Assembly: GCA_046758325.1 (NCBI GenBank) | Contig: JBHHZZ010000003.1 | Location: 12,381 to 76,380 of the forward strand | Length of the DNA: 64,000 nucleotides | Reading direction: 5' to 3' | DNA from: Thermoplasmata archaeon | GTDB taxonomy: Archaea; Thermoplasmatota; Thermoplasmata; RBG-16-68-12; JAJISG01 | Shown: positions 1 to 64,000 of the stretch, one piece after another | Layout of the letters: every line of letters starts with the position of its first letter | How positions within the stretch are numbered: the stretch's first letter is position 1 | Translations under genes and position numbers: made by a program | The notes under the pieces: generated by a model | What the model was told of the DNA's origin: nothing | Database searches by the model: none | What the model saw: the letters and a program-made list of their open reading frames with translations, nothing else

Positions 1-335
1 AAGATGGAAGAATAATCGCTGAGAGCAATGACCCGTACAAGACAGAGGTCCCTGAACATCTGGCATATCACGACCTCAACAGAGAGAGGGGCAGGATGCC
101 AGGGCAGGTAAGGATCAGGGTAAGGTACAAGAAGTACCTCACGCCCTGGTTCGATTATCTCCTCGTCTCGAAGGGAGAAATGGAAAGTATTGTTGGAGGC
201 ACCGGTTGGAAGGTCAGGAGGTTCATCGATTCAGAGGGCTCCCCATACATAGCGGTTATCGGAAAGCCGTAGCGGTCTCGGACTTCAGTCACGCGGCAAG
301 TGTTATCTGAAGCTGCGCCTTGTTCCACCTGAGGC

Positions 336-1100
336 ATGAAGCTGCCCTCACCCGCGTACCGTGACCAGCGACGCTTGTATGACGACCTTGCTTGGCTCTG
401 GCCGATCATAAGCCCCCCAGAAGACTACATCGAGGAGAGCGAGGAGTTCTGCGGGATCATTCGGGAGCACTCCCGGATCGAGGTGAAGACCCTCCTCCAC
501 CTTGGGTGTGGCGGAGGACACAACGACCATACTCTGAAGAGAAACTTCGAGGTCACGGGCATCGATACGAGCGAGGCAATGCTTGCTCTCGCACGGCGGC
601 TCAACCCAGAGGTCACCTATCGCCTTGGAGACATGCGCAACGTGAGACTTGGTGAGATGTTCGATGCAGTGACGGTCCTCGATTCCATCAGTTACATGCT
701 CACAGGCGAAGATCTACGAGCAGTGTTTGAGACGGCTTTCGCGCATCTCAGACCCGGTGGCGTTCTCCTCACGTATGTGGAGGAGAGTCCTGAACGTTTC
801 GAGCAGAACAGGATTCGATGCACAACGCACGCCCAGGGCGGCTCGGAGGTTGTCTTCATCGAGAACGTCTACGACCCGGATCCCTCAGACACCACCTATG
901 AGACGACCTTCGTGTACCTAATCCGGCAAGAGGGTCGGTTGGAGATAGAGACGGACCACCACCTTTGCGGTGTTTTCGGGTTGAAGACATGGCTCGACCT
1001 ATTGCGAGGAGCAGGGTTTGAAGTTGAGGAGACTAGGGTCAGGAATCTGGACTCGGATCGCGAAGAATATCCGGTTCTGGTATGTATCAGATCGCCCTGA
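336..1100 (+). CDS. Class I SAM-dependent methyltransferase
   Basis: Glycine-rich SAM-binding motif I (LHLGCGGG) followed by an acidic motif (GIDTSEAM). Size typical of small-molecule/RNA methyltransferases. Confidence 0.7.
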   Translation: MKLPSPAYRDQRRLYDDLAWLWPIISPPEDYIEESEEFCGIIREHSRIEVKTLLHLGCGGGHNDHTLKRNFEVTGIDTSEAMLALARRLNPEVTYRLGDMRNVRLGEMFDAVTVLDSISYMLTGEDLRAVFETAFAHLRPGGVLLTYVEESPERFEQNRIRCTTHAQGGSEVVFIENVYDPDPSDTTYETTFVYLIRQEGRLEIETDHHLCGVFGLKTWLDLLRGAGFEVEETRVRNLDSDREEYPVLVCIRSP

Positions 1101-1161
1101 GGGTATCGCCGGATTTCACGACGCGTGGCATATGCTGTCCTGCCCGAGGAGGCGGTGAGAG

Positions 1162-1524
1162 ATGAAGGATTGGAGAGGGGCCGTAATTGCCGAGGGATTG
1201 AGCGATCCTACGGTCATCAACAAGCTGTCGGTCTACAAAGCCGTGATTACAGATGATAACATGGCAATCGACTACGAAGGCAATGTCGGAAGATGGCACA
1301 TCTACTACGTGAAATGCTCAAGGGAAGAGATCGATGCCCTGCAGCCCTACGTCTTGCGGGGTTGGTACGCACATTTCTGGAGGGGCAACAAAATCGTAGT
1401 GGTATACGGCGACAGGCAGTTCGAGCTTTTGAAGGACAATAGGGACACGTGGAAGGAAGCCACTGAGCATGGCATAGCCCATGGGATACCAGAAGGGGAA
1501 CTGGACTTTTCGACAGAGGGATGA
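1162..1524 (+). CDS. Hypothetical protein (120 aa), no recognisable family
   Basis: Clean ORF with GC3-rich codon usage, located between the methyltransferase and the bPH_2 protein. No motif recognised. Confidence 0.4.
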   Translation: MKDWRGAVIAEGLSDPTVINKLSVYKAVITDDNMAIDYEGNVGRWHIYYVKCSREEIDALQPYVLRGWYAHFWRGNKIVVVYGDRQFELLKDNRDTWKEATEHGIAHGIPEGELDFSTEG

Positions 1525-1637
1525 GTCTTGCCGGGGTTGGCCTCATTGGCATAGCTCCAGGAACATACAGGGTCGGTGAGGTACTTGATCAAGACCTTGG
1601 TAATCGCGGAGCGATAGTCCCTGCTTGGTGAAAAATC

Positions 1638-2228
1638 CTACGAGGAAGGTCCGGAGGATTGTAGGAAGGACAGTCGCTCGGCTAGCATACTTTCCACTCT
1701 TGCCGGATTTCTTATGGCCTCGAGGACGATGCTGTCCTCACCTGTGTCGATAACGACGTCCCCGATGCCGAAAAGCCGCTTGACGATGGACTGATTCAGC
1801 TCCACCCTTTCCACCTTGTTGTAAGGCATGTACTGGATCCTCTTGCTCAGGATTCCCTCCCGCCTGGCTACTCGGTTCTCGTAGACCATGTATCGCCTGG
1901 TGAGCCTCTTCAGCTCAGCGTAGAAGAAGACTATTAGGGAGAGTACGCCCAGAGACAGGGGAAGCATGACATTAAGGTCGGCCCCCGCTACAATAGGGAG
2001 TCCCAGTGAGAGGATGTCCAGAGACATGGAGGCGCTGAGTCCTGCAAGAATCGCAGTGAGCAGATAGAGGTGAAGGGATATGATGCGGGAAGGCGCAGCC
2101 TTGTAGAGAAGCTTATCGAACTCCCGTTCGCCCACGGGGAGGCATTGGGGAAGGCGGTCATAAATTATTTCCCATACTATTCTCCGTTCCGATAACGGCC
2201 AACTTAGGAGTAGGTGTTCTGCCCTCAA
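1638..2228 (-). CDS. bPH_2 (YdbS/YdbT-like bacterial PH domain) membrane protein
   Basis: Two N-terminal TM helices followed by a bPH_2-like block (YMVYENRVARREGILSKRIQYMPYNKVERVELNQSIVKRLFGIGDVVIDTGEDSI). Confidence 0.6.
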   Translation of the reverse strand: MRAEHLLLSWPLSERRIVWEIIYDRLPQCLPVGEREFDKLLYKAAPSRIISLHLYLLTAILAGLSASMSLDILSLGLPIVAGADLNVMLPLSLGVLSLIVFFYAELKRLTRRYMVYENRVARREGILSKRIQYMPYNKVERVELNQSIVKRLFGIGDVVIDTGEDSIVLEAIRNPARVESMLAERLSFLQSSGPSS

Positions 2229-2490
2229 GACCGTTCTTAAGGCTCTCAGGTGCCGTTATGATTATCTCGTGACGGATTCCCCGAAAGTCGGAGGTCAAAT
2301 CAGTCGTGGGTAGTCGGTTGTCCACGGAAGGGGTAGTCGCGGTAGTGACAACGTTGTCAAGAGCCTCGAGAAGGGCTGCCTCGCCTACCACCCCTGTTCT
2401 GGAAGAGTCGACGAGAAGATCCATTCTTGTCATGCAGCAATATCAAGAGAGACATAAAATACGGGAAGAGCTCCTAGGGGATATTCGAGA

Positions 2491-2706
2491 ATGCAGCCTC
2501 GAAAGTTAAAGAAGAGGACCTACTTGACGCTCATCACCCTCCTCGTGGGCCTGTTTGTTGTAGCCGGATTTCTGTCGATGGTCATGGTTCTGCATAGGCC
2601 ACCGTCAGCTATCGTCACATGGCGAGTAATCCTGATTCTGATTGGGATACTTGTAGCGGGAATCATCCTAGCCAGGCTGACGAACGCGGAACAACACAAG
2701 GACTGA
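2491..2706 (+). CDS. Small two-TM membrane protein (71 aa), putative
   Basis: Two hydrophobic helices (LTLITLLVGLFVVAGFLSMVMVL and VILILIGILVAGIILARL). No homology recognised. Overlaps the long N-terminal extension of the next ORF. Confidence 0.3.
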   Translation: MQPRKLKKRTYLTLITLLVGLFVVAGFLSMVMVLHRPPSAIVTWRVILILIGILVAGIILARLTNAEQHKD

Positions 2707-2843
2707 GAGACGAGCGTTCACAGACCCGGGACAAGGCCATTAGGACGAGGGCAGCAGCTCAGTCGTGCCGACTCCTTCCCATTCACGGGGTTGAGGGGCT
2801 GGACATCCCAGGGTATTTTCACCTCCCCCCAGGAAAAGGCCAT

Positions 2844-3296
2844 ATGATAGGCGACGATGGCCGGACGGTGATGGAGAAAGAGCTCAGGAGGCCTGTCGAG
2901 CACTTCCTCAAGGAGAGCGGGATGGAGGTTCTTCATGAGGTGTCTATCAACGGAAGAATAGCGGATGTCGTGGGAGTGTCGAAGGACCTCATCGCCATTG
3001 AGCTCAAGCTAACCGATTGGAGGAGGGGGCTAAGACAGGCCATGAGCTATCAGCTGGCCTGCGACCGCTCCTACCTATGCTTGCCCTTCCATGAAGCCCT
3101 TCGAATGACGTACAAGGCCCACTACTTCGAGAAGGAAGGTGTGGGAGTACTGGGATGCCTCCTCGACAGTGGAGAGGTCCGAGTGATCATCAGGGCCAGA
3201 CCCTCTCGGAGGCTCCTCCCGTTTCTCGCTGACTTCCTGAGGGATTCTCTTCTGGAGAAAGGCTGCCTGCGTCTAGGGAGCGACTTGAAGGATTAG
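2844..3296 (+). CDS. PD-(D/E)xK nuclease, Holliday junction resolvase Hjc-like
   Basis: The catalytic triad spacing matches archaeal Hjc: EKELRRPVEHFLKESGMEV (Glu), GRIADVVGV (Asp), LIAIELKLTD (Glu-x-Lys). This aligns to Hjc AERELIKLLEKHGF...VDLVA...CIEVK. The start was moved to the internal ATG at 2844 because the long N-extension looks non-coding. Confidence 0.5.
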   Translation: MIGDDGRTVMEKELRRPVEHFLKESGMEVLHEVSINGRIADVVGVSKDLIAIELKLTDWRRGLRQAMSYQLACDRSYLCLPFHEALRMTYKAHYFEKEGVGVLGCLLDSGEVRVIIRARPSRRLLPFLADFLRDSLLEKGCLRLGSDLKD

Positions 3297-3730
3297 ACGT
3301 CCTCGCTTTCCCGCTTGCTCATGTAGTGGATGTCCTCGTGGAGGCGGTATCCGTTGGATTGGAAGAACACGAGGGAGTCCTCGTTCCAGTCCTCCACCAA
3401 GGCGGCAATGATGCGCCTGCCTCGTCTCTGGAGGGCAGATTCCGCTTCTTGAAGAAGCCTGGTCCCGATGCCCCTCCCTCGATAGTCGGGGTCTACGGCC
3501 AGGCGGTTAATCCATCCCTTGCGCCCGTCATCGGTTCCCAGAACAGTGCCAACCAGTTCGCTGTCGATGTAGGCTCCTATCGCGAGGTCCGGATTGCTCC
3601 TCATCTCCTCTCGGAGAGCGGTGGGAAGGTCCCTGCCCTTCGGTCGATGGGGCAGCCTCGCGCTCCGCCACAAGGCGAGAATTCTCTCTGGATTCTCCTT
3701 ACTCAGTGACCGGATCACTACATCTTTCAT
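3293..3730 (-). CDS. GNAT family N-acetyltransferase
   Basis: Acetyl-CoA binding motif (RLAVDPDYRGRGIGTRLLQEAE). Start chosen at MKDVVIRSL on the minus strand (ATG at 3730). Confidence 0.75.
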   Translation of the reverse strand: MKDVVIRSLSKENPERILALWRSARLPHRPKGRDLPTALREEMRSNPDLAIGAYIDSELVGTVLGTDDGRKGWINRLAVDPDYRGRGIGTRLLQEAESALQRRGRRIIAALVEDWNEDSLVFFQSNGYRLHEDIHYMSKRESEDV

Positions 3731-3843
3731 GCTGCTCACCGAGATCTTAAGGGGAACAGTCGTGGGAACAGTGGGGACGCAGCACAAAAAGTCTTGCCCC
3801 TGAGGCTGTTGACGCCCCAGCATATCCCTACCGGAAACTTGCC

Positions 3844-4836
3844 TTGCCAAGTCTGGTCGATAACAGACGATTGATCGACTGGGAAGCATTTTTTAGAGTC
3901 CCCATCTTTGGTGAGGCGGTGAACCGGAAAAAAGCCCTTCTCATGGCTGTCGTCGTCCTTGCTGGCTCAGTAGCGGGGGCAGGGACGTACTTAATCCTCC
4001 AATCGCTCTTCCTAAGGATCGCGCTGCCTTCCTTCCCGGGGGAGCTAGCGCTTTCCTTTCTCCAGCCCGATCCCTACAGTCGCATCATCGTAGAGGTGGA
4101 CTGGGTTTCTGGGCAGGATCCTGACGCGGCTGCCCTCGACACGCTGAAGAATAGGCTGATAACCTACACACATAAGGAGAAGGTTGACATCGTCCTCTCC
4201 GACACCATGGAGGTCGACATCACCCTTTTCAGCCCGAATGACCTCCACAGCGTCGAGACTTCCTACAGAGACTTCGACTCCGGAGGCGACACCCTGGTGT
4301 TATACGTAATGTATCTCCCAGGAAGCCTGGAGGACAGCGACAAGTCTCTGGCTGTGAGCTACCAGGGCGGCTCCTTAGCCGTCTTCAAGGAAGCCGTTGG
4401 GAGGGTGGCCAGGACAACCCGGACCGTGTCCGCGCAGGATGTGGAGACCTCCGCTCTGATACATGAGCTGGGCCATCTCTTCGGACTGGTGAACATCGTT
4501 TACCAGAGTGATCTGGACTACGAGGACCAGGAGCATCCATTCCACAGTACAAACAGGAGCTGCGTCATGTACTGGGCCATAGAGACCGGTCCTTTCCTCA
4601 CGGAGAAGCCACCGACGGATTTTGGGTCGGAGGCAAGCTACGACATCGCTAAGCTCAGGGAGGGAGGATATGAGACTTCCCCCAGTCGGTTGAGAGAGTC
4701 ATCCACGATGGCATCCTTCCTATCCCACGTGGTGGATGTCCGCATGCAGGTCGCCGAAGGGATGAGACCGATATTCTTATGTAGCGCCGGGAATCCTTTA
4801 GAAGGGGATCATGGCAACAGGCTTCGTGCTGATTAG
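3844..4836 (+). CDS. Membrane-anchored HEXXH zinc metalloprotease, archaemetzincin-like but divergent
   Basis: N-terminal TM anchor (LLMAVVVLAGSVAGAG) and an HELGHLFGL zinc-binding motif with a downstream CVMYW. The third metzincin His is replaced (GLVN). The true start may be the internal Met at about 3943. Confidence 0.55.
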   Translation: MPSLVDNRRLIDWEAFFRVPIFGEAVNRKKALLMAVVVLAGSVAGAGTYLILQSLFLRIALPSFPGELALSFLQPDPYSRIIVEVDWVSGQDPDAAALDTLKNRLITYTHKEKVDIVLSDTMEVDITLFSPNDLHSVETSYRDFDSGGDTLVLYVMYLPGSLEDSDKSLAVSYQGGSLAVFKEAVGRVARTTRTVSAQDVETSALIHELGHLFGLVNIVYQSDLDYEDQEHPFHSTNRSCVMYWAIETGPFLTEKPPTDFGSEASYDIAKLREGGYETSPSRLRESSTMASFLSHVVDVRMQVAEGMRPIFLCSAGNPLEGDHGNRLRAD

Positions 4837-5044
4837 CGTTGAACCTGGGACCGAGAGGGAGGTTTTCCAGGAGGTAATCAAGATCGACGAAGTTGTGGAC
4901 GTCCACCTTCTCTTCGGCGAGTACGACCTCATCGCCAGGGTTGAGGCGCAGGACTACGACGTAATCGGCGATATCGTCGTGAACAAGGTGAGGAAGATTC
5001 CCGGGGTTACGTCCACCAAGACCCTGGCAAAGATACAGCTTTAG
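4811..5044 (+). CDS. Stand-alone Lrp/AsnC ligand-binding (RAM) domain protein
   Basis: 77 aa with the beta-alpha-beta-beta-alpha-beta RAM signature (VLISVEPGTEREVFQEVIKIDEVVDVHLLFGEYDLIARVEA). There is no HTH domain. Confidence 0.7.
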   Translation: MATGFVLISVEPGTEREVFQEVIKIDEVVDVHLLFGEYDLIARVEAQDYDVIGDIVVNKVRKIPGVTSTKTLAKIQL

Positions 5045-5109
5045 TCGGCTCCGAGACCAAACCTTCATTCACCACGGGCGCTAGCTGTTACCCGCTTGGA
5101 AGAGGGCAC

Positions 5110-6321
5110 ATGAGGGAAGAGAAGGTTACTGTTGCCGTCCTATCGATTATGGTTTTTCTCATCCTGATGGGCGCGACCCTGCTGGCGCCCGTGCTGCCCT
5201 TCTACGCCAAGACTTTCGGGGCGAGCGAGTTCATGATTGGGCTGCTCATTTCGGGTTACTTTCTGGCCAGGGCTGTGTTTGACATCCCTGCGGGGGTCAT
5301 GGGGGACAGGAAAGGCCAGAAGAGGGTCATGGGCTATGGCCTGCTGCTCATCGCCACCTCCTCGGTCCTGGCGGGCCTCGCCTTCAACTACTGGCTCCTC
5401 CTGGCTGTGCGTGTGGCAGAGGGTGTCGGCTCAGCGATGTACGTGACCTCATCCTTGGCGCTTCTGGCCAAGGTGGCCCCTCAGCAGAAGAGGGGACAGT
5501 ACATGAGCTACTATGTCGCCGCCCTACTGGCTGGGGCGGTGTCGGGTCCGGCAGCGGGAGGGTACATAGCCATCTACCTGGGCCTAAGGGCTCCCTTCTT
5601 CTTCTACGCCTTGGTCGGGACCATTGCCCTCGTCCTGATGAAGGCCTTCCTGCCCGTGGAGGTCTCCAGGGGCGAGAGGATGAGCGTCTCCGTGAAGGAT
5701 GTCGGCCGCGTTCTCCGGAACCCATCCTTCTTGCTGGTCAACCTGGCCACGATGAGCGCCTTTTTCGTGCGTGGGGGCGTCAACCTGGTGATCTTTCCCC
5801 TCTGGTCCGCGGCAAGGTTCGGTTTCGACCCGGGCATCATCGGCCTCCTTCTCACCGTTGCCGCATTGTCGTCCATCGTCACCATGTTCCCTTCAGGGCA
5901 CCTGGCGGACCGCTACGGAAGGAAGGTCCCCTTCATGTCCAGCCTACTCCTGACGGCCGCCGTCCTCCCCTTCATCTTCTACTCAGACAGCTTCTCCACC
6001 CTCACCATGATGATGGTGATGTTCGGCCTGGCGATCGGTCTGCACGGACCGATGGCGGCGTGGGCTGCGGATCTGGCGCCTCCAGACAGCATGGGCATGA
6101 CCATGGGGCTCTACCGGACCCTGGGGGACATGGGGTGGGTGCTGGGCCCCCTCGTCCTGTCGTACGTGTCGGAGACCACGGGCCCCATCGCCACCAACGT
6201 CTGGCCCTTCCTGGTCGCATCCGTATGGGCGGCCTTCTTCGGCCTCCTGCTGATTCCTGCCAAGGACCCCGCCTCGGGAGCCGGACGCAAGGTACCAGTG
6301 CTGCCGGATGGCAAGGGCTAG
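5110..6321 (+). CDS. MFS transporter
   Basis: Twelve predicted TM segments and the MFS signature (GVMGDRKGQKRVM). The second half is duplicated in the same way (GHLADRYGRK). Confidence 0.8.
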   Translation: MREEKVTVAVLSIMVFLILMGATLLAPVLPFYAKTFGASEFMIGLLISGYFLARAVFDIPAGVMGDRKGQKRVMGYGLLLIATSSVLAGLAFNYWLLLAVRVAEGVGSAMYVTSSLALLAKVAPQQKRGQYMSYYVAALLAGAVSGPAAGGYIAIYLGLRAPFFFYALVGTIALVLMKAFLPVEVSRGERMSVSVKDVGRVLRNPSFLLVNLATMSAFFVRGGVNLVIFPLWSAARFGFDPGIIGLLLTVAALSSIVTMFPSGHLADRYGRKVPFMSSLLLTAAVLPFIFYSDSFSTLTMMMVMFGLAIGLHGPMAAWAADLAPPDSMGMTMGLYRTLGDMGWVLGPLVLSYVSETTGPIATNVWPFLVASVWAAFFGLLLIPAKDPASGAGRKVPVLPDGKG

Positions 6322-7337
6322 CTTGTGCTGAGGATGTGCTCCACGTACCCGAGCAGAGGAAGGTCCAGCATGGTCTTCAGACCCGGCTGGGCCCCGAGGA
6401 CCCGTGGGATCGCATTGACCACGGCGGCGATGGTAGCCTCGTCGCCCATGATACCGTCAGGGATCTCGACCTGCAGGCCAGGCTTCCCGTCGATGACGAC
6501 GACGTCCCGGGGCCTCTCGGCCCCCATGTACATCTCCAGCTCGAGGCGGATGACTTCCTTCCCTTTCACGTGAGCCACCCCGATCTGGCGGAGGCCTGCC
6601 ACTCTCCCCTCGGGAACGTTCAGATGTCGACTTGAGACCTCCTCCGGAGCCATCACCGGCTCGATGTCCACCTTCGTGGATGAGAGGTTCCAGCCGAAGG
6701 CCGCGCCTACCATGTCCAACGACTCATAGGTGCCCACGTGTCCCAGCCTTCCCTCCTTGACCATTGCCTCGAACTCCTCCTTCGTCAGGCCTGCTCCCAC
6801 CTTCCTCTGGAGGGGAAGCCTGCGCTTTGCGACGTCGACCACTCGGATGGCCTGGACACTATCCACCCGGGTGCACATGCTGCTCAGGGCAATCACCAGA
6901 GCGTCCATCACGAATCCCGGGTTAACGCCGGTTCCGAGGGCCGTGACCCCCTCCCTCCTAGCCGCCTGGTCGATCTCCTGGGCGAAGTGGCGATGGGACC
7001 TCCAGGGATAGGAGAGTTCCTCGCAGGTGGAGACGACGTTGCACCCGGCCAGGAAAGCCTCCGCCAGCTGAGGATGGGCTTCCCAGATGTAGGAGGTGGT
7101 GCAGTGGAGGAGCACATCTGCGTCTCCTCTCCTCACTGCCTCCCTCAGATCCCTCCTTACGGTTACGCCGACGTTCCCCTGCAAGCCGATGACATCTCCA
7201 ATGTCCCTCCCCACCTTGCCCTCATCGATGTCGACGGCCGCCACGATGTCAAGCCCGCGGGAGATGCACTCCCTGGCTAGCGCGGAGCCGATAGCTCCCA
7301 GACCGTATGCGACAACCCTGACATCCTCCCCCATCAC
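6318..7337 (-). CDS. NAD(P)-dependent amine / amino-acid dehydrogenase, DapB-N fold (2,4-diaminopentanoate dehydrogenase-like)
   Basis: N-terminal Rossmann motif VRVVAYGLGAIGSALA. Length of about 340 aa and overall architecture resemble Ord/AmDH4-type and DapB-like enzymes. Overlaps the upstream aminotransferase by 4 nt, so the two form an operon. Confidence 0.5.
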   Translation of the reverse strand: MMGEDVRVVAYGLGAIGSALARECISRGLDIVAAVDIDEGKVGRDIGDVIGLQGNVGVTVRRDLREAVRRGDADVLLHCTTSYIWEAHPQLAEAFLAGCNVVSTCEELSYPWRSHRHFAQEIDQAARREGVTALGTGVNPGFVMDALVIALSSMCTRVDSVQAIRVVDVAKRRLPLQRKVGAGLTKEEFEAMVKEGRLGHVGTYESLDMVGAAFGWNLSSTKVDIEPVMAPEEVSSRHLNVPEGRVAGLRQIGVAHVKGKEVIRLELEMYMGAERPRDVVVIDGKPGLQVEIPDGIMGDEATIAAVVNAIPRVLGAQPGLKTMLDLPLLGYVEHILSTS

Positions 7338-8698
7338 CGTCCCTCCTGGATGTCCTCGGCGACCTTCCCCATCGCCTTGAAGAGTCTGCTCACATCCTCC
7401 TCCGTGTGGGCGAAGGAGAGGCAGCCGCCGCCGTGCATCGTATACACACCCTCGTTGACGAGCCTAAGCTTGAGTTCCTCATCCCGCCGTCGGTGGTCGG
7501 TTCTGTAGTATACGTCCCTCGCGCTCCTGATCTCGACGCCCTCCTCGAGGGGAAAGTGGACCTGGAATAGGGATTCGATCCCAGTGCATACGACCTCCAC
7601 GCCATGGTTCCGGAAGGCGGCCTGAACCCCTTCGCGGACCCGCTTTCCGAGGCGGCCCAGCCTCTCGTAGCCACCCTCATGCTCCTCCAAATGCCTGAGG
7701 ACGATCGTCCCCGCCCTCATGCTCATGGGATTGCAGGAGAAGGTTCCACCCCCGATGGAGACCTTCAGTCCTTCTCGACCCTTTCCCCTTGGATTGGCGA
7801 GTGACATCGCCTCTTCTCTTCCGGCCACGGCCCCCACGGGCATGCCTCCCCCCAGCACCTTGCCGAGAGTGACCATGTCCGGAACCACGCCGTAGTACTC
7901 CTGGGCCCCGCCTAGACCCAGGCGGAAACCGGTGATGATCTCATCAAAGATTAGGAGGACATCCCTGGATTCCGTCTCTTCCCTCAGAGCCTTAAGGAAC
8001 TCTTCGTCGGCTGGAACGGCGCCCCCGGCCCCTAGGACAGGCTCAACGATGACTCCCGCCAGATCCTTTTCCCGTCGGATGGTATCGAGGGCCCCATCGA
8101 CGTCGTTGAAGGGAAAGGTCTTGACGACCCTCTCCAGGGAAGCGGGCATGCCGAGGGATTCAGGCTTCTCGAAGGGGCCGTGAACGGCCATGAGGAGGTC
8201 CGTGCAGAATCCGTGCCATCCTCCTTCCGCCTTGAGTATGACAGAGCGGCCTGTGTTGCCTCGAGCCAGCCGAACAGCGTACATGGTCGCTTCCGCACCG
8301 GTGTTGCAGAACTTCACGGCGTCGACGCAGGGCACGTGTCCCTGTACCATCTCCGCCAGCTCCACCTCCCACTCGTTCACTATCCCCCAGTGGACTCCTT
8401 CCTTCAGCTGCTCCCTTAGCGCCTCAAGGATGGCAGGATGACCGTGGCCAAGGATCAGGGCGAAATGACCCATCCAGTAGTCGATGTACTCGTTCCCGTC
8501 CACGTCCCAGATCCTGGATCCCCTGGCGGATTTGACGTAGAAGGGATAAGGGGGGAAGTACCGGAGACCGTGACAGACACCCCCAGGAATCACTGCCTCA
8601 CCCCTCTCAAAGAGGGCTTTCGACTTTGAGGTTCGAAGAAGGTATTTCCGATGCAGGTTCTCCAAATCGCCGACCTCCAGCGAGCATACGGAGACCAT
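7334..8698 (-). CDS. Class III (PLP) aminotransferase, glutamate-1-semialdehyde aminomutase-like
   Basis: N-terminal LFERGEAVIPGGV...RYFPPYPFYV...GSRIWDVDGNEYIDY is typical of the HemL/GSA-aminotransferase subgroup, and the PLP-lysine region is present. Confidence 0.75.
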   Translation of the reverse strand: MVSVCSLEVGDLENLHRKYLLRTSKSKALFERGEAVIPGGVCHGLRYFPPYPFYVKSARGSRIWDVDGNEYIDYWMGHFALILGHGHPAILEALREQLKEGVHWGIVNEWEVELAEMVQGHVPCVDAVKFCNTGAEATMYAVRLARGNTGRSVILKAEGGWHGFCTDLLMAVHGPFEKPESLGMPASLERVVKTFPFNDVDGALDTIRREKDLAGVIVEPVLGAGGAVPADEEFLKALREETESRDVLLIFDEIITGFRLGLGGAQEYYGVVPDMVTLGKVLGGGMPVGAVAGREEAMSLANPRGKGREGLKVSIGGGTFSCNPMSMRAGTIVLRHLEEHEGGYERLGRLGKRVREGVQAAFRNHGVEVVCTGIESLFQVHFPLEEGVEIRSARDVYYRTDHRRRDEELKLRLVNEGVYTMHGGGCLSFAHTEEDVSRLFKAMGKVAEDIQEGR

Positions 8699-8843
8699 CC
8701 AGGCCCTTAAATCTTCTTCAACCTCGAGGCGTTGACCGCCTGAGACGGCCAGGAGAAGGCTGAAGCTCTGCGGGAATGCGCTCCACTCCCATCAGCGCCC
8801 GCAGTAGGCTAAAGCTTAAGCTGGATGGAAGTCTCTTCGACTC

Positions 8844-9776
8844 GTGGCCTCCGAGAGGGTACTCGTGACGCCCCTGGATGTCGATGAGAACATCTATCTG
8901 ATCGATGTCATGATGTTCGGAGAACCCAACTTCGGTGGCGTTTACTTCATCGACGATGAGAGGAGGACCATCGTCGAGACGGGGACTTCTCATGACTACC
9001 CGAGGATTCTCTCAGCCTTGAAGCAACTGAACGTTGAGCCCTCGTCCGTACAGAATGTCATCGTCACCCACATACATCTGGACCACGCTGGCGGTGCCGG
9101 ATACCTCCTCGACTACCTGGAGAACGCGAAGGTTTACGTGCATGAGCGCGGGTTCCCTCATTTGGCCAGGCCAGAGCGTCTCCTGGAGAGCGCGTCCCGG
9201 GCCCTGGGAGAGGCTTTCAAGGACTACGGCACTCTGAAGCCCATGCCCGAAACCAGGATGGTCGCCTTGAGAGGTGGGGAGGTCCTGGACCTCGGTGGCA
9301 GGGAGCTGGAGTTCATCTACACTCCGGGCCACGCAAGGCACCACCTCTGCGTCCTGGACAGAAGCACCCGCAGCCTCTTCGCTGGGGATGCAGCCGGCAT
9401 ATACTTCCCCGAGGATGAGAGGTTGATACCAACGACCCCCTTCCCGGAGTTCGACCTTCCCAGGGCCATTGAGACGATGAGGACAGTGGCCAGGCTGAAC
9501 CCCAAGGCGCTGCTGTACACGCACTTCGGTCCCCGGCAGGATGCCCAGAAAGCGTTGAGGAATCAGCAGGCGGAGTACGAGAGGTGGGGGCGCCAGTCGA
9601 AGGAGCTGTTGGATGCGGGCGACTTGGGGGAGGCGGTGAGGACTGTGTATGAGGGGTGGTACGCTGACGTCGGAGGATTCCCGAGGCCCTTTGTAGAGAG
9701 AGTCATCGAGACCAATCTAAGGGGATTCCAGAAGTTCTTCCAGAGAACGAGGGAACATGCTTCCGGAACCCGTTAG
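8844..9776 (+). CDS. MBL-fold metallo-hydrolase
   Basis: HxHxDH motif (VIVTHIHLDHAGGAGYL) plus downstream His/Asp ligands (YTPGHARHH). Confidence 0.8.
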   Translation: MASERVLVTPLDVDENIYLIDVMMFGEPNFGGVYFIDDERRTIVETGTSHDYPRILSALKQLNVEPSSVQNVIVTHIHLDHAGGAGYLLDYLENAKVYVHERGFPHLARPERLLESASRALGEAFKDYGTLKPMPETRMVALRGGEVLDLGGRELEFIYTPGHARHHLCVLDRSTRSLFAGDAAGIYFPEDERLIPTTPFPEFDLPRAIETMRTVARLNPKALLYTHFGPRQDAQKALRNQQAEYERWGRQSKELLDAGDLGEAVRTVYEGWYADVGGFPRPFVERVIETNLRGFQKFFQRTREHASGTR

Positions 9777-10623
9777 GAGACTCGCAGAGGAGATAGCCTC
9801 GGATACGCGATCCGGTGCCCTTCCTCTTGCACAGAAGGCCCTGGAGGCATACAGCCTACTGGGTCAGCTTTCCGGGAACGAAACTTCCGCTCGCGAGCTT
9901 CACGGACTTCTGAGGATGGCCCAACCTTGGATGGCCGCCGTGGTCAACGCAGCGCAGATGGGATGGGAGCTTGCCCGATCTGCGAGATGGGGAGGACTGC
10001 CCGGGCTGAAGGAGCGGTTGGCCGATGCAAGGCAGTTGGTGGCCCGCGAGGCCATCGGTATCCTCACGGAGTGCAAAACGGTGGTGACCGTCAGCTATAG
10101 CAGCGATGTCTTCGAGGCCCTGCGAAGACGTCAGGAAACCGGTTCCGCATTTGAGGTGTATGTCTGCGAATCCAGGCCTCTGAATGAAGGCGTTGCCTTG
10201 GCAAGGGACTTGAAAGATGTGGGTGTCAGGGCGACCCTGGTGGTCGATGCGGCTGGGCCCAGCCTAGTGGCCCGGTCGGATGCCGTCATCACTGGGGTCG
10301 ATTCCCTCCTGCGTGAAGGCAGTCTAATCAACAAGATAGGGACGATGTCCCTAGCACTGACCTGCTCTGAGTTCAGCGTTCCCTTCTATCCCATCATGGA
10401 GGTCCTCAAGGTCGAGGTGGAAGGCCATGAGATATCTCCGGTCGAGAAGTCCAGGGACCCGGGGGAGGTGAGCGAGGACCTGGAGGCGTTAAACTTCTAC
10501 TTCGAGAGGGTGCCGTCGAGACTCGCCACATCTCTGGTGACGGATGCGGGCATCCTGAAGGTGTCGTCCTTACTGAACCGCTTTCGGCGGCCGGAGGACC
10601 TCCTGAGCTTCTACTTGCCATGA
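9757..10623 (+). CDS. IF-2B family protein (eIF-2B alpha/beta/delta-related; ribose-1,5-bisphosphate / methylthioribose-1-phosphate isomerase family)
   Basis: PF01008-like core (VVTVSYSSDVFEALRRRQETGSAFEVYVCESRPLNEGVALARDL...ITGVDSLLREGSLINKIGT). Shorter (288 aa) than characterised isomerases. Overlaps the MBL gene by 20 nt. Confidence 0.6.
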   Translation: MLPEPVRRLAEEIASDTRSGALPLAQKALEAYSLLGQLSGNETSARELHGLLRMAQPWMAAVVNAAQMGWELARSARWGGLPGLKERLADARQLVAREAIGILTECKTVVTVSYSSDVFEALRRRQETGSAFEVYVCESRPLNEGVALARDLKDVGVRATLVVDAAGPSLVARSDAVITGVDSLLREGSLINKIGTMSLALTCSEFSVPFYPIMEVLKVEVEGHEISPVEKSRDPGEVSEDLEALNFYFERVPSRLATSLVTDAGILKVSSLLNRFRRPEDLLSFYLP

Positions 10624-10649
10624 GAGCAAGCTCTCCACATACGTTATCC

Positions 10650-11009
10650 CTACTTGCCGTAGATGGAGATGCGGTTGCCTTCTGTATCCATGAGTTCTGC
10701 CAGCCTCTCCCCAGTGTGAGGGTTTATGACCTCGGGCTCTCGGGTAAGGGTAACCCCCTTGGTCTTGAGCTCCCTGTAAGCCTCTTCCACATCGTCAACC
10801 CTGAAGACCACCCTCATACCTTCATTTTTGCTTCTGTCCTCTGGGGAGAGATTACTCTCGTGCAGGCCGATCCACACCCCCTCAGTGGCTAGCTCTGACC
10901 AGCCCTCGGATTCGAATTTCAGGGGAATGCCGAGGGTCTGCGTGTAGAACTTGATGGCGCGGCTCATATCACTCACGAAGACAACGACGTGGTCAACCTT
11001 CTTGAGCAT
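10650..11009 (-). CDS. VOC / glyoxalase family protein
   Basis: MLKKVDHVVVFVSDMSRAIKFYTQTLGI matches the glyoxalase/bleomycin-resistance fold. 119 aa. Confidence 0.75.
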   Translation of the reverse strand: MLKKVDHVVVFVSDMSRAIKFYTQTLGIPLKFESEGWSELATEGVWIGLHESNLSPEDRSKNEGMRVVFRVDDVEEAYRELKTKGVTLTREPEVINPHTGERLAELMDTEGNRISIYGK

Positions 11010-11068
11010 GTCTACATTAGGTTGGTGGTCCGTTTACCCTTTTGGTAGACGGGGCTCCCCGTGAGACG

Positions 11069-12436
11069 CTAGAACTCTGTTACGCCCGTGAACCTGAAGT
11101 TTTCGATTTTCACAGGAGGTACGGTGGATGCTCCCACACCCAGCCAGCTAGAGTAGCGGTGGGGCTCTCTCTCTTTGCCTATCAGCGTGGCCTCTGCAAA
11201 GGCCTCCATCAGGCCCTGAGTGAACCTCAGGTTCTTGACGGCCCCTCTGATCTCCCCATTCTCTATGAGGAAAGTGCCATCCCTAGTCATGCCGGTTATC
11301 AGGGCCTTCGGGGCATCAATAGGGTTAGTGTAGTGGAACCTGGTGACGTAGATCCCCCGCTTTGTCTCCGCCACCATCTCATCTTCGCTCGAGTCCCCCG
11401 TCTCCAGGAAAGTGTTCATGGCTAGCGGACCAATCGGGTTCGGCGGTAGCAAGGCATGACCCGTTGTCTTCTTGCCCTCTCGCCCCGCTGTGTAGGAGTC
11501 GTAGACGACGCCCCTGGCAACTCCGCTCTCCAAGAGAAGGACCCTCTTCTTGGGTACCCCCTCCCCGTCGAAAGGCACGGGAACGCCCTCTGGTCTCGTC
11601 CCCTCGTCCCAGAGAGTGATGGACTCCCCCGTGACCTTCTGCCCGAGATTGCCACTCACGTAGGACCTCCCCTCCTGGTAGGCAATGGCTCCGAAGGTGA
11701 TAGAGGCTAGGGACTGGACCATGTCGGCGACAGCGTTGCTCTCCAAGACCACGGTGTACTCCCCCGGCTCGATGGCCTTGGCACCGATGGATCCCGCCGC
11801 CTTCTCCGCGGCCCTTTCTGCCATGCGTCGGTGATCAAGCTTCGAGATGTCCACCTTCAGATCCTCGCCCCAACCGTAGCCCTTCTCTCCGTTCGCTTCC
11901 TTGATGGCTGTCACCACCAGATGGCCCAGCGTCAAGCTGTTGTGCGCCCTGATTCCCAGGGAGTTGGACACCGTGATGGAACGCGTGGCCGCCTCCAGGG
12001 CCCCGAAGGCTTTTTCGACCCCCTGAGAGGAAACTATGGAGACGATGTCCTCCACCACCTTCGCCCTCTCCTCGGGCGTGGACCCGTCCGTCTTGGCAGA
12101 GAAGTTGGGGACATCCTCGCTCCCCTCATCTTCCGGGAGGGAGACGAATTCCTTGTTGGGCTTCTGGGCACGCGCCATCTTGCCCGCCCTCTCGATGGAT
12201 TCCTTTATGGAGGCCTCGTCGGTCCTGTTGGTCCTGACGATGCCTATCTGCTTGTCGTAGACCAGTCGGAGTATGAGAACAGTATCGGACGTGGCCACGT
12301 TCTGGTGGATGATGGAATTGGCGTACCTGGTGAGGGAGGTCTTGGTACTCAGGAGGATGGCTTCCGTCTGGTCGGCTGGGCTGAGGTCCAGAACCCTGTC
12401 GACTATGTCGAAGGCCTCTGACCTGGCTGGCGCCAT
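11069..12436 (-). CDS. pmbA: PmbA/TldE-family metalloprotease modulator (pair 1)
   Basis: TldD/PmbA family architecture without the HExxxH. Immediately downstream of, and abutting, the TldD gene. Confidence 0.75.
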   Translation of the reverse strand: MAPARSEAFDIVDRVLDLSPADQTEAILLSTKTSLTRYANSIIHQNVATSDTVLILRLVYDKQIGIVRTNRTDEASIKESIERAGKMARAQKPNKEFVSLPEDEGSEDVPNFSAKTDGSTPEERAKVVEDIVSIVSSQGVEKAFGALEAATRSITVSNSLGIRAHNSLTLGHLVVTAIKEANGEKGYGWGEDLKVDISKLDHRRMAERAAEKAAGSIGAKAIEPGEYTVVLESNAVADMVQSLASITFGAIAYQEGRSYVSGNLGQKVTGESITLWDEGTRPEGVPVPFDGEGVPKKRVLLLESGVARGVVYDSYTAGREGKKTTGHALLPPNPIGPLAMNTFLETGDSSEDEMVAETKRGIYVTRFHYTNPIDAPKALITGMTRDGTFLIENGEIRGAVKNLRFTQGLMEAFAEATLIGKEREPHRYSSWLGVGASTVPPVKIENFRFTGVTEF

Positions 12437-13876
12437 CTAGGCCACCCCCACCCGAACCCCTCTGAACCGAGCTGGGGAGGTGCCGTGGCCGACGCGGGCC
12501 ACCTGACCCGGCTCCCCCTTACCACAGTTGGGGACCCCCCATAGGTGCCAGCGGTCCTCGTCACAGACGGCGTCACAACCCCTCCAGAACTCGTAGGTGA
12601 TGCCCGTGTAGTTCGGGTACTTGATGAGTTCCCCGAGCTCACCGCCCACAATCTCCCAGGCCACCTCCGTCGCAAACTGAAAGTTCAGGCGCAGGTCGTC
12701 GATGGACCAGGACTTGTTCGTCTCCATATATATGCCTTCGTCGGTGTCCTCCACCAGCTCGTCGAGGTCCCAATCCCCCGGGAGGAGGCTGATGTTGGTC
12801 ATCCTGATGAGGGGTATCCTGCCCCAGCCGTCGGCCCGCATATTGCCACTGGTCTCGTGTCCGAACAACTCCGCGGTTTCCCGGGAGTTCTGGTAGCCCA
12901 CGAAGATTCCTTCTCTGACGAGGTCAACCCGCTTTGCGGGAACGCCCTCGTCGTCGTACCCGAAGGTACCCAGGCCGCCTTCCACCATGGAGTCGGCCAC
13001 GATGTTGACCTTTTCAGACCCGTACCTGAAGGAGTCCAGCTTGTCAGGCGTCAGGAAGGAGGTTCCAGCGTAGCTGGCTTCCATTCCCAGGACCCTGTCA
13101 AGCTCCGTCGGGTGGCCGCAGGACTCATGGACCTGCAATGCCAGCTGGTTCGTGCCGATGATGACGTCCCTCTTCCCTGATGGGCACTTCTTCGCGTCTA
13201 GCAGGGCAACGGCCTCCCGGGCCGTCCTCTCCGCATTCCCCACCAGATCCATGGACTCGATGAACTCCCACCCCGCTGTCCTGAAGTTTCCTCCGAAGGG
13301 GGCCGGATAGGACCTCTTGTGTACCTCGCCACTCCGCAGCGCCAGGACTTCTATGCCGGCTCCCGACTGCAGGATGTCCTGCTCGATGTAGGAGCCCTCA
13401 CTGGACGCAAAAGTCTTCCTCTCCCTGAAGGCCTGGAACTGAGCCTTTCGGACCTTTATGGCCTCGTCCTTACTCGGGGTTCTCTGGGCATCCATCAGCA
13501 GCTCCATCTTCTCCTCCAGAGGCACATCCCACGGATCCATCCGGAAGGCGGACCTGTAGCTGCCCTCCTTGGACCCTACCTCCGCGAGGCTTACCTCCTC
13601 CCTCCTCACCCGGGCGGAAGCCCTGGCGATTCGGACGGCCTCCTCGGCGACTCTCCTGATTTCCCCGTTCTCCATCCCCGACGAGGAGGAGAAACCCCAT
13701 GAGCCGTCTGCCAAGGCTCGGACGCCGAAGCCTCCGCTCACGTTCTCCGTCAAGCTCTCCACGTTGTCATTCTTGACGATGATGGCGCTCAGTCGTCTCT
13801 CAACCAGCCTTATGTCGACGTAGCTAGCCCCTGCCTTGAGGGCGGTTTCAATCGCCATGTCGCAGGTCTCCCTCAT
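12437..13876 (-). CDS. tldD: TldD metalloprotease (pair 1)
   Basis: Conserved HESCGHPTELDRVLG zinc-binding motif and GxC motifs. 479 aa. Confidence 0.85.
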   Translation of the reverse strand: MRETCDMAIETALKAGASYVDIRLVERRLSAIIVKNDNVESLTENVSGGFGVRALADGSWGFSSSSGMENGEIRRVAEEAVRIARASARVRREEVSLAEVGSKEGSYRSAFRMDPWDVPLEEKMELLMDAQRTPSKDEAIKVRKAQFQAFRERKTFASSEGSYIEQDILQSGAGIEVLALRSGEVHKRSYPAPFGGNFRTAGWEFIESMDLVGNAERTAREAVALLDAKKCPSGKRDVIIGTNQLALQVHESCGHPTELDRVLGMEASYAGTSFLTPDKLDSFRYGSEKVNIVADSMVEGGLGTFGYDDEGVPAKRVDLVREGIFVGYQNSRETAELFGHETSGNMRADGWGRIPLIRMTNISLLPGDWDLDELVEDTDEGIYMETNKSWSIDDLRLNFQFATEVAWEIVGGELGELIKYPNYTGITYEFWRGCDAVCDEDRWHLWGVPNCGKGEPGQVARVGHGTSPARFRGVRVGVA

Positions 13877-13926
13877 CAGAACCCTCCGATATTCTCCCTT
13901 AGCCGGGAGCCATGATAAACCCTTTC

Positions 13927-14895
13927 CTAGATGTGGACTTCTGTGCCAAAACCCGACTTCCGGGCTATCTCATAGGCCACGGATGCGGTCGCCGCGTCCT
14001 CGAAGGCCATGCCGACAGACCTGAACAGAGTGATGTCGTCCTTGCTCATCCTTCCCGTCTTCATGCCGGCTACCAGCTCCCCCAGCTCGGCATAGATGTC
14101 GTCGGGCGAGAAGGCGCCCCGGTCGATGGCTTCCCCGAGGTCACGGGCCTCGTTCAACACACCCTCCTTGGAGTCCACCACTACCCTCGACCTTCGGTAG
14201 GTCTCAGCATCGAGTTCGCGCACCACGCCCCCTCCTATGGAGTTGACGTGAACACCCGGCTCGAGCCACTCTCCCTGAAGTACCGGGCTCCGGGAGTTGG
14301 TGGCTGTGACCACCACGTCGCTCCCGCGAACGACCTCCTCAGCCCCGTCTGCCACTAGGGCCTCCACATCGAGCGTGTCCACGAGTTCCTTACAGAAGCT
14401 CCTGAGGTTCTCCCGATTTCTGCTGTACGCCTTGACCAGCTGAACGTCGCGGACAGTCCAGAGGCCAAGGATCTGGGTCCGAGCCTGGGTCCCTGTTCCT
14501 ATTATTCCCACGATCTGGGCATCCACTAGTGAGAGGGATCTTGCCGCCAGGGCGCTCGCAGCTCCCGTCCGCATGGCGGTTACGTACCTCCCATCCATCA
14601 AGCATAGGGGGTCACCACTTCCGCTGTCCAGTAGGAGGATTGCACCGGTTATGGAAGGAAGGCCTTTCTCGCGATTCCCGGGAAAATCGGAGACCACTTT
14701 GACCGCTAGAGACCTCATACCCCCGAGGTACGCTGCCATGACGAAGGTATTCCCCTCCTCGCCGATGGGCGTCATGACCCTCATTGGCATGGAGACGGTG
14801 CCCCGGGCGTGCTCTACGAAACCCCGCTCCACCGCGTCGATAACGGTGCGCATGTCCAGAAACTCCTCCAAGTCCCTCTGGCTTAGGACGAGCAT
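13927..14895 (-). CDS. Ornithine cyclodeaminase / mu-crystallin family protein (may be an archaeal alanine dehydrogenase-type enzyme)
   Basis: The OCD_Mu_crystallin fold runs through the whole sequence (MLVLSQRDLEEFLDMRTVIDAVERGF...). Rossmann motif GIIGTGTQA. Start chosen at Met35 of the long ORF. Confidence 0.75.
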   Translation of the reverse strand: MLVLSQRDLEEFLDMRTVIDAVERGFVEHARGTVSMPMRVMTPIGEEGNTFVMAAYLGGMRSLAVKVVSDFPGNREKGLPSITGAILLLDSGSGDPLCLMDGRYVTAMRTGAASALAARSLSLVDAQIVGIIGTGTQARTQILGLWTVRDVQLVKAYSRNRENLRSFCKELVDTLDVEALVADGAEEVVRGSDVVVTATNSRSPVLQGEWLEPGVHVNSIGGGVVRELDAETYRRSRVVVDSKEGVLNEARDLGEAIDRGAFSPDDIYAELGELVAGMKTGRMSKDDITLFRSVGMAFEDAATASVAYEIARKSGFGTEVHI

Positions 14896-14946
14896 GTATC
14901 CCCACGTATATTGGCGCCCCTCAAAAACGCTTGGCCGGCTGACGCA

Positions 14947-14955
14947 CTTATTTAA
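14947..14955 (+). promoter_or_regulatory. Putative TATA box (TTATTTAAG) upstream of mrpA
   Basis: An AT-rich octamer about 45 bp upstream of the GTG start of mrpA, in an otherwise GC-rich intergenic region. Confidence 0.3.
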
Positions 14956-15000
14956 GAGGCTCCGCGATTGTCCTGAAAAGTCCCCAGCAGGTAGCATGGA

Positions 15001-17277
15001 GTGGTGGCGGTGGAGCAGGGAGCCTGGCTGTTACTGGCTTTAGGACTACCCTTTCTGTCCGCGCTTCTCTCGCCCCTCCTTGAGAGGCTGAGGCCCAACC
15101 TGGCCGCGATTTTTGGATCAGCCGTCGGCGCAGTCTCCTTCCTCACTCTTCTCGCGGTTTGGACCGTGGGAGGAGCGGAGAGGGTAGCCTACCCCTGGAT
15201 TCCCTCCGCTGCCATCTCCTTCATCCTTCGGCTCGACGGATTGGCGTTCTTATTCGCCCTCCTCATAACGGGAATCGGATCCCTGATCCTCGCCTACTCC
15301 CACAGCTACATGGCTCAGGAGAAGGGGAAACCCCGTTTCTACGCCTACATGTCCCTCTTCATGGGCTCAATGCTCGGCCTGGTCCTGGCAGGCGACCTCA
15401 TCCTTCTGTTCCTCTTCTGGGAGCTTACTACCCTGAGCTCCTTCCTTCTCATAGGCTTTCGGAGGGAGGAGAGGCGGTCGGTCCTCGCAGCCCTCAAGGC
15501 CCTCCTGATAACCGGGACTGGGGGCCTGGTCCTTCTTCTGTCCTTTCTGATGATGAGGGCCGCCGTGGGTTCCTTTGACCTGGAAGTCGTGCTGCAATCC
15601 GGCGACGTCCTCAGATCCAGCGCCCTGTTCCCTCTCATCCTGATCCTCTTCCTGGTAGCGGTGGCCGCCAAGTCCGCCCAGTTCCCGCTGCACATCTGGC
15701 TCCCCGATGCAATGGTAGCTCCCACGCCGGTGAGCGCGTACCTCCACTCCGCCGCCATGGTGAAGGCTGGCATATTCCTCCTGGCGCGCTTCCTGCCAGG
15801 CCTGATTTCGGTGGAGTGGGAGATGGCGCTCATTCCCCTAGGGACGGCGACCATGATCATAGGGGCGCTCCAGGCAATCCGGTCTGTGGAACTCAAGAGG
15901 ATACTTGCGTACAGCACGATCAGTCAGCTGGGCCTTCTAGCCTCCGTCTTCGGAATGGCCACCCTAACAGGTCAGGAGGCAGGGCTGTTTCACCTGCTGA
16001 ATCACGCTCTCTTCAAGGCCTCCCTCTTCCTGGTGGCCGGGGCGATTACCCTAGCCACGGGCTTCACGAATATCCGAGAGCTGGGCGGGCTCCGCAGGAG
16101 GATGCCTGTCACGGCCATCGCCTGCGGCCTCGCCGCCTTCTCTATGGCTGGCATCCCTCCACTGGGTGGCTTCCTCAGCAAGGAAACTTACTACGAGGCC
16201 GCCCTCCAGAGCGGCTATCTCTGGGCTCCCATCCTGGCGGTCCTAGGAGGGGGCCTCACCTTCGCTTACAGCCTCTACTTCTTCACGAGGATATTCCTAG
16301 GGAAAGGAGGTGGAACCAAGTCCCAGGAGCCCCTTTCTCTCGCGATTCCAGCGCTGATTCTGGCAGCGTTAACCCTCGTCCTCGGTATCATGCCCACCTT
16401 GGCCTCGGGGCTCGTATCCGCCTCTACATCTCCAGAGAACATCTTCGCCCCGGGCCTTCTTCGGGGCCCCATCACCACGGCCCTAATGAGCCTCTCCTCT
16501 GCCGTCGTGGGAATTCTGATCCTCTGGAGGTACGAGGCTGTCGCCTCCTTCCTTGATAGGGTTGCCACCACGCTGGGACGGATAACCCCCGACGCCGTGT
16601 ACGAAGGCTTCATCGGAGCTGCCCGCCGTTCCTGTGCTACCTTCGGTCTCATGGTTCAGAACGGGTCCCTCAGGAGATATACAGCTGTCCTGATCCTCTT
16701 CGTGCTGGCCGCCCTCATGTGGCCCTTATCCCTACCGGTGCTGGAGATTCCCGCCGTAGAGGACACCAGCGGCATCGTCCTTGCCATCATTCTGTCGGCC
16801 ATGGTGGTCTTCTCCTCCCTGGCAGCAGGACTGAAGGACACCCTCCATGCCATCCTCAGCCTCTCGGGCATGGGCTTCCTCCTCGCCATGACCTTCATGC
16901 TCCTCAATGCCCCGGACCTGGCCATGACCCAGATCCTCGTGGAAATGGTCTTCCTGGTGATCTTTCTGATAGTACTCCACAAGATTCCTTTCAAGGCCAT
17001 CCGTCCATCGAGGCCGCGAGGCTCTGTGGACCTTCTCATGGGGATCTTCATGGCCCTGGGGGTCGCCTACCTGGTTGCCCTCTCCATCGCGGCCTTCTCT
17101 CAATCGGTGGCCACATACTACCTGGACCCCAGCCTTCTGGACTTGACAGGCGGGAGGAACGTCGTCAATGTCGTCGTCACCGACTTCAGGGCCTTCGACA
17201 CCCTCGGCGAGATCACCGTCATAGGCCTGGCGTCCTTGGCCGTGTACACCCTCCTCCGGAGGTGGAAGGCTGACTAG
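15001..17277 (+). CDS. mrpA: Mrp antiporter subunit A (MnhA/MrpA, NuoL-like, with fused MrpB-like C-terminal domain)
   Basis: 758 aa polytopic protein with NuoL/ND5 antiporter-like motifs (WLPDAMVAPTPVSAYLHSAAMVKAG). GTG start. First gene of a seven-gene, overlapping mrpA-G array. Confidence 0.85.
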   Translation: MVAVEQGAWLLLALGLPFLSALLSPLLERLRPNLAAIFGSAVGAVSFLTLLAVWTVGGAERVAYPWIPSAAISFILRLDGLAFLFALLITGIGSLILAYSHSYMAQEKGKPRFYAYMSLFMGSMLGLVLAGDLILLFLFWELTTLSSFLLIGFRREERRSVLAALKALLITGTGGLVLLLSFLMMRAAVGSFDLEVVLQSGDVLRSSALFPLILILFLVAVAAKSAQFPLHIWLPDAMVAPTPVSAYLHSAAMVKAGIFLLARFLPGLISVEWEMALIPLGTATMIIGALQAIRSVELKRILAYSTISQLGLLASVFGMATLTGQEAGLFHLLNHALFKASLFLVAGAITLATGFTNIRELGGLRRRMPVTAIACGLAAFSMAGIPPLGGFLSKETYYEAALQSGYLWAPILAVLGGGLTFAYSLYFFTRIFLGKGGGTKSQEPLSLAIPALILAALTLVLGIMPTLASGLVSASTSPENIFAPGLLRGPITTALMSLSSAVVGILILWRYEAVASFLDRVATTLGRITPDAVYEGFIGAARRSCATFGLMVQNGSLRRYTAVLILFVLAALMWPLSLPVLEIPAVEDTSGIVLAIILSAMVVFSSLAAGLKDTLHAILSLSGMGFLLAMTFMLLNAPDLAMTQILVEMVFLVIFLIVLHKIPFKAIRPSRPRGSVDLLMGIFMALGVAYLVALSIAAFSQSVATYYLDPSLLDLTGGRNVVNVVVTDFRAFDTLGEITVIGLASLAVYTLLRRWKAD

Positions 17278-17290
17278 CGCAGTTGCCCGG

Positions 17291-17695
17291 GTGATCACCA
17301 ACATCGTCCTCTACATCGGCATCCTCTTCTCCCTCACCTTGCTCGTGGCAGGGCACAACGAACCCGGCGGTGGCTTCGTGGCCGGAGCTATGACAGCTAG
17401 CGTCTTTGCGCTTCTCTACCTCGTATTCGGGAAGGACTACGTGGAATCCAGGTTCCAGACGGACTACAGGTCCATCACAGCCGCGGGGCTCCTCGTCACG
17501 ATTTTCTTCGCCCTGATGCCCATGGCCCTGGGGGAGCCGGTTCTTTCCAGCATTCTGTTCACGTTGGACGTACCCCTGGTAGGTCAGATTGAGCTCGGCT
17601 CCGCCGTGGGGTTTGACTTCGGGATCTACCTCGTCGTGGTTGGCTCCGTTCTGACCATCCTGAGAAGGAGCGCGGGGGGTGAAGAACCTGGTTAG
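17291..17695 (+). CDS. mrpB: Mrp antiporter subunit B
   Basis: 134 aa, four TM segments, MnhB-like (GHNEPGGGFVAGAM). Its position follows mrpA. Confidence 0.75.
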   Translation: MITNIVLYIGILFSLTLLVAGHNEPGGGFVAGAMTASVFALLYLVFGKDYVESRFQTDYRSITAAGLLVTIFFALMPMALGEPVLSSILFTLDVPLVGQIELGSAVGFDFGIYLVVVGSVLTILRRSAGGEEPG

Positions 17696-18017
17696 TTTCC
17701 TGGCCCTCGTCATCGGCCTCCTCTTCGGAATAGCCGTCTATGCCATACGTCACGGAAACGCCATCAGAATCGTGATTGGCCTAGGCATCCTCTCCAACGC
17801 CGTCAACCTCATGCTCATAGCGGTGGGGTTCAAAGGGGAGACTGCCCCCATCCTCGGGCTGGCTGGCTCCCCATCAGACCCCCTCGTCCAGGCCCTCATC
17901 CTCACCGCCATCGTGATCGGTTTCGGGGTCACTTCCTTCGCCCTCGTCCTGAGCTACGCCCTCATCAGGGAGGAGGGCAGCACCGAGGCCGACGACTTCA
18001 GGAGGCTCAAGGGATGA
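17679..18017 (+). CDS. mrpC: Mrp antiporter subunit C (NuoK-like)
   Basis: 112 aa, three TM segments, MnhC/NuoK-like. GTG start overlapping the end of mrpB. Confidence 0.75.
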   Translation: MKNLVSFLALVIGLLFGIAVYAIRHGNAIRIVIGLGILSNAVNLMLIAVGFKGETAPILGLAGSPSDPLVQALILTAIVIGFGVTSFALVLSYALIREEGSTEADDFRRLKG

Positions 18018-19516
18018 GCCTGCTCGTCGCACTGCCAGTGGTTCTGCCGCTGACCACAGCCGTCGTGCTGCTAGCCCTCTTCCATTGGCCCCGCGTGCAG
18101 AAGGGCATCGCGATAGGGTCCAATGTTCTTCAGCTCTCCCTCTCCTTCGCCCTCCTTGCGCAGGTCCAGAACAGGGGAATCCAGGTCCATCTCCTCTCTG
18201 GCTGGCCACCACCCTACGGGATAATCCTCGTGGCCGACCTGCTGAGTTCCACCCTCCTTACCGTAACGGCCGGCGTCTTCCTGGCCAGTCTTGTCTACAG
18301 CCTGGGATACATGCGAAAGGAGGTCCTCCGGTTCTCCTACCTCCCCCTCTTCTTCTTTCTCATCACGGGAGTGAGCGGTGCCTTCCTCACGGGGGACATC
18401 TTCAACCTCTTCGTCTTCTTCGAGGTCATGCTGCTCTCCACTTATGCGCTGGTGATCTCCTGGGATCCCGAGGGCCTCATCAGCCGGGCAGAGAAGCTGG
18501 AGGCCACCTTCAAATACCTGGTCCTCAACCTCATCGGAGCCTCCGTCATGCTCCTGGCCATCGGTACCCTCTACGGTACCACGGGGACCCTCAACATGGC
18601 GGATCTCTCGGTGAGGATACGGGACCTTCGGGAGAGCGGCGTGGTCCATCTCGACCTCATCGCCTTACTCTTCGTAGCTGTCTTCGGCCTCAAGGCGGCC
18701 GCCGCCCCCTTCCACTTCTGGCTTCCCGACGTGCACCCCTCGGCCCCCACCCCCGTGAGTGCCATCCTCAGTGGAATCCTCATCAAGGTGGGTGCCTACG
18801 GGCTGATCCGCCTGACCACCCTCCTGTTTGTCGGTCTTCAAGGTCTTACGGAGGTCATCCTCATCCTTGGCTTGGTGACCCTCCTCCTTGGTGGGGTGAT
18901 GGCCGTAGGTCAGCTAGACATCAAGAGGCTGCTGGCGTACAGCAGTATCAGTCAGATGGGTTTCCTGCTGTTAGGGGTAGGCCTCGCCACCGGTCAGGCC
19001 ATCGCCGCGGCCCTCTTCTTCCTCATCAATCATGCCATCATCAAGAGCATGCTTTTCCTGGCAGCGGGTGGGGTAATGCACATGACCCGCGAGAGGTCCA
19101 TGCTGCGTATGGGAGGCCTTGCCAGGTCATCCCCCTTCCTCGCCGTATCCTTCCTGATAGGCGTCATGGCCCTGGCTGGGCTCCCGCCCCTCAACGGCTT
19201 CATCAGCAAGCTGCTCATCTTTCAGACCCTCATCGACGCTGGCAGGCTGCCCTATGTCCTAATCGCCCTGATCGGTGCCTTCCTGAGCGTCCTGTACACC
19301 TTCAGGGCCTGGCTCAACATATTCTGGGGTGAGTCGAAGCATGTAGTGGACGGCAGTGCTAGCCTGACCCTCTTGCTCCCGGTAGGGTCCCTGGCAGTCC
19401 TCTGCCTCATCCTGGGCATCTTCCCAGAGCCCTTGGTCAACCTCGTGTCCCAGGCAGGAATACAGGCCGCCTCCCCCGACCTATATGTCGAGGCTGTACT
19501 GGGGGGTGCAGGGTGA
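18014..19516 (+). CDS. mrpD: Mrp antiporter subunit D (NuoN/NuoM-like)
   Basis: 500 aa with antiporter-like subunit motifs (WLPDVHPSAPTPVSAILSGILIKVGAYG). Overlaps mrpC by 4 nt. Confidence 0.85.
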   Translation: MSLLVALPVVLPLTTAVVLLALFHWPRVQKGIAIGSNVLQLSLSFALLAQVQNRGIQVHLLSGWPPPYGIILVADLLSSTLLTVTAGVFLASLVYSLGYMRKEVLRFSYLPLFFFLITGVSGAFLTGDIFNLFVFFEVMLLSTYALVISWDPEGLISRAEKLEATFKYLVLNLIGASVMLLAIGTLYGTTGTLNMADLSVRIRDLRESGVVHLDLIALLFVAVFGLKAAAAPFHFWLPDVHPSAPTPVSAILSGILIKVGAYGLIRLTTLLFVGLQGLTEVILILGLVTLLLGGVMAVGQLDIKRLLAYSSISQMGFLLLGVGLATGQAIAAALFFLINHAIIKSMLFLAAGGVMHMTRERSMLRMGGLARSSPFLAVSFLIGVMALAGLPPLNGFISKLLIFQTLIDAGRLPYVLIALIGAFLSVLYTFRAWLNIFWGESKHVVDGSASLTLLLPVGSLAVLCLILGIFPEPLVNLVSQAGIQAASPDLYVEAVLGGAG

Positions 19517-20004
19517 AGACTTACCCGTACGCCGTACTGGCCATGGCGATTACGTGGATGTTCCTGAAGGGGTCCATCACCATCCTGGCCTTTGTGGAGG
19601 GCCTGTTCTTCGCCCTCCTCACGGTCTTCACCACACGGGCAATCATCAAACCCGAGATCAGGCAGACCTTCCCCCGGGTCCTCAGACGGCTGCCCTCATA
19701 CCTTGCCTACTTCGGCTTCTTCGCGAAGAGCGTCATTCAAGGGAACCTGGATGTCTCATACAGAGCCCTCCACCCGAGGCTACCGGTGTACCCAGGCATC
19801 CTTGCGGTGAACATCGAGGGGAGGAGCGAGCTCGAGGTGGCCATGATGGCCAACACCATTACGCTCACCCCCGGGACACTGACCATGGACGTGGATATGG
19901 ACAAGAAGCTCATGTTCGTCCACACGATCAACGCCAGGGACCTAGAGCGCGTGAGACGGGACATAAAGGAGGTCGAGAGGTACGTCATGAGGGTGCTCAG
20001 ATGA
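19513..20004 (+). CDS. mrpE: Mrp antiporter subunit E
   Basis: 163 aa MnhE-like. Overlaps mrpD by 4 nt. Confidence 0.7.
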   Translation: MKTYPYAVLAMAITWMFLKGSITILAFVEGLFFALLTVFTTRAIIKPEIRQTFPRVLRRLPSYLAYFGFFAKSVIQGNLDVSYRALHPRLPVYPGILAVNIEGRSELEVAMMANTITLTPGTLTMDVDMDKKLMFVHTINARDLERVRRDIKEVERYVMRVLR

Positions 20005-20261
20005 GCTTCGCTTACGCGATGATCGCATTGGGGGGCATCATCCCCATCGTGCTGTACAGGTTCGTGAAGGGGCCGAGCATTCCCGACAGGGTCGTCGCCC
20101 TGGAGGCCATCGTGTCCATGGTGGTCGCCCTACTCGTCCTCAACTCCTATCTCCAGCGGTCATCCCTGTACATGGACGCCGCCCTCGTCCTGTCGATCTT
20201 CGGCTTCATTAGCACGGTGGCAATGGCCAAGTACCTGGAGAGGGGGAATGTGTTTGCTTGA
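20001..20261 (+). CDS. mrpF: Mrp antiporter subunit F
   Basis: 86 aa with three TM segments (MSFAYAMIALGGIIPIVLYRFVKGP), MnhF-like. The ATG at 20001 overlaps the mrpE stop by 4 nt. It is hidden inside a longer ORF in the track. Confidence 0.7.
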   Translation: MSFAYAMIALGGIIPIVLYRFVKGPSIPDRVVALEAIVSMVVALLVLNSYLQRSSLYMDAALVLSIFGFISTVAMAKYLERGNVFA

Positions 20262-20649
20262 GTGGCTCAGGGAACCCGTCGCCACAGCCCTACTGGTCGT
20301 AGGCGTCTTCTTCTACTTCAGCGGGGCCGTGGGCATTCTTCGACTTCCCGACGTGTACAACAGGATCCACGCGTCCACCAAGACCTCCACCATAGGTGTC
20401 GTGAGCATACTCCTCTCGGGCCTGGTCTTGCTGGGCATGGACCCGGTGAGCATCAAGGCCTTGGCCATCGTCCTCTTTCTGATGCTCACCTATCCCGTGG
20501 CGGGCCACCTCCTCGCCAGGGCCGCGTACAGAACGGGGGTCGTACTAACAGACAGGACCCTCCGTGATGAGTATAGGCATGTCCTTGACCTGGGGGAAGG
20601 TGAGGGCGTGGAGGAAGAGGCCGAGGTCCGAGACCGAGAACGCGTCTAG
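20248..20649 (+). CDS. mrpG: Mrp antiporter subunit G
   Basis: 133 aa MnhG-like (FFYFSGAVGILRLPDVYNRIHASTKTSTIG). Confidence 0.75.
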   Translation: MCLLEWLREPVATALLVVGVFFYFSGAVGILRLPDVYNRIHASTKTSTIGVVSILLSGLVLLGMDPVSIKALAIVLFLMLTYPVAGHLLARAAYRTGVVLTDRTLRDEYRHVLDLGEGEGVEEEAEVRDRERV

Positions 20650-21842
20650 GGCCTCAGGACGGTTACGTCTTCAGGAGATGTGAACTTGTAGATTTTGCCC
20701 CGCCATTCGAACTCCCTCATCCGCAGGGCTGTCCGCACGTTGTAGATCATCAGGAAGGGTATCAAGGTGGAAGCGAGGTAGAACCAGAAGCGGAAGCGGG
20801 AAAAGTGACGGCTGAAGGCTGGCATGGCGCGCCTGAAGGCCACTCTTCTCAGAAAGTTCTTCCACAGGCCCAGGTAGACGGGACTTAGGAGGAGTAGGGT
20901 CGGGAGGAGGAAGGTCATGCTCAAGGTCGCGAGGAAGCCGCTGGCAGCGGCGAGAAGGAGGGAGGCAGCGTAGATGACGTAGGGGAGGGTGAGCCTCTTC
21001 ATCGTCGGGGCGTACATCAGCGCGAGGCAGGTCTGGCGATTCGTCCAGCGGAGGACATCCGAGAAGGAATGGTCGGTGTAGTTTGCGACCGTTGCCCTGG
21101 GAGCGAAGGATATCCTGTGACCCTTCTCCTTCAGGGCCTGGGTCATGATCATGTCGTCACTCAAACATCTCTCCCACCTCTCCTCGATGCGGAGCTCCTT
21201 CAGGACCTCCCTCCTGATGGCGTAGGAGCCGCCCCATAGGTATGTCCACCTCTCGCTGAACATCACGTTTCCCGCAGCACTGTTCCACGTGGACTGAAGG
21301 GCCGGTCCCAGTCCTCCCCTTGTGGGGAAATACCACCTGTACCCAGTGGACGCTGCCACCCCTGAATCCTCCAGAGGGGCCACCAGATGGGCCAGCCACT
21401 CGAGGTCCGGCTCGATGTCGCCGTCGGCGAAGACCACGATCTCGTCATCCTCCTCCACATGCTCCAAGCCTGCAAGGAGGGCAGCGATCTTTCCCGAACA
21501 TCTCCTCAGGGGTTTCGACCGGACGATGCTCAGGGGCCTCTTTGCCTCCACTTCCCTCAGGTGCCCCTCCGTCTCATCCCCCTGGTCTACAATGAACACG
21601 AGTCGATATTCGCCATACTGCTGGTTGAGCAGGGCATGAAGGTTTTTTTCGAAAATCGGGTCCAGGCCTCGGACGGGGATGAGGACGACGGCCTTTGGCT
21701 GGAAACTGCTCCTGGACCCAGAGGAGGCGGTAATCCGCCGGAGGAAGGCTACACCGTCCGCTAGAGAGATGATGGCGAAGAGCAAGGACCCTATCCCCAA
21801 GGACAGAAGGGTCCACTGGAGAGCGGCGAGGAGCGAGACCAA
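20646..21842 (-). CDS. Membrane-bound family 2 glycosyltransferase
   Basis: GT-A fold with a DxD-type motif (VVFADGDIEPD), plus an N-terminal TM segment and several C-terminal TM helices. Resembles ceramide-glucosyltransferase/GT21-like enzymes. Confidence 0.7.
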   Translation of the reverse strand: MVSLLAALQWTLLSLGIGSLLFAIISLADGVAFLRRITASSGSRSSFQPKAVVLIPVRGLDPIFEKNLHALLNQQYGEYRLVFIVDQGDETEGHLREVEAKRPLSIVRSKPLRRCSGKIAALLAGLEHVEEDDEIVVFADGDIEPDLEWLAHLVAPLEDSGVAASTGYRWYFPTRGGLGPALQSTWNSAAGNVMFSERWTYLWGGSYAIRREVLKELRIEERWERCLSDDMIMTQALKEKGHRISFAPRATVANYTDHSFSDVLRWTNRQTCLALMYAPTMKRLTLPYVIYAASLLLAAASGFLATLSMTFLLPTLLLLSPVYLGLWKNFLRRVAFRRAMPAFSRHFSRFRFWFYLASTLIPFLMIYNVRTALRMREFEWRGKIYKFTSPEDVTVLRP

Positions 21843-21930
21843 CGGAAGCGTTAGGCAGCCGGGATTCTTAAGGGCTTCACGATTCGGCAGTGTTCAGCTC
21901 TGTCAGGGAGGGAGCCGGGTTTGCATAAGA

Positions 21931-21962
21931 ATTATATATCGCGGAAGTATAACAGCGTTATA
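21931..21962 (+). promoter_or_regulatory. Promoter of the dsrE-like/tusA operon: TATA box (ATTATATAT) plus operator-like palindrome TATAAC-AGC-GTTATA
   Basis: The TATA box at 21931-21939 lies about 32 bp upstream of the ATG at 21971. A perfect 6+6 inverted repeat at 21948-21962 sits between the TATA box and the predicted start site, which is the classic archaeal repressor-operator position. Confidence 0.45.
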
Positions 21963-21970
21963 GTGAGACT

Positions 21971-22348
21971 ATGACGCAAGAACTCCACATCGTACTGCTT
22001 TCCAGCGAACCCTTTCGAGCGTATCCCGCCATTCAGCTAGCCTTGGGCGCGGCCGCGATGGGCACAAAGGCCAAGGTCTATTGCACGTCCGCTGGCCTGG
22101 AACTCGTGAAGAAGGGCGGGGCGGACGAGATCCAGATGCCCGGTTTCCCTCCCCTTGGCCAGCTGCTTAGGGATGCCCTGAGCTCCGGCGTAAAGGTATG
22201 CGCGTGTGCTCCTTCCCCTGAAATCCTCGAGGCCATGGGAATAACTGAGGATACTGTGGAGGAAGGCATAGAACTGGAGGACGTGGTTACCTTCCTGAGC
22301 GAAGCGCTGCCAGCCGCCAAGGAGGGTGGCATAGTCACGTTCATCTAG
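21971..22348 (+). CDS. DsrE/DsrF-like family sulfur-relay protein
   Basis: 125 aa with the N-terminal HIVLLSSEPFRAYPA...AMGTKAKVYCTSAGLEL pattern of DsrE/peroxiredoxin-like small proteins, and a conserved Cys (VCACAPS). Confidence 0.65.
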   Translation: MTQELHIVLLSSEPFRAYPAIQLALGAAAMGTKAKVYCTSAGLELVKKGGADEIQMPGFPPLGQLLRDALSSGVKVCACAPSPEILEAMGITEDTVEEGIELEDVVTFLSEALPAAKEGGIVTFI

Positions 22349-22356
22349 GAGGAATA

Positions 22357-22626
22357 ATGGCCTCCACAGAGGGAGCGGAGATGGACAGCCAGGAGTTCTC
22401 GGAGGATCCAGCTATCAGGCTGAACACCGTCGGCCTCATCTGTCCTTATCCCGCGTTGGAGACCCAGAAGGCCCTTGGACGGATGAAGAAAGGGCAGGTT
22501 CTAGAGATCCTCACCAACAACGAGCCCACCGCCAAGAAGTCCATTCCCCTTCTCTGCGACCAGGCCGGCTCGAAATACAAGATAATCGAGGAAGAGGATC
22601 GCTGGAGAATTCTCATCAGAAAATGA
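22357..22626 (+). CDS. tusA: TusA-like sulfurtransferase
   Basis: CPxP motif (GLICPYPALE) within a roughly 80 aa two-layer alpha/beta fold. The true start may be the Met at 22381. Confidence 0.75.
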   Translation: MASTEGAEMDSQEFSEDPAIRLNTVGLICPYPALETQKALGRMKKGQVLEILTNNEPTAKKSIPLLCDQAGSKYKIIEEEDRWRILIRK

Positions 22627-22639
22627 CCTGATGCCAGCC

Positions 22640-23281
22640 TCACATCCCGGATAGACCTAGGAGGTCTTCCACAGCTTCCACCCGTCTGGCAGTGGAGCTC
22701 ACTGCAACTTTGACCAGCTCTTCATACGCCGCGGATATCTGCCGATCGGGTCCCCAAACCACCCCATCCCCTTCACCTTCCCAGACGCAAAGCACATCAT
22801 AGTGGTTTATCGGGAAAGCCATGGTTAGTGCCTCGCTGATGCGCTGTCCGAGGTACTCCTTCAGGTCGTAGAGATGGATGGTAGGTTCGCCCACGGCTTC
22901 CTCGTCAGTGAAGCACAGAATGGCAGCGCCTTCCCCCGTCATCTCCTCCAGAATCTCCCTGGAGGCTTCCACAGTGTCCGCCAGCTCCCCTGGCAGCCGA
23001 ATGCTCAGGGCCACATCATGCCCAAAAGCCTGCTTGAGGCAGCCGCTCAACGTTCCCCTAAGCCGCTCGCGTAGCAGAAAGGGAGGCACGGATATCTTCA
23101 GGGCAGCGTGCTCCGAACTGACTACCTGTAGGGCGCTCCTCAAATCCTTCAGAGCTGAAAGGGCATCCCGCAACATCTTCACGGGTGGAAAGCGCGCGTA
23201 ATCCTCCCTGGAGACGTGGAGCAGAACGATGAGCTCTCTCCTCAACTCCTCGGCTGTTTCATCCTCCTGAATGGTTAGCAT
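22640..23281 (-). CDS. Hypothetical protein (213 aa)
   Basis: Clean GC3-rich ORF downstream of the DUF835 gene on the same strand. No motif recognised. Confidence 0.4.
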   Translation of the reverse strand: MLTIQEDETAEELRRELIVLLHVSREDYARFPPVKMLRDALSALKDLRSALQVVSSEHAALKISVPPFLLRERLRGTLSGCLKQAFGHDVALSIRLPGELADTVEASREILEEMTGEGAAILCFTDEEAVGEPTIHLYDLKEYLGQRISEALTMAFPINHYDVLCVWEGEGDGVVWGPDRQISAAYEELVKVAVSSTARRVEAVEDLLGLSGM

Positions 23282-23340
23282 CAGCCCCTATGCCCATCGC
23301 TAGCGTCTTGATAGATGTTTGGGATGTCCTTCCTAGTTTC

Positions 23341-23910
23341 TCATCCCTTGAGATATCGATCTATGAGCTGGACAAACTCTTCCACTCTTGCCTTGGATAC
23401 CAGCTTCTCCCCCTCCAGCACCTCGGCATTCCTCTCCAGGAGGGCAAGGTCCTGTTCCTCCAAAGCCTCTGGGTTTATGGGCACCAAGAGGAGGGCCTCG
23501 CTCTGCATGATGAAGTCGTTGAGGTGCTCGAGAAAGAGGAGGGTCTTTGAGAACTCGTTATGCAGGAGGAGGTACTCCAATCCATCGATAAGGACGACGC
23601 CTTGAGGATGTTCGACGAGGAAGTCGTAGACGATCTTGGTCAGGATGCTTAGGGCCTTCGGGTCCACCCGGTCCTTCCCGACGGAGGGCGTGAGCCACTT
23701 GAGCTGGATAGTATCGGGGATACCCCAGTAGCCCTTTGCGACCTCCGGGTGCTTTCTGGTGATGCACAGTCCTGTCCTTCCCTTGCCCCCCAGGCTGCAG
23801 AAGAGGTCGAAAGCCGCCTGGCCCTTCTTCTCTCTGACGAAGTAAGTCGTGCCGCTCCTGAGCTCTTCCAGCATGGCCTCCCCAGGTCCTGCGGACTCTC
23901 CAGAAAGCAC
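23341..23910 (-). CDS. DUF835-like (degenerate KaiC/RecA-like) archaeal protein
   Basis: The pattern TTYFVREKK...GLCITRKHP...LKWLT...VVLIDGLEYLLLHNEF...LFLEHLND resembles the archaeal DUF835 family, a RecA-like fold lacking a canonical Walker A. Confidence 0.5.
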   Translation of the reverse strand: MLSGESAGPGEAMLEELRSGTTYFVREKKGQAAFDLFCSLGGKGRTGLCITRKHPEVAKGYWGIPDTIQLKWLTPSVGKDRVDPKALSILTKIVYDFLVEHPQGVVLIDGLEYLLLHNEFSKTLLFLEHLNDFIMQSEALLLVPINPEALEEQDLALLERNAEVLEGEKLVSKARVEEFVQLIDRYLKG

Positions 23911-23958
23911 AAATTACTAAAGGCCACCGGAACAAAAATCACTTAGTCCAGTGAGGGC

Positions 23959-24432
23959 CTAAACTTCCTCCTTCACGGTGGCAAGCGAGCTGCTGGTAAG
24001 GGTCCTCTCCACACCTTTCATGGACCTGAGCTTATCCAGGACCAACCGCCCCACGTCCTCCAGGGTCCCGGTCCTCACCTTCAGGAGAATGTCCCAATCC
24101 CCCGTTATCAGATGGACCTCAAGGATCTCCGGGAACTTGGCCAGTTCGTTGGCCAGCCGTCTCTGGGAGACCTCTGGATTGGGCTGATAGCGGACGAACA
24201 CGAAGGTCGTCATCCCTTGACCCAGTCTGGAGTAGTCTTTCAGCACCGTGAACTTCCGTATGATGCCCTCCCTTCTCATCCTCTGGATTCGGTAGTTGAC
24301 GGTCGGCCGCGGCAGGCCTAGCTCCCGGGCGATGTGGGCCAGGCTCTTGCTGGAATCCTCAATCAATTTCTCCAGAATCCTCTCATCAGTACTGTCGAGC
24401 TGATACTTCATTGTCGAATGTTTATAGGACAT
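23959..24432 (-). CDS. Lrp/AsnC family transcriptional regulator
   Basis: N-terminal HTH (DERILEKLIEDSSKSLAHIARELGLPRPTVNYRIQRM) plus a C-terminal RAM domain. Confidence 0.85.
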   Translation of the reverse strand: MSYKHSTMKYQLDSTDERILEKLIEDSSKSLAHIARELGLPRPTVNYRIQRMRREGIIRKFTVLKDYSRLGQGMTTFVFVRYQPNPEVSQRRLANELAKFPEILEVHLITGDWDILLKVRTGTLEDVGRLVLDKLRSMKGVERTLTSSSLATVKEEV

Positions 24433-24657
24433 GGCAATACATTAAGGTTTTGATATAGGAGGTGTGAATTCGTTAATGAGTCACGGGGTTGAGGATGCAG
24501 GAAAGGTAGCACACCCGTTCCCATGCGGACTTCGGCCTGCTTCCGAGTTTGTTCTTCCCCTCTGAGGAGTCCCCCGGTCCCATCCCCATCATGGTCGCCG
24601 GCCCGGTCCGCAAAGGCCTTGTAGCTGCAGCCCCTAGCTTGGCGGAGGCGAGGTGGT

Positions 24658-25836
24658 ATGGAACCCGTGATGAAGCTGGCCTCCGGTCACAGAGAGAAGA
24701 TAGTGCAGTGGAGGAGGAGCCTGCACCAGATACCTGAGCTGGCCTACGAGGAGGTGAAGACGAGCGGCCTCATCGCCGATGTCCTGGAGGAGATGGGCCT
24801 AAGAGTGAAGGAGGGAGTTGGTGGAACAGGAGTGTTAGCCCTCATCAAGGGATCGAGACCTGGGAAGGTCGTGGCCCTGCGGGCTGACATGGATGCTTTG
24901 CCGCTGGACGAGAAGACAGGCCTTCCCTTCGCTTCGGTCCACAAAGGCAGGATGCACGCATGCGGTCACGATTCCCATATGGCCATGGTCCTGGGGGCCG
25001 CTCGGGTGCTGAAAGACTTGGAGTCGGAACTCAGCGGCCAGGTGAAGCTTATTTTCCAGCCTGCTGAGGAGCAGGGTCACACCGGTGGTGCAAAGCCTCT
25101 CATCGAGGCCGGTGCCCTGGAGAACCCGAGGGTGGACTACATCTTCGGCATGCACGTATGGTCTGACCTGGAGTCAGGGAAGATCGGCTACAACATGGGA
25201 GCCATGCTCGCCTCCACGGATACCTTCTACATAACCGTGAAAGGGAGGGGTGGCCATGGGGCGAAACCGCACGACGCCGTGGATCCCGTTGTGGCAGCCG
25301 CCCACCTGGTCGTGGCCCTGCAGACAGTCGCCTCCAGGGAGGTGGACCCGCTGGAGCCCTTCGTCCTCACGGTGGGCAAGTTTCAGTCGGGAACGGTCCA
25401 CAACATCATTCCTTCAGAGGCGTACCTGGAAGGTACCATTAGGACGGTTAAGGAAGGAACCAGGAAGAGCCTGAGGGAAAGGCTGGAGAGAATCGTCGCT
25501 GGGGTGACATCCTCCTTCGGGACCGACTATGAGCTGAGGATCGATGAGGGGTATCCGCCGACGGTCAACGATCCACAGGTTACGGGGAAAGCAGCGGAGA
25601 TCCTGCGAGACGCCCTCGGCGCGGATAGCCTCGTGGAAGTGCCACCGGTCATGGGAGGGGAGGACTTTTCCCGCTACCTTGAGAGGATACCAGGCACTTT
25701 CCTCGTCCTGGGCACCAGGAACGAGGCCAAGGGTCTGACTGCATCCATTCACAGCCCCCACTTCCAGGTGGACGAGGACGTACTACCCATGGGCTCTGCT
25801 GCCCTTGCGAAGCTGGCTCTCTCCTTCAGCGCCTGA
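24658..25836 (+). CDS. M20D family amidohydrolase (N-acyl-amino acid / hippurate hydrolase type)
   Basis: Metal ligand motifs HACGHDSH and ALRADMDALP. 392 aa. Confidence 0.8.
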   Translation: MEPVMKLASGHREKIVQWRRSLHQIPELAYEEVKTSGLIADVLEEMGLRVKEGVGGTGVLALIKGSRPGKVVALRADMDALPLDEKTGLPFASVHKGRMHACGHDSHMAMVLGAARVLKDLESELSGQVKLIFQPAEEQGHTGGAKPLIEAGALENPRVDYIFGMHVWSDLESGKIGYNMGAMLASTDTFYITVKGRGGHGAKPHDAVDPVVAAAHLVVALQTVASREVDPLEPFVLTVGKFQSGTVHNIIPSEAYLEGTIRTVKEGTRKSLRERLERIVAGVTSSFGTDYELRIDEGYPPTVNDPQVTGKAAEILRDALGADSLVEVPPVMGGEDFSRYLERIPGTFLVLGTRNEAKGLTASIHSPHFQVDEDVLPMGSAALAKLALSFSA

Positions 25837-25923
25837 AACCTCTCATTTGAAAGAAACCTTCCCGTGGGCTTCCTCATGTCCTACCCCCTGTCATGGTGAA
25901 GGTTCCTGAGGTGTCGCTAGGTC

Positions 25924-26763
25924 TCAGGGTCTAAGGAAGCTGAGGGCATTCTGCATGAGTAACTTCTCCGAAACCCCCTCCTTGAGCCTCGGTTTCAAGG
26001 ATCGATTGAAGTCCTCCCTCCATGAGGAGGGCTTTATCATGGGGTAGTCGCTGCCTACCAGGGTCCTCTCCTTTAGAGGCCCGTTGATCATTGTCACCAT
26101 AGCCTCTGGCAGATATTTTGGCAGCCAACCGGAGATGTCAGTATACAGGTTCGGATTCCTCATGAGGACGGCGAAGCACTCCTCCATCCACGGCCATCCA
26201 AAGTGGGCCAACAGCATTCTGACGTCAGGAAAGGCCTGAGCCACCTCGTCGAAGTAGATGGGGCGGGCGTAGTGGATGAGGCAGCTGCCGAGAGCGGTGG
26301 TCCCGGTATGGTGGATGATGGGCACCTGGAGTTCCTGCGCTTTCCTGTAAATCGGATACATAAGCTGCTTATCGTCGGGCCGAACCTGGATGGCGGACGC
26401 GTGGAACTTGAGGCCGGTAAGTTCCAAGCTGCCGATGGCGTCCCCGAAATAATCCAAAGCCTTCGAACGGCGCGGATCGATACCAGCGAAGCCGACGAAG
26501 AGGTCTGGGTGCTCTCTGACTGCTTCGCCCACCTCTTCATTCCTCACCGTTAGGTTCCGGAGGGCCTCCTGGTCGCTCTCCCCACAGTCCATGGCCAGGA
26601 GGAAAGCCTTCCGCACACTGGCCTCGTGAAGGTCTTCCACCAAGTCATCCAACGTCCTCGGGAGGTCCTCCTCAGAGGCCCGGAAGTATGCCAGAGCTGC
26701 CTGGGCAGACTCGGAAGACCGGACCAGGGACCTGGTCCACAGGTGGACGTGATCGTCGATCAT
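25924..26763 (-). CDS. Amidohydrolase-2 (TIM-barrel metal-dependent hydrolase) family protein
   Basis: N-terminal MIDDHVHLW HxH metal motif, with C-terminal His/Asp ligands. Start chosen at the MIDDHVH Met, because the upstream 58 codons look like read-through. Confidence 0.65.
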   Translation of the reverse strand: MIDDHVHLWTRSLVRSSESAQAALAYFRASEEDLPRTLDDLVEDLHEASVRKAFLLAMDCGESDQEALRNLTVRNEEVGEAVREHPDLFVGFAGIDPRRSKALDYFGDAIGSLELTGLKFHASAIQVRPDDKQLMYPIYRKAQELQVPIIHHTGTTALGSCLIHYARPIYFDEVAQAFPDVRMLLAHFGWPWMEECFAVLMRNPNLYTDISGWLPKYLPEAMVTMINGPLKERTLVGSDYPMIKPSSWREDFNRSLKPRLKEGVSEKLLMQNALSFLRP

Positions 26764-26964
26764 CTCTCTGTCCTCCCCACGCGGCGGAGGATGAGATGGG
26801 ATGGCTAAACACTTTCCCCTGGCCGCGAGGCATCTTCCCGGGGATGAGTGCCGGGCGCTGGCGATTGCATACCAGGGACGAGGAAAAACCCGAGGGAGGC
26901 GTCCCAGGTGCCTGCTTGGGTCCAGGGAAACCCTCACGCCGACGACCAGGCAGAACAGCTCCCA

Positions 26965-28314
26965 CTAGAGAGCTATCGGCTTGCCTACCTCGGGCAGCTC
27001 TACCTTCTCTGCCAGCCCCACGAACAGTTGAGGATGCTCCGTGTGAATCGGAACCACCTTTCGCGGTCTCATCCTCTCCACCATCGTCTCCAGCTCGCTC
27101 CTACTAGCGTGTCCGCTGGCATGCAGCTGATGATGGTGCAATTCGAAGCGCTGGAGCCAAGCCCTGAGCACGGCGTCCTCGATGTCCTCCTCCTCAAAGG
27201 GCTCGCTCTTGGAGTGGATGAAGTGCCCTCCGGGGGTGGGGTCGATGTCCACCAGCTCCGTCAGATGGGTGAAGTCCAGCTGGAGGACAACCTCTCCCTG
27301 ATGCTCATGAATGTAGCGGGCGTCGACGGCCCTGTCACCTAGCTCCTCCTTCAGCTCTTTCTCCCAGCCACTCTCCTTCAACATGTTTCGAAAGTAGGCC
27401 TTCGCATCGTAGTCTCTGAAGACCTTGGGGAAACGGAGCCCCGTGTCGGTTTCCAGGGCCTTGAGGAGGAAGGCAGTCCTAGCCGAAGTAATGAACTGCC
27501 GGCCGACCTCCAGGGATGCCATGTAGAAGGTCCTCATCCTGTCGATGTCCCTTGGATAAGAGGTGGCAACCACCAATCGGCCCTGGGCTCCTCGAATGAC
27601 GTCGACTGCGCCCTCGAAGACCTCCTGCTCGGTGTAGTTCTTCCTCTTTTCCTTCGGAGCCATCCGGGTACCCTCTGTGATGAGGGCCATGGGGTGAGCG
27701 TCGGTCGCCGCCTCGAGAAAGTCGTCGGTCATTTCCCCATGAGGCCCGTGCCAGCGAAGGTCGCCAGTGTACACCACCGTCCCCTCGGAAGTGTGAATGA
27801 GGAAGCCGTAGGCGCCCGGTACGGAGTGGTCCACGTGAATAGGCTCCACTTCTAGACCATGGACGTCGATGGTGTCACCGGTGCGAAAGGTCCTGTAATC
27901 GTGGGGTCCCAGATTCACGCGAATGGCGCTTTCCTCCCAAGCCTTCGTGATGATCCTGGCGGTCTCCCCTAGGTGCACCGGTATGTTTCGGTCGATGAAC
28001 TGAAGATGGAAGATGTGGTCGAAGTGGGGATGGCTGATGAAGATTCCGTCGAAGACGGGCTGCTCCCAGTCCATCCCGGTATCCTCCAGCTTGGCCTCAT
28101 CATAAAGGCCTGGGATTCTGGGCATGAGGTCTAGGGCGAAGTAGTCCCGGAGGCCGAAGCGTTGCCTGGGGAGGAGCCATGGGTCCACAAAGTAGTCCTC
28201 GAGAAAGTCAAATGTCTGACCCATATCTAGGAAGATGCGCGCATCCCCGTCCTCCAAGAGGAACTTGTTTCCGCCAATCCTTGCCACGCCGCCATAGCAG
28301 GTCAACCGAGGCAT
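26965..28314 (-). CDS. Beta-CASP MBL-fold ribonuclease (archaeal RNase J-like)
   Basis: MBL motifs (ISHPHFDHIFH) plus beta-CASP motif C (LHASGHASRSEL) near the C-terminus. 449 aa. Confidence 0.7.
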   Translation of the reverse strand: MPRLTCYGGVARIGGNKFLLEDGDARIFLDMGQTFDFLEDYFVDPWLLPRQRFGLRDYFALDLMPRIPGLYDEAKLEDTGMDWEQPVFDGIFISHPHFDHIFHLQFIDRNIPVHLGETARIITKAWEESAIRVNLGPHDYRTFRTGDTIDVHGLEVEPIHVDHSVPGAYGFLIHTSEGTVVYTGDLRWHGPHGEMTDDFLEAATDAHPMALITEGTRMAPKEKRKNYTEQEVFEGAVDVIRGAQGRLVVATSYPRDIDRMRTFYMASLEVGRQFITSARTAFLLKALETDTGLRFPKVFRDYDAKAYFRNMLKESGWEKELKEELGDRAVDARYIHEHQGEVVLQLDFTHLTELVDIDPTPGGHFIHSKSEPFEEEDIEDAVLRAWLQRFELHHHQLHASGHASRSELETMVERMRPRKVVPIHTEHPQLFVGLAEKVELPEVGKPIAL

Positions 28315-28477
28315 CTGTGTGGGATTGGCCTACTTCCTACATGTGCCTTTTGTCATAATGTCGCACAACTTCCGGGAAGGGCTGAGAGGATGCTCAGTCC
28401 ATCATCCCCACGAGGGTTAGCCTCACCATGCTCGTCTGTGAAAGCTCTCCACGCACGTGGACAGGCCATGGCTTCTC

Positions 28478-29437
28478 TCAGTCGTCTTCCTCCGGTTCCT
28501 CCAACCTGGCTATCCTCCTGTAGCTTTGACGGAGCCTTCCGTATGACTTATCGGCATCGACCATTCTTCGATACGCATTGGAAAGATGGGTCTTCATCGT
28601 CTCCCAGTGGCCATCGAAGCCCTGGAAACGACGCTCCATCCTCTGTAGGCTCTCCTCGATATCCTCGGCTCGCTCTGCGATTTCCTGCGCCCTCACCGCC
28701 AAAGCCAGTATGTTGATGGAGGTGACTAGGGTGCTCGGAGAGACGAGGTTAACGCCCCGAGCCGCCGCATCCCTCATGAGATCCCCCTCTGCTTCTGTCA
28801 GGTACTGATACACCGCCTCCGCAGGGATGAAGCCCAGGGCGAAGGGGGCGCCGCCCTCCTCTGGCTTCACGTAGTCACCGGCAATCTTGTCCACGTGGCG
28901 CTGCACGTCCCTGGCGAACTCCTTGGCGCGTCGCCTCCTCTCCGCTTCGTCCTCAGTCTCCAGCATCCTCCGGTAGTTGTCCAAGGGAAACTTAGCGTCG
29001 ATGCACAGGATCCCCTCCGAGGTCTCGAGATGGGCGTCAGGAGTCCCGAAACCGGGCAGCTTCTGTCGGATGCCCACCTTCCCTGGAGGGAAGATGTCTT
29101 TGAGCAACTCTTCTAGCTGGAACTCGGCAAACTGGGCTCGACCTCTCTTGACCTCAAAGAGAGTCTGCAGACTCTTGGAGGAGCTGAGAATCTGCTGGGC
29201 GGTCGTCTTTATGGCTCCGAGATCCTTGTCCAGGCCAAGTTCCTTCACTGAGGTGGCGAAGGCACCTTTGAGGACCTCCGAGCTCTGGGCAAGGCTGGCA
29301 CGAAGGGCCGCTTCGAGGCTTGCGGTGTCATAGGCTGTCGGACCTCCGGAGAGGCGGAGGGCAATCCAGAGGAGAAGGAGAATGGATATCACTACGCCGA
29401 TAATTATCAAGAGATCAAACAGCTCTACCATCCTCAT
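28478..29437 (-). CDS. rmuC: RmuC family DNA recombination protein
   Basis: N-terminal TM anchor, a coiled-coil region, and a conserved RmuC nuclease-like core (ILCIDAKFPLDNYRRM...GFIPAEAVY...VNLVSPSTL). Confidence 0.75.
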   Translation of the reverse strand: MRMVELFDLLIIIGVVISILLLLWIALRLSGGPTAYDTASLEAALRASLAQSSEVLKGAFATSVKELGLDKDLGAIKTTAQQILSSSKSLQTLFEVKRGRAQFAEFQLEELLKDIFPPGKVGIRQKLPGFGTPDAHLETSEGILCIDAKFPLDNYRRMLETEDEAERRRRAKEFARDVQRHVDKIAGDYVKPEEGGAPFALGFIPAEAVYQYLTEAEGDLMRDAAARGVNLVSPSTLVTSINILALAVRAQEIAERAEDIEESLQRMERRFQGFDGHWETMKTHLSNAYRRMVDADKSYGRLRQSYRRIARLEEPEEDD

Positions 29438-29795
29438 CCTCCAAGGACGCTGTTTTTAGCGATCGAGCATGAAGGCGCTATGGTATGGATAAGCTTTTCC
29501 TGAGAATGGGAGCAAATGAGTAAGAACGTCTGGGCTGTTCTGATACTGTCTCTGACCGAACGAAGCAGTGAGCAGCAGCCCCCAGCCGTCCATCCCCTAC
29601 TGCAGCTGTCCCCGGCTCACGCCCAGCCTCGATGCGTTCCTCGAGCTTGTCTTTGCAATGTACTGTTGACACCCCACCGTTCCTCCTCCCCCATGGCATG
29701 TGGGAACCTCTCGAGCTCGTTCAGAGGATGGATGGAGACCCCATCGATCGGAACCATCGGGAGAAGTGATATACCAACGAGTCGATTCTCGATCC

Positions 29796-30149
29796 ATGAT
29801 ATCGAAGATCATGGATGTGGCAGTGGTTGTGTCAGATGCAAAGAAAGCCGCCGACTGGTACCGCGAGAATCTGGGTTTCGAGGTTGGAGGGGACCCTGAG
29901 GGCCACTGGGTAGTCGTCTATCCTCCGGGAGGGTCGGTGGGAACCCACCTGCACCTCTGCGGAGACTTCTATCCTGGTGAACCTGGGAACACGGGAATAG
30001 GATTGGTCACCGGAAATCTGGAGAAGACCTTCAAGACGCTTCGGGAGAGGGGTGTGGAGTTCACGGTCGATCCGAAGAAGGAGGATTGGGGCAACTACGC
30101 CATGTTCAAGGACATGGACGGGAACGAGTTTTGGCTCGTTGAGGAGTAG
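29796..30149 (+). CDS. VOC / glyoxalase family protein
   Basis: MISKIMDVAVVVSDAKKAADWYRENLGFEV has glyoxalase-fold beta-alpha-beta-beta-beta modules. The ATG at 29796 was chosen over the longer N-terminus. Confidence 0.7.
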   Translation: MISKIMDVAVVVSDAKKAADWYRENLGFEVGGDPEGHWVVVYPPGGSVGTHLHLCGDFYPGEPGNTGIGLVTGNLEKTFKTLRERGVEFTVDPKKEDWGNYAMFKDMDGNEFWLVEE

Positions 30150-30207
30150 GCCTGGCTGGTGCAGATAGAGGCTGCGCCACTTTCCGGGCCGATGTCATGG
30201 AGATGAT

Positions 30208-31260
30208 GTGGTGGAGGAGGTCAAAGTCGCCCTGATAGGGTTTGGAAACGTCGGCCGCGGGTTTTGCGAACTCCTGCGTCTGAAGGAAGAGACCCTTCTG
30301 AAAAGATACGACCTTCGAGTCAGAATCTTGGCAGTCTGCGATTTGAAGGTCGGCTCCGTGTACTCAGAGGATGGCCTCGACCCTTCGCTTCTCCTCAGTC
30401 TAGTCGCTAGAGGGAAATGTCTGGAGTCCTACCCTGCAGGCACCAAGGGCCTCAACGCCTTGGAGACAATCAAGCTTCCCGTGGACATCGTGGTTGAGAC
30501 TACCTGGACCAACCTAGAGACGGGGGAGCCAGGTCTCACCCATGTAAGGGAAGCTCTGAAGGCGGGGAGGGACGTCGTGACCACGAACAAGGGCCCCATT
30601 GCCCTAGCGTATGGGGAGCTTCGTGAGTTGGCGGTCAACATGGGTAGGCAGCTGCGCTTCAAGGGGACGGTGATGAGCGGGACCCCGAGTTTCGACTTGC
30701 CCTTGGAGACTCTGCCCGGCACAGAGGTCAACTCGATTGAGGGCATCCTCAACGGGACATGCAACTTCATCCTCGCTGAGATGACACATGGAAGGTCGTA
30801 TGAGGATGCTTTGCAGGAGGCGCAGGCCCGAGGTTATGCGGAGGCCGAACCTAGCGCTGATGTGGAGGGGTGGGATGCTGCGGCCAAGGCCGTCATCCTG
30901 GGCAACGTCCTGATGGATGGCCATCTGAGGGTCCACGACATTCCCAGGAAGGGCATCGTGGGCCTACGTCTGGAGGACCTGACGGAGGCAGGACGGCGAG
31001 GCTGCACAGTGAAGCTGATCAGCAGGGTCTGGATGGAAGGGGAGGAGGTCAAGGCTTCCGTGGCGCCGGAGGATGTGCCCAAGGACAGCTTATTGGGTAA
31101 CGTGAGTGGATCGCTGAACGGCCTCGTGCTCGACACGGACACCCTGGGCAAGGTAGCCATCGTCGGTCCGGGTGCAGGGGGAAGGGAGACAGGCCAGGCG
31201 GTCCTGTCCGATTTGGTGAGGGTGGCCCTTGACAGAAGGCCGCGTCGTCTGAGAGCCTGA
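30208..31260 (+). CDS. hom: Homoserine dehydrogenase
   Basis: N-terminal Rossmann motif VALIGFGNVGRG and a homoserine-dehydrogenase catalytic domain (NGTCNFIL...). 350 aa. Confidence 0.8.
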   Translation: MVEEVKVALIGFGNVGRGFCELLRLKEETLLKRYDLRVRILAVCDLKVGSVYSEDGLDPSLLLSLVARGKCLESYPAGTKGLNALETIKLPVDIVVETTWTNLETGEPGLTHVREALKAGRDVVTTNKGPIALAYGELRELAVNMGRQLRFKGTVMSGTPSFDLPLETLPGTEVNSIEGILNGTCNFILAEMTHGRSYEDALQEAQARGYAEAEPSADVEGWDAAAKAVILGNVLMDGHLRVHDIPRKGIVGLRLEDLTEAGRRGCTVKLISRVWMEGEEVKASVAPEDVPKDSLLGNVSGSLNGLVLDTDTLGKVAIVGPGAGGRETGQAVLSDLVRVALDRRPRRLRA

Positions 31261-31268
31261 GGGTGCCT

Positions 31269-32555
31269 TCACATGCTGAAGGCGCCGTTGACGAGATCGG
31301 CGATGGCCCCCGGAATGGAGACTGTCTTGGCGGCCTCCTTCAGCAGCACGCACGCCACCTTCTCCTTGGGAAGGCCGTCGATGGTATATATCCTCTCCAT
31401 CAGGTTGCAGAGAAGCTTGGGGTACGAGGAGTACAGCCTGGGGTTCTTGAGGTAGTAGGGAGCCCTTCGGAAGGTCACCAGATCCTCCATCACGGAATGA
31501 GCGCGAAGATTGGACTCGTAGGCCCGAAGGGTGGTGGCGGAGAAGTCTCCTGCTTCGCGGGCGAGCTCATAGGTTTCCGCCGCCGCCATGCCAGACACGA
31601 TGGCCAGGTCGACCCCGCGGAAGGTATACCCGTTATTGAGTAGGAAACCCGCGGCGTCACCCGCTACAAGGATACCGTCCCCGTAGCTTCGGGGCATCAT
31701 CCGGAGGCCCATGTCGGGTATCAGATGGGCCGAGTACTCCACGACCTTTCCACCCTTGACGAGACGCTGGACCACGGGGTGCAGCTTGAAGCTCTCCATC
31801 AGGTCGTGGATTTCGATCTTCCGCAGGCTTACCTCCTCCGCCTTGGCCACGATGCCTAGGGAAAGGGAGGACCTGTTTGTGTAGAGGAAACCACCGCCAG
31901 GGATCCAGTTGGTAGCATAGCCGGCGAAGACGTAGGCGCTCCCTTCCCCCTCTTCCAGGTTAAACCTTTCCTCGATGACCTTTTCAGGCAACTCGACTGT
32001 CTCCTTAACGCCGATGGAGACCTCGCCAGGGAGCATCTCGTCCCTGAGCCCGGCCGACTTGGCCAGGAGGGAGAGAGCACCGTCCGCCACTATCACCAGG
32101 TCGGCCTGAACCCTGTCCTTGCCTGCCACGAGCCCCTTCACGAGGCCGTGCTCCCGCCAGAGGTCGTCCACTTTTATCCCGGTAATCATCATAGCTCCGG
32201 CTTCTTCGGCCCGCTTTGCCAGCCACTTATCGAAGGAGCCTCGAAGGGCTGTGAAGCTGAGTACTGGGGACCCCGCGGTCCTCGGGGAGTCGTACTGGAG
32301 GGTTACCGCCGAATCGTCGTCCAGGAAGACCATGTTCTCCCGCGTGATGAAACGCTCGATGGGGGCCCTGTTCCAATCGTCCCCCAGGAGCTTCCTGAGG
32401 GAGTAGGAATAGATGCGGCCGCCGAACATGTTCTTCTGTCCAGGGATGTTGGCCCTCTCAACCAGGAGGACCTCGTAACCTCGCTTCGCAAGGGAGTAAG
32501 CGGCGGAACTGCCAGCGGGCCCCGCTCCCACCACGGCCGCATCGAACCTCTCCAT
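31269..32555 (-). CDS. Geranylgeranyl reductase family FAD-dependent oxidoreductase
   Basis: FAD motif DAAVVGAGPAGSSAAYSLAKRGYEVLLVER, second motif VAGDAAGF, and FixC/GGR family length. Start chosen at MERFD (32555). The track ORF extends to 32612. Confidence 0.8.
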   Translation of the reverse strand: MERFDAAVVGAGPAGSSAAYSLAKRGYEVLLVERANIPGQKNMFGGRIYSYSLRKLLGDDWNRAPIERFITRENMVFLDDDSAVTLQYDSPRTAGSPVLSFTALRGSFDKWLAKRAEEAGAMMITGIKVDDLWREHGLVKGLVAGKDRVQADLVIVADGALSLLAKSAGLRDEMLPGEVSIGVKETVELPEKVIEERFNLEEGEGSAYVFAGYATNWIPGGGFLYTNRSSLSLGIVAKAEEVSLRKIEIHDLMESFKLHPVVQRLVKGGKVVEYSAHLIPDMGLRMMPRSYGDGILVAGDAAGFLLNNGYTFRGVDLAIVSGMAAAETYELAREAGDFSATTLRAYESNLRAHSVMEDLVTFRRAPYYLKNPRLYSSYPKLLCNLMERIYTIDGLPKEKVACVLLKEAAKTVSIPGAIADLVNGAFSM

Positions 32556-32794
32556 GTGATCACCGGACAAGCGGTTGAAGACCTTCACGGTAAAATAAGT
32601 TGGCAACTTCACGGTTCTGTGGCATAATGGCTGGCGTTCGTCAGCCTAAGGAATCCCCGGAGGAATCTCCTCCGACTGGTAACCGCTGTAATCCGTGATC
32701 AGGGGCCTGAGGATACTGACTAGCGAATTGCCAAGGTTTCGAAATCTGTTGAACAATGCTTAAGAAAGCAGGGGAAGCATGGTGCCCCGATAGC

Positions 32795-33778
32795 ATGAGA
32801 GGCACGACAGCATCTCTGTTGGCGGGAGTGTTGCTCCTGTCCCTCCTGGCTCCTCTGGTTGCAGGCCAAGAGACTTCGGAGGGGGAGGACGGAAGCGATC
32901 AAATGGATGAGGAGTTTGAGAGCGCGTCCCGAAGGGTGGAAGTGGACGAGCTGGAAGGTGAGGTGGAAGTCAGATCCGTAGGTGCTGATGGTGACAGAAT
33001 TAGGATGAGGATCAGGGCCGATGAGGCGGAGTTGAGGCTCGACTTCCGCACGCCCGAGACCAACTTCACGGAGGTGGAGCTGGAGCTGGAGTTCAGGTCC
33101 ATCAGGGAGTACTTGGATGAGAACGGCGACGGGAGATTTGACAAGGGCGAGACGGTGGTTCAGGACTTCAGGGTGGACGACATGCCCTTCAGCGGTCCCG
33201 TTATCGAGGATGTCCCCGACGGGAGCAGGATTGAGCTCACGTATGAGACCTCAGGGTTCACCTTCAGGCTGATATTCTGGGTCTTCGGCAACCAGACCAT
33301 TCTCAACGGCACCCTGGTGAAGCCAACTGAGGTCAAGTTCGACCTCGCCGTACAGGATTTCCCCTTTGAGAGGGAGGACAGCAACCTCGCCGTCATCTTC
33401 AAGCTGGAGACTGAGGTGGAGCCCAGGATGAGTTCCGAGGCCGATCAGGAGATGCTGGAGGCCCTGAGCGGACGGTACGAGGGGTTCTTCCGCTGGTCCA
33501 CTGTGGCCGAGGTCGATGGTAGGACGGTGGACGTCAACTCCACAGTGATCAAGGTCGAGACGGAGATTGGCGGGGAGTTCGAGGTCGAGCGGACCATCGC
33601 TTTGTCCTATCCTCAAGGCTCCAGCGTGGTCCACGATCCAGTGGTCGGGATTGCGATGGCGACGACTGGCATGGAGATGGGGCTCCTTGGACTCATGATC
33701 ATAGTCGTTACTGTGGTCCTGATTTCCGTCGGGGTCGCTATCTGGCTGGCAAGTCGACACAGGGAGGCCAGAAGCTGA
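32795..33778 (+). CDS. Secreted acidic surface protein, paralog 1 (signal peptide, DxDxDG Ca-binding loop, C-terminal TM anchor)
   Basis: Features seen directly: signal peptide MRGTTASLLAGVLLLSLLAPLVAG, EF-hand/dockerin-like loop DENGDGRFDKGE, several N-x-S/T sequons, conserved YPQGSSVVHDPVVG, and a C-terminal TM segment with basic tail (IIVVTVVLISVGVAIWLASRHREARS). About 35-40% identical to the next gene. Confidence 0.7.
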   Translation: MRGTTASLLAGVLLLSLLAPLVAGQETSEGEDGSDQMDEEFESASRRVEVDELEGEVEVRSVGADGDRIRMRIRADEAELRLDFRTPETNFTEVELELEFRSIREYLDENGDGRFDKGETVVQDFRVDDMPFSGPVIEDVPDGSRIELTYETSGFTFRLIFWVFGNQTILNGTLVKPTEVKFDLAVQDFPFEREDSNLAVIFKLETEVEPRMSSEADQEMLEALSGRYEGFFRWSTVAEVDGRTVDVNSTVIKVETEIGGEFEVERTIALSYPQGSSVVHDPVVGIAMATTGMEMGLLGLMIIVVTVVLISVGVAIWLASRHREARS

Positions 33779-33947
33779 ACTGCTCCTCCCTCCACACCAC
33801 ACCGCCCCGGGACGGCGGATCCTCCCCACACCTCCATGGAGATGGCTTCAACAGGATGACGGTCTGGGATGGCCCGCGGGGGTCGCTGCGTTCGAAGGCT
33901 GAGGAAGAAAGCTTAAGAGGGTCCAGGTTCCATGGGGCTCTGGTAGT

Positions 33948-34967
33948 ATGAGAGGAGTCTGCGCCGGAATCCTCGCCACTGTCCTGCTCGTATCCATCCT
34001 CGGGCCCTTGGCGGCTACGGAGTCCTCCGATGACAGGGCGCTGAGCCATGAGGATGAGGAGTTCGAGAGCAGGCCGAGGACCGTGGAGGTAGATGTCGGT
34101 GGCGACAGGGTTGAGTTCAGGTCCATCGGGGCCGAAGGGGACAGGCTCAGGATCGAGTTCAGGGCCCAGGACGGGGAGTTGAGGCTCGACTTCACGGTAC
34201 CAGAGAACAACACCGTGGAGGTCCAGCTCAGGCTGACGGTGGAGGCCCTGATGGAGTACATGGATGGGGACGAATCGGGCAACTTCGACGTTGGGGAGGA
34301 GGTGGTTCAGACCCTCGAGGTTGACGAGATGCCCTTCGAGGTGGGTCTGCTGGAGGCAGTCGACGACGGGTATATAATCGGAGTGGATTACTTCCTGCAG
34401 GAGACGGACCTTCTCTTCGGCCTGACCTTCTGGATATTCGGGAACGACACTCCTCTTGAAGGAGCCATCATCCATCCGACAGAGGTGAAGTTCGATGTGG
34501 GCATCTCTTTCTTCCCCTTCGAGAGAGAGTTGAGCAGCCTGGCCCTGGTGGTGGAGATGCAGACAGAGGTTGAACCCAGGGCCAACTTCACCGGGACAGA
34601 GGTGGAGCTGGAGGCCGTCGGGGACAGGTACGAAGGGTTCTTCCGGTGGAACAAGATGGCGGAAGTCGACGAGACTCCCGCGACAGTAGGGTCAGCCGTC
34701 ATTAAGCGGGAAACGGAGTTTGAAGGCGGCCTGACAGAGCTGGAGGTCGAGAGAACCGTGGTACTGTCATACCCGCATGGCACGACAATCTTCCACGACC
34801 CAGCGGTGGGCGTCGCCGCTGTACCGATTCTGCCACCACCTCCACCGCCGCCCGAGGAACCGACGCCTATTCCACCCCTCAACGTCCTCACCTATGGGAT
34901 TATGCTCGGGTTTTCATCCCTTTTCGTGGTGGCGACCCTCCTTGCACGGCGAAGGAAGAGCGGCTAG
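33948..34967 (+). CDS. Secreted acidic surface protein, paralog 2
   Basis: Signal peptide MRGVCAGILATVLLVSILGPLAA, loop DGDESGNFDVGEE, and conserved block YPHGTTIFHDPAVG. A poly-Pro linker (PPPPPPPEEPTPIPP) precedes the TM segment and RRRKSG tail. Colinear similarity to paralog 1 throughout. Confidence 0.7.
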   Translation: MRGVCAGILATVLLVSILGPLAATESSDDRALSHEDEEFESRPRTVEVDVGGDRVEFRSIGAEGDRLRIEFRAQDGELRLDFTVPENNTVEVQLRLTVEALMEYMDGDESGNFDVGEEVVQTLEVDEMPFEVGLLEAVDDGYIIGVDYFLQETDLLFGLTFWIFGNDTPLEGAIIHPTEVKFDVGISFFPFERELSSLALVVEMQTEVEPRANFTGTEVELEAVGDRYEGFFRWNKMAEVDETPATVGSAVIKRETEFEGGLTELEVERTVVLSYPHGTTIFHDPAVGVAAVPILPPPPPPPEEPTPIPPLNVLTYGIMLGFSSLFVVATLLARRRKSG

Positions 34968-35118
34968 TCGGAGACCGTCGGAACAAGCTCTGGTGCTTTC
35001 GGCCCCCACCTCTATGCCTTATCCTTGGTCACTTGTGTAACCAAAAGCACTGCCCATTTTTCGCACAGCCGCGAACCAGCCTACAAAAGCTATTAGCGAG
35101 ACCCACCATGCGGTCCCC

Positions 35119-35391
35119 ATGGCCCTCCCCGCCGACATCCAAAGCGCGGCCATTGCCTTAGCGACCGTCCTCTCCCTGACCCTGGTGGTAATTGCAGCCC
35201 TCTCCTACTGGCGGGCTAGGGAGGGACGCATCCTCCTGATCTCCGTCGCCTTCGCCTTCTTCTTCGGAAAGAACCTCCTAATGTCATACCTCATCTTCAC
35301 GGAGAACATCGACAACCTCTTCCTCTATTCCGCCCTCTTCGACACCGCCGTCCTGCTTAGCTTCTACCTAGCCCTCTTCCGCAGGAGATAG
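35119..35391 (+). CDS. Small three-TM membrane protein (90 aa)
   Basis: Three hydrophobic helices. Ends 4 nt before the start of the double-wHTH regulator, so the two are probably co-transcribed. Confidence 0.5.
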   Translation: MALPADIQSAAIALATVLSLTLVVIAALSYWRAREGRILLISVAFAFFFGKNLLMSYLIFTENIDNLFLYSALFDTAVLLSFYLALFRRR

Positions 35392-35395
35392 GAGC

Positions 35396-35938
35396 TTGAG
35401 GGAGGTCCTGGATCTCGAGAGTCGCCGAAGAATCTTCGAGTTCCTGCAGCAGTATCCGGGCCTGCACCTGAGGGAGCTGGAGAGGCAGCTCGGCATGGAC
35501 GTGCGGGCCCTGAGGTACCACCTGGAGTTCTTGGAGAAACATGAGGCCATCACTTCCCTGATGCAGGAGGGATACCTCCGCTACTATCCCCGGCAGTGGG
35601 ACGAGGGCTACTTCCGGGAGAGGGTAGGGGCCTTCGAGAAGAGGGTGCTGGGGCTGCTGAGGCAGCGAATGCCCCTACACCTCATCCTTCTTCTCCTCGA
35701 CCAAGGGGAGATGTCCAGCGAGGAGCTCCAGACACATGCGGGGATAGCCCCATCGACCCTGAGCTACCATCTAAAGAAGTTGTCCAAGCTCCAGCTCATC
35801 GAGTCTAGGACTGAGGGCAAGAGGAAGATATACCGGGCAGGAGACCCTCAGGCCGTGGTCCAGATCCTGATGAAGTACAGGCCCACAAGGGACCTCGTAG
35901 AGGACTTCCTGGAACTCTGGGAGAAGATCGGACTATGA
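35396..35938 (+). CDS. Transcriptional regulator with two tandem winged helix-turn-helix domains (ArsR-like)
   Basis: Two repeats of the HTH-wing pattern: RRIFEFLQQYPGLHLRELERQLGMDVRALRYHLEFLEKHEAI, and LHLILLLLDQGEMSSEELQTHAGIAPSTLSYHLKKLSKLQLIESRTEGKRKIY. Confidence 0.6.
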   Translation: MREVLDLESRRRIFEFLQQYPGLHLRELERQLGMDVRALRYHLEFLEKHEAITSLMQEGYLRYYPRQWDEGYFRERVGAFEKRVLGLLRQRMPLHLILLLLDQGEMSSEELQTHAGIAPSTLSYHLKKLSKLQLIESRTEGKRKIYRAGDPQAVVQILMKYRPTRDLVEDFLELWEKIGL

Positions 35939-36376
35939 GTCGTGGGCCTGCGAGAGGCCCTCCACCATTCTCACGTTACTGTCGATACCCGCAATCATCT
36001 CTCGCTTTATCCTTGGCCAAAACAAGGGCAGGAAGGCCTTCAACCATCCCTTCCCCCTCACGTCCCCTAGAACTACGAGCTGCGTTCCCTCCACCACTGA
36101 GGCGAACATGTACTTCAGCCTGACCTGCACTATCTCGCCATAGTATTCGACCCAGTAGGAATCGGGCGGCCTGATCTTCACTCTTCCCTTCAACGTGAAG
36201 CGCCTGTTGAGGTACGCATACTCATCCTCTATCAGGAGCCCCCTTTCCATCCTGAAGGGGATGCGTCGAGAGAGTAGTGGGCCCTCCTCGCTCCCATCTT
36301 CCTCGGAGAAGGAGGTCCACCATCCGTATGCCAGGTCAAGGGGAACGTGGACGACAGTTACGTGGCGGAACCTCAT
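35933..36376 (-). CDS. Hypothetical protein, possibly SRPBCC-fold
   Basis: 147 aa. The weak resemblance to Bet v1/polyketide-cyclase-like folds is a guess. Clean ORF. Confidence 0.3.
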   Translation of the reverse strand: MRFRHVTVVHVPLDLAYGWWTSFSEEDGSEEGPLLSRRIPFRMERGLLIEDEYAYLNRRFTLKGRVKIRPPDSYWVEYYGEIVQVRLKYMFASVVEGTQLVVLGDVRGKGWLKAFLPLFWPRIKREMIAGIDSNVRMVEGLSQAHDS

Positions 36377-36525
36377 GGTCCAGGGAGGAAGGGACGCTCT
36401 TCCTTAAGTAGGGGCTCCTACCACCCCGCACGACTACTGTTCCCTGCGCTGGAGGATTCAGATGACAGTGTCTGCTCTCCCAGGCAAATCCCGGCCGCCA
36501 CGAGGGCAAGAGGCGTCCCTCAACG

Positions 36526-36533
36526 TTTTAATA
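36526..36533 (+). promoter_or_regulatory. TATA box (TTTTAATA) of the fixX-like gene
   Basis: An AT-rich octamer 26 bp upstream of the ATG at 36559, implying a leaderless or short-leader transcript. Confidence 0.45.
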
Positions 36534-36558
36534 GAACCCATTCTACCACTAGATACTG

Positions 36559-36873
36559 ATGGCAGAAGAGGCGGAGCCCACGGCAGAGAACAGACTCAGC
36601 GTGGACGACAGGGTCGGCCTCGATAGCTTCGAATTCGATGAGGAGCCCTTCATAACCGTAGAGACCCAGCTATGCCTCGGATGCGAGCTTAAGCCCTGCC
36701 TTTACGTGTGCCCCAGCAAGGTCTACCGTTGGGAACGTGACGGTCTCGTGTACAACACGGAAGGCTGCATCGAGCTAGGGGCCTGTTTCATCGTGTGTCA
36801 TGAGTTGGGCAACAAGGCTATCCACTGGAGCTACCCTCGTGGCAGCAAAGGCGTCCAGTTCAAGTTCGGGTAG
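36559..36873 (+). CDS. fixX: FixX-type ferredoxin-like protein
   Basis: 104 aa with a CLGCELKPCLYVCP ... CIELGACFIVC cysteine pattern, typical of FixX ferredoxin-like proteins. Confidence 0.65.
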   Translation: MAEEAEPTAENRLSVDDRVGLDSFEFDEEPFITVETQLCLGCELKPCLYVCPSKVYRWERDGLVYNTEGCIELGACFIVCHELGNKAIHWSYPRGSKGVQFKFG

Positions 36874-36966
36874 AGTTCATCTCAACACGATTTGTTGGCG
36901 GGCCACAGCCTCCAAGCCATCGCCTGACTGTCCCGAGCCCTCGCTTTGAAACTGATGGAACAACCT

Positions 36967-36974
36967 CTTTAAAG
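36967..36974 (+). promoter_or_regulatory. TATA box (TCTTTAAA) of the lipA-OADH-lipB operon
   Basis: Lies about 23-30 bp upstream of the lipA ATG at 36997. Confidence 0.4.
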
Positions 36975-36996
36975 GACCTCATCTATCCATCGACAT

Positions 36997-37902
36997 ATGC
37001 TCTCCCAGAGGAAGCCTGAATGGCTGAGGGTACGGCTCCCTGGGGGGGAGACTTATCTCGGCCTCAGGTCATTGCTACGCGACAAGGAACTCCACACCGT
37101 CTGCGAGGAGGCTCACTGTCCCAACGTGGGGGAGTGTTGGGGCGGCGGCACGGCAACTATCATGCTTCTCGGCGATGTGTGCACCCGGGGCTGCCGCTTC
37201 TGTGCGGTCAAGAAGGGAAACCCGAGGGGTCAGGTGGACCTATTCGAGCCGGTGAAGGTGGCTGAGGCTGTTTCCCGCCTCGGGCTGACGTATGTGGTCC
37301 TCACCTCGGTCGACAGGGACGACCTCCCTGATGGCGGCGCATCTCACTTCGCCGCGACCGTCCGCCGCCTCAAGGCCCGGGTCCCAGACATCATGGTGGA
37401 GGCCCTCGTTCCTGACTTCCAGGGGGATCTGGAGGCCGTAAGGACGGTGGTTGGGGCTGGGCCCGAGGTCCTTGCCCAGAATCTGGAGACAGTGGAGCGT
37501 CTGACTCACCCTGTCAGAGACCGGCGGGCCGGCTACCATCAAACCCTTACCGTCCTCCGGGAGGCCAAGGGGATGCGAGCCGACATCTTTACAAAGTCCT
37601 CCCTGATGCTAGGCTTAGGCGAGAAAGAGGAGGAGGTCCTTCAGGCCATGAAGGATCTGAGAAATGCTGGCGTCGATATCCTCACCCTCGGACAGTACTT
37701 GAGGCCTAGTCGAAGGCACGTAGAGGTCGACCGATACGTCCCGCCGGAGGAGTTCGACTACTATCGCGAGCGAGGGGAGGAGATGGGCTTCCTGTACGTC
37801 GCTGCGGGCCCCCTGGTAAGGAGTTCTTATAGAGCTGGCGAATATTTCTTGGAGAAGGTGCTTCATAAGGAGGTTCCTTTGGACGTGCCAGCCGGGAGGT
37901 AG
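36997..37902 (+). CDS. lipA: Lipoyl synthase
   Basis: Radical-SAM CxxxCxxC motif ([10 protein letters not shown]) plus the N-terminal auxiliary-cluster cysteines ([12 protein letters not shown]). Confidence 0.9.
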
Positions 37903-37906
37903 TTGT

Positions 37907-38983
37907 ATGGGAGAACTGCTTCAGATCGTCGGTCTTGACGGAAGCTACGATGAGAAGATGGAGCCGAAGCTGTCGGAGGAGGAGCTGCTCAAGCTTTACC
38001 GCTACATGGTCCTGACCCGCGTTTTGGACGCGAGGGCCATGACCCTCCAGAGGCAGGGCCGCATAGGCTTCTTCGTCCCCAGCCAGGGGGAGGAAGCCGT
38101 GCAGATAGGCAGCAGCTACGCCCTCAAGCCAGAGGACTGGATGATCCCCGCCTACAGGGAGCAGGGGGCGGCGCTGCTGAAGGGCTTCCCCCTCAAGACC
38201 CTTATCGCCCAGCTATACGGCAATCAGGAGGACATCCTCAAGGGCCGGCAGATGCCCAACCACTTCGGCAACAAGTCCATCAACTTCGTGACGCCGTCGA
38301 GCCCGGTGGGCACCCAGATGCCCATCGCCGTAGGCATCGCATGGGCCGCCAAGATCCAGGGACAAAAGGTCGTCTCCTTAGTGTACTTCGGCGATGGGGC
38401 TACTTCCCAGGGGGACTTTCACGTGGCCATGAACTTCGCTGGCGTATTCAAGGCCCCTGTGGTCTTCCTGTGCAAGAACAACCAGTGGGCCATCTCCCTT
38501 CCCTTCACCAGCCAGACCGCCTCGGAGAACATCGCTGTCAAGGCCCGGGCCTACGGCTTCGAAGGTACGAGAGTGGATGGAAACGACGTTCTGTCGGTCT
38601 ACGTGGCCTGCAGGGAGGCCGTGGAGGCCGCCCGGAGGGGGAAGGGACCCACCCTCATCGAGGCCGTCACCTATCGCATGGGCCCCCACTCTACCTCCGA
38701 CGATCCCAAGCGGTACAGGCCCGAAACGGAACTGGAGGAGTGGAAACAGAAGGACCCCATCCTGCGTTTCCAGCTCTACCTGAAGGCCAAGGGGATATGG
38801 AATGAGGAGCTGGAGGCTAGTGTACGTCAGGAAGTGGAGGATCTGGTGTCCGATGCAGTCAAGGCGGCCGAGGAGGTCGGGCCGCCGCCCCCAGAGACCA
38901 TCTTCGAGGATGTCTATGTGGATATGCCTTGGAACCTGGAGGAGCAGATGGACGAGTTCCTCAAGCTCATCAGGAGGTCCTAG
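37907..38983 (+). CDS. 2-oxoacid dehydrogenase E1 component, alpha subunit (TPP-dependent)
   Basis: TPP-binding motif YFGDGATSQGDFHVAMNFAG...FLCKNNQWAIS. Substrate (pyruvate versus branched-chain) not resolvable from sequence. Confidence 0.85.
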   Translation: MGELLQIVGLDGSYDEKMEPKLSEEELLKLYRYMVLTRVLDARAMTLQRQGRIGFFVPSQGEEAVQIGSSYALKPEDWMIPAYREQGAALLKGFPLKTLIAQLYGNQEDILKGRQMPNHFGNKSINFVTPSSPVGTQMPIAVGIAWAAKIQGQKVVSLVYFGDGATSQGDFHVAMNFAGVFKAPVVFLCKNNQWAISLPFTSQTASENIAVKARAYGFEGTRVDGNDVLSVYVACREAVEAARRGKGPTLIEAVTYRMGPHSTSDDPKRYRPETELEEWKQKDPILRFQLYLKAKGIWNEELEASVRQEVEDLVSDAVKAAEEVGPPPPETIFEDVYVDMPWNLEEQMDEFLKLIRRS

Positions 38984-39958
38984 ATGACGACCATGAATAT
39001 CGTTCAGGCCGTCAACGCGGCCCTGAAGGAGGAGATGGAGAGAGACGACCGCGTGGTAATCCTCGGCGAAGACGTGGGCAAGAACGGCGGCGTCTTCAGG
39101 TGCACCGAGGGGCTCTACGATCTCTTCGGCCCCGACAGGGTCATCGACACGCCCCTGGCCGAGTCCGGCATCATCGGGACGGCCATAGGAATGGCCTTGT
39201 ATGGCCTTAGACCGGTGCCGGAGATACAGTTCCTGGACTTCATCTACCCTGCCTTCGACCAGATCGTCAGCGAGGCGGCCAAGTTCAGGTACCGCTCTGG
39301 CGGGGAGTACCCTTGTCCCATCACGATTAGGACGCCATACGGAGGCGGCATCAAAGGAGGTCACTATCACTCCCAGAGCTCCGAGGCGTACTTCGCCCAC
39401 ACGCCAGGTCTCAAGGTGGTCATCCCCTCCAACCCCTACGACACCAAGGGGCTGTTGCTGGCCTCCATCCGCGACCCGGATCCCGTTCTCTTCATGGAGC
39501 CCAAGAAGGCCTACTTCGCCGTTCGGGGGGAGGTGCCGGAGGAGGAGTACACGGTGCCCCTCGGCCAGGCGAAGGTGCTGAGGGAGGGGGATGACGTCTC
39601 CGTCATCGCCTACGGGGCCATGATCCACGTCTGCATGGAGGCCGCCAAGAAGGCAGAGGAGGTGGGCATCGACACCGATGTGGTGGACCTTCGGACCCTC
39701 GTCCCCTTGGATGTGGAACCCGTCCTGAACTCCGTCCGGAAGACCGGCAGGGTTGTCATCGTGTACGAGGCACCGAAGACATGCGGCTACGGCGCTGAGA
39801 TAGCGGCCCTGATCGCGGAGAAGGCCATCGAGCACTTAGAGGCTCCCATCATCCGCGTGGCGGGTTTCGACACGCCCTTCCCTTATGCCTTGGAGGATCT
39901 CTACCTGCCCGACGCTGATCGGGTTCTGGACGCGGTTGAGAGAGCCTACGGCTTCTAG
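38984..39958 (+). CDS. 2-oxoacid dehydrogenase E1 component, beta subunit
   Basis: Transketolase-like pyrimidine-binding and C-terminal domains (VVILGEDVGKNGGVFRCTEGL...). Confidence 0.85.
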   Translation: MTTMNIVQAVNAALKEEMERDDRVVILGEDVGKNGGVFRCTEGLYDLFGPDRVIDTPLAESGIIGTAIGMALYGLRPVPEIQFLDFIYPAFDQIVSEAAKFRYRSGGEYPCPITIRTPYGGGIKGGHYHSQSSEAYFAHTPGLKVVIPSNPYDTKGLLLASIRDPDPVLFMEPKKAYFAVRGEVPEEEYTVPLGQAKVLREGDDVSVIAYGAMIHVCMEAAKKAEEVGIDTDVVDLRTLVPLDVEPVLNSVRKTGRVVIVYEAPKTCGYGAEIAALIAEKAIEHLEAPIIRVAGFDTPFPYALEDLYLPDADRVLDAVERAYGF

Positions 39959-39968
39959 GAGGTTGTAA

Positions 39969-41201
39969 ATGGCGAAGGAGTTCCGATTGCCGGACATAGG
40001 TGAAGGTCTCACGGAGGGGGAGATCGTCAAGTGGTTCGTGAAGGAAGGTCAGGAGGTGAAGGAGAACGACACGCTCGTGGAGGTGATGACGGAGAAGGTC
40101 AACGTGGAGATCCCGAGTCCCTTCACCGGTGTGGTCCTCCGGCTCTTGGCCCAGGAGGGGGAGGTAGTAAACGTGGGCCAGACCATCATCGTCATTGGTG
40201 AGGAGGGGGAGGAGGTTCCCGAGGTCGAAGCCGTGCCGGAGGCAGGGGCCGCGGAGGAGGTCCGAGAAGAGGTCCCGAAGGAGGCCCCTCCGGAGGTCGC
40301 GCCGCCACCGACGGGCAAGGTCCTGGCCACTCCCGCCGTTAGGCGTCTGGCTCGGGAACTGAGGGTGGATCTCGCGCAAGTCGAGGGAACTGGGCCTAGG
40401 GGAAGAGTCACGGAGGAGGACGTGCGAAGGCACTTGGAGGTCTCTGAGGTGAGGCCGGAGGTGGAGGCCGCTCCCCCGCCGGAGGAACTCGTGGAGAGAA
40501 TTCCCATCCGAGGTGTCCGGCGGGCCATCTCCGAGAAGATGCTCCGTTCCAAGAACACCGCCTCCCACTTCACCTACGTGGAGGAGGTGGACGTGACGGA
40601 GCTCGTAGCCCTGCGGGACAGGGCCAGAGCCTGGGCGGAGGAGAGAGGCGTCAAGCTCACCTACCTCCCCTTCATCCTAAAGGCCCTTGGAGCCGCCCTG
40701 AAGGAGCACCCCTCCCTCAACGCCACCGTGGACTGGGAGAAGGGCGAAATCCAAGTCAAGAAGTACTACAACATCGGCGTCGCTACCGCCACCGAGCAGG
40801 GCCTCATGGTTCCGGTTCTGAAGGGGGTGGACAAGAAGACGGTCCTGCAGATTGCCAGGGAGATTGAGGAGCTCTCGGAGAAAGCCAGGGACGGCAAGCT
40901 CTCCCTGAGTGACGTACATGACTCCACCTTCACGGTGACCAGCCTCGGAGCCCAGGGAGGTCTGTTGGCAACGCCTATCATCAACCACCCTGAGCTGGCC
41001 ATCCTGGGAGTTCACAAGATAGCCAAGAGGCCGGTGGTGAGGGACGGACAGATCGTCGTCCGGGAGGTGATGAACGTCAGTCTCTCCTTCGATCACCGAA
41101 TCATCGACGGCCACATCGGTGCTGCCTTCACCCAGACTCTGATCCGCTATCTCGAGGACCCCGGTCTTCTGCTGCTGCACGTGCTGGAGTCGGGGGAGTG
41201 A
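39969..41201 (+). CDS. Dihydrolipoamide acyltransferase (E2) with N-terminal lipoyl domain
   Basis: Lipoyl-lysine motif LVEVMTEKVNVEIPSP, an Ala/Pro/Glu-rich linker, a peripheral-subunit-binding domain, and catalytic DHRIIDG. Confidence 0.9.
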   Translation: MAKEFRLPDIGEGLTEGEIVKWFVKEGQEVKENDTLVEVMTEKVNVEIPSPFTGVVLRLLAQEGEVVNVGQTIIVIGEEGEEVPEVEAVPEAGAAEEVREEVPKEAPPEVAPPPTGKVLATPAVRRLARELRVDLAQVEGTGPRGRVTEEDVRRHLEVSEVRPEVEAAPPPEELVERIPIRGVRRAISEKMLRSKNTASHFTYVEEVDVTELVALRDRARAWAEERGVKLTYLPFILKALGAALKEHPSLNATVDWEKGEIQVKKYYNIGVATATEQGLMVPVLKGVDKKTVLQIAREIEELSEKARDGKLSLSDVHDSTFTVTSLGAQGGLLATPIINHPELAILGVHKIAKRPVVRDGQIVVREVMNVSLSFDHRIIDGHIGAAFTQTLIRYLEDPGLLLLHVLESGE

Positions 41202-42601
41202 TGGCGAGAAAAGTGAGGGCCGCCGTCATCGGGGCCGGTCCCGGGGGCTACGTTGCAGCTATCCGACTGGGACAGCTGGGCGTCGAGACCGTCCTCGTCG
41301 AGAAGGACAGGCTTGGCGGGGAATGCCTCAACTACGGCTGCATACCCTCCAAGGCCCTCATCTCCATCGGCAACCTGGTCCACAAGGTCCGCGGCGCGGA
41401 AGAGATGGGCGTGCACGTCAAGGGGCTGACCGTCGATGGGGAGAAGCTGCAGTCGTGGAAGCGAAAGGTGGTGGACCGCCTCGCCAAGGGTATTGCCGGC
41501 TTATGCAAGGCAGCGGGGGTCGAGGTCCTCTACGGCGACGCCACCTTCCTGTCGCCTCGCCGGCTGGAGGTGTCCTCCGCCGAGGGGATGACGACCCTGG
41601 AGGCGGAGAACTTCATCATCGCCACGGGATCAGAGCCCATACCGTTGAAGGGCTTCGATGTGGACGGCGAGCGAGTCATCTTCCCGAAGCAGTCGCTGGA
41701 GCTAACCAGGATTCCGGAGAGCATGACCATCATCGGCGGCGGCATCACCGGTCTGGAGATCGGGACCATGTACGCCAAGCTGGGTACCCGTGTGGTGGTT
41801 GTCGAGCTGCTAGACCAGCTCCTCCCGGGCATTCCTATGGATATCGTCAAGGTGATAGAGAGGTCTCTCAGGCGTCTCCGAGTGGAGTACCACGTCAAGT
41901 CGAAGGCCCTGGGCCTGGAGAAGAGAGAAGACAGGGTGGTCCTTGAGGTGGAGACCCCGCAGAAGAGGATCAGGATAGAGAGCGAGCTCCTCATGGTCTC
42001 AGTGGGGAGGAGGGCCAGGACCGCGGGGTTGGGCCTGGACAAGGCGGGGGTGAAGCTGAACTCCGAGGGCTTCATACGGGTGGACAAGCGCATGCAGACG
42101 AGCGCGCAGGGCATCTATGCCATCGGCGACGTCATCGGCGTGCCATACCTGGCCCACAAGGCCTCCAAAGAGGGAATCGTGGCGGCGGAGGCCATCGCTG
42201 GTCTCCCAAGTGAGGCGGACTTTAGGGCCATGCCCGCAGCCATCTTCACTGATCCCGAGATCGCCATGGTGGGTCTCTCCGAGGAGCAGGCGGGTGAGCA
42301 GGGCTACGATGTCGCAGTGGGCAAGTTTCCCTTCTCCGCATCGGGCAGGGCCTTAACCACCGGCAAGGCCGATGGGTTTGTCAAGGTCGTCGCCGAGAGG
42401 TCTACTCGAGAGGTCCTGGGGGTGCAGATAGTGGGTCCCGAGGCCTCAGACCTCATCAGCGAGGCGGCCCTGGCCATCGAGATGGGGGCCGTGGCAGATG
42501 ACATAGCCCTCACGGTTCACCCCCATCCCACCCTTCCCGAGAGTTTCATGGAGGCTGCGGAGGACGTCCTAGGAAAGGCGATTCACATACCGAAGCGATG
42601 A
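41198..42601 (+). CDS. lpdA: Dihydrolipoamide dehydrogenase (E3)
   Basis: FAD motif and redox disulfide GGECLNYGCIPSKAL, plus a C-terminal HPHPTLPE dimerisation motif. Confidence 0.9.
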   Translation: MMARKVRAAVIGAGPGGYVAAIRLGQLGVETVLVEKDRLGGECLNYGCIPSKALISIGNLVHKVRGAEEMGVHVKGLTVDGEKLQSWKRKVVDRLAKGIAGLCKAAGVEVLYGDATFLSPRRLEVSSAEGMTTLEAENFIIATGSEPIPLKGFDVDGERVIFPKQSLELTRIPESMTIIGGGITGLEIGTMYAKLGTRVVVVELLDQLLPGIPMDIVKVIERSLRRLRVEYHVKSKALGLEKREDRVVLEVETPQKRIRIESELLMVSVGRRARTAGLGLDKAGVKLNSEGFIRVDKRMQTSAQGIYAIGDVIGVPYLAHKASKEGIVAAEAIAGLPSEADFRAMPAAIFTDPEIAMVGLSEEQAGEQGYDVAVGKFPFSASGRALTTGKADGFVKVVAERSTREVLGVQIVGPEASDLISEAALAIEMGAVADDIALTVHPHPTLPESFMEAAEDVLGKAIHIPKR

Positions 42602-43281
42602 AACGAAGCTGCGTACTGGTGGATTTGGGTCTCGTCGACTATGGCGAAGCGTGGGAACTCCAGAAGCGCCTGGTGGCCGAGCGCCTTGAAGACGCTGTTT
42701 CGGATATCCTCCTTCTCGCGGAGCACATCCCTACCTACACGGTAGGCCGCCGCGGGAGCGCAGACGGGCTGGAGAAGCTGGGACTGCCCGTCTATGAGGT
42801 GGAAAGGGGGGGAGACGTGACGTACCACGGTCCTGGGCAGCTTGTTGGATATCCCATCCTTTCCCTTCCAAGGGGCAAGCTGGATGTGAGGGCGTACGTG
42901 ACTGACTTGGAGGAGGTTCTGATGAGGACCGCGGCGGACTTCGACGTGGAGGGGGGCAAGGGACCGCATGCTGGACTCTGGGTCGGCTCGAGGAAGCTCG
43001 CCTCCATCGGAGTTGCCATAAAGCACTACGTCACCTATCACGGCTTTGCTCTCAACGTGAATCCCGACCTCTCCCCCTTTAGGAGGATCAGACCTTGTGG
43101 GCTGGAGGGAGCTTCGATAACCTCCTTGGAGGAGATCCTCCACCGTCCTCTTGTCATGGAGGAGGTGAAGACGTCCCTGACCAGACACTTCTCAAAGGTC
43201 TTCGGGGTGGATATGCTGCCATCTGGAAAGGTTGCTCGTAAGGACATATCCTTGAGCGGACCCACCGTCTCCAGCGCATGA
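42598..43281 (+). CDS. lipB: Lipoyl(octanoyl) transferase
   Basis: BPL/LPL catalytic domain with motifs RGGDVTYHGPGQLVGYPIL and KHYVTYHGFALNV. Overlaps the E3 stop by 4 nt. Confidence 0.8.
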   Translation: MKRSCVLVDLGLVDYGEAWELQKRLVAERLEDAVSDILLLAEHIPTYTVGRRGSADGLEKLGLPVYEVERGGDVTYHGPGQLVGYPILSLPRGKLDVRAYVTDLEEVLMRTAADFDVEGGKGPHAGLWVGSRKLASIGVAIKHYVTYHGFALNVNPDLSPFRRIRPCGLEGASITSLEEILHRPLVMEEVKTSLTRHFSKVFGVDMLPSGKVARKDISLSGPTVSSA

Positions 43282-43296
43282 ATAAGAGGCATCCAG

Positions 43297-43389
43297 TCAG
43301 GGATCGCTGCAGTCCCTCTCACAGCCGCAGTTCAGGCACCTCAACCTACAGTGGATCTCCACGAGAGGGTGGCCACAGCGGTCACACAT
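43297..43389 (-). CDS. Putative 30-aa Cys-rich zinc-ribbon micro-protein (not in ORF track)
   Basis: Hand translation of the minus strand gives MCDRCGHPLVEIHCRLRCLNCGCERDCSDP. This contains CxxC...CxxC spacing. It lies in the 217-bp gap between lipB and the NAD-kinase-like gene. There is no homology support. Confidence 0.2.
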   Translation of the reverse strand: MCDRCGHPLVEIHCRLRCLNCGCERDCSDP

Positions 43390-43498
43390 CTCGATATCCG
43401 CCGCCTGCCGCAACACACCTCTCTGGTCGGCCTAGGACATAAACGCTCGCAGCAGCCACCAGCGCAGTTTGAAATAAGAGCGCTCTCATGGTGAGCGG

Positions 43499-44638
43499 GT
43501 GAAGAAGGTCGGCTTCTTGGTGAACCCGATTGCTGGCATGGGCGGCAGGGTCGGCCTCAAGGGAACTGACGGCGTCGTGGAGGAGGCCCAGGCCATGGGA
43601 GCCAAGCCTGTGGCTCCTTCAAGGGCGATCCAGGCCCTGCGTCCCTTTCGGGGACTAGATGTTGCTCGGGAGGTCCATTGGCTGACGTGTGGCCCTCCCA
43701 TGGGGGAGACAGAGCTGAAGGCCGTCTCCTTTGAGTCCGATGCCTATGAAGTCCTCTACAGGCCCCGCGCCAAGACCGAAGCGAAGGATACGACGAAGGC
43801 TGCCGACGCTTTTGCGCGAGCCGGGGCCGAGATCCTGCTTTTCTGTGGTGGCGACGGCACGGCACGCGACATCTTCGATTCCATCGATGCGAGGATGCCC
43901 ATCTTGGGCATTCCCTCCGGCGTCAAGATGCACTCAGGGGTCTTCGGCGTCAATCCGGAGGCGACGGCCACCATCTTGGATCGTTTCCTCTCAGGCGAGC
44001 TCTCCACAGGCGAGGCAGAGATCATGGACCTGGATGAGGATCGATACAGGAGGGGCGAATGGTCCATACGGCTGTACGGGCTTGCCATTACTCCCCAGGA
44101 GCCCAACCTGGTGCAAACGGGCAAGCTGATGGTGGAGGAGGTGGCCGACGAGGCCATCAGGGAGGAGATGGCGGATTACATAGAAGAGCTGATGGAGGAG
44201 GAGCCCGACACCATGTACATCTTCGGTCCGGGGGGGACCATCCAAGGCATCTGCCGCCGTCTAGGCCTGGAGGGGACGCTTCTAGGGATCGATGCCGCCA
44301 TTTCCAAGAACCTCGTGGGGAGAGACCTCAATGAAGACGGCCTCCTGAAGCTCCTGGAATCACATCCCAAGGCGAAGCTCGTCCTCAGCCCCATAGGCGC
44401 TCAGGGCTTCATCCTGGGAAGAGGGAACCTGCAGCTCAGCCCGGAGGTCCTCCGGACCATAGGGGCCCACAACATCATCATCGTGGCCACCCCCTCGAAG
44501 CTGAGAGCGACACCCTTCCTGAGGGTGGATACGGGTGATTCGGAGCTCGATGGCTACTTCGCGGAGAAGAACCACCTCCTCGTGGTGATAGGCTACAGGA
44601 CCATGAAGCTGCATCCCATCGGAGGCTTCCAGGACTGA
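43499..44638 (+). CDS. ATP-NAD kinase family protein (COG3199-type predicted polyphosphate/ATP NAD kinase)
   Basis: GGDGT motif (LFCGGDGTARD) in the NAD-kinase/DAG-kinase-like fold. GTG start. Confidence 0.6.
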   Translation: MKKVGFLVNPIAGMGGRVGLKGTDGVVEEAQAMGAKPVAPSRAIQALRPFRGLDVAREVHWLTCGPPMGETELKAVSFESDAYEVLYRPRAKTEAKDTTKAADAFARAGAEILLFCGGDGTARDIFDSIDARMPILGIPSGVKMHSGVFGVNPEATATILDRFLSGELSTGEAEIMDLDEDRYRRGEWSIRLYGLAITPQEPNLVQTGKLMVEEVADEAIREEMADYIEELMEEEPDTMYIFGPGGTIQGICRRLGLEGTLLGIDAAISKNLVGRDLNEDGLLKLLESHPKAKLVLSPIGAQGFILGRGNLQLSPEVLRTIGAHNIIIVATPSKLRATPFLRVDTGDSELDGYFAEKNHLLVVIGYRTMKLHPIGGFQD

Positions 44639-44743
44639 GGCCTTGAAACGCGTGACTGCGGGTATGAGTGGGACTTCCTAGTCTTTACCGCAATTAGATA
44701 AGCCTATTATATGTTCAGCTCTCTCCTCAGCCCGGAGGCCCCC

Positions 44744-45790
44744 ATGACGGAGAAGATGCCTGCGGCGGTGAAGACGAAACCGGCTCCTGAAAGCATCGAG
44801 CTGATGGACGTGCCGAAACCAAAGCCGGCCGCTGGTGAGGTCCTCATCAGGGTCCGCATAGCCTCCATCTGCGGCACGGATGTCCACATCTACAACTGGG
44901 ACGAATGGGCCAGAGCTCGCATCAGGCCGCCTCTGATACAGGGCCACGAGTTCGCGGGAGAGGTGGTGGAGCTGGGCCCGCATGCATCCCTCGTCCAAGT
45001 CGGGGACTACGTGTCCGCTGAGGGCCACATCGCCTGCGGGACCTGCTACCAGTGCAGAACGGGTCAGGCCCACATCTGCCCCAACGTCGAAATCATAGGC
45101 GTCGATCGGGACGGGGCCTTCGCGGAGTACGTGGCGGTTCCCGAGCAGAACGTCATCGTGAATCCCGCGGACCTGCCGTTGGAGATGGCTACCATACAGG
45201 ACCCCTTCGGTAATTCGGTCCAGACGGTCTTCTCCGCCGATGTGCCTGGAAACTACGTGGCGGTCTTCGGCCTCGGTCCCACAGGCCTCATGAGCGTCGC
45301 TCTCTGTCGTGCGGTCGGTGCGGCCAAGATATTCGCCGTGGGCCGCAAGAATGAGTATAGGATTAAGTTGGCGAAGGAACTGGGTGCCGACGTGACACTG
45401 AGGTCCACCGACGCATTGTCCTCCATTATTGATAAGGAAACTGACGGTAGAGGCGTGGACCACGTGTTGGAGATGTCCGGGAGCCCCGAGGCCTTTAACA
45501 TGGGACTGAAGGTCCTCAGGGCTGGGGGCGGCATGCACGTCCTGGGCATCTATCCGGCACCGTTCATGGTGGATGTCTCCTCGGACATCGTCACCAGGGG
45601 TGTCCACCTCCAGGGCATCCACGGCAGGCTCATGTATGAGGACTGGTACAGGATGGCGGGCCTGTTGACCTCAGGAAAGCTCAACCTCAAGCCCATCATA
45701 ACCCACCGCTTTCCCTTCGAGGAGTTCCTGGAGGCCATGGAGGTCATGAGATCGGGAAAGTGCGGCAAAGTGGTCGTCTATATGGAGTAG
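44744..45790 (+). CDS. tdh: L-threonine 3-dehydrogenase (Zn-dependent MDR family)
   Basis: Zn-ADH catalytic motif CGTDVHIY...GHEFAG and structural-zinc cysteines (CGTCYQCRTGQAHIC). Directly followed by a Kbl-type gene. Confidence 0.8.
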   Translation: MTEKMPAAVKTKPAPESIELMDVPKPKPAAGEVLIRVRIASICGTDVHIYNWDEWARARIRPPLIQGHEFAGEVVELGPHASLVQVGDYVSAEGHIACGTCYQCRTGQAHICPNVEIIGVDRDGAFAEYVAVPEQNVIVNPADLPLEMATIQDPFGNSVQTVFSADVPGNYVAVFGLGPTGLMSVALCRAVGAAKIFAVGRKNEYRIKLAKELGADVTLRSTDALSSIIDKETDGRGVDHVLEMSGSPEAFNMGLKVLRAGGGMHVLGIYPAPFMVDVSSDIVTRGVHLQGIHGRLMYEDWYRMAGLLTSGKLNLKPIITHRFPFEEFLEAMEVMRSGKCGKVVVYME

Positions 45791-45800
45791 GAGGCCCGAA

Positions 45801-46985
45801 ATGGTAGGTCCCACGAGTTTCCTTAGGGAGGAGTACGAGAGGCTGGTGAAGAGTAACCTGGATTGGAGGCTCCGGGTGCTCGAGGGGCCATCGGCACCCC
45901 ATAGCGTCGTGGATGGTAGGGAGCTCATCATGCTCTGCTCCAACAACTACCTCAACCTGAGCAACCATCCCAAGGTGAAGGAGGCAGCCAAGAAGGCGGT
46001 GGAGAGGTACGGGGCCGGCTCAGGGTCCGTCAGGGCCATTGCAGGCAACATGGACATTCACGAGGAGTTGGAGCGAAGGATAGCCGAGTTCAAGGGTTGC
46101 GAAGCCGCCCTCGTCTATTCGGCGGGATTCGCGGCCAACTCGGGCCTCATCCCCCAGCTGGTGGACAAGGGAGATGTGGTCATCAGCGACGAGCTGAACC
46201 ACGGCAGCATCATCGATGGAGTGCGCCTGACAAAGGCGGACCGCATGATCTACAAGCACTGCGACGTGGCCGATCTGAGGAGGACCCTTGAAGAGGCAAA
46301 GAGGGCGGGCTATCGCCGAATCCTCATCGCTACGGACGGCGTCTTCAGCATGGACGGTGACGTGGCCCCTGTGGACGAGATCGTGAAACTCGCGGAGGAG
46401 TTCGGCGCCGTCACCTTCGTGGACGACGCCCACGGCGAAGGTGTTCTGGGAGATGGTGGTCGCGGTATCGCCTCCCATTTCCACGTGGAGGGTCGGGTAG
46501 ACATTGAGATGGGCACCTTCTCCAAGGCCTTCGGTGTCATGGGTGGATACGTTGCCGGAAGCGAGGACCTGAGGCTGTATGCCCTGAACAAGTCTAGAAC
46601 CTGGCTGCTCTCGGCCTCACATCCGCCCGCCGTCGTCGCCGCCTGCATAGCGGCCATCGAAGTGCTGGAGACGGAGCCCGAGTGGGTCCGGAAGCTATGG
46701 GACAACACCAAGTACTTCAAGGAAGAGTTAAGGTCGATGGGCTTCGATACCGGGATAAGCGTGACGCCCATAACGCCTGTAATCGTGGGAGAGAGTGCGG
46801 TTGCCAAGAAGCTGAGTGAACGTCTCCTCGAGCTGGGCGTGTTCGCTCTGCCCATCGTGTATCCTATGGTGGCCCGCGACAGAGCCAGGATAAGGACAAT
46901 AATGAACGCTGCCCTCACGCGGGAGGACCTCGACAGCGCCCTCGGCGCCTTCGACAGGGCTGGGAAGGAGCTGGGCATCATCTGA
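45801..46985 (+). CDS. kbl: 2-amino-3-ketobutyrate CoA ligase (glycine C-acetyltransferase)
   Basis: Alpha-oxoamine synthase family (PLP-lysine region TFSKAFG). Operon context with tdh supports Kbl over BioF. Confidence 0.8.
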   Translation: MVGPTSFLREEYERLVKSNLDWRLRVLEGPSAPHSVVDGRELIMLCSNNYLNLSNHPKVKEAAKKAVERYGAGSGSVRAIAGNMDIHEELERRIAEFKGCEAALVYSAGFAANSGLIPQLVDKGDVVISDELNHGSIIDGVRLTKADRMIYKHCDVADLRRTLEEAKRAGYRRILIATDGVFSMDGDVAPVDEIVKLAEEFGAVTFVDDAHGEGVLGDGGRGIASHFHVEGRVDIEMGTFSKAFGVMGGYVAGSEDLRLYALNKSRTWLLSASHPPAVVAACIAAIEVLETEPEWVRKLWDNTKYFKEELRSMGFDTGISVTPITPVIVGESAVAKKLSERLLELGVFALPIVYPMVARDRARIRTIMNAALTREDLDSALGAFDRAGKELGII

Positions 46986-47037
46986 TTTGCGATTTGCTGT
47001 ACATCGTGTCCACTTTCGTCCACCTCCCCCCTTCGAG

Positions 47038-47046
47038 GTTATATAT
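47038..47046 (+). promoter_or_regulatory. TATA box (GTTATATAT) overlapping the first in-frame ATG of the methyltransferase ORF
   Basis: An AT-rich element immediately abutting the ORF-track start at 47049. This implies the real start codon is downstream, for example TTG 47079 or ATG 47172. Confidence 0.35.
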
Positions 47047-47048
47047 GG

Positions 47049-47792
47049 ATGTGTCCACAGGACGGCAGGAGGGATGCGTTGGCGGCCTTGGTCACCACAA
47101 CGGATATCCTAGAGAAGCTCGACCTTGAAACGACGACACTGTGGGACTTCCCTTTCCAAAGTCCCCCTAAGATGCCCTTCGGAGACGCGGCCTTCAACGG
47201 TGTCGCCCCCTCCCGCCTTGTGTGGAATCTGGTTGTTCGTTTCACCCGCAAGGGGGACTGGGTGGTCGACCCAATGGCCGGCAGCGGCACGACGCTCGAT
47301 GTGGCTCGATCCCTGGGTCGAAGGGTACTGGGTTTCGACCTCTCTCCCAGGAGGCGGGACATCCACCGGGCGGACGCCCGGGACCTACCGCTTCCAAGCG
47401 ACTTCGCCCCGCTAGTATTCCTGGACCCGCCCTACGGAGACAACCTCTGCTATTCCAACGACCCGAGGTGCCTAGGAGCCTTGACTTGTGATTCCGACGC
47501 TTTCTACGATGAGCTGTGTGGAGTGGCGTCGGAGGTCAAGAGGATTCTCCGGACCGGGGGAGTCTCCGCATGGCTGATTAGCGACCAGTACAGAGACTCT
47601 AGGTTCACACCTGTTGGGTTCTCCCTCTTCTCTCTCCTACGGAATCTGTTCGAACCCGTGGACATAATCGCAGTGTCTCGGCGTAATGATCGCAGCCTGA
47701 ACCCTCACTGGAGGCACTGGTCTAGGAGGGCAAACTTCTTTCTTCGGGGCTTCAAGTATCTGCTCATCTTCCGAAAAGGAGGGGTTCCATGA
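47049..47792 (+). CDS. DPPY-motif SAM-dependent methyltransferase (N6-adenine/N4-cytosine DNA methyltransferase or m2G RNA methylase class)
   Basis: Motif I VVDPMAGSGTTLDVARSLGRRVLGFDL, followed about 45 aa later by motif IV FLDPPYG. No cognate restriction gene adjacent. The 5' end is uncertain. Confidence 0.65.
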   Translation: MCPQDGRRDALAALVTTTDILEKLDLETTTLWDFPFQSPPKMPFGDAAFNGVAPSRLVWNLVVRFTRKGDWVVDPMAGSGTTLDVARSLGRRVLGFDLSPRRRDIHRADARDLPLPSDFAPLVFLDPPYGDNLCYSNDPRCLGALTCDSDAFYDELCGVASEVKRILRTGGVSAWLISDQYRDSRFTPVGFSLFSLLRNLFEPVDIIAVSRRNDRSLNPHWRHWSRRANFFLRGFKYLLIFRKGGVP

Positions 47793-48202
47793 GGGCTCAG
47801 ACATCCCCTTTGGAGAGAGCAGGGACCGCAGGCTGGAGGCTCTTCGAGGGCCTGCGGGACGATGTCGCGAAAGGGCTGCAAGGCACGAGTGACCGTCTCC
47901 AGGTCCACGTGATGCGTGGTTGGATCTCCTTCAAGTCCGAGAATCTCAAGAGGGTCTTCGCCGAGGTGAGGCCTCATCGGCGCGACGTAGAGGTTTTCAT
48001 CCTGCCTCCTCCGGAGTTCTTGGAGCGAACAAACGGTCTCGCCAGGTCCTCTCCGCCCACCCAGGGGTGGGGTTGGTTTCGGTCCAAGTTCCGCCTTGTC
48101 CGACTGGAGGACGTGAAGTCAGCAAAGGACCTCCTGATGCAGTCATACCAGTATCGGAAGGAGATGAGCCGAAGGAAAAGGAGGGGGAATCGGAAGGACT
48201 GA
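47789..48202 (+). CDS. Basic hypothetical protein, DUF5655-like
   Basis: Start overlaps the methyltransferase stop (ATGA). The core GWISFKSENLKRVFAEVRPHRRDVEVFIL resembles DUF5655-type domains. The C-terminus is Arg/Lys-rich. Confidence 0.4.
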   Translation: MRAQTSPLERAGTAGWRLFEGLRDDVAKGLQGTSDRLQVHVMRGWISFKSENLKRVFAEVRPHRRDVEVFILPPPEFLERTNGLARSSPPTQGWGWFRSKFRLVRLEDVKSAKDLLMQSYQYRKEMSRRKRRGNRKD

Positions 48203-48247
48203 GAGAAACCGGGTATGGTCGTGGTCCCTAAGAAGAGAGGGAAACCC

Positions 48248-48255
48248 CATAAATA
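48248..48255 (+). promoter_or_regulatory. TATA box (CATAAATA) of purS
   Basis: Lies 23 bp upstream of the purS ATG at 48278, implying a leaderless transcript. Confidence 0.4.
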
Positions 48256-48277
48256 CTAACGAGCGGTGGGGTACCTC

Positions 48278-48541
48278 ATGGTCACTGCGAGGGTGGAGGT
48301 CCGCCTCAAGAAGGGTGTGGCGGATCCAGAGGGAGAGAACACCCTCAAGGCCCTCAACTTGCTGGGCTTCAACGAGGTCCAAGGTGTGAGGTCCATCAAG
48401 GTGTTCGAGCTGGACCTTGAGACCGAGGATGAAGGGAAGGCCCGAGAGATGCTGGAGAACATGTGCAGACGGCTCTTGGCGAACCCCGTGATTCACGACT
48501 ACTCTATCCATCTCCTTCAGCAGAGAACAGCTGGACCATAG
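48278..48541 (+). CDS. purS: Phosphoribosylformylglycinamidine synthase subunit PurS
   Basis: About 87 aa ferredoxin-like fold (MVTARVEVRLKKGVADPEGENTLKALNLLGF...), typical of PurS. Confidence 0.8.
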   Translation: MVTARVEVRLKKGVADPEGENTLKALNLLGFNEVQGVRSIKVFELDLETEDEGKAREMLENMCRRLLANPVIHDYSIHLLQQRTAGP

Positions 48542-48787
48542 CGGCATTGGAGCGGCCCCCCTCACCAGTCCTAAGAAAGTTGACTCCACCACTAGGACGG
48601 CCGGAGATCTGCACCCTTTCTCCTTCTCTTTTCTTCAATCCTGATTACCTTGAGGCCACATGCCTCCCGAGGAGAACCAGAATCCTCAAGCGAAAGCCAC
48701 CAAGAGTCCCGGGCAATAGGCTCTCGACATGACCATAGAGGTCCGGAGGGACCCAAGGACTTAACTGTGCAACGAGACGTGCTCCGC

Positions 48788-49294
48788 ATGAACGTGTCTG
48801 ATTTCTCTCAGCTCTTCGCGTATATGGCGGCGTCCCGTCGACAGTTTCTCACCAAGTTCCGAGAGCTGGGGTGGGATGAGGTCACTGAGAACCGAGAAGC
48901 CACCCACCATTCTATGCGCAATATCCTCATTCACATGCTGGACGTGGAGGATTCCTACCTGCAGGAGGTCGTTCTGGGGAACGATATGACGGAATTGGAC
49001 CCTGAGAGCTTCAAGAGCTTCGATGAGACGGAGGTTTACAACAGTGAGGTTACCGAGAGGACGCGGGAATTCTTCGCCACACTATCTCCGGAAGACCTCG
49101 AAAGGAAGGTCTCTGTTCCCTGGTGGAAGGGGAAGGCGAAGTTCCGCGTGGAGCCCATCCTGCTCCACGCTTTCCTAGACGAGATGGCCCACCTGGGGGA
49201 GTTGATCTGCCTGATGTGGCAGATAGGCGTGGAGCCGCCCTTTCGGAGCATGGTGAGGAGCTGGACGAACACCCGCCCTGCACCCTCAGAATGA
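48788..49294 (+). CDS. DinB/YfiT-like (DinB_2) four-helix-bundle metalloprotein
   Basis: His motifs spaced as in DinB_2 (HHSMRNILIHMLDVEDSY...HAFLDEMAHLGE). Start chosen at ATG 48788. Confidence 0.55.
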   Translation: MNVSDFSQLFAYMAASRRQFLTKFRELGWDEVTENREATHHSMRNILIHMLDVEDSYLQEVVLGNDMTELDPESFKSFDETEVYNSEVTERTREFFATLSPEDLERKVSVPWWKGKAKFRVEPILLHAFLDEMAHLGELICLMWQIGVEPPFRSMVRSWTNTRPAPSE

Positions 49295-49570
49295 AAGCTA
49301 CTCCCGCCTCCCGATGCCTAAGGGAGTGCATGTGTCAGGACATTACTTGGGCGGTCCGTTAGGGAGCCACGGCCAACTTTCAAGCCTAACACTGATTGGT
49401 CATGCCGCTAGACCGGCCACGAAGAATCAGTGTGTCAAAGAACTCCTAAGGTTAATTAGGGAGCCCCATTATTGAACTGAGGCATAGGTTTGGCAGAGGT
49501 ATATCGGAAGAAAGAAGTCCCCTTTCCGCTCTACACGGTCGACATTTTGGAAGCTTCTGAGAACGACTTG

Positions 49571-51823
49571 ATGAGGATCAGTAAGGACCTAGGCCTGGCC
49601 CTCAACCTGGAGGAGATGAAGAGGATTCAGGAGTACTTCAGGGGAGTGGGTCGGAAGCCGACGGATGTCGAGCTCCAATCCCTCGGCCAGGCCTGGTCCG
49701 AGCATTGCTGCTACAAGTCCTCCAAGTTCTTCCTTCGGGAGTTTGTCTTCGGCATAGAGGCATCTCAGGTCCTGCTGAAAGGTGACGCGGGCGTGGTGGA
49801 GTTCGACGAGGACCACGCCTATGCCCTCAGGATTGAGAGCCACAATCACCCCAGCGCCATAGAGCCCTACGGTGGTGCTGCCACTGGAATCGGCGGCATC
49901 CTCCGGGATGTCCTCTGCATGGGGGCCAAGCCCATTGCCCTCGTGGACCCCCTCCATTTCGGTCCCCTGGACTACCCCTATGAGAAGCTGTCCAGAGGCG
50001 TGAAGCATCCGTTGTATCTGACGCAAGGAGTGGTGGCTGGCATCCGAGACTACGGCAACAGGGTGGGGGTGCCCACCGTAGCCGGGTCCATCTACTTCAA
50101 CGAGGGCTACCTGGGGAACATCATCGTAAACGTGGGCTGCGTGGGTATTGCTCGCAAGGAACGCATACTCAAAAACGCCGTGAAGAGTCCTCAGGATGTC
50201 TTCATCCTGGCGGGAGGCAGAACGGGTAGGGATGGCATCCACGGTGTGACCTTTGCCTCTCTGGAGCTGACGGATGAGATGTGGGAGGAGTGGAGGGCCG
50301 GCGCCGTCCAGCTGGGAGACCCCATCATGAAGGAGCCCCTGATGCACGCCTGCCTGGAGGCGGCCGGAAAGGACCTCGTTGATGGCATGAAGGACCTGGG
50401 TGGTGGGGGCCTGAGCTGCGTCGTCGGAGAGATGGCCCTCGCCGGAGGCTACGGGGCTGAGGTGTACCTGGACAGGGTCCCTCTCAAGGAGGAGGAACTC
50501 TCGCCCTGGGAGGTCTGGGTGAGCGAGTCCCAGGAACGGATGATGCTAGCGGTCCCCGAGGAGAAGGTGGAAGATGTTCTCAGCATCTTCGAGCTCTACG
50601 ACGTGCCTGCGACGCCCATAGGCCGGGTCATTGAGGACAAGGTGGCCCGAGTCCTCTACAAGGGTCACAAGGTCCTGGAAATGGATCTGGAGTTCTACAC
50701 CAGGGGTCCAGAGTACTGCAGACCCTTCCTCACCGATCTGGAAATGGAGAAGGTGAAGGAGGTGGCGCCTCGCGAGCCTGGGGACTACGGGAAGGTGATC
50801 CTACAGCTCCTGGGAAGCCCCAACATCGCCAGCAAGGAGCTGGTCATCCGTCAATACGATCATGAGGTCAAGGCCTCCACGGTCATCAAACCCCTCCAGG
50901 GGGTCCTGGGCAAGCAATGTCACGGAGATGCAGCCGTCCTCAAACCCCTTGAGGACTCTTGGAGAGGCCTGGCCATCGCAACCGCCTCCACACCACAGTT
51001 TGCCAGACTCCATCCCTTCAGGGGCGGCGCCTCCGCGGTGGATGAGGTATGTAGGAACCTGGTGTCCGTCGGCGCGAGACCCCACGCCCTCAGCGATTGC
51101 CTGAGCTTTGGAAACCCTGAGAGACCCGACCGTCTGGGCTACTTCCGAGAAGCTGTGAGGGGCCTCGGGCATGTGGCATCGGCCATGAAGCTTCCAATCC
51201 CTTCCGGAAATGTGAGCTTCTACAACGAGACCCCGGTATCGCCCGTACCGCCTACGCCAGTACTCCTCGGCACTGGCATCGTTCCAGACATCAGGCATTG
51301 CGTCACTTCCGACCTGAAGGCTGAAGGCTCAAGCCTCTACCTCCTGGGGAGGACCAAGGCCGAGTTGGGAGGAAGTGAGTACTACAGGTTGACGGGCGGC
51401 CAAGGAGGCCAGGTGCCGGATGTGGACGTAGACTTGCTCAAGGCCTCCGTCGAAGGACTCCTGAAGGCCATGGAGAGTGGTCTGGTGCTGGCAAGTCATG
51501 ACCTCTCGCATGGTGGTCTGGCCGTTGCCCTGGCAGAGATGTGCATGGGCGGGGATCTGGGGGTAGAGGCGGAGATCGCTCCCGGGGCCCTCAGGCCAGA
51601 TATCTTTCTCTTCTCGGAGTCCAACACGAGATGGCTCCTGGAGGTGGATACGGCGAAGGAGGACAGTCTGCTGGAGGTCCTCCAGGGGCTTCCCCTGGCG
51701 CATATAGGCCAGGTCAGAGGGTCGGAGCTGAGGCTGAAGGTCGGCAGCAAAACCCTCAGCCTGAGCGTAGAGGGAATGAGGTCCGCCTGGTCTTCGGCCT
51801 TGCCCCGGCTGGTAGGTGGTTGA
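49571..51823 (+). CDS. purL: Phosphoribosylformylglycinamidine synthase II
   Basis: AIR-synthase-related domains in tandem (WSEHCCYKSS..., HNHPSAIEPYGGAATGIGGILRD). The N-terminus may instead begin at 49490. Confidence 0.9.
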   Translation: MRISKDLGLALNLEEMKRIQEYFRGVGRKPTDVELQSLGQAWSEHCCYKSSKFFLREFVFGIEASQVLLKGDAGVVEFDEDHAYALRIESHNHPSAIEPYGGAATGIGGILRDVLCMGAKPIALVDPLHFGPLDYPYEKLSRGVKHPLYLTQGVVAGIRDYGNRVGVPTVAGSIYFNEGYLGNIIVNVGCVGIARKERILKNAVKSPQDVFILAGGRTGRDGIHGVTFASLELTDEMWEEWRAGAVQLGDPIMKEPLMHACLEAAGKDLVDGMKDLGGGGLSCVVGEMALAGGYGAEVYLDRVPLKEEELSPWEVWVSESQERMMLAVPEEKVEDVLSIFELYDVPATPIGRVIEDKVARVLYKGHKVLEMDLEFYTRGPEYCRPFLTDLEMEKVKEVAPREPGDYGKVILQLLGSPNIASKELVIRQYDHEVKASTVIKPLQGVLGKQCHGDAAVLKPLEDSWRGLAIATASTPQFARLHPFRGGASAVDEVCRNLVSVGARPHALSDCLSFGNPERPDRLGYFREAVRGLGHVASAMKLPIPSGNVSFYNETPVSPVPPTPVLLGTGIVPDIRHCVTSDLKAEGSSLYLLGRTKAELGGSEYYRLTGGQGGQVPDVDVDLLKASVEGLLKAMESGLVLASHDLSHGGLAVALAEMCMGGDLGVEAEIAPGALRPDIFLFSESNTRWLLEVDTAKEDSLLEVLQGLPLAHIGQVRGSELRLKVGSKTLSLSVEGMRSAWSSALPRLVGG

Positions 51824-51843
51824 GATGATGGGAGGGTTGTAAC

Positions 51844-52671
51844 GTGAAGAGGGAGGACATAGGGGTGTGCATCCTTCTGATCGAGGGTACCAACTGCGAG
51901 GACGAGACCTTCCATGCCTTCGAGGCCCTGGGTGCCCGACCGGAGAGAGTACACCTGAACCAACTGGTGAGGGATGTTCCCCGGGAGATGAGGAGGAGCC
52001 TGGAGGACTACGGTGTCCTGGTCTTCCCAGGGGGCTTCTCCTCCGGGGACTACGTCAGAGCCGGCGCCATCTGGGCAGCCAGGGTGAAGAGCCGCCTCAT
52101 GCGGGATCTCGTGAGATTCATAGACGAGGGGAAGCTAGTCGTCGGCATATGCAACGGCTACCAGGTGCTGGTGGAGCTGGGCCTCCTCCCTGCTATCGGA
52201 GATGTCAGCGACGTCCCCCAGGCGGCCCTGGCGACCAACGACTCCGCCCGATACGAATGTAGGCCCTCGCTCCTCAGGTTTGAGAACGGCGGCCTATGTA
52301 GCCCCTTGAAAGGCTTCCAGAGGGGACAGGTGATGTTGGCCCCATCAGCCCATACCGAGGGGAAGCTCACATTTCCCAAGGGAGAGGAGAAGAGAATGGT
52401 GGAGGCCCTCCTGGACGGGGACCAGGTGCTCTTCCGATACGTGGACGCTGAGGGGAGGTACGCAGGATATCCGTGGAATCCCAATGGGAGCATCTATAAC
52501 ATCGCGGGCATATGCGACCCCCACGGGAACGTCCTGGGACTGATGCCCCATCCCGAGAGGTCCTTTCATCGATACTTGCATCCGGACTGGACCCGCGGCG
52601 GCAATGGCCTCCACGGAGATGGGAGGCTCTTCTTCGAGTCACTACTGGACCACGCCACTAAGACTTCCTAG
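51844..52671 (+). CDS. purQ: Phosphoribosylformylglycinamidine synthase I (glutaminase subunit)
   Basis: Class I glutamine amidotransferase with catalytic GICNGYQ and C-terminal HPE(R). Confidence 0.85.
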   Translation: MKREDIGVCILLIEGTNCEDETFHAFEALGARPERVHLNQLVRDVPREMRRSLEDYGVLVFPGGFSSGDYVRAGAIWAARVKSRLMRDLVRFIDEGKLVVGICNGYQVLVELGLLPAIGDVSDVPQAALATNDSARYECRPSLLRFENGGLCSPLKGFQRGQVMLAPSAHTEGKLTFPKGEEKRMVEALLDGDQVLFRYVDAEGRYAGYPWNPNGSIYNIAGICDPHGNVLGLMPHPERSFHRYLHPDWTRGGNGLHGDGRLFFESLLDHATKTS

Positions 52672-52672
52672 C

Positions 52673-54487
52673 TCATACCTGGTCGCTGTAGCCACATCGA
52701 ACGCACACGAAGCTCCCCTCCGCAGTACCGAGGACGGCCCCGCAGTCGGGGCAGACGTCCTTCGACTTGCTCCCCTGCAGGCTCAGGGGCTGCTCCCTCT
52801 TGCTGCCCTCCCTGTAGACGGTTATGCCCTTGCATCGTAGCTTCCAGGCCAGCATGAAGGCGGTCTCTACGTCCTCCACGGTGGCGTTCCGGCGGAGATT
52901 TATCGTCTTGGACACGGCGTTGTCTACGTGCTCCTGAAAGGTCGCCTGGACCTTCACGTGCCACTCGGGTGTGACATCGTGGGAGGTGACGAAGATTCTC
53001 CTGGCATGGGGAGGTACCTCCTTCAGGTCCCGGATGGAGTGCCTCCTGGACACCTTCTCCATCAGCGTCTTGGAGAAGAAACCCTCCTCCTCCGCATACC
53101 TGAGAAAGTGGGGGTTGACCGCCTGGAGGGTCTCCCCGTCCTCCACCTTCTTGATGTAGGTGATGGCGTAGAGGGGCTCGATGCCGCTGGAACAGTCCGC
53201 CAGCAGGCTGATGGTCCCCGTGGGGGCGATGGTCGTCCTCGTGGCGTTCCTCATCGGCGCCTTGTAAATGCTCTTGTCTATGTTGGGGAAGGAGCCTCGT
53301 GCCTCTCCTATCTTCCTGGACTCGTCGTCAGCCGTCTTCCTGATGAAGGACATCAACTTCTGGGCCAGATCCAGCGCTTCCTGGGAATCGTAAGGAATGC
53401 GCAGCTGGATGAGGGCATCGGCCCAGCCCATGATGCCCAAACCGATCTTGCGGTTGCCCCTCACCATCTCGCTGATCTCCTCCATGGGGAATCTGCTCAT
53501 GTCGATGACGTTGTCCAGGAAGCGGACCGCCTCGCGGACGACATCCTCCAGCCTATTCCAGTCCACCTCCCGCTGGCCCGAGGGACCCGTGAGCATCTTC
53601 GCCACGTCTATGGATCCGAGGTTGCAGGCCTCGTATGGCAGGAGGGGTTGCTCCCCGCAGGGATTGGTGGCCTCGATGCGTCCCAGGCCGGGCGTGGGAT
53701 TCCCCTCCTCTATGCTGTCCAAGAATATGACGCCCGGGTCCCCCGTGAGCCAGGCCATCTCCGCCATGAGCTTGAAGATTCTTCGCGCGTCCTTCTTACC
53801 GATGACCTCCCCCTTCCTGGCATGGATGATGTCGTACTTCCCCCCGACATCAACCTTCCTCATGAAGCTGTCAGTGACGGCCACGGAGAGGTTGAAGTTG
53901 GAGAAGCGGCCCTCCATCCGCTTACAGGTGATGAACTCCTCTATGTCGGGATGGTCCACCCGCAGGATGCCCATGTTGGCGCCGCGTCTCCTCCCACCCT
54001 GCTTTATGGCCTCGGTGCTGTGATCGAAGACCCTCATGAAGGAGACGGGGCCGCTGGCGACGCCACCAGTGGACTTGACGATGTCCCCCTTTGGCCTCAG
54101 GCGGGAGAAGGAGAAGCCCGTGCCGCCACCGCTCTGGTGGATGAGGGCAGCGGCCTTCAGGGCGCTGTAGATGCTGTCAATGGAGTCCTCCACCGGGAGG
54201 ACGAAGCAGGCAGACAGCTGCTGGATCTCCGTCCCCGCGTTCATGAGGGTGGGGCTGTTGGGAAGGAATTCCAGTCGGGCCATCATGTCGAAGAACTCCT
54301 TCTCTTCGCTGGAGACGGTCCTTCCGTCGTCGTATAGCTCGTTGGCCAGGGCTATGTTGTGGGCCACGCGCTGGAACATCTCCTTCGGCGTCTCCACGAT
54401 TCTGCCCGCTATGTCCTTCCTGAGGTAACGCTTCCTGGCCACCGTCAGGGCATTGTTGCTCAGCACCACCTCTGCCAGCATTTCCAC
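52673..54487 (-). CDS. Adenosylcobalamin-dependent (class II) ribonucleoside reductase
   Basis: RNR catalytic motif NPCGEQPLLPYEACNLGSID, a 604 aa monomeric class II architecture, and a C-terminal zinc ribbon (CPDCG...CVRCG). Confidence 0.85.
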   Translation of the reverse strand: MEMLAEVVLSNNALTVARKRYLRKDIAGRIVETPKEMFQRVAHNIALANELYDDGRTVSSEEKEFFDMMARLEFLPNSPTLMNAGTEIQQLSACFVLPVEDSIDSIYSALKAAALIHQSGGGTGFSFSRLRPKGDIVKSTGGVASGPVSFMRVFDHSTEAIKQGGRRRGANMGILRVDHPDIEEFITCKRMEGRFSNFNLSVAVTDSFMRKVDVGGKYDIIHARKGEVIGKKDARRIFKLMAEMAWLTGDPGVIFLDSIEEGNPTPGLGRIEATNPCGEQPLLPYEACNLGSIDVAKMLTGPSGQREVDWNRLEDVVREAVRFLDNVIDMSRFPMEEISEMVRGNRKIGLGIMGWADALIQLRIPYDSQEALDLAQKLMSFIRKTADDESRKIGEARGSFPNIDKSIYKAPMRNATRTTIAPTGTISLLADCSSGIEPLYAITYIKKVEDGETLQAVNPHFLRYAEEEGFFSKTLMEKVSRRHSIRDLKEVPPHARRIFVTSHDVTPEWHVKVQATFQEHVDNAVSKTINLRRNATVEDVETAFMLAWKLRCKGITVYREGSKREQPLSLQGSKSKDVCPDCGAVLGTAEGSFVCVRCGYSDQV

Positions 54488-54550
54488 ACTCCATATGGTT
54501 GCTTTTTCATAATAATATTCCTAGGGGTCTGCTTCCCGCCTACGATGGCC

Positions 54551-55207
54551 CTAGAGGTTGACGAGGACCTCGACAGGTTCCCCGTCACCAAGGCCCAGTT
54601 TGCGGCGAAGCCGATGCTGGGATATGACCTCGAGGACATCATCGTAGTGGGACCGGAACGGCAGGATGACGGCACAGTCCACCTTGGCAATGGAGGCGAA
54701 GAAGCACTTGGCTCCACCGAAGGTCCTCCTGCCGCTGGTAAAGCCCTCTATCCGGATTCCCTCCGCCCCCCTCAGAACGTCGAGTTTCGTGATTTCCCTC
54801 CCGTCCAGCTTGAGGTTGAGGGTTCCCGGGTAAGGCTCGAAGCCCAGTTTGGCCCGGAACTGCTCCCGATACCCCTCCTGGCTCATGTAGTAGAAGCCCT
54901 CTCCAAGTCCCCGGTCTACTCGACCTCTCACCTTCAGCAGCCCCTCCATCTCGAAGATCTTCTGGTAGGCGGCGTACTCGCTCCTGAGGATCTCCATGGC
55001 CTTATCTGTGAGCTTCATCTGCTGCCGCCGAGCCCCGAGGTTTCTCGTGATGAGACCGGCCTCCAAAAGCTCCAACACACGAACAGAGGCCGACTGCTGG
55101 CTGATGCCCATGAGCCTTCCCAACTGGGATGTGGAAACGGGGACATGCTCGTGTATGGCCCCCAGGAGGGCGAGCTGCTTGAGTGTCTCCACCAGGTTCG
55201 GCTTCAA
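54551..55207 (-). CDS. ribK: RbkR-type fusion: N-terminal wHTH plus CTP-dependent archaeal riboflavin kinase
   Basis: N-terminal HTH (STSQLGRLMGISQQSASVRVLELLEAGLI) fused to the MJ0056-family kinase core (PYPGTLNLKL...GAKCF). Confidence 0.7.
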   Translation of the reverse strand: MKPNLVETLKQLALLGAIHEHVPVSTSQLGRLMGISQQSASVRVLELLEAGLITRNLGARRQQMKLTDKAMEILRSEYAAYQKIFEMEGLLKVRGRVDRGLGEGFYYMSQEGYREQFRAKLGFEPYPGTLNLKLDGREITKLDVLRGAEGIRIEGFTSGRRTFGGAKCFFASIAKVDCAVILPFRSHYDDVLEVISQHRLRRKLGLGDGEPVEVLVNL

Positions 55208-55240
55208 CGATGAGGGATAGCCCTGTAAGGTGTAAAACCT

Positions 55241-55618
55241 TTACCCGATGGGGATTCCCTCAGCTTCTAACCTCCTCTTCTCCCTTAGGAATATGACAGG
55301 TCTGCCCGCCTCTCTAAGGCGCCGTCTGAGACGTCGATCATTAGTCAAAACGACGGCCTCCTCCTCCAGGGCTGCCGTCAGAATTGCGTCGTCTCCTGTG
55401 CCCTCGACTTCCATAGTCCGATAGCGGGCCGCTAGCTTCAGGGCGGCTTTGGCCTTCCTGTCGGACCTCGAGAGCCTGGCGAGTTCCTTCAAGGCGGACG
55501 ACGGAATCACGACTTCATACTCCCCAAGGAGCCGCGTGAGTTCGCCTTCCAGGTCGATGGAGAACTGAAAGGGCATCATGAGAGCGTTGGTGTCTAGGAA
55601 TACGAGGACCTTATTCAC
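55241..55618 (-). CDS. PIN-domain protein
   Basis: 125 aa with N-terminal VFLDTNALM and conserved acidic residues (TNDRRL) of PIN nucleases. Confidence 0.65.
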   Translation of the reverse strand: MNKVLVFLDTNALMMPFQFSIDLEGELTRLLGEYEVVIPSSALKELARLSRSDRKAKAALKLAARYRTMEVEGTGDDAILTAALEEEAVVLTNDRRLRRRLREAGRPVIFLREKRRLEAEGIPIG

Positions 55619-55859
55619 ACGGGAAGATAGATCCGCCTACATATGCCTTTATCGAGAATCCCCACATTGATAGCCATTCTCCTCCTCGATAATGATATGA
55701 CAAGTTTTATTACCGATAGTGAGAACATAGGGACCGCAAGCCGTGAGGAGACCAGGGTTAAAGCGGTTGCCTCTCCAGTCCTCCTGTCGGTATCCCTTTT
55801 TGCCCTGGGACTCCTCACCTTGCCCCTTTATGTCTCCTTCGGTCCCCGCGTCAGCTCTT

Positions 55860-55937
55860 GATTATCACCGCAGATAGGCTCGGTGGCGAAAAATCGCGGA
55901 AGATACGGGGAACCTGCGAAAGCTATCGGTGATAATC
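55860..55937. repeat. Perfect 11-bp inverted repeat (GATTATCACCG ... CGGTGATAATC) separated by 56 bp
   Basis: Seen directly at 55860-55870 and 55927-55937, in the AT-rich 410-bp region upstream of surface-protein gene 3. Could be a MITE-like relic, a structured RNA, or a pair of regulator half-sites. Confidence 0.5.
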
Positions 55938-55949
55938 GTGTAATAAGCT

Positions 55950-56001
55950 TTTTATAGTGAGGTATCATAGCGACGCTATGTCCATAGCGTCCTGATGTAG
56001 A
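55950..56001 (+). promoter_or_regulatory. Promoter/operator of surface-protein gene 3: TATA (CTTTTTATAG), then 9-bp perfect inverted repeat GACGCTATG-TC-CATAGCGTC
   Basis: The TATA box at 55950-55957 is about 72 bp upstream of ATG 56029. The palindrome at 55982-56001 sits at the predicted transcription start, with an extra CATAGCG copy at 55976. Confidence 0.45.
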
Positions 56002-56028
56002 AAGGCTCGCTATGCAAAAGGTGAGAAA

Positions 56029-57327
56029 ATGAAGACAGCCGTGAGTGCCCTGTTGGCCCTCCTCCTCTTGGTCTCCCCCCTGGCAGCCTTTGCCGCTGCC
56101 CAGGAGCCCACGGAGATAGAGAGGGACCTGCAGGTCGACGTAAGCGTCGGTTCGACCGACCGCTTGGGCGGCGGCAACTGGGTCAAGATCGAAGTAGGAA
56201 AGACCATCTTTGCCGTCGTCTATGGAACGGAGAATAACCCGAACAACGTGAAGATGTTCGTAGAGTACGACAGGTACCTCGGAGCCGCGGAGATCTACAG
56301 CAATGAGACGGGCGAGTTGCTCGTAACTAGGCCCATCCCAGTGCGGACAATAATGGTCCAGAGCTTCGACCTCCTGGTGGAGTTCAGGGACGGAGACAAC
56401 GACGGCCTTCTCCACTTCCCGAGAGACTGGAGAGACCTCCTCATGGACACCTATGACTACCCCAGGAAAGTCTTGTCTCTCAAGCAGGCTTGGACTCTCG
56501 AGGGATTGGTCATAGATGACTCAGAGGAGAACGTCACGAAGGTCGACTTCAACCTGACTGCTACCAACCTCGGTTACACCGACCTGCGCCCTGAAGATGA
56601 TCCGGGCGATGGTCTAGACAGGATTACCTTGGCCTTCCACGTCAAGGTGGAGCGCGTCCTGAAGACGGGCGAGGTGAACGTCTACAAGGTAGTCGTCGAT
56701 GAGGACAGAGGCATCGTTTCCACGGAGCTCAACAGGACGGAAACACTGACGGGCCTGACCGTGAATGGCAGCTTCAAGTACGACCACTACATCGAAGGCT
56801 GGGACTGGGGCGGTAACGACTCCCGCCTGGCCATGGCAACCCACGTACTAGTCGGAAACCACGTGCCGCCCGAAGTTCTCCAATGGGCTCGACTACAGTT
56901 CGATCCCCACGCTCGGGCTGGTGACGACGAGTACCACGAGGACGCCATGACGGAGAGGCCTCGCCTGATAACCGTGGACAAGATGGAGTTCGAGGACGAG
57001 TGGACCCGCGTCGGTCGACTCCGGTGGGTCTCCGATGTGGAGGTCGACGGAGAGACCATGGAGATGAGCTTCCAGCTGCACGGGATTGAGCGCATCTTGA
57101 GCTTCGAGCACAACTTCGCGGGACTGCGTTTCCGCGGGGCCTTCATCTACCCCAAAGGCGAGAGGATCTTCCACGATCCGTCCCTCGACGCGAGTGTGTT
57201 CGTACCTGTGAGCATCGAATCTCCGCTGGGCCTGGGCCCCTACTTCATTCAGCTGGGGCTTGCGGGCCTTGCAGTGGTCGGACTGGTTCTCTACCGGACC
57301 CTCCGAAAGAAGCCCAACCCCCCCTAG
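56029..57327 (+). CDS. Secreted acidic surface protein, paralog 3 (larger, 432 aa)
   Basis: Signal peptide MKTAVSALLALLLLVSPLAAFAAA, a DGDNDG loop, many N-x-S/T sequons, conserved IYPKGERIFHDPSLD, and a C-terminal TM segment (LGLAGLAVVGLVLY) with basic tail RTLRKKPNPP. Confidence 0.7.
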   Translation: MKTAVSALLALLLLVSPLAAFAAAQEPTEIERDLQVDVSVGSTDRLGGGNWVKIEVGKTIFAVVYGTENNPNNVKMFVEYDRYLGAAEIYSNETGELLVTRPIPVRTIMVQSFDLLVEFRDGDNDGLLHFPRDWRDLLMDTYDYPRKVLSLKQAWTLEGLVIDDSEENVTKVDFNLTATNLGYTDLRPEDDPGDGLDRITLAFHVKVERVLKTGEVNVYKVVVDEDRGIVSTELNRTETLTGLTVNGSFKYDHYIEGWDWGGNDSRLAMATHVLVGNHVPPEVLQWARLQFDPHARAGDDEYHEDAMTERPRLITVDKMEFEDEWTRVGRLRWVSDVEVDGETMEMSFQLHGIERILSFEHNFAGLRFRGAFIYPKGERIFHDPSLDASVFVPVSIESPLGLGPYFIQLGLAGLAVVGLVLYRTLRKKPNPP

Positions 57328-57338
57328 GTCCCCCCTCC

Positions 57339-57385
57339 CCCCCGGGCCGACCTTTCAAATAGGCCCGGGGGTCTTTCCCCCTTTG
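57339..57385 (+). terminator. Stem-loop (CCCCCGGGCC / GGCCCGGGGG, about 14-nt loop) followed by a T/C-rich tract
   Basis: Perfect 9-10 bp GC stem 12 nt after the surface-protein stop codon, followed by TCTTTCCCCCTTT. Confidence 0.45.
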
Positions 57386-57387
57386 TC

Positions 57388-57735
57388 ATGGCGAGGATCG
57401 CCCCAGAGTGGACAGCAGAACTGAAGAAGGGATCCGTGCAGCTTCTCCTCCTTGCGCTGCTAAGGGATTCACCAAAATACGGTTTCCAAATCATAAGGGA
57501 GCTGAGAGATGTGACGGACGGGTTCTTTGACTTGAAAGAAGGCACCCTCTACCCGGCCCTCCGCAGGCTCGAGTCCAAGGGCTACCTGAAAGGTGAGTGG
57601 CACACCGACGAAGAGGGAGGCCCTCGAAAGTATTATCAGATGACAGATTTAGGTCGAAAGGCATTAAAGGAGGCTACAGAAGTGTGGAAGAGGTTAGCAT
57701 GGAGTTGCCAACGCGTATTGGAGAGGAGGAAATGA
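57388..57735 (+). CDS. PadR family transcriptional regulator
   Basis: PadR wHTH signature (LLLLALLRDSPKYGFQIIRELRDVTDGFFDLKEGTLYPALRRLESKGYLKGEW). Confidence 0.85.
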   Translation: MARIAPEWTAELKKGSVQLLLLALLRDSPKYGFQIIRELRDVTDGFFDLKEGTLYPALRRLESKGYLKGEWHTDEEGGPRKYYQMTDLGRKALKEATEVWKRLAWSCQRVLERRK

Positions 57736-58295
57736 ACTCCCTCGATCGCTACCTCAACCAGGTTTCCAGGCACCTGGTGGGGCTCCCTGCGAAACTTCGA
57801 CAGGATGTCCTGATGGAGCTGAAATCCCACATCCTGTCCCAGGCTGAAGTAGAAGAGGGAGAGGTAAACATCGTCGTGGAAAGGATGGGACCCCCCAAGC
57901 AGACTGCCAGGTCCTACATCCAACTCTACGGCTACGGCCTTGGTCTAAAGGTGTTGGCAGTGGTGGCCGCCGCGGCCCTGGCTTTCCTCACGTTGCCCTT
58001 CTCCATAGGTTCTCCGGCAATCCTAGGATCGGTGTGGATGTCTAACGCCAGCCTCATCGTCCTCATACTCTTCCTGATAGGTGTTGGTGTGAAGGTGGGT
58101 CCCAAGGCCGCCCTGGCCGCTGGGACCAGTGTGGCCGCGGCCCGTTTCTTGGCCTTCGGCGTTGCTCTTGTTTTCTCACTCCCAGGCCTGGTGACACAGC
58201 CGGCGGCGATCCTGGCCTTCATCCTGACGACGATAGCCATCGCCTTCGTGGGATACCTCGCGGCTCCACGGCAGAAGGCCTCCGCGGAAGGCTAG
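57699..58295 (+). CDS. PadR-associated membrane protein (HAAS / DUF1700-like sensor)
   Basis: N-terminal soluble helical segment (LDRYLNQVSRHLVGLPAKLRQDVLMELKSHIL) followed by about four TM helices. The start overlaps the PadR gene, the typical arrangement of PadR-HAAS pairs. Confidence 0.55.
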   Translation: MELPTRIGEEEMNSLDRYLNQVSRHLVGLPAKLRQDVLMELKSHILSQAEVEEGEVNIVVERMGPPKQTARSYIQLYGYGLGLKVLAVVAAAALAFLTLPFSIGSPAILGSVWMSNASLIVLILFLIGVGVKVGPKAALAAGTSVAAARFLAFGVALVFSLPGLVTQPAAILAFILTTIAIAFVGYLAAPRQKASAEG

Positions 58296-58304
58296 GTGCG
58301 GCTG

Positions 58305-59000
58305 CTATCCTGCCCTTCGCTTTATGAACTCTTCCACTATGAGGATGTGGTCGAAACCCATCTCGGGCAGGTCGTCTAGGCTCAGAAGACCAACCTCTGT
58401 GGCGTCGGAGCCAGATACCAGTTCCCCGCCAACTACCTCAAGCTCGAAGGCTAGGGATACCACATGACCTCGAGGGTCCCTGTCAGGGTTTGAGTAGACG
58501 CCAAGCAAGGAAGCCACCTTCGTTTTGAGACCCGTCTCCTCCTCGACCTCCCTCACCACGGCTTCTTCCACCGTCTCACCATACTCCACAATCCCCCCCG
58601 GTAGACAGAAGAGGCCCTGGAAGGGATAGTACCTCCTCTTGATGGCCACGAGCTTGCCCTCATGCAGTACCAGCCCGTCCACGGCGAGCAGAGGCACCTT
58701 GAGACCCGAGGCCAGATGAACCCTCAGAGCCGAACTCCTTTTCTCATAATCCTCAAGATAGCTCTTGCCAGCATCCGACACCACGAGATGGCGACCCTTC
58801 CTCTCCAGGGGATCCGAACCCAAGGCGGCTCGTACCCGCTCCCTCCAGCTACGAACTCTCTCGTATGAAAGGGGACCGGAGGAGAGAGCCGAGCTGAGGG
58901 GCTTCCCCTCCTTCAGCGTTCTCAGAAAGCGGGCTATGGCTTCGTCCACCACGAGAATCCCATTCCACTCTAGGCGTGGTTCCACGGTGAAGTCGAGCAA
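58305..59000 (-). CDS. NUDIX hydrolase with about 90-aa N-terminal extension
   Basis: Nudix box GGIVEYGETVEEAVVREVEEETGL in the C-terminal half. The N-terminal domain is unassigned. Confidence 0.75.
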   Translation of the reverse strand: MLDFTVEPRLEWNGILVVDEAIARFLRTLKEGKPLSSALSSGPLSYERVRSWRERVRAALGSDPLERKGRHLVVSDAGKSYLEDYEKRSSALRVHLASGLKVPLLAVDGLVLHEGKLVAIKRRYYPFQGLFCLPGGIVEYGETVEEAVVREVEEETGLKTKVASLLGVYSNPDRDPRGHVVSLAFELEVVGGELVSGSDATEVGLLSLDDLPEMGFDHILIVEEFIKRRAG

Positions 59001-59136
59001 CTCTATCCCCAGCCCTCAATGGTCTAGGCGCTTGAAATTACTGTGGGTGGCTGTCAAGTATCTCCACAGGAGCAGTCGGAAGGGTTTAAGTGGGGCCTTG
59101 GCATAGACCCGGCATCCCTGGGCTGGAGGACGATAT

Positions 59137-60549
59137 GTGAAGGACCCAGACTTGGCGGATTTTGCTGTGGATCTCGCTCAACGCAGTGGGGCGACCTACG
59201 CGGAGGCCCGTTATGAAGAGCAGACACAGGAGCTCTTCTTCCTGAAGAATGGCATTCTAGACGCCCTCTATGTGGGCAAGAGCCGTGGGATAGGAGTGCG
59301 AGTCCTCTACAAGGGCAGCCTGGGCTTCGCTGCCACGAACGAGATGTCAAGGGCGGCCGTTCGCGGGGTCGTGGGCGAGGCCATCAAGATTGCCCGCACA
59401 GGGCGTCGAAAGGATCCCATAGTCTTCGCGAAGGAACCCTCCGTCGAAACGACCTGGGCGGTCCCCGAGAAGAAGCCTATCTTCGATACCCCGATAGAGG
59501 AGAAGCTTGACGCCATCATGCATGTGGACCGGGAGCTCGGGGCCACGGGTCTGGACATCCCTGCGAGGTTCTTCCAATGGTCAGGCAAGACGATTGAGAA
59601 GTACTTCGTCAACGGCGAGGGGACAAAGATTCGATCCTACTCCCCTCGCAGTCGCCTTCTGTTCTTTCTGACGGTGGCCCACGACGGAGATGCCGAGCAG
59701 GCTCACAGGAACTACGGCTACGGCGGCGGCTGGGAAGCTTATGAAGAGTGGGAGACGCTGAACAGAGTCCTCCGGGAGGCCCGCTCCATGGAGAAAACCC
59801 TGAAGGAGGGGAAGAAGTCCCCTGAGGGGAAGATGGACCTGGTTGCAGGACCCCAGGTCTCAGGCATCGCAAGCCACGAGTCCTGCGGCCACCCCACGGA
59901 GGCAGACCGCGTTCTAGGACGCGAAGCATCTCAGGCTGGCAAGTCTTTCATCACGCCAGAGTCCACTGGCATGCGTGTGGGGAGCGAGGTAGTCAATGTT
60001 GTCGATGATCCTACCGTTCCAAACACGATTGCGCATTACAGGTACGACGATGAAGGCGTTGAGGCCCGCCGCCGCTACCTTTACAGGGAGGGCATCGTCC
60101 ATGAGTTCCTGCAGAACAGGGAGACGGCCGCGGTTATGGGCACCAGGAGCAATGCCGCCTCCCGGGCTGTCAACTACAACGTCGAAGCCATAGTTCGAAT
60201 GGCGAATACCTTCGTGGAGCCTCAGGACTGGTCAGTGGAGGAGATGATTGAGGACGTGAAACAAGGGGTGTACATGAAGTCCTTTATGGAGTGGAACATC
60301 GACGACAGGCGTTACAACGGCAAATACGTGGGCCGGGAGGCGTACCTGATTGAGAACGGGGAGGTCAAGCTCCCCGTGCGGCGGCCGGTTGTGGAGCTGA
60401 CGACGCCCACTTTCTGGTCCGCGGTGGACGCCGTTGGCAAGGACCTGGAGTTCGAGGCGGGCTTCTGTGGGAAATCCGATCCAGAGCAGAGCCTTGATGC
60501 CATGCTGGGAGGTCCGACCATCCGTCTCCGAGACATCTATCTGAGGTGA
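59137..60549 (+). CDS. tldD: TldD metalloprotease (pair 2)
   Basis: HESCGHPTEADRVLGRE motif. 470 aa. Confidence 0.85.
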   Translation: MKDPDLADFAVDLAQRSGATYAEARYEEQTQELFFLKNGILDALYVGKSRGIGVRVLYKGSLGFAATNEMSRAAVRGVVGEAIKIARTGRRKDPIVFAKEPSVETTWAVPEKKPIFDTPIEEKLDAIMHVDRELGATGLDIPARFFQWSGKTIEKYFVNGEGTKIRSYSPRSRLLFFLTVAHDGDAEQAHRNYGYGGGWEAYEEWETLNRVLREARSMEKTLKEGKKSPEGKMDLVAGPQVSGIASHESCGHPTEADRVLGREASQAGKSFITPESTGMRVGSEVVNVVDDPTVPNTIAHYRYDDEGVEARRRYLYREGIVHEFLQNRETAAVMGTRSNAASRAVNYNVEAIVRMANTFVEPQDWSVEEMIEDVKQGVYMKSFMEWNIDDRRYNGKYVGREAYLIENGEVKLPVRRPVVELTTPTFWSAVDAVGKDLEFEAGFCGKSDPEQSLDAMLGGPTIRLRDIYLR

Positions 60550-60553
60550 TTGG

Positions 60554-61876
60554 ATGGAGGACTTCGCGTCTCTGGCAGAGGGGATTGTCATCAGGGCCCT
60601 GGGGGCGGGGGCCCAGGACGTGGTCGCGAACGTCTATGCGAACAACTCCTATCAGATCCGCTTCGCCCAGAACCAACCGGTAATCGGCAATCGATGGCGG
60701 GAGCGTGCAGTCTTCGTGGGCCTCGTGGTGGACAAGCGCGTAGTGGCGACAGAGATCGAGGACTTGACGCGGGTGAATGAGGCCGTGGACGATCTCGTGG
60801 CGCTGGCCAGAAAGTCTCAGGAGAACCCCATCTATGGAGGGATTGCCGAGGGTCCCTTCCAGTACGCCGACGTTTCCGCGGACAAGCAGATCATCGACTT
60901 GGATGGAGGTGGAGACTACGTCGAGGCCGCCATCAACAGCGCCCTTGCTGAGGGGGCCGTTGAGACGGCTGGTAGTTTCTGGAAATACGACTACGAGCAC
61001 TTCCTCCACACTTCCAATGGCGTGGAGGGACATGATCGGCGGGTCAGCGTTTATCTGTCTGTACGAGCCTTCCTGGGGCCTGAGTCGAGCGGTCACGGCA
61101 TTGCCTGCGCTGCCAAGCTCTCTGGGTTCGACCCGGAAGGGGCCGGTCGAAAGGCAGGGCACATCGCTACCATGGCCAAGAACCCCAAGCGTGGTGAACC
61201 AGGCAAGTACGACATCTTGCTCGAGCCCCTCATCCTAGGCACCATGATCTACGAGATCGGCAATCGGGCCTCAGCTTATGCCGTGTTGGCGGGCCTCTCC
61301 CCATTGAAGGACAAGATCGGTGAGAGGGTCGCGTCGTCCGCCGTGACGATTGTTGATGACGGAAGCGCACGTTCCGTGAACCGGCGAAGGTTCGACGACG
61401 AGGGTGTACCCACGAAGCGGAACGTCCTGGTCGACGGCGGCGTGATGAAAACCTATCTGCACAACACCTCCACAGCGAAGTTCTTCAAACAGGAGACGAC
61501 CGCCAACGCCGGTCTCATCCAGCCCTCGCCTCACGCCCTGTTCTGTCAGCCGGGCGATTGGGGCCGAGAGGAGCTCTTGGAGGAGATCAAGGACGGACTG
61601 TGGTTGACCAACGCGTGGTACACCCGCTATCAATCCTATGTGACCGGTGACTTCAGCACGATTCCCCGGGATGGGATCTTCCGCATCAGGAACGGGGAGG
61701 TCGTCGAAGCCTGGAAGGACATAAGGCTGACAGACAACATTCTCAACCTGTGGAAACGGGTCGACGCCCTGGGCAAGGAGACCGAGCAGGTCAAGTGGTG
61801 GTACGAGGTCCCCGTTCCCGTGTTTGCCCCGCCTGCCGTGGCCCGCGACATCGGGATAACCCGATCTGCGATGTAG
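60554..61876 (+). CDS. pmbA: PmbA/TldE-family protein (pair 2)
   Basis: TldD/PmbA fold without the HExxxH motif, immediately downstream of tldD. Confidence 0.75.
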   Translation: MEDFASLAEGIVIRALGAGAQDVVANVYANNSYQIRFAQNQPVIGNRWRERAVFVGLVVDKRVVATEIEDLTRVNEAVDDLVALARKSQENPIYGGIAEGPFQYADVSADKQIIDLDGGGDYVEAAINSALAEGAVETAGSFWKYDYEHFLHTSNGVEGHDRRVSVYLSVRAFLGPESSGHGIACAAKLSGFDPEGAGRKAGHIATMAKNPKRGEPGKYDILLEPLILGTMIYEIGNRASAYAVLAGLSPLKDKIGERVASSAVTIVDDGSARSVNRRRFDDEGVPTKRNVLVDGGVMKTYLHNTSTAKFFKQETTANAGLIQPSPHALFCQPGDWGREELLEEIKDGLWLTNAWYTRYQSYVTGDFSTIPRDGIFRIRNGEVVEAWKDIRLTDNILNLWKRVDALGKETEQVKWWYEVPVPVFAPPAVARDIGITRSAM

Positions 61877-61923
61877 AATCGACCATGGTCCGAGGCGAAG
61901 GGGATTCTTTTACGAGCGATCGG

Positions 61924-63573
61924 CTAGTCGTCCCCTTTCCTCATGGGAATCCGCAGCCCTTTCAGACGGGCGAATCGAATTGCCTCCTCGTACCCAGCAT
62001 CCGCATGTCTCAGGACGCCTAGGCCAGGATCGGCGTTGAACACCCTCTCGATCCGCCGCGCAGCCTCCTCTGTTCCGTCGGCCACCACGGACATGCCGGC
62101 ATGGGTCGAGTAGCCGATGCCGACTCCGCCACCACTGTGGATGGCAACCAGGTCCGCTCCCGAAGCGGCGTTCAACAGAGCGTTGAGGAGGGGCCAGTCC
62201 GCCACGGCGTCGGAGCCGTCTCTCATGCCTTCGGTTTCCCTGGTCGGAGAGGCGACGGAACCGCTGTCCAGATGGTCCCTGGTGATGACTATGGGGGCCT
62301 CGAGTTGCCCCTCGGCCACCATGTGGTTGATTCGCGAGGCGAAGAGGGCCCTCTCCCCATAGCCAAGCCAGCAGACCCTCGCAGGCAGGCCCTCCCATGG
62401 CAGGTGCTTCTCCGCCAGCCTGATCCAGCGGGTCAGCTGCTCGTTCTCCGGAAAGAGCTCGAGGACCACCCTGTCGGTCTCCAGGATGTCCTGAGGGTTC
62501 CCCGATACGGCAACCCATCGGAAGGGTCCCCTCCCCTGGCAGAACATCGGCCGGATGTACAGCTTCACGAAGCCCTCGAAACCGAAGGCTTCCTTCAGCC
62601 CGGCATCCCTCGCCTGACCCCGGATGTTGTTCCCGTACTCAAAGACTACCGCGCCTCTCCTCTGGAAGCTCAGCATGGCCTTCACGTGGTCCACGATGGA
62701 TCTCTTCGACCTCTGGAGGTACTCCTTCGGGTCTGAGGCGCGAAGCTCGGCCGCCTCTTTCACATCGAGACCAGCGGGGATATACCCCTCCAGCGGATCG
62801 TGGGCTGAGGTCTGATCCGTCACGACGTCGGGACGGAATCCCCGTTCAACCAGCTCCGGGTGGACCTCAGAACAGTTGCCCACGAGGCCCACGGATCGCG
62901 ATCGTCCCTCCTCCAGTGCGTTCTTCACTATTTCCAGGGCCTCGTCAACATCATCCGTCATCTCCTCGCAATAGCCGGCCTTGAGCCTGCGGCGGGCTCG
63001 GTCCTCATCCACCTCCACATCAAGGCAGATGCCCTCGTTCATGGTGACGGCCAGAGGCTGGGCCCCTCCCATTCCTCCCAGACCGCCTGTGAGAACTACC
63101 TTACCATCCAGAGACCCGCCGAAGTGTTGCCTGGCACAGGCGGCAAAGGTCTCGTAGGTGCCCTGGATGATGCCCTGAGTGCCGATGTAGGCCCAAGCCC
63201 CAGCAGTCATCTGGCCGAACATGATTAGTCCCAGGTCCTCCAAATGCCAGAAGTGTTCCCATGTCGCCCATCTGGGGACCAGGTTGGCATTGGCCGTCAG
63301 AACCCTGGGCGCCCAGGAATGGGTTCTAAAGATGCCCACGGGCTTGCCCGACTGGATGAGAAGGGTTTCATCCTCCTCGAGGGCCTCGAGGCTCTCCACG
63401 ATCCTGTGAAAAGCCTCCCAGTTCCTGGCGGCCTTTCCCGTCCCACCATAGATGATGAGTTCCTCGGGCTTCTCAGCGTTCTCCAGATTGTTCTCCAGCA
63501 TCCTCAGGAGGGCTTCCTGGCGCCAGCCCTTGCATCGGAGTTTAGTGCCTCTTGCTGCTCTTATCTCAGGCAT
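61924..63573 (-). CDS. hutU: Urocanate hydratase
   Basis: 549 aa with the urocanase NAD-binding glycine-rich region ([17 protein letters not shown]) and conserved catalytic blocks. Confidence 0.9.
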
Positions 63574-63630
63574 GAGCGTACCGGGCCTGATAGGTATCCA
63601 GCCGATAAATGATTTCTGGCACGACTGCTC

Positions 63631-64000
63631 TCAGAGCCTGGTCCGGAGGACCTCCAGGACGAGCGAGTGTATCTCCACCGCCTCCCGTGCCATTGCTTCC
63701 ATCCTCTCCCTCGTCTCAGCCACGTAGTCCGCCGCCTTGATGGAGGAGAGGTTGATGTCTACGTTAAGGAGGGCTCCGTGGAAGGCGGCGAGGGCCAGGT
63801 GGGCAGCGACTCCCGCGTCGGAGAGGGCGTTCGTGTTGCCCTTGCCAGCCACCTCGCGGACTGTGCTGAGGAGATCGAGACATCGCCTCCCGGTTTCCAT
63901 GGGTACCTCGGCCGCGCCCCGTAAGGCTTGCTGAAAGGCCTCCCTACGCTTTTCCTTGGCCTCAGAGGTGGAACGGTCCATCTTCAGAGCCTGGGATACC
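63631..64000 (-). CDS. Formiminotransferase-cyclodeaminase C-domain (FTCD_C / cyclodeaminase-cyclohydrolase) protein, 5' end outside window
   Basis: GNTNALSDAGVAAHLALAAFHGALLNVDINL is the FTCD_C signature. The reading frame stays open upstream of the Met at 63981 to the window edge, so the CDS is partial. Confidence 0.65.
   Translation of the reverse strand, partial: VSQALKMDRSTSEAKEKRREAFQQALRGAAEVPMETGRRCLDLLSTVREVAGKGNTNALSDAGVAAHLALAAFHGALLNVDINLSSIKAADYVAETRERMEAMAREAVEIHSLVLEVLRTRL

Follow-up and report, generated by a model that had tools for sequence, protein, structure and literature searches.

Native amine dehydrogenases (nat-AmDHs) of group G1, which include E1QRK4 of Vulcanisaeta distributa, D2RES1 and B9KZJ1, are an orphan group: their native substrate is unassigned in published work (Elisee et al. 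2024, PMC11164908), and a NetSyn analysis gave no consensus genomic context for them (PMC11164908). They keep a Glu at pocket position P3, an Arg at P9 and a His at P15, and have an Arg at P12, the site of the 2,4-DAP methyl (PMC11164908). The G1 enzymes tested were inactive on beta-lysine, diaminopimelate, 2,6-diamino-5-hydroxyhexanoate and other compounds, and a few were weakly active on 2-amino-4-oxopentanoate (PMC11164908 and supplements). The G2 enzymes are the Ord dehydrogenases of ornithine fermentation, represented here by AmDH4 of Petrotoga mobilis (6G1M) and TtherAmDH (7XDU).

Among class III aminotransferases, glutamate-1-semialdehyde aminomutase (GSAM, HemL) binds its substrate through Ser29, Arg32 and Glu406 (PMC7338781). 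The subgroup also includes genuine transaminases for non-alpha or D-configured amines, 4-aminopentanoate among them, as is shown by StoTA of Sphaerobacter thermophilus (6K8H, an omega-transaminase for beta/gamma-amino acids), the beta-amino-acid transaminases 2YKU/4AO9 and the D-phenylglycine aminotransferase 2CY8, for which no genomic pairing with an amine dehydrogenase has been described.

The locus and its two enzymes

The window, by which we mean the whole stretch of 64,000 nucleotides analysed, is from a Thermoplasmata MAG, and elsewhere in it there are many genes for peptidases and for the catabolism of amino acids. An earlier note on this DNA had proposed an operon of an aminotransferase (AT) and an amine dehydrogenase, convergent with an MFS transporter gene that is preceded by a gene for a stand-alone Lrp ligand-binding (RAM) domain, and ORF coordinates and domain matches place all four genes where it had put them (Table 1).

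Table 1. Coordinates of the features discussed, numbered from the first nucleotide of the window
Feature	Position	Strand	Details
RAM (Lrp/AsnC ligand-binding) domain protein	4811..5044	+	77 aa; PF01037 E 1.1e-15
MFS transporter	5110..6321	+	PF07690 E 3.8e-59; convergent with dehydrogenase
Dehydrogenase	6318..7337	-	339 aa; PF19328 DAP_DH_C E 1.3e-40; second gene of operon
Aminotransferase (AT)	7334..8698	-	454 aa; PF00202 E 1.2e-59; first gene of operon
Divergent intergenic region, 145 nt	8699..8843	.	between AT operon and MBL/IF-2B-like operon; sequence inspection
MBL-fold hydrolase (8844-9776) and IF-2B/MtnA-family protein (9757-10623)	8844..10623	+	Pfam and NCBIfam matches
Ornithine cyclodeaminase (OCD)/mu-crystallin family protein	13927..14997	-	PF02423 E 3.5e-74

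The junction of the AT stop and the dehydrogenase start reads cgGTGATGggg. The 4-nt overlap described in the earlier note holds if the dehydrogenase starts at GTG 7337, but with the ATG at 7334, which is the NCBI choice, the overlap is 1 nt (TGATG); the arrangement indicates translational coupling under both choices. The MFS and dehydrogenase genes, convergent as claimed, share a CTAG overlap of their stop codons. For the AT itself the true start is probably TTG 8665 rather than ATG 8698, since an SD-like GGAGGT (8679-8674, slightly within the annotated ORF) precedes the former, a TATA-like ATTTAAG (8712-8706 on the minus strand, in the intergenic region) lies just 8-14 nt upstream of the latter, and homologues are of 443-445 aa. 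The intergenic region may carry the promoter. The OCD-family gene, said to lie 6 kb downstream, is present but lies upstream of the operon, with 5.2 kb between it and the AT 5' end. Proteins identical to the pair adjoin in an NCBI Thermoplasmata MAG, as MFQ5837448.1 ("dihydrodipicolinate reductase") and MFQ5837449.1 ("aspartate aminotransferase family protein").

With regard to the AT, placed by the earlier note in the GSAM subgroup of class III, the best NCBIfam models are indeed those for GSA aminomutase, yet both scores are under the cut-offs (TIGR00713, 364 bits against 527; NF000818, 369 against 398). Identity to the HemL of T. thermophilus is 40%, while that of true HemLs in our sample is 46-58%. 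The catalytic Lys280, the PLP-binding Asp252 and, as Arg46 of the substrate loop, the equivalent of GSAM Arg32 are conserved. However the loop PGGVNSPVRAF of HemL has become PGGVCHGLRYF, HGLR replacing SPVR so that His43-Gly-Leu stand for Ser29-Pro30-Val31, and in the alignment no acidic residue is found at the Glu406 position. These residues place the AT in a non-HemL "His43 clade" within the GSAM-like subgroup of class III (fold-type I) PLP aminotransferases. The scores, the loop, the missing Glu406 equivalent and the context rule out a bona fide HemL, there being no tetrapyrrole genes within the window or beside any pair of this AT with a G1 gene. The characterised non-HemL transaminases named above, of which 6K8H is the closest, match at E 1e-70 to 1e-54 and are only distant relatives.

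The same features bear on a side route to or from 5-aminolevulinate, which supposes that the AT is a genuine GSAM-type aminomutase and that the dehydrogenase shares with it a C5 4-amino/4-oxo skeleton as substrate (glutamate-1-semialdehyde, 4,5-dioxovalerate, 4,5-diaminovalerate or 5-aminolevulinate). That GSAM models are the best matches would suit such a route, as would an AT subclade of 50% identity (L082, L168) located 1-4 kb from hemE, hemH and hemY-like genes. However these ATs are directly flanked by transporter, isochorismatase, opine dehydrogenase and OCD genes and not by haem genes, and with the HemL loop and Glu406 not conserved and tetrapyrrole genes lacking around the pairs we consider this route very improbable.

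The best NCBIfam match of the dehydrogenase is the Ord model, at 291.6 bits and hence under its cut-off of 400. The AF2 model (pLDDT 92.9) gives TM values of 0.85-0.94 to native amine dehydrogenases (0.94 to 7XDU, 0.87-0.93 to AmDH4) and of only about 0.5 to DapB, which rules out DapB proper. Catalytic Glu, carboxylate-binding Arg/His and an NAD(H)-type acidic residue after beta-2 are common to the G2 enzymes and the window protein. The latter residue is D36, at the end of beta-2, from which NAD(H) is the predicted cofactor by the NADH rule of PMC11164908. The protein carries the G1 signature E106/R165/R172/R173/K179/H200/D299, where AmDH4 and 7XDU read F/G/M/E/T-E/G instead (F168/G169/M173/E174/T175 and a Gly in G2 for R172/R173/Q177/R178/K179 and D299 here). 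The signature includes the P3 Glu, P9 Arg, P12 Arg and P15 His, and the numbering agrees with the published G1 model E1QRK4, the spacing of E106, R165 and R172 being identical to that of E103, R162 and R169. We take it, by sequence and modelled fold, to be a nat-AmDH of orphan group G1, with no structural difference from published members; what is new is the context, with recurrent AT, PxpABC or PF14336 partners. Of the DapB fold of 2,4-diaminopentanoate dehydrogenase/native AmDH type that the earlier note had proposed, the native AmDH part stands, but the Ord score and the G1 pocket exclude a canonical 2,4-diaminopentanoate dehydrogenase. Two outcomes that the earlier note had set against its own proposal, an AT clustering with HemL in a tetrapyrrole context and a dehydrogenase clustering with DapB proper, were not found.

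The pair and its neighbours in other genomes

At about 20 loci, spread over at least five phylum-level groups of both archaea and bacteria, members of the AT clade and G1 genes are adjacent. Such pairs are found in the window clade (L001, L002, L104, L171, L172 and at least 11 protein pairs whose contigs agree in length), in sister AT clades (L083, L164-L167), in haloarchaea-type loci (L017, L078, L100), in Bathyarchaeia (L012) and Dehalococcoidia (L007), and in metagenome loci L111, L113 and L151. There are three gene orders (AT then dehydrogenase, dehydrogenase then AT, and convergent or divergent), stop and start codons often overlap, several by 4 nt, and 17 of 18 AT-linked dehydrogenases have the full G1 signature. 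Paired members are dispersed over both the AT and the G1 tree (neighbour-joining, without support values). Among the neighbours of 80 G1 loci no cluster but the AT is seen in at least four phylum-level groups (median gap 12 nt), and about 74 of 80 genome loci with G1 have no adjacent AT. An AT-seeded metagenome sample gave an adjacent AmDH in 6 of 43 non-HemL loci and 0 of 37 HemL loci (p = 0.02), five of the six being G1-type and L147 not; with adjacent PF14336 genes counted as well as AmDH, this becomes 11/43 and 0/37 (p = 5e-4). The AT and dehydrogenase genes are thus a genuine, evolutionarily conserved two-gene unit. The genome-context comparison that the earlier note had proposed as a check therefore upholds its operon, and also its view that the combination matches no recognised pathway.

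The absence of AmDH genes from all 37 true HemL loci also speaks against two housekeeping genes, a HemL for tetrapyrroles and a DapB for lysine, adjacent by chance. Annotation pipelines label them in this way ("glutamate-1-semialdehyde 2,1-aminomutase" and "dihydrodipicolinate reductase" in the source), but both proteins are under the family cut-offs, the TM is about 0.5 to DapB against 0.94 to native AmDH and the AT lacks the HemL-defining residues, so that this reading is already contradicted and has a negligible chance of being right.

It is only in the Thermoplasmata clade that the MFS, RAM and OCD genes go with the pair; they are synteny of that clade, outside the conserved AT-G1 module, and at most putative members of the unit. 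The MFS gene is kept in L001, L104, L171 and L172, whose dehydrogenases are 59-71% identical to that of the window, and is absent beside every AT-G1 pair outside the clade. The RAM gene, 65 nt upstream of it, is present in L001, L104 and L172 and missing in L171. The RAM protein is, as the earlier note had described it, a 77-aa ligand-binding domain without an HTH: its Pfam match is PF01037 only, full-length Lrp/AsnC models align with it solely in their C-terminal half, and among solved structures it is nearest to 2ZBC, 2E1A/2Z4P ("DM1") and 2CVI, stand-alone RAM proteins of 75-83 aa. These and 2DJW, each a single RAM domain, match over the full length (E 2e-15 to 4e-12) with no difference detected, and the link to AT and AmDH is confined to the one archaeal clade; a role as effector sensor is pure conjecture. 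The OCD-family protein scores under every NCBIfam equivalog cut-off, and its gene is syntenic in L001, L002 and L172, the sole other occurrence among about 170 loci being in L168, beside a related AT. The MBL/IF-2B pair, whose two genes overlap and are divergent from the AT, is syntenic in L001, L002, L171 and L172, a link kept in all Thermoplasmata relatives.

An efflux-type MFS transporter next to the pair in this clade would fit a biosynthetic role, in which reductive amination of a keto-(di)acid by the dehydrogenase, and a second amino group added or shifted by the AT, would give a non-proteinogenic amino acid (for instance an osmolyte or cofactor precursor) for export. For characterised native AmDHs it is reductive amination that has been reported, and GSAM-like ATs occur in several biosynthetic pathways (GntE and ForI, for example). 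However the MFS gene is lineage-specific, the neighbouring genes are catabolic, there are no additional biosynthetic genes and no third conserved partner, and the predicted preference for NAD(H) over NADPH favours catabolism, all of which leaves biosynthesis decidedly unlikely.

Other partners of G1 and of the AT may point towards glutamate chemistry. In five Bathyarchaeia loci a G1 gene is followed on the same strand, after a gap of 64-75 nt, by genes for PxpA-PxpB-PxpC (5-oxoprolinase), and in two others a PF14336 D-glutamate-cyclase-like gene fills the PxpABC slot. PF14336 genes are also directly upstream of non-HemL ATs in L116, L117, L124 (4-nt overlap), L128 and L140, and near related ATs in L082 and L168; true HemL loci have neither G1 nor PF14336 genes. 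The PF14336-linked ATs are sisters of the G1-linked ATs of L007 and L151 (neighbour-joining tree, without support values). Where G1 is linked to Pxp or PF14336 genes the loci are all of a single lineage, Bathyarchaeia-type, so that these links may partly reflect synteny.

A possible reaction for the pair

A transaminase coupled to glutamate dehydrogenase carries out transdeamination, and DauA/DauB of Pseudomonas is a two-enzyme racemisation system. In each an amino group is moved or removed by way of a keto acid, with an NAD(P)-dependent dehydrogenase on the same keto/amino pair, but the protein families are wholly unlike those of the window and the parallel would be one of function only. The reading we favour, with a probability of roughly 0.4, is that the AT and dehydrogenase are such an NAD-linked couple for transdeamination or stereo-inversion of a glutamate-like acidic amino/keto acid. 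Both would work on one common amino/keto-acid pair; this shared substrate, the direction and the stereochemistry are what we infer. In the AT, Arg46 corresponds to the arginine that holds the distal carboxylate in GSAM, and the glutamate that excludes alpha-keto acids is lost. One of its two substrates is most likely an acidic C5 keto acid of 2-oxoglutarate type, which would exchange the amino group with the primary substrate. The dehydrogenase keeps the catalytic Glu106 and, in Arg165 and His200, the site at which 2,4-diaminopentanoate dehydrogenase binds the carboxylate. Its Arg172/Arg173/Lys179 occupy the positions at which true Ord enzymes touch the methyl of 2,4-diaminopentanoate and the parts next to it, from which a more anionic substrate is predicted. 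Glutamate is 4-aminopentanoate with a carboxylate in place of the methyl, which together with the P12 Arg is a clue to the substrate. The dehydrogenase would then oxidatively deaminate a glutamate-like amino-dicarboxylate to ammonium, NADH and the regenerated keto acid. The net effect would be transdeamination or, should the stereochemistry of the two enzymes be opposite, inversion from D to L.

Several observations count against a glutamate-type substrate. The closest characterised AT relative takes beta/gamma-amino acids with pyruvate and not glutamate, the invariant Asp299 of G1 is left unexplained, a few G1 enzymes have the weak 2-amino-4-oxopentanoate activity cited above, and most G1 loci lack an AT, in keeping with the NetSyn result (PMC11164908). 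Some of these fit the diamine or omega-amino-acid route of the earlier note. By that route a diamino acid like ornithine, lysine or 2,4-diaminopentanoate would lose its two amino groups one after the other, the dehydrogenase oxidising the internal amine and the AT removing the remaining one. Asp299 could hold the second amino group, two G1 enzymes (A0A540X1D9 and MGYP001132756558) gave amine from 2-amino-4-oxopentanoate, 2,4-DAPDH is the founding member of the dehydrogenase family and the Ord model the best NCBIfam match, and GSAM-type enzymes handle a diamino intermediate. However the Ord score is under its cut-off, the charge of the pocket is the opposite of that in true Ord (F to R, G to R, E to R/K, T/E to K), and beta-lysine, diaminopimelate and 2,6-diamino-5-hydroxyhexanoate are not substrates of tested G1 enzymes. 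Unlike the ornithine fermentation setting there is no oraSE, ortAB or orr near the window pair, and genes for D-ornithine aminomutase, thiolase and racemase are absent from the window and from beside all pairs. The route is thus unsupported here and we think it unlikely.

Under the glutamate-type transdeamination or inversion that we favour, the pair would serve amino-acid scavenging in a peptide-degrading archaeon. For the family, the pairing of AT and G1 genes is a testable genomic clue, pointing to glutamate/5-oxoproline-type substrates, to the role of the uncharacterised G1 group.

Gene layout and identity of the two enzymes

The window, which comes from a Thermoplasmata MAG, has a G+C content of 59%, and all four open reading frames claimed in the earlier note are present in it. 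Both enzymes have identical NCBI proteins on one contig of 93,774 bp, where the dehydrogenase (MFQ5837448.1) is annotated as "dihydrodipicolinate reductase" and the aminotransferase (MFQ5837449.1) as "aspartate aminotransferase family protein".

Coordinates in the window of the operon and of the genes discussed with it
Feature	Position	Strand	Domain match
GNAT gene	3293-3889		
ORF, 330 aa	3844-4836		weak zincin-like match alone
RAM protein, 77 aa	4811-5044	+	PF01037, E 1.1e-15
MFS transporter	5110-6321	+	
DAP_DH_C protein (dehydrogenase), 339 aa	6318-7337	-	PF19328, E 1.3e-40
Class III aminotransferase, 454 aa	7334-8698	-	PF00202, E 1.2e-59
MBL-fold hydrolase and IF-2B/MtnA-family gene	8844-10623	+	
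TldD/PmbA-type metallopeptidase gene pair	11069-13876		
OCD-family gene	13927-14997	-	
Mrp-type cation/proton antiporter cluster	15001-20261		
TldD/PmbA-type metallopeptidase gene pair	59137-61876		

The dehydrogenase start overlaps the aminotransferase stop in GTGATG, and the stop codons of the convergent MFS and dehydrogenase genes overlap in CTAG. A TATA-like ATTTAAG lies 8-14 nt 5' of the aminotransferase ATG at 8698. The true start of this gene is probably the in-frame TTG at 8665, with the annotated ATG 11 codons too far upstream, as the TTG is preceded by GGAGGT and fits the lengths (443-445 aa) and N-termini of homologues. The 330-aa ORF shares 46 nt with the 5' end of the GNAT gene on the other strand and 26 nt with the start of the RAM gene. 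As the Thermoplasmata relative L001 has it with 59% identity, it is probably real and co-directional with the RAM and MFS genes.

With regard to the dehydrogenase, the native amine dehydrogenase (nat-AmDH) family was divided into groups G1 to G5 in a 2024 survey, in which G2 contains the genuine 2,4-diaminopentanoate dehydrogenases that take part in ornithine fermentation, and a consensus genomic context exists for G2 alone (PMC11164908). G1, with 1,427 models, retains the catalytic Glu of pocket position P3, the P9 Arg and the P15 His, but at P12, which contacts the methyl of 2,4-diaminopentanoate, an Arg replaces Phe (PMC11164908). No G1 substrate was assigned after docking, virtual screening of 1,090 amines, NetSyn and activity screens, the majority of G1 proteins being insoluble in E. 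coli in the latter (PMC11164908).

We assign the window dehydrogenase to G1 on the basis of its aligned pocket residues, their spacing and a signature that extends across its homologues. It has E106 (P3), R165 (P9), R172 (P12) and H200 (P15); the first three align with E102, R161 and F168 of the characterised G2 enzyme AmDH4, and their spacing is that of the published G1 model E1QRK4 (E103, R162, R169). The signature E106/R165/R172/R173/K179/H200/D299 is complete in 91 of 93 homologues. Acidobacteriota, Chloroflexota, Bathyarchaeia and Thermoplasmata all have homologues. The nearest solved relatives by sequence are nat-AmDHs, namely 7XDU (E 2.7e-71) and AmDH4 (6G1M/6G1H, E about 1e-53), followed by MsmeAmDH, CfusAmDH and MATOUAmDH2. 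The PF19328 match and the AlphaFold (AF2) model (pLDDT 92.9) give the nat-AmDH fold of a Rossmann domain plus DAP_DH_C, with TM scores of 0.85-0.94 to all solved nat-AmDHs, and Asp36 at the end of beta-2 agrees with the family rule for NADH.

A DapB identity was considered and rejected, as Foldseek gave a TM of about 0.5 and an rmsd of 7-9 Å to DapB structures, and Pfam found no DapB_C domain in the protein; meso-DAP dehydrogenase likewise reaches a TM of only about 0.5 to the model. The suspicion that the enzyme might be DapB proper is thereby removed.

It had also been suggested that the unit serves a diamine or ornithine/lysine route, and this we regard as unlikely. The pocket of the dehydrogenase is charge-reversed: it carries R172/R173/Q177/R178/K179/D299 at the positions taken by F/G/M/E/(T,E)/Gly in the G2 structures AmDH4 and 7XDU, and in alignment to these two enzymes neither Phe at P12 nor a G2-type pocket is present. 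It scores 291.6 bits against the Ord equivalog NF040740, below the cut-off of 400. Genes for ornithine fermentation (oraSE, ortAB, orr) are absent both from the annotated ORFs of the window and from the genes adjoining any aminotransferase-dehydrogenase pair, and the published assays on beta-lysine and diaminopimelate were negative.

In the case of the aminotransferase, PF00202 places it in class III, and the Schiff-base K280 (in GKVLGGG) and the PLP-N1 D252 (in FDEI) are invariant in 20 homologues. Its best matches are models for glutamate-1-semialdehyde aminomutase (GSAM, HemL), yet it falls below their cut-offs, with 364.0 bits against 527.3 for TIGR00713 and 369.4 against 398 for NF000818. 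The substrate-binding residues of GSAM are Ser29, Arg32 and Glu406 (PMC7338781). In the window protein the HemL loop Ser29-Pro-Val-Arg32 reads H43-G-L-R46, with the Arg alone retained, and "HGGGC" replaces the "FEAAF" that carries Glu406. R46 is the sole GSAM substrate-binding residue kept and is predicted to hold the distal carboxylate. Glu406 of GSAM disfavours alpha-keto acids, and its loss suggests an ordinary transaminase able to accept a keto-dicarboxylate.

A metagenome sample of 80 loci seeded with the aminotransferase separates into 37 true HemLs and 43 non-HemL proteins. The HemLs show 46-58% identity to T. thermophilus HemL and carry the loop PGGVNSPVRAF and, near the C-terminus, an FE(A/T)xF motif; in the others the loop has the form x-His/Tyr-x-x-Arg and the Glu406 position lacks an acidic residue. 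The window protein, 40% identical to HemL, is like the latter. It is the only GSAM-like gene in the window, which contains no tetrapyrrole genes, and it is very unlikely to be a HemL in a tetrapyrrole context. Among characterised relatives outside HemL, the nearest is the Sphaerobacter omega-transaminase 6K8H, which acts on beta- and gamma-amino acids including 4-aminopentanoate; ForI, beta-phenylalanine transaminases and D-phenylglycine aminotransferase come next.

One subclade (L082, L168, L086, L087 and L092), with aminotransferases 50% identical, has hemE, hemH and hemY-like genes 1-4 kb away. We do not take this haem context as a sign of HemL: the HemL loop is missing, and the adjoining genes are for an isochorismatase, a transporter, PF14336, opine dehydrogenase and OCD. 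At L168:780-11019 and L082:1988-9296 the loop Arg is replaced by His, and the aminotransferase is found with an isochorismatase-family gene, PF14336 and a transporter of Opp-type ABC or TAXI-TRAP type. A side route by way of 5-aminolevulinate has no support from the gene context.

Recurrence of the gene pair

The pairing of the aminotransferase with a G1 dehydrogenase is a conserved module. The comparison of genome context proposed in the earlier note shows that it recurs across lineages: among 80 genome loci seeded with the dehydrogenase, the two genes adjoin in six, namely in two MAGs of Methanomassiliicoccales, in one MAG each of Bathyarchaeia, Dehalococcoidia and Haloferacaceae, and on the plasmid NZ_CP119993.1 of the cultured Halomarina halobia PSR21 (L078). 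The aminotransferase is the only neighbour cluster in this set to extend across at least 4 phylum-level groups (median gap 12 nt), the other recurrent neighbours each being limited to one lineage. A DAP_DH_C gene also adjoins the aminotransferase in all four members examined of the nearest outgroup clades (L164-L167) and in L083, and on an Asgard contig it is 4.9 kb away. In the AT-seeded metagenome sample, an adjacent AmDH gene was found at 6 of 43 non-HemL loci and 0 of 37 HemL loci (p = 0.02), and an adjacent AmDH or PF14336 gene at 11 of 43 and 0 of 37 (p = 5e-4).

The order is aminotransferase then dehydrogenase in the window clade, haloarchaea, L012 and L111, and the reverse in L007, L083, L164-L166 and L151; the genes are convergent in L113 and divergent in L167, and several pairs have 4-nt overlaps. 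In rough neighbour-joining trees, made without bootstrap and used for scatter only and not for topology, paired members are scattered over both the G1 clade and the clade of non-HemL aminotransferases, and unpaired sisters lie among them. Because gene order differs and the paired members are scattered over both trees, we attribute the pattern to a long-standing functional partnership and not to shared ancestry of one locus.

Of the dehydrogenases linked to the aminotransferase, 17 of 18 are G1-type. The exception, at L147:5978-14278, is a non-G1 nat-AmDH with pocket Y/S/M/K/M/M beside a non-HemL aminotransferase, and thus the partnership may reach past G1; genes for a radical SAM protein and for an amino-acid ABC transporter of Liv type adjoin this pair.

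Pfam searches of the neighbours of the pairs, of 81 neighbours of unpaired non-HemL aminotransferases and of 120 immediate G1 neighbours gave no cross-phylum third partner, the aminotransferase itself being the only G1 neighbour common across phyla. The haloarchaeal neighbour ORFs had no Pfam match, probably due to crude ORF calling in high-GC DNA. Synteny within lineages involves a GltD-like Fe-S flavoprotein and MoaE in Bathyarchaeia, and HIBADH-like, M1 peptidase and LPG-synthase-like genes in Acidobacteriota. In L012 (9419-11099) an LD-carboxypeptidase gene (peptidoglycan tetrapeptide recycling) and a proline-racemase-family gene are directly downstream of the pair, with a fragmented second class III aminotransferase further along.

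Membership of the MFS, RAM and OCD genes in the module was considered and is not supported. They are kept beside the pair, with the divergent MBL-fold and IF-2B-like genes, in Thermoplasmata relatives with dehydrogenases down to 59-66% identity (L171 has no RAM and L172 no TldD/PmbA), but more distant Thermoplasmata relatives and HMM searches of all loci place the MFS, RAM and OCD genes in this clade only, and none of the five accompanies a pair outside it. At one exceptional locus, L168, a related aminotransferase is bordered by genes of the OCD family, for an opine dehydrogenase and for a transporter of Opp type, so the aminotransferase clade may occasionally be linked to other C-N oxidoreductases. 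The earlier note was thus right in its observation and in part of its interpretation: the unit is real and matches no known pathway, but its core is the aminotransferase and G1 dehydrogenase only, and the ornithine/lysine route is not borne out.

The small Lrp protein does lack an HTH, as had been said. PF01037 covers residues 6-72, the alignment to full-length regulators is limited to their C-terminal halves, and the best PDB matches are RAM-only proteins of 75-83 aa; the protein belongs, as an ordinary member, to the known family of stand-alone RAM proteins. The MBL-fold and IF-2B/MtnA-family genes overlap by 20 nt and are divergent from the aminotransferase in every Thermoplasmata relative examined (L001, L002, L171, L172), and their proteins are far below any NCBIfam equivalog cut-off. 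The multi-subunit Mrp-type cluster, with large MrpA/D-like subunits, adjoins the OCD gene in the window and likewise in L172.

Genomic context and the proposed substrate

In five Bathyarchaeia-type loci (L010, L028, L051, L063, L067) G1 is followed on the same strand, at 64-75 nt, by LamB_YcsF, CT_C_D and CT_A_B, which are PxpA, PxpB and PxpC of the prokaryotic 5-oxoprolinase (PMC13274462). G1 is the first gene of this apparent operon, for example at L051:7986-11532, and at such loci a GltD-like Fe-S flavoprotein gene and an HdrA/MvhD-like gene are divergent upstream and MoaE is downstream. A gene of the D-glutamate-cyclase-like PF14336 type occupies the Pxp slot, directly downstream of G1, in two related loci, L068 (9061-9984) and L006 (4047-5021). 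The one characterised PF14336/DUF4392 protein is the mouse D-glutamate cyclase (PMC5339696). PF14336 is also directly upstream of the non-HemL aminotransferase in L116, L117, L124 (5406-6971, overlapping by 4 nt), L128 and L140, and near related aminotransferases in L082 and L168; the aminotransferases linked to PF14336 are sisters of the G1-linked ones of L007 and L151.

The Pxp, PF14336-G1 and PF14336-aminotransferase contexts all suggest a glutamate-like substrate. AmDH4 acts on 4-aminopentanoate, and we infer that replacing its methyl by a carboxylate, as the change at P12 would favour, gives glutamate. The nat-AmDHs are (S)-selective, and by CIP bookkeeping the geometry of (S)-4-aminopentanoate with this replacement is that of D-glutamate. 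A putative role as a glutamate-type, possibly D-specific, NAD-dependent dehydrogenase has indirect support from the chemistry of the pocket, from the gene contexts with Pxp and PF14336 and from (S)-selectivity, and the evidence points away from ornithine and lysine and towards a glutamate-like dicarboxylate.

We suggest, with a probability of about 0.4, that the two enzymes of the operon are coupled and share a single acidic amino/keto-acid couple. The aminotransferase would exchange the amino group between a primary substrate and a 2-oxoglutarate-like acceptor, and the NAD-dependent G1 dehydrogenase would deaminate the glutamate-like product and regenerate the acceptor. The net reaction would be transdeamination or, should the two enzymes differ in stereochemistry, D-to-L inversion.

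It is a long shot that the G1 enzymes are nature's missing NAD-dependent D-glutamate dehydrogenases, in a D-amino-acid module with the clade of aminotransferases that have His43. Such a module would carry out D-amino-acid transdeamination or D-to-L inversion, and would let sediment archaea (Thermoplasmata, Bathyarchaeia, haloarchaea, Asgard), along with many bacteria, consume peptidoglycan-derived D-amino acids, with PF14336 proteins and 5-oxoprolinase as alternative partners at the same metabolic node. Literature searches on D-glutamate dehydrogenase and on 7XDU gave nothing relevant.

Implications for annotation and for the host

The two enzyme families and the orphan status of G1 are already known. 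What appears to be new is that the partnership recurs and that it is linked to 5-oxoproline genes and to D-glutamate-cyclase-like ones; our literature search found no paper describing the pairing or its Pxp and PF14336 links, nor any description of the PF14336-aminotransferase gene pair.

The window contains, besides its two separate TldD/PmbA-type gene pairs and a class I aminotransferase, genes for 2-oxoacid dehydrogenase E2 and E3, urocanase, an M20 peptidase and an amidohydrolase (39969-42601, 61924-63573, 24658-26937). Because of the latter group the host appears to be a heterotroph that degrades amino acids or peptides, and not an obvious methanogen, and the proposed transdeamination fits this gene content.

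In annotation pipelines the dehydrogenase is labelled "dihydrodipicolinate reductase" and the aminotransferase "HemL" or "aspartate aminotransferase family", and such labels silently distort reconstructions of lysine and haem pathways in MAGs. For G1, the aminotransferase partner and the 5-oxoprolinase and D-glutamate-cyclase-like links narrow the candidates to 2-oxoglutarate, either enantiomer of glutamate and closely similar dicarboxylates. Should the D-glutamate proposal be true, it would mean a new enzyme activity and a route of D-amino-acid recycling in uncultured archaea, and would provide a natural D-amino-acid dehydrogenase scaffold for biocatalysis.

Follow-up and report, generated by a model that had tools for sequence, protein, structure and literature searches.

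The archaeal DNA analysed here, a stretch of 64,000 nucleotides from an uncultured member of the Thermoplasmata (hereafter the window), encodes two TldD/PmbA pairs. TldD/E is a widespread protease, with known roles in microcin processing and CcdA degradation. Taken together, the observations presented below make it quite probable that the window contains two tldD-pmbA (tldE) operons of family M103 (formerly U62) that are independent of each other and diverged long ago, with the mechanism, turnover role and non-redundancy that we propose for them.

Domains, catalytic residues and solved relatives

Two complete TldD/PmbA pairs had been reported in an earlier note on this DNA, and both stand: the open reading frames agree to the base (Table 1), TldD1, PmbA1 and TldD2 match all three of the Pfam domains PF01523, PF19290 and PF19289, PmbA2 matches only the second and third, and the matches of all four proteins exceed the gathering cut-offs with E-values (as low as 2e-58) far beyond chance. 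The accompanying description of each pair, as a TldD bearing HESCGHPTE(L/A)DRVLG next to a motif-less PmbA, was likewise accurate: HESCGHPTELDRVLG is read in TldD1 from residue 250 onward and HESCGHPTEADRVLG in TldD2 from residue 247 onward, the catalytic residues are present in both TldDs, and HExxxH is found in neither PmbA1 (which is also devoid of any Cys) nor PmbA2. Within the operons, PmbA1 begins at the base following the TldD1 stop codon (spacing 0 nt), and the gap between TldD2 and PmbA2 amounts to 4 nt. TldD1 is 100% identical to the NCBI entry P0001 ('TldD/PmbA family protein [Thermoplasmata archaeon]') and TldD2 to P0121, the two entries being located on one 93,774-bp contig; an exact-sequence look-up of PmbA2 found no record.

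Table 1. Positions of the two tldD-pmbA operons, their active-site and promoter-like elements, and neighbouring genes in the window
Feature	Position	Strand	Basis
TldD1, catalytic subunit of pair 1	12437-13876	minus	ORF, 479 aa
PmbA1 (TldE-type), non-catalytic partner of pair 1	11069-12436	minus	ORF, 455 aa
TldD1 active-site motif HESCGHPTELD (H250, E251, H255, E258, D260)	13097-13129	minus	alignment with E. coli TldD
TldD1 C451-G-K453, third metal ligand and clamp lysine	12518-12526	minus	aligns with E. coli C454/K456
Putative BRE/TATA-like promoter element of TldD1, AAGGGTTTAT	13915-13924	minus	38 nt upstream of TldD1 ATG
Ornithine cyclodeaminase/mu-crystallin family (OCD) gene, context	13927-14853 (longest ORF to 14997)	minus	Pfam
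TldD2, catalytic subunit of pair 2	59137-60549	plus	ORF, 470 aa, GTG start
PmbA2 (TldE-type), non-catalytic partner of pair 2	60554-61876	plus	ORF, 440 aa
TldD2 active-site motif HESCGHPTEAD (H247, E248, H252, E255, D257)	59875-59907	plus	alignment with E. coli TldD
TldD2 C444-G-K446, third metal ligand and clamp lysine	60466-60474	plus	alignment with E. coli TldD
Putative BRE/TATA-like promoter element of TldD2, AAGGGTTTAA	59080-59089	plus	47 nt upstream of TldD2 GTG
NUDIX gene, neighbour of pair 2	58305-59000	minus	Pfam
Urocanase (hutU), convergent with pair 2, context	61924-63573	minus	Pfam

The E. coli TldD residues H262/E263/H267/E270/D272/C454/K456, for which the ligand roles have been described (PMC5810440), pair with H250/E251/H255/E258/D260/C451/K453 in TldD1 and with H247/E248/H252/E255/D257/C444/K446 in TldD2; the MAFFT alignment supports the His, Glu (E263), Cys and Lys equivalences and has a gap right behind the motif that mis-pairs E270/D272, an equivalence that in both TldDs comes from the phmmer alignment and an ungapped reading. 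All metal-ligand and clamp residues of the E. coli enzyme are present in both TldDs and absent in both PmbAs, and the ligands are retained in 119 of 120 homologues of TldD1 (and likewise in 119 of 120 of TldD2), which speaks against a pair inactivated through the loss of zinc ligands, an outcome that the earlier note had named as a refutation. Domain architecture, TldD residues and ligand-free partner all agree with membership of the family (MEROPS M103 / Pfam PmbA_TldD), and both pairs look functional as judged from their sequences.

TldD1 (E=1e-25) and TldD2 (E=1.7e-31) both match E. coli TldD (5nj5_A) over their full length, and the best solved relatives of the partners, likewise similar over the full length, are distant (for PmbA1 6j6a_A, E=5e-26, and T. 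maritima 1vl4_A, E=1.5e-24; for PmbA2 1vl4_A, E=2e-26), 6J6A being recorded as 'Zinc-dependent protease, TldD/PmbA family' and the records of both 6J6A and 1VL4, as seen, carrying no demonstrated function. We take the fold of the TldD/PmbA proteins to be settled by such full-length matches to solved structures. The pairs share the three-domain architecture of E. coli TldD/TldE (PmbA; PDB 5NJ5, MEROPS M103) at identities of 25-27% for the TldDs and 19-20% for the PmbAs, but differ from it by a 6-residue insertion shortly after HExxxH, behind the conserved Glu/Asp (HESCGHPTE.D-RVLG.E as compared to HEAVGHGLEGD in E. coli), and by their layout in adjacent operons, since tldD and tldE of E. coli lie ~1 Mb apart. 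Neither TldD reaches the cut-off of the NCBIfam model NF008006 (E. coli-type TldD, 513 bits; TldD1 97, TldD2 121) or that of NF040952 (635 bits; TldD1 170, TldD2 236), and because both score under these equivalog cut-offs, functional transfer would hold at superfamily level. We assume that NF040952, an archaeal TldD model described only as 'zinc metalloprotease TldD', represents the Sulfolobus type, and on this assumption neither pair appears to be orthologous to the characterised Sulfolobus enzymes.

Two tldD-tldE pairs, Sso0660/0661 and Sso1151/1152, are likewise found in the archaeon S. solfataricus (Hu et al. 2012, PMC3497727), where TldD is described as a protease that depends on zinc and carries HExxxH and GxC motifs, and TldE as having little or no activity (PMC3497727); the motif reads HEAIGH in Sulfolobus and HESCGH here. 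More than one tldD/tldE pair is present in many species, and the Sulfolobales have five homologues, the two S. solfataricus pairs among them (Hu et al., PMC3497727). Two pairs are thus nothing unusual, multiple pairs being already known as common: the state observed here is real, but ordinary and previously described, several TldD/E pairs in an archaeon being already on record, and it has little import beyond annotation. We saw no unusual feature in the window, neither a new domain nor a lost ligand nor a gene for a dedicated substrate.

Divergence, distribution and proposed role of the pairs

The identity between TldD1 and TldD2 is 33%, that between PmbA1 and PmbA2 24-25%, and that of any TldD to any PmbA 18-29%, a pattern that puts the TldD/PmbA split before the split between the pairs, each pair having diverged as a unit. 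Recent segmental duplication was rejected, as the copies are far from the near-identical duplicates that the earlier note had set out as a further refutation (33% for the TldDs, 25% for the PmbAs), and the two pairs are best described, on their sequences, as old paralogues that diverged anciently. Moreover, dN/dS ratios of 0.08-0.16 against orthologues indicate purifying selection on all four genes, and long co-retention under such selection fits with non-redundant roles of the pairs.

A TldD1-type gene is present in all 80 related genome loci, with an adjoining PmbA1-type partner in 69 of the 80 (the loci that lack one are mostly short, or end close to the TldD1-type gene). The subfamily of pair 1 is slow-evolving and common to many bacterial phyla and scattered archaea (pair-1-type TldDs of Korarchaeia or Thermoplasmata are ~55% identical to those of Chloroflexota, Bacillota or Zixibacteria), and that of pair 2, the named members of which are all archaeal, is widespread in related Thermoplasmata. 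The pairs thus belong to different subfamilies, pair 2 being core to this Thermoplasmata lineage. In the window the pairs lie 45 kb apart on opposite strands, separated by ~40 genes and each furnished with a promoter-like element; their proximity has no evident meaning, and a third TldD/PmbA homologue was not found within the 64 kb. Both orthologues are also contained in GCA_012974945.1 and GCA_012974985.1, each of which holds two different TldD2 orthologues and thousands of contigs, and which appear to be whole metagenome assemblies.

On the model of the homologous E. coli TldD/E, for which the heterodimer, the metal site and the threading mechanism have been described (PMC5810440), each operon most likely encodes its own heterodimeric hollow shell, the pairing being suggested by adjacency and homology. 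TldD would bind one Zn or Fe, with both HExxxH histidines and a distal Cys as ligands (H250/H255/C451 in TldD1, H247/H252/C444 in TldD2), the motif Glu would act as the catalytic base, and the PmbA subunit, having lost all ligands, would just complete the chamber. Unfolded peptides would be expected to enter via a narrow pore, to bind as a beta-strand in a largely sequence-independent manner and, once threaded, to be cleaved to short fragments. Since genes of amino-acid catabolism abound in the region (among the products of the window are hutU, the OCD-family enzyme, aminotransferases, a 2-oxoacid dehydrogenase complex and an M20 peptidase), the likeliest role would be cytoplasmic turnover of peptides and unfolded proteins that supplies amino-acid catabolism, and the two pairs were probably retained for non-redundant roles (e.g. 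different regulation, gating or substrate size). A general turnover role is not guaranteed, because some family members are sequence-specific (Amm12/13) and some are reportedly N-deacetylases, and the report that a Sulfolobus TldD is active as a homodimer (PMC3497727) is at odds with an obligate-heterodimer model.

The sub-functionalisation suggested by the earlier note is plausible, and the Amm12/Amm13 pair of ammosamide biosynthesis (PMC12424672) illustrates that an extra TldD/E pair may come to specialise in one given substrate; pairs of that type, however, lie inside a biosynthetic gene cluster together with a precursor peptide, and neither pair here does. A more far-reaching proposal, which we advance only tentatively, is that the pairs are specialised chambers that are not interchangeable, pair 2 being archaea-specific and housekeeping and pair 1 belonging to an unusually conserved cross-domain subfamily with another role; the conserved substrate or role of pair 1 may then differ from those of the E. 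coli and Sulfolobus enzymes, and within this lineage pair 1 may have a connection with the genes next to it, of the OCD family and of diamino-acid catabolism. Genomes with two divergent pairs under purifying selection offer natural tests of differences in gating or regulation, and the window, with two clean and intact operons of different subfamilies in one organism, is suited to cognate and crossed co-expression.

Origin of pair 1

Pair 1 could also be a xenologue, i.e. a whole tldD-pmbA operon that this branch of the Thermoplasmata took up from bacteria (Chloroflexota- or Bacillota-like), with pair 2 alone being vertical, an origin that we regard as unlikely. The ranked match lists lend themselves to it: TldD1 has ~20 close clusters in the Thermoplasmata, at 63-80% identity, after which the best-ranked named matches are all bacterial (57-61%); among species-representative genomes just 3 species lie near TldD1 (73-77%), and copies of other Thermoplasmata (53-55%) resemble it no more closely than bacterial ones do (51-60%); and TldD2 has over 120 clusters of close homologues (>=67% identity) in comparison to ~21 (>=63%) for TldD1. 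In NJ trees with the root placed on pair 2, however, the window clade never falls inside the bacteria, which form one weakly supported clade, and the archaeal members are basal (deep nodes with 25-50% bootstrap). Furthermore, the PmbA1-type partner carries a 4-residue and a 1-residue insertion that none of the 11 archaeal members lacks (these come from the window clade, from another clade of Thermoplasmata and from Korarchaeia/Culexmicrobium), whereas the 1-residue insertion occurs in none of the 58 bacterial members and the 4-residue site is a full gap in 54 of them, holding one residue in 3 and four residues in 1. These archaea-specific indels in the PmbA partner argue against a recent bacterial transfer of pair 1, which the trees do not support either. 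Of the two histories that the earlier note had weighed for the pairs, ancient paralogy stands (33% and 25% identity) and a recent transfer from bacteria is unsupported, the deep branching being weak; with such weak deep nodes, an ancient inter-domain transfer of pair 1, in either direction, is possible.

Promoter-like elements and gene neighbourhoods

The promoter-like element of TldD1 (AAGGGTTTAT) sits in the 50-nt gap behind the stop of the OCD gene, with its AAGGTTTAT core retained at the orthologous loci L010 and L012, and that of TldD2 (AAGGGTTTAA) sits in the divergent NUDIX/TldD2 intergenic region, with its core retained in L090 and L092. The pattern AAGGGTTTAW has only two occurrences in the window, one ahead of either TldD gene, for an expectation of 0.05, but it had been built from these very two sequences; orthologous promoters retain only an AAGGTTTAW core, and other genes of the window have similar purine-rich and TTTAA/TTTAT boxes. 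On account of this circularity, the core-only conservation and the similar boxes elsewhere, we rejected a shared dedicated operator, and AAGGGTTTAW is best read as a general BRE/TATA consensus.

The neighbours named in the earlier note (OCD gene, NUDIX and hutU) proved correct by Pfam. The OCD gene, which is called at 308 aa on public contigs and scores below every NCBIfam equivalog cut-off, lies directly upstream of pair 1 and runs in one direction with TldD1 and PmbA1 (gaps of 50 nt and 0 nt). Only the close clade, L010-L012, keeps this block, L004/L005 have aminotransferase and DAP-dehydrogenase-like genes nearby, and the OCD adjacency was not found at the other 7 archaeal and ~70 bacterial pair-1-type loci; a functional link between the OCD gene and pair 1 was rejected on the grounds of this confinement.

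The same genes bear on the idea that one pair is a small-molecule amidase or N-deacetylase, with pair 1 acting together with neighbouring amino-acid-metabolism genes (here meaning the OCD family, a class-III aminotransferase and a 2,4-diaminopentanoate-dehydrogenase-like gene). The close spacing and shared direction of the OCD-TldD1-PmbA1 block in L010-L012 would suit it, as would the N-deacetylases that the title of the review by Vobruba et al. (2022) places in the family; we give it little credence, given that the OCD adjacency is restricted to close relatives, that TldD1 has its own promoter-like element behind the OCD stop, and that it retains every one of the peptidase-type ligands and clamp residues.

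It is similarly unlikely that either pair, or both, would be a protease dedicated to maturing a ribosomal peptide natural product (microcin B17- or pearlin-like), as hinted in the earlier note: the MccB17 leader is removed by E. coli TldD/E (PMC5810440), pathway-specific TldD/E proteins are known (Amm12/13, PMC12424672) and TldD/E genes are often located outside the biosynthetic cluster (PMC10885120), but the gaps around both pairs (0-136 nt) hold no ORF, the Gly/Ser/Cys-rich small ORFs within ~5 kb all lie wholly inside real genes, and the neighbourhoods in relatives consist of housekeeping or catabolic genes. None of the nearby candidates for the Gly/Ser/Cys-rich precursor peptides envisaged by the earlier note was plausible, and a Pfam scan of 46 window ORFs (5 of which had no Pfam match) revealed no YcaO, cyclodehydratase, PEARL, radical-SAM peptide maturase or peptide exporter; the scan left out ~5 long ORFs, namely three in an Mrp antiporter block and the purine-synthesis and ribonucleotide-reductase genes, the latter two being recognised from syntenic loci. 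The precursor peptide and modifying enzymes that a RiPP system of the microcin B17, LAP or pearlin type requires were thus absent, the former from the surroundings of both pairs and the latter from the scanned ORFs, and the sole radical-SAM match of the scan is a lipoyl synthase within a 2-oxoacid dehydrogenase operon.

Around pair 2, the order NUDIX-TldD2-PmbA2-hutU-FTCD is retained in the relatives' loci L090 and L092. A functional link of pair 2 with hutU or the NUDIX gene was rejected: close relatives keep the order, yet both genes face the other way from the pair. In the bacterial locus L056, hutU and NUDIX genes also stand near the pair, which is probably a coincidence because unrelated genes (a Na/H exchanger, a PTS EIIA and a PfkB kinase) stand between.

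Divergence and integrity of the two pairs

The two TldD/PmbA pairs (pair 1 on the minus and pair 2 on the plus strand; TldD being the predicted catalytic subunit and PmbA its predicted non-catalytic partner) are ancient paralogues, both of them intact. TldD1 and TldD2 are 33% identical (244 bits, phmmer) and PmbA1 and PmbA2 24-25% (94-98 bits), while any TldD compared with any PmbA gives 18-29% (26-55 bits); the TldD/PmbA duplication therefore predates the split between the pairs, and the members of each pair diverged together. Near-identical recent duplicates, which the earlier note named as an outcome that would overturn its reading, do not fit such values. The coordinates that it gave for the two pairs match mechanical ORF lists exactly, and Pfam agrees with its naming of the neighbours: an ornithine cyclodeaminase (OCD)/mu-crystallin family gene, a NUDIX gene and the urocanase gene hutU. 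PmbA_TldD Pfam domains were matched by all four proteins (E-values to 2e-58), and phmmer found no third homologue in the window. PmbA1 follows the TldD1 stop codon with no intervening base, and 4 nt separate the TldD2 stop from the PmbA2 start; the flanking gaps measure 50 nt (OCD/TldD1) and 59 nt (PmbA1/glyoxalase-family gene) at pair 1, and 136 nt (divergent NUDIX/TldD2) and 47 nt (convergent PmbA2/hutU) at pair 2. The window (G+C 59.5%) yielded no tRNA genes and no Rfam matches.

Features of the window discussed in the text
Feature	Position	Strand	Remarks
PmbA1	11069-12436	-	455 aa
TldD1	12437-13876	-	479 aa
TldD2	59137-60549	+	470 aa, GTG start
PmbA2	60554-61876	+	440 aa
Active-site segment with zinc motif, TldD1	13097-13129	-	HESCGH
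Active-site segment with zinc motif, TldD2	59875-59907	+	HESCGH
AAGGGTTTAW box, pair 1	13915-13924	-	boxes 38-47 nt upstream of TldD starts
AAGGGTTTAW box, pair 2	59080-59089	+	as above
Class-III aminotransferase and 2,4-diaminopentanoate-dehydrogenase-like gene	6318-8698	-	
OCD-family gene	13927-14853	-	
Mrp/Mnh-type antiporter operon	15001-20261	+	multi-subunit
Lipoate-dependent operon	36997-43281	+	six genes
Protein with signal-like stretch	56029-57327	+	432 aa
Three ORFs	32756-34967 and 22640-23281		213-340 aa
Fourth ORF	33738-34475		

The motifs quoted by the earlier note were found (HESCGHPTELDRVLG at aa 250 of TldD1 and HESCGHPTEADRVLG at aa 247 of TldD2), and both PmbA proteins lack HExxxH, as it had stated. 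Full-length phmmer alignments match both TldD proteins to the E. coli TldD structure (E=1e-25 for TldD1 and 1.7e-31 for TldD2), in which the metal is bound by His262, His267 and Cys454, the Ala mutant of the motif glutamate (Glu263) is catalytically inactive, and the clamp is tethered by Glu270, Asp272 and Lys456 (Ghilarov et al. 2017, PMC5810440). All seven positions are kept in TldD1 (H250, E251, H255, E258, D260, C451, K453) and in TldD2 (H247, E248, H252, E255, D257, C444, K446); of these, MAFFT bears out the two His, the motif Glu, the Cys and the Lys, whereas its gap immediately behind the motif mis-pairs E270 and D272, whose equivalents were taken from phmmer alignments and ungapped reading. 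None of the seven is kept in PmbA1 or PmbA2, and E. coli TldE likewise lacks these metal-ligand and clamp residues. Furthermore, the HE..GH and CGK motifs occur in 119 of the 120 homologues listed, for TldD1 and TldD2 alike, and all four genes give pairwise dN/dS values of 0.08-0.16 when compared with their orthologues (approximate, since dS is near saturation). With ligands kept and such ratios, neither pair is a pseudo-enzyme lineage, contrary to the inactive pseudogenes that the earlier note had named as its other refuting outcome.

Both subfamilies carry a cysteine inside the zinc motif (71 of the 81 pair-1-type sequences of the tree alignment, loci L010-L089, the remainder having Ile or Val; 11 of 11 pair-2-type sequences sampled in the same alignment), where E. 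coli TldD has Val and Sulfolobus TldD has Ile. Both are further distinguished from E. coli TldD by six extra residues inserted shortly behind the motif.

Both TldD1 and TldD2 score below the NCBIfam equivalog cut-offs of the E. coli TldD model and of the archaeal TldD model, and they represent two further, uncharacterised subfamilies. Many species are reported to have more than one tldD/tldE pair, and Sulfolobales have five TldD/E homologues each, including two pairs in S. solfataricus (Sso0660/0661 and Sso1151/1152; Hu et al. 2012, PMC3497727), and each window TldD is 100% identical to an NCBI 'TldD/PmbA family protein [Thermoplasmata archaeon]'. In light of this precedent and annotation, the two-pair finding is real but ordinary: the pairs add members from two uncharacterised subfamilies of a known protease kind, and no particular meaning is evident in their lying within 64 kb of each other.

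Distribution and origin of the two subfamilies

None of the best 120 TldD2 clusters falls below 67% identity, and every named one is Thermoplasmata or Euryarchaeota (close relatives include Euryarchaeota RBG_16_68_12 / RBG_19FT_COMBO_69_17). A library of 50%-identity representatives contains some 40 clusters at 37-50% identity to TldD2, below which scores fall to the 31-35% where TldD1 sits; among the ten nearest that were looked up, the four named ones are all archaeal (Bathyarchaeota, two clusters of Methanomassiliicoccales and a marine 'thaumarchaeote' fosmid). The PadR, HAAS, NUDIX, TldD2, PmbA2, hutU and FTCD neighbourhood is kept in relatives at 77-78% identity. This limited evidence makes pair 2 a subfamily of archaea and part of the core gene set of the wider lineage.

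Close TldD1 clusters number only about 20 (63-80% identity; three close species at 73-77% among species-representative genomes, with relatives including MAGs labelled Methanomassiliicoccales or Thermoplasmatota archaeon), and the next named matches are all bacterial (57-61%). The next tier of the species-representative scan (51-60%) comprises Chloroflexota, Bacillota, Zixibacteria, Desulfobacterota and other phyla, together with archaea (a Korarchaeia-like Thermoproteota MAG, Ca. Culexmicrobium, a Methanobacteriota MAG and five Thermoplasmata MAGs); two 59-60% relatives that were looked up have clearly bacterial settings (YidC, RNase P protein, MnmE; or Lon, ValRS). All 80 loci hold a TldD1-type gene, and 69 have a PmbA1-type partner beside it, most of the other 11 being short or ending near the gene. 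This distribution first suggested that pair 1 was acquired from bacteria.

Against a recent transfer, the window clade is never nested inside bacteria in NJ trees (Kimura distances, 200 bootstraps; TldD, PmbA and their concatenate, rooted on pair 2), in which the pair-1 type forms a 100% clade and bacteria one weakly supported clade, with deep nodes at 25-50% support. Moreover, two PmbA1-type insertions (alignment columns 302 and 341-344; window PmbA1 around ...AIKEANGEKGYGWGE...) are common to all 11 archaeal members (Thermoplasmata, Korarchaeia-like and Culexmicrobium): the 1-residue insertion is found in 0 of 58 bacteria, and the 4-residue one is complete in 1 of 58, a single residue in 3 and a full gap in 54. 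Trees and indels thus make pair 1 of the window the 'archaeal version' of a cross-domain subfamily, for which an ancient inter-domain transfer, in either direction, is possible. As to the phylogenetic choice raised by the earlier note, the pairs are ancient paralogues, and a recent bacterial transfer of pair 1 is not supported.

The two insertions could serve as a domain-diagnostic marker within the pair-1 subfamily. Adjacency of OCD, TldD1 and PmbA1 is confined to the close clade, and relatives keep the gene order of the block Mrp-OCD-TldD1-PmbA1-IF-2B-like-MBL, with identities of 65-77%.

Predicted roles and genomic context

By homology, each operon would encode a heterodimeric shell with a single Zn/Fe site on TldD and PmbA as the non-catalytic half; by analogy, unfolded peptides would pass a narrow pore, be bound as a beta-strand in a largely sequence-independent manner and then be cut back stepwise (PMC5810440; PMC10885120). 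Their likeliest role in this organism would be to clear peptides and unfolded proteins from the cytoplasm and so to supply amino-acid catabolism. That two divergent pairs have long been kept side by side under purifying selection suggests that their roles are not redundant; since binding in this family is largely sequence-independent, the pairs would be at least as likely to differ in regulation, gating or substrate length as in peptide sequence. The interpretation of the earlier note is partly supported, sub-functionalisation being a candidate reading. Specialised TldD/E paralogues exist, e.g. Amm12/13 (PMC12424672), which lie inside a biosynthetic cluster, whereas the window pairs do not.

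The search for Gly/Ser/Cys-rich precursor peptides near both pairs returned no intergenic small ORF, every small ORF of that composition within ~5 kb lying wholly inside a real gene, and Pfam scans of 46 window ORFs (all but about five of the long ones; 5 of the 46 had no match) revealed no YcaO-type or other RiPP machinery. The window gives no hint of dedicated substrates. It encodes an M20 peptidase, a lipoate-dependent 2-oxoacid dehydrogenase operon, aminotransferases, a 2,4-diaminopentanoate-dehydrogenase-like protein, hutU, an OCD-family enzyme and an ETF-QO-like oxidoreductase, the gene set of a heterotroph that lives by breaking down amino acids.

Upstream of each TldD lie a BRE/TATA-like box (AAGGGTTTAW) and a GGAGG-like site. 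The box occurs twice in 64 kb against 0.05 expected (for a pattern derived post hoc), and common regulation of both operons is possible; its core alone is conserved in orthologues, and other window genes have similar general BRE/TATA boxes. We read it as the putative ordinary promoter of each operon.

The class-III aminotransferase and 2,4-diaminopentanoate-dehydrogenase-like genes lie near the OCD-family gene, and together they may form a set for degrading ornithine or diamino acids at the flanks of pair 1; one related locus (L004) has these genes around its pair 1 as well. The OCD-family protein falls below every NCBIfam equivalog cut-off. The cation/proton antiporter operon and the OCD gene are transcribed divergently. 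Lipoyl synthase, E1-alpha, E1-beta, E2, E3 and a lipoate-protein ligase, the products of the six-gene operon, make up a complete archaeal lipoate-dependent 2-oxoacid dehydrogenase system, which fits amino-acid catabolism.

In a bacterial MAG (L056), NUDIX and hutU (the latter sharing 64% identity with its archaeal counterpart in the window) lie within 6 kb upstream of a TldD1-type pair (4403-8920; 9962-12744), recalling the neighbours of pair 2; unrelated genes intervene, and the likeness is probably a coincidence. Three ORFs have no Pfam match, nor has a fourth that overlaps two of them on the opposite strand. The 432-aa protein, also without a Pfam match, has a signal-like hydrophobic stretch at its N terminus and, at its C terminus, another hydrophobic stretch that leads into basic residues, and unannotated genes (444 and 434 aa) occupy the corresponding position, upstream of the PadR/HAAS pair, in two orthologous loci of pair 2 (L090 and L092).

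What the first reader, a model, noticed from the sequence alone, without database searches (positions are those of the whole stretch)
21931..22626. DsrE-like / TusA sulfur-relay pair with an operator-like palindrome between TATA box and start site
The two small genes form a minimal sulfur-carrier module (a DsrE-fold protein with a conserved Cys, and TusA with CPxP). Their leaderless-type promoter carries a perfect TATAAC-N3-GTTATA palindrome exactly between the TATA box and the predicted start site, which is the textbook position for archaeal repression.
The motif ATAGTGAG within and next to it recurs at the surface-protein-3 promoter region.
Basis: seen in the sequence. Interest (0 to 1): 0.5.

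Follow-up and report, generated by a model that had tools for sequence, protein, structure and literature searches.

The report
Conserved operator at archaeal sulfur-carrier promoter
A two-gene sulfur-carrier operon (DsrE-like protein plus TusA) in an uncultured Thermoplasmata archaeon carries a 15-bp palindrome between its TATA box and start site; the palindrome is kept letter for letter in dozens of related genomes, so it is almost certainly the docking site of a still unidentified regulator.

Summary
ORF 21971-22348 is a DsrE-fold protein with an invariant active-site-equivalent Cys79. ORF 22357-22626 is a TusA-family protein with CPYP. TATAACagcGTTATA sits at 21948-21962, 8 nt after a TATA box (21932-21939) and 8 nt before the ATG.

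Within the window the palindrome is not statistically special: there are 19 perfect 6-N3-6 palindromes against 18.5 expected. Comparison with other genomes decides the matter. Of 88 orthologous loci from Thermoplasmata MAGs and metagenomes (60-86% protein identity, several different gene neighbourhoods), 73 carry the palindrome. In an alignment of 23 promoters the only invariant columns are ATAAC, TTAT and the ATG, while the 3-nt spacer and the flanks vary freely.

The palindrome keeps a fixed 7-8 nt distance from the TATA box but a variable 5-14 nt distance from the ATG. It shows no compensatory changes and occurs once per locus. This is the signature of a dimeric DNA-binding protein sitting at about -15 to -1, most likely a repressor that blocks RNA polymerase recruitment.

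The regulator is not identified. The neighbouring Lrp gene is not supported as the regulator. The ATAGTGAG recurrence is at chance level and is not conserved. I rate this a new member of a known kind, of moderate interest.

The parts
21932..21939 (+). TATA box (TTATATAT) of the dsrE-like/tusA operon
   Evidence: Read directly. When orthologous promoters are anchored on the palindrome, columns -16 to -9 read TTCA(A/T)ATA or TTATATA in 81-96% of the 47 unique promoter sequences that carry the palindrome, except column -12, which is A or T in near-equal shares. A purine-rich BRE-like stretch lies just upstream (AAGAA in the window, CGAAAG or CAAGG in relatives).
21948..21962 (.). Operator-like palindrome TATAAC-N3-GTTATA, with a 13-bp invariant core ATAAC-N3-(G/C)TTAT. 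It is the predicted binding site of a dimeric transcription factor at about -15 to -1.
   Evidence: Perfect and unique in the window. Found with 2 or fewer mismatches in 73 of 88 orthologous loci. ATAAC and TTAT are invariant in the 23-sequence alignment A2. The spacer shows 16 different triplets. There is no covariation and the departures are uncompensated.
21962..21963 (+). Predicted transcription start (the A/G of ...TTATA|G). It would give an 8-9 nt leader without a Shine-Dalgarno sequence.
   Evidence: This is inference. The TATA centre is at about 21935.5, and the usual archaeal distance of about 26-27 nt (established knowledge) places the start here. The G after the palindrome is conserved in 46 of 47 unique promoters. 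No transcriptome data are available.
21971..22348 (+). DsrE-fold sulfur-carrier-like protein of 125 aa, with a CxC motif (Cys77, Cys79)
   Evidence: Pfam PF13686 and PF02635 above their cut-offs. AlphaFold2 pLDDT 95.8. Foldseek hits 2QS7, 3PNX, 3MC3 and 2HY5 with E 7.5e-10 to 2.2e-4. Cys79 is invariant and aligns to the active-site Cys of 3MC3.
22357..22626 (+). TusA-family sulfur carrier of 89 aa with CPYP, preceded by the Shine-Dalgarno sequence AGGAGG (22340-22345, inside the end of the dsrE-like ORF)
   Evidence: Pfam PF01206 at 2.5e-17. CPYP in 84 of 84 homologues. It follows the DsrE gene in 82 of 85 loci. Sequence read.

Best explanation
The DsrE-like and TusA genes form a two-gene operon. 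It is transcribed from the TATA box at 21932-21939, with a predicted start at about 21962-21963, which leaves a near-leaderless mRNA. The TusA gene has its own Shine-Dalgarno sequence.

The 15-bp palindrome TATAAC-N3-GTTATA (21948-21962) is the operator of a sequence-specific, probably homodimeric, helix-turn-helix-type transcription factor encoded elsewhere in the genome. Its two half-sites are about one helical turn apart. Because the site fills the gap between the TATA box and the start site, a bound factor would let TBP and TFB bind but would block RNA polymerase recruitment. That makes it a repressor, released by a signal that is probably related to sulfur or thiol-redox state.

Shown here: the genes, the fold, the motifs, the palindrome, its deep conservation and its fixed geometry. 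Inferred: the start site, protein binding, the sign of regulation and the signal.
For: 1. Phylogenetic footprint. 69 of 88 loci have 1 mismatch or fewer, and 73 of 88 have 2 or fewer. In alignment A2 the only invariant columns are ATAAC, TTAT and ATG, against a mean column identity of 58%. The spacer and the 8-nt linker to the TATA box are about 50% conserved, and the adjacent coding columns are 43-87%.
2. The site travels with the operon, not with the neighbourhood. It is present in the Mnh/GT2 context (window, L001, L090) and in the IF-2B/DUF309/OFOR context (L002, L086, L088, L089).
3. Geometry. The distance to the TATA box is fixed at 7-8 nt, while the distance to the ATG varies from 5 to 14 nt. 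In the L070 group, which has a Shine-Dalgarno leader, the site still overlaps the predicted start. This points to a constraint at the level of transcription.
4. Sequence is conserved, not pairing. There are 0 compensatory changes, and the departures (G to C at the inner position, changes at the outer T or A) are uncompensated. The hairpin is not part of the minimum-energy RNA fold.
5. One site per locus. There is 1 site in the 64-kb window and 1 in each 17-20 kb locus, in genomes of 59-66% G+C.
6. Precedent. TrmBL1 sites downstream of the TATA box repressed all nine templates tested in vitro (PMC4706686).
Against: - No protein is identified and no binding or expression data exist.
- The start site is predicted, not measured.
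- The A/T-rich right arm could double as a promoter-proximal or initiator element, so part of the conservation may reflect basal promoter function.
- Some orthologues lack the site: L084/L085 at 70% identity, L041, L062, L068 and the more distant lineages. The site is therefore dispensable.
- Many of the loci are closely related, so the counts overstate the number of independent observations. There are 50 unique promoter sequences, and still fewer independent lineages.
Confidence: 0.72

Rival explanations
1. The palindrome is a core-promoter element and not a regulator site. The A/T-rich GTTATA|G would be the promoter-proximal and initiator region that helps DNA melting, and TATAAC would be a fortuitous or auxiliary TATA-like element. 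Conservation would then reflect promoter strength rather than regulation.
For: The right arm ends exactly at the predicted start, and the following G is 98% conserved. Archaeal promoters often have an A/T-rich stretch around -10 (established knowledge). The genomes are G+C-rich, so an A/T island is needed for melting.
Against: A melting element needs A/T richness, not 13 fixed letters arranged as a perfect dyad. The left arm is as invariant as the right. Other promoters in the window show no such motif. The paralogue L084 and several orthologues do without it.
Confidence: 0.1
2. The site is bound by an activator or a dual-function factor rather than a repressor. One example would be a factor that recruits TFB or RNA polymerase to a weak promoter.
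For: Nothing here measures the sign of regulation. The TATA box in many relatives (TTCAAATA) is non-canonical and might need help.
Against: Characterised archaeal activator sites lie upstream of BRE/TATA, while sites downstream of the TATA box repress (PMC4706686). The site would overlap the RNA polymerase footprint.
Confidence: 0.1
3. The neighbouring Lrp/AsnC-family protein (23959-24432, minus strand) is the cognate regulator.
For: It lies 2 kb away and is syntenic in the window's clade. The invariant core has the 5-3-5 layout (ATAAC-N3-GTTAT) recalled for archaeal Lrp-type sites; this recollection is from memory and was not tested. A distant thaumarchaeal-like locus (L069) has an AsnC-type HTH gene right after tusA.
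Against: The identical operator occurs in the soil clade, where no full-length Lrp gene lies within 10 kb; only an unrelated stand-alone RAM-domain gene is present. The Lrp gene's own promoter is conserved among 5 orthologues and has no such motif even at 3 mismatches. The spacer is mostly G/C-containing (AGG, AGA, GCG and others), whereas Lrp-type sites are recalled to need an A/T centre. L069 lacks the palindrome.
Confidence: 0.1
4. The palindrome acts as an RNA hairpin in the 5' leader that controls translation or stability.
For: It is a perfect 6-bp inverted repeat close to the start codon.
Against: The predicted start lies at its 3' end, so it would not be transcribed. The hairpin is absent from the minimum-energy folds, and folding is not better than shuffled sequence in 2 of 3 cases. 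Six pairs show no covariation, and the changes that do occur break pairs. The distance to the ATG varies while the distance to the TATA box is fixed.
Confidence: 0.03

Closest known systems
TrmBL1 / Thermococcales glycolytic motif (TATCAC-N5-GTGATA) of Pyrococcus furiosus (PMC4706686)
   Same: Both are A/T-rich hexamer palindromes, and the half-site differs by one letter (TATCAC against TATAAC). Both usually lie directly downstream of BRE/TATA. In that position the TrmBL1 site blocks RNA polymerase recruitment.
   Different: The spacer is 3 nt, not 5, which implies a different dimer geometry. The TrmBL1 motif marks a global sugar regulon with dozens of sites, whereas here there is one site per 17-64 kb, always at one operon. 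The lineage differs (Thermoplasmata, not Thermococcales). No TrmB-family gene was found next to the site.
SurR, the sulfur-response regulator of Thermococcales (GTTn3AAC; PMC12162507)
   Same: SurR is an archaeal regulator linked to sulfur metabolism, and its motif is a short dyad with a 3-nt spacer built from the triplets GTT and AAC.
   Different: The orientation is inverted (AAC-N3-GTT here). The arms here are longer and A/T-rich. SurR controls hydrogenase and sulfur-reduction operons, not DsrE/TusA. SurR is restricted to Thermococcales (from memory).
DsrE3A-DsrE2B-TusA sulfur-transfer cluster of Metallosphaera cuprina (PMC4175335)
   Same: A DsrE-fold protein with an active-site Cys is encoded next to a TusA with a conserved Cys. 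In Metallosphaera cuprina, thiosulfonate is passed from DsrE3A to TusA. The S. solfataricus DsrE2B and DsrE3A homologues (2QS7, 3MC3) are among the four best structural matches.
   Different: The motif here is Cys-x-Cys, not Cys-X7-Cys. There are no hdr-like or dihydrolipoamide-dehydrogenase genes adjacent. Identity to those structures is 24-28%. The score against the NCBIfam DsrE2 equivalog is far below its cut-off. The host is not a known sulfur oxidiser.
Bacterial sulfane-sulfur-responsive repressors of sulfur-carrier operons (ArsR-type SoxR/sHdrR of Hyphomicrobium denitrificans, PMC10451225 and PMC12423496; CstR and BigR from memory)
   Same: The logic is the same: a dedicated repressor with an operator at the promoter of genes that include TusA and DsrE-type carriers.
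   Different: Those are bacterial sigma-70-type promoters with adjacent regulator genes. Here the promoter is archaeal, there is no adjacent regulator, and the only ArsR-like protein in the window (35396-35938) has no cysteine.

Membership tests
DsrE/DsrF-like fold (Pfam PF02635 / PF13686) | Profile match above the curated cut-off | tested here: met
   PF13686 scores 49.1 bits against a cut-off of 25. PF02635 scores 31.8 bits against a cut-off of 22.7.
DsrE/DsrF-like fold (Pfam PF02635 / PF13686) | Rossmann-like alpha/beta fold matching solved DsrE-family structures | tested here: met
   AlphaFold2 pLDDT 95.8 and pTM 0.89. Foldseek hits: 2QS7 E 7.5e-10 (TM 0.78), 3PNX, 3MC3, and DsrEFH 2HY5.
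DsrE/DsrF-like fold (Pfam PF02635 / PF13686) | Conserved Cys at the DsrE active-site position | tested here: met
   Cys79 is invariant in 24 homologues. It aligns with the Cys of ...YVCVQS... in 3MC3. By position this appears to be the first Cys of the Cys-X7-Cys motif that PMC4175335 equates with the DsrE active-site Cys.
DsrE2 / DsrE3A subgroups (PMC4175335; NCBIfam NF047629) | Equivalog score; Cys-X7-Cys motif (DsrE3A); linkage to hdr-like or dihydrolipoamide-dehydrogenase genes | tested here: not met
   NF047629 scores 23.7 bits against a cut-off of 210. The motif is C77-A-C79, and 3MC3's second Cys has no Cys counterpart in the query. The nearest dihydrolipoamide dehydrogenase (E3) is 19 kb away in a 2-oxoacid dehydrogenase cluster, and no hdr genes were found among the ORFs scanned.
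TusA family (PF01206) | Profile match plus a Cys-Pro-x-Pro motif | tested here: met
   62.9 bits against a cut-off of 28.6. CPYP at residues 29-32, and CPYP in 84 of 84 homologues.
E. coli-type TusA / YedF / YeeD equivalogs | NCBIfam equivalog cut-off | tested here: not met
   Scores against cut-offs: TusA 34.1 vs 78, YedF 40.2 vs 79, YeeD 23 vs 147.5. It is a family member, not an orthologue of a characterised protein.
Archaeal repressor operator overlapping the core promoter | Dyad-symmetric site located between the TATA box and the start site | tested here: met
   The site is at 21948-21962, the TATA box at 21932-21939 and the ATG at 21971. The same layout occurs in relatives. The start site is predicted only.
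Archaeal repressor operator overlapping the core promoter | Conservation of the site in orthologous promoters beyond that of the flanking sequence | tested here: met
Archaeal repressor operator overlapping the core promoter | Specific binding by a transcription factor, and repression of transcription | not testable with these tools
   Needs EMSA or footprinting, in vitro transcription or genetics.
Lrp/FFRP-type binding site served by the neighbouring Lrp | Regulator gene associated with the site across lineages, an autoregulatory copy at its own promoter, and an A/T-rich centre (the last from memory) | tested here: not met
   The Lrp gene is present only in the window clade. No full-length Lrp gene lies near the site in the soil clade. 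There is no motif at the Lrp promoter. The spacer is mostly G/C-containing.
SurR box | GTT-N3-AAC core | tested here: not met
   The site reads AAC-N3-GTT. SurR motif from PMC12162507.

The most novel reading that the evidence does not exclude
The palindrome is the operator of an undescribed regulator found across this clade and dedicated to a single sulfur-carrier operon in Thermoplasmata, sensing sulfane sulfur or thiol-redox state. It would be an archaeal counterpart of the bacterial persulfide sensors (CstR, BigR, SqrR, sHdrR). The DsrE-like/TusA pair would then be an inducible persulfide or thiosulfonate handling module in archaea that are not sulfur oxidisers. The motif would give a direct handle, by DNA-affinity capture, to fish out that sensor.
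Probability: 0.3. Interest if true: 0.55.

Novelty: new member of a known kind. Interest (0 to 1): 0.42.

Why it matters
- Very few cis-regulatory elements are known for Thermoplasmata and their uncultured relatives, and I know of none for archaeal DsrE/TusA-type sulfur carriers.
- A 13-bp core that is kept letter for letter across lineages whose proteins are only about 60-85% identical is a ready-made bait for DNA-affinity capture or for EMSA with candidate factors. It can also serve as a marker for annotating this operon's promoter in MAGs.
- The finding suggests that this small carrier pair is made on demand rather than constitutively. That narrows its likely role towards stress or substrate handling. 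Related DsrE genes sit next to glutaredoxin/ferredoxin-thioredoxin reductase or thioredoxin-reductase-like genes.
- The finding does not change any concept. The mode of control is the standard archaeal one.

Tried and rejected
1. A search for a second copy of the motif, to define a regulon. There is none in the window at 2 or fewer mismatches. The five extra hits at 3 mismatches are close to chance and not promoter-like. No ATAAC/GTTAT pair occurs at any spacing from 0 to 14 nt. There is none in the ~430 kb of sequence in the 83 related loci and the window, apart from one hit at 1 mismatch in A/T-rich L083, which is compatible with chance.
2. A search for a conserved neighbouring regulator. 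Five 17-20 kb neighbourhoods with Pfam calls show no transcription-factor gene common to the clades.
3. The window's other DNA-binding candidates are a stand-alone RAM domain (4811-5044) and an ArsR/MarR-like double winged-helix protein (35396-35938). The latter has no Cys, and nothing links it to the site.
4. More distant DsrE loci (Nitrosocaldus with a divergent HTH_45 gene, the Grx-FTR-DsrE lineage, Hadarchaeum) were checked for the same palindrome. It is absent.
5. My first greedy ORF-clustering census was spoiled by antisense shadow ORFs in the G+C-rich DNA. It was replaced by the precomputed gene calls.
6. I first read the conserved AGGCAT upstream as the start of a divergent gene. It lies just after the stop codon of a co-directional IF-2B gene, so I rejected that reading.
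7. Literature searches for the motif found nothing relevant.
8. The RNA-hairpin reading was tested and rejected.

Full report
**1. What is in the sequence**

The region reads ...aagaaTTATATATcgcggaagTATAACagcGTTATAgtgagactATG....
- The palindrome TATAAC-N3-GTTATA occupies 21948-21962.
- An eight-base TATA box (TTATATAT) lies at 21932-21939.
- The ATG of a 125-aa ORF is at 21971.
- That ORF (21971-22348) is followed 8 nt later by an 89-aa ORF (22357-22626) with a good Shine-Dalgarno sequence (AGGAGG).
- A GT2 glycosyltransferase gene (20646-21842) runs divergently upstream.
- A 213-aa ORF with no family match, a DUF835 gene and an Lrp/AsnC gene follow on the opposite strand.

**2. The two proteins**

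The first ORF matches Pfam DrsE_2 and DsrE above their cut-offs, and the second matches TusA.

For the first ORF:
- An AlphaFold2 model built from 24 homologues is confident (pLDDT 95.8).
- Its best matches among solved structures are DsrE-family proteins: SSO1126/2QS7, Swol_2425/3PNX, SSO1125/3MC3 and DsrEFH/2HY5.
- PMC4175335 identifies 3MC3 and 2QS7 as the Sulfolobus solfataricus DsrE3A and DsrE2B homologues.
- Cys79 is invariant among homologues. It aligns with the Cys of 3MC3 that by position appears to be the active-site Cys.

The protein is nonetheless not a DsrE2 or DsrE3A orthologue:
- The NCBIfam DsrE2 equivalog scores 23.7 bits against a cut-off of 210.
- The motif is Cys-x-Cys, not Cys-X7-Cys.
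- No hdr-like genes are adjacent.

For TusA, CPYP is present in the window protein and in all 84 downstream homologues. The protein falls below the equivalog cut-offs for E. coli TusA, YedF and YeeD.

"A minimal DsrE-fold/TusA sulfur-carrier pair" is therefore a fair description. The actual substrate is unknown.

**3. Is the palindrome more than chance?**

Within the window it is not. There are 19 perfect 6-N3-6 palindromes, and shuffled sequence gives 18.5 +/- 4.3. This particular sequence is nevertheless unique in the window even with 2 mismatches allowed.

The decisive evidence is comparative.
- A genome scan found three loci. The Methanomassiliicoccales MAG (86% protein identity) has TATAACgtcGTTATA. 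A Thermoplasmata MAG (65% identity, different upstream gene) has TATAACggaGTTATA. Both sites sit in the same place.
- A Hadarchaeum homologue (46% identity) lacks both the palindrome and TusA.
- A metagenome scan added 80 loci, and contig look-ups added more.
- Of 88 loci with upstream DNA, 51 have a perfect palindrome, 69 have 1 mismatch or fewer and 73 have 2 or fewer. Of 50 unique promoter sequences, 39 have 2 mismatches or fewer (two loci cut off at a contig end are excluded).
- In a 23-sequence alignment spanning the clades, the only invariant columns are ATAAC, TTAT and ATG, with a mean column identity of 58%.
- The 3-nt spacer takes 16 different values.
- The 8-nt linker to the TATA box is about 50% conserved, and the first codons are 43-87% conserved.

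The operator is thus better conserved than the coding sequence beside it. Many loci are close relatives, so the raw counts overstate independence. Even so, the site is present in at least two quite different gene neighbourhoods: Mnh antiporter/GT2, and MBL/IF-2B...DUF309/OFOR.

**4. Geometry**

- Anchored on the palindrome, the TATA box (TTCA[A/T]ATA, or TTATATA in the window's clade) sits at a fixed 7-8 nt upstream in 81-96% of unique promoters.
- The distance to the ATG ranges from 5 to 14 nt.
- Applying the usual archaeal spacing, with the TATA centre about 26-27 nt before the start (established knowledge), the start falls on the A/G immediately after GTTATA. That G is conserved in 46 of 47 promoters.
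- The palindrome would then span about -15 to -1, and the mRNA would have a 6-9 nt leader with no Shine-Dalgarno sequence.
- In one sub-group (L070 and relatives) a Shine-Dalgarno leader has appeared and the TATA box has moved, yet the palindrome still overlaps the predicted start.

A position tied to the transcription machinery rather than to the start codon argues for control at the level of transcription.

**5. DNA site or RNA hairpin?**

- All six arm pairs show zero covariation.
- The only departures are uncompensated: G to C at the inner position in 3 of 23 sequences, and outer T or A changes in 2 of 23.
- The hairpin is not part of the minimum-energy RNA fold of the window sequence or of two relatives.

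Sequence is being conserved, not pairing. That is what a protein reading bases in duplex DNA would produce.

**6. Who binds it?**

This is not resolved.
- The site occurs once per locus: once in the 64-kb window, once in each 17-20 kb neighbourhood, and in ~430 kb of sequence from the 83 related loci plus the window. No local regulon or autoregulated regulator gene is visible.
- No transcription-factor gene is shared by the neighbourhoods.
- That Lrp gene's promoter is conserved among five orthologues (GTTAAC[G/A]AATT......CTTAATGTATTGCC-ATG) but contains nothing like the palindrome.
- The operator's centre is mostly G/C-containing. The Lrp-type sites I recall have an A/T centre; this recollection is from memory and was not tested.
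- The only other DNA-binding proteins found in the window are a stand-alone RAM domain (4811-5044) and a cysteine-free ArsR/MarR-like protein (35396-35938).

I put the Lrp hypothesis at about 0.1.

**7. Mechanism proposed**

A homodimeric factor binds the two half-sites, whose centres are about 9 bp apart on one face of the helix. It occupies the space between TBP/TFB and the start site and prevents RNA polymerase recruitment. An effector releases it.

The precedent is explicit for TrmBL1. Its TATCAC-N5-GTGATA sites lie directly downstream of BRE/TATA in 21 of 28 promoter-proximal cases, and all nine such templates tested in vitro were repressed, whereas upstream sites activate (PMC4706686).

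The nature of the signal is inference from the cargo.
- DsrE-fold/TusA pairs pass persulfide or thiosulfonate sulfur (PMC4175335).
- In other lineages the same DsrE sub-family sits behind glutaredoxin plus the ferredoxin-thioredoxin reductase catalytic subunit (L094).
- In Hadarchaeum it sits behind what appears, from the DNA read alone, to be a thioredoxin-reductase-like gene (L003).
- Both contexts point to thiol or persulfide chemistry.

**8. The ATAGTGAG remark**

The 8-mer occurs at 21960, 55716 and 55954.
- Three copies against 1.14 expected is reached in 12% of shuffles.
- Only its ATAG part belongs to the conserved operator-plus-start element. The GTGAG part is not kept even in the closest relative.
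- At 55954 it simply overlaps another TATA box.
- In the window, ATAGT-gag-ACTAT forms a small local inverted repeat over the start codon, and this repeat is not conserved.

I treat the link as chance.

**9. Comparison and novelty**

The kind of element is well known: a repressor-type operator in an archaeal core promoter. This particular motif, its host clade and its target operon are not described in the literature I could search.
- It is not a SurR box, because the orientation is inverted.
- It is not a TGM, because the spacer and the regulon size differ.

I rate it a new member of a known kind. It is of moderate interest, mainly as a clean, testable handle on regulation in an uncultured archaeal lineage.

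Noticed in passing
window 55966-56014: Four copies of CATAGCG/CGCTATG in alternating orientation, including a perfect 7-N1-7 and a perfect 9-N2-9 (GACGCTATG/CATAGCGTC). They sit between a TATA-like cTTTTTATAg (55948-55957) and the ATG of the signal-peptide ORF 56029-57327. This looks like a separate operator array or a 5'-leader structure.
   Followed up: no
window 22653-22667: Perfect palindrome AGACCTAGGAGGTCT, lying 27 nt after the tusA stop codon and inside the 3' end of the convergent 213-aa ORF. It may be a terminator-like hairpin shared by the convergent genes.
   Followed up: no
L094 5470-6378; L003 about 3700-4369; L091 5549-6444: The same DsrE sub-family appears without TusA in other lineages. 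In L094 it sits in a glutaredoxin / ferredoxin-thioredoxin-reductase-B / DsrE operon. In Hadarchaeum (L003) it follows a gene that, from the DNA read alone, looks like a thioredoxin-reductase-type flavoprotein. In Nitrosocaldus (L091) it is divergent from an HTH_45 winged-helix gene. None of these loci has the palindrome.
   Followed up: partly
L084 9759-10000 and L089 9935-10019 (both from assembly GCA_030157145.1): One MAG assembly holds two dsrE-tusA pairs. One pair is in the IF-2B context and has the palindrome. The other (70% identity to the window protein) lies next to type-IV-pilus-like genes and has a 240-nt upstream region without the palindrome. This could be a paralogue or a second organism binned into the assembly.
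   Followed up: partly
Related loci, 34-39 nt upstream of the palindrome (e.g. L012 1414-1420, L029 2932-2938): In the soil/sediment clade a second conserved element, (G)AGGCAT(A), follows the stop codon of the upstream IF-2B gene, ahead of a CAC-AAAG BRE-like stretch. It is absent from the window's clade.
   Followed up: no
window 24433-24500, and the Lrp promoters in L001, L008 and L090: The Lrp/AsnC gene's upstream region has its own conserved blocks, GTTAAC(G/A)AATT(C/T) and (A)ATCAAAAAC(C/T)TTAATGTATTGCC just before the ATG. They are conserved among orthologues that are 72-77% identical and are possibly the Lrp protein's own operator.
   Followed up: no
window 22357-22626 compared with 21971-22348: TusA diverges much faster than its DsrE partner across the same loci: 31-68% identity against 60-86%.
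   Followed up: no
window 36997-43281: A cluster of lipoyl synthase, 2-oxoacid dehydrogenase E2, dihydrolipoamide dehydrogenase E3 and lipoate-protein ligase lies 15-21 kb downstream of the dsrE-tusA pair. No hdr-like genes were seen, so this is not an sHdr-type sulfur-oxidation locus.
   Followed up: partly
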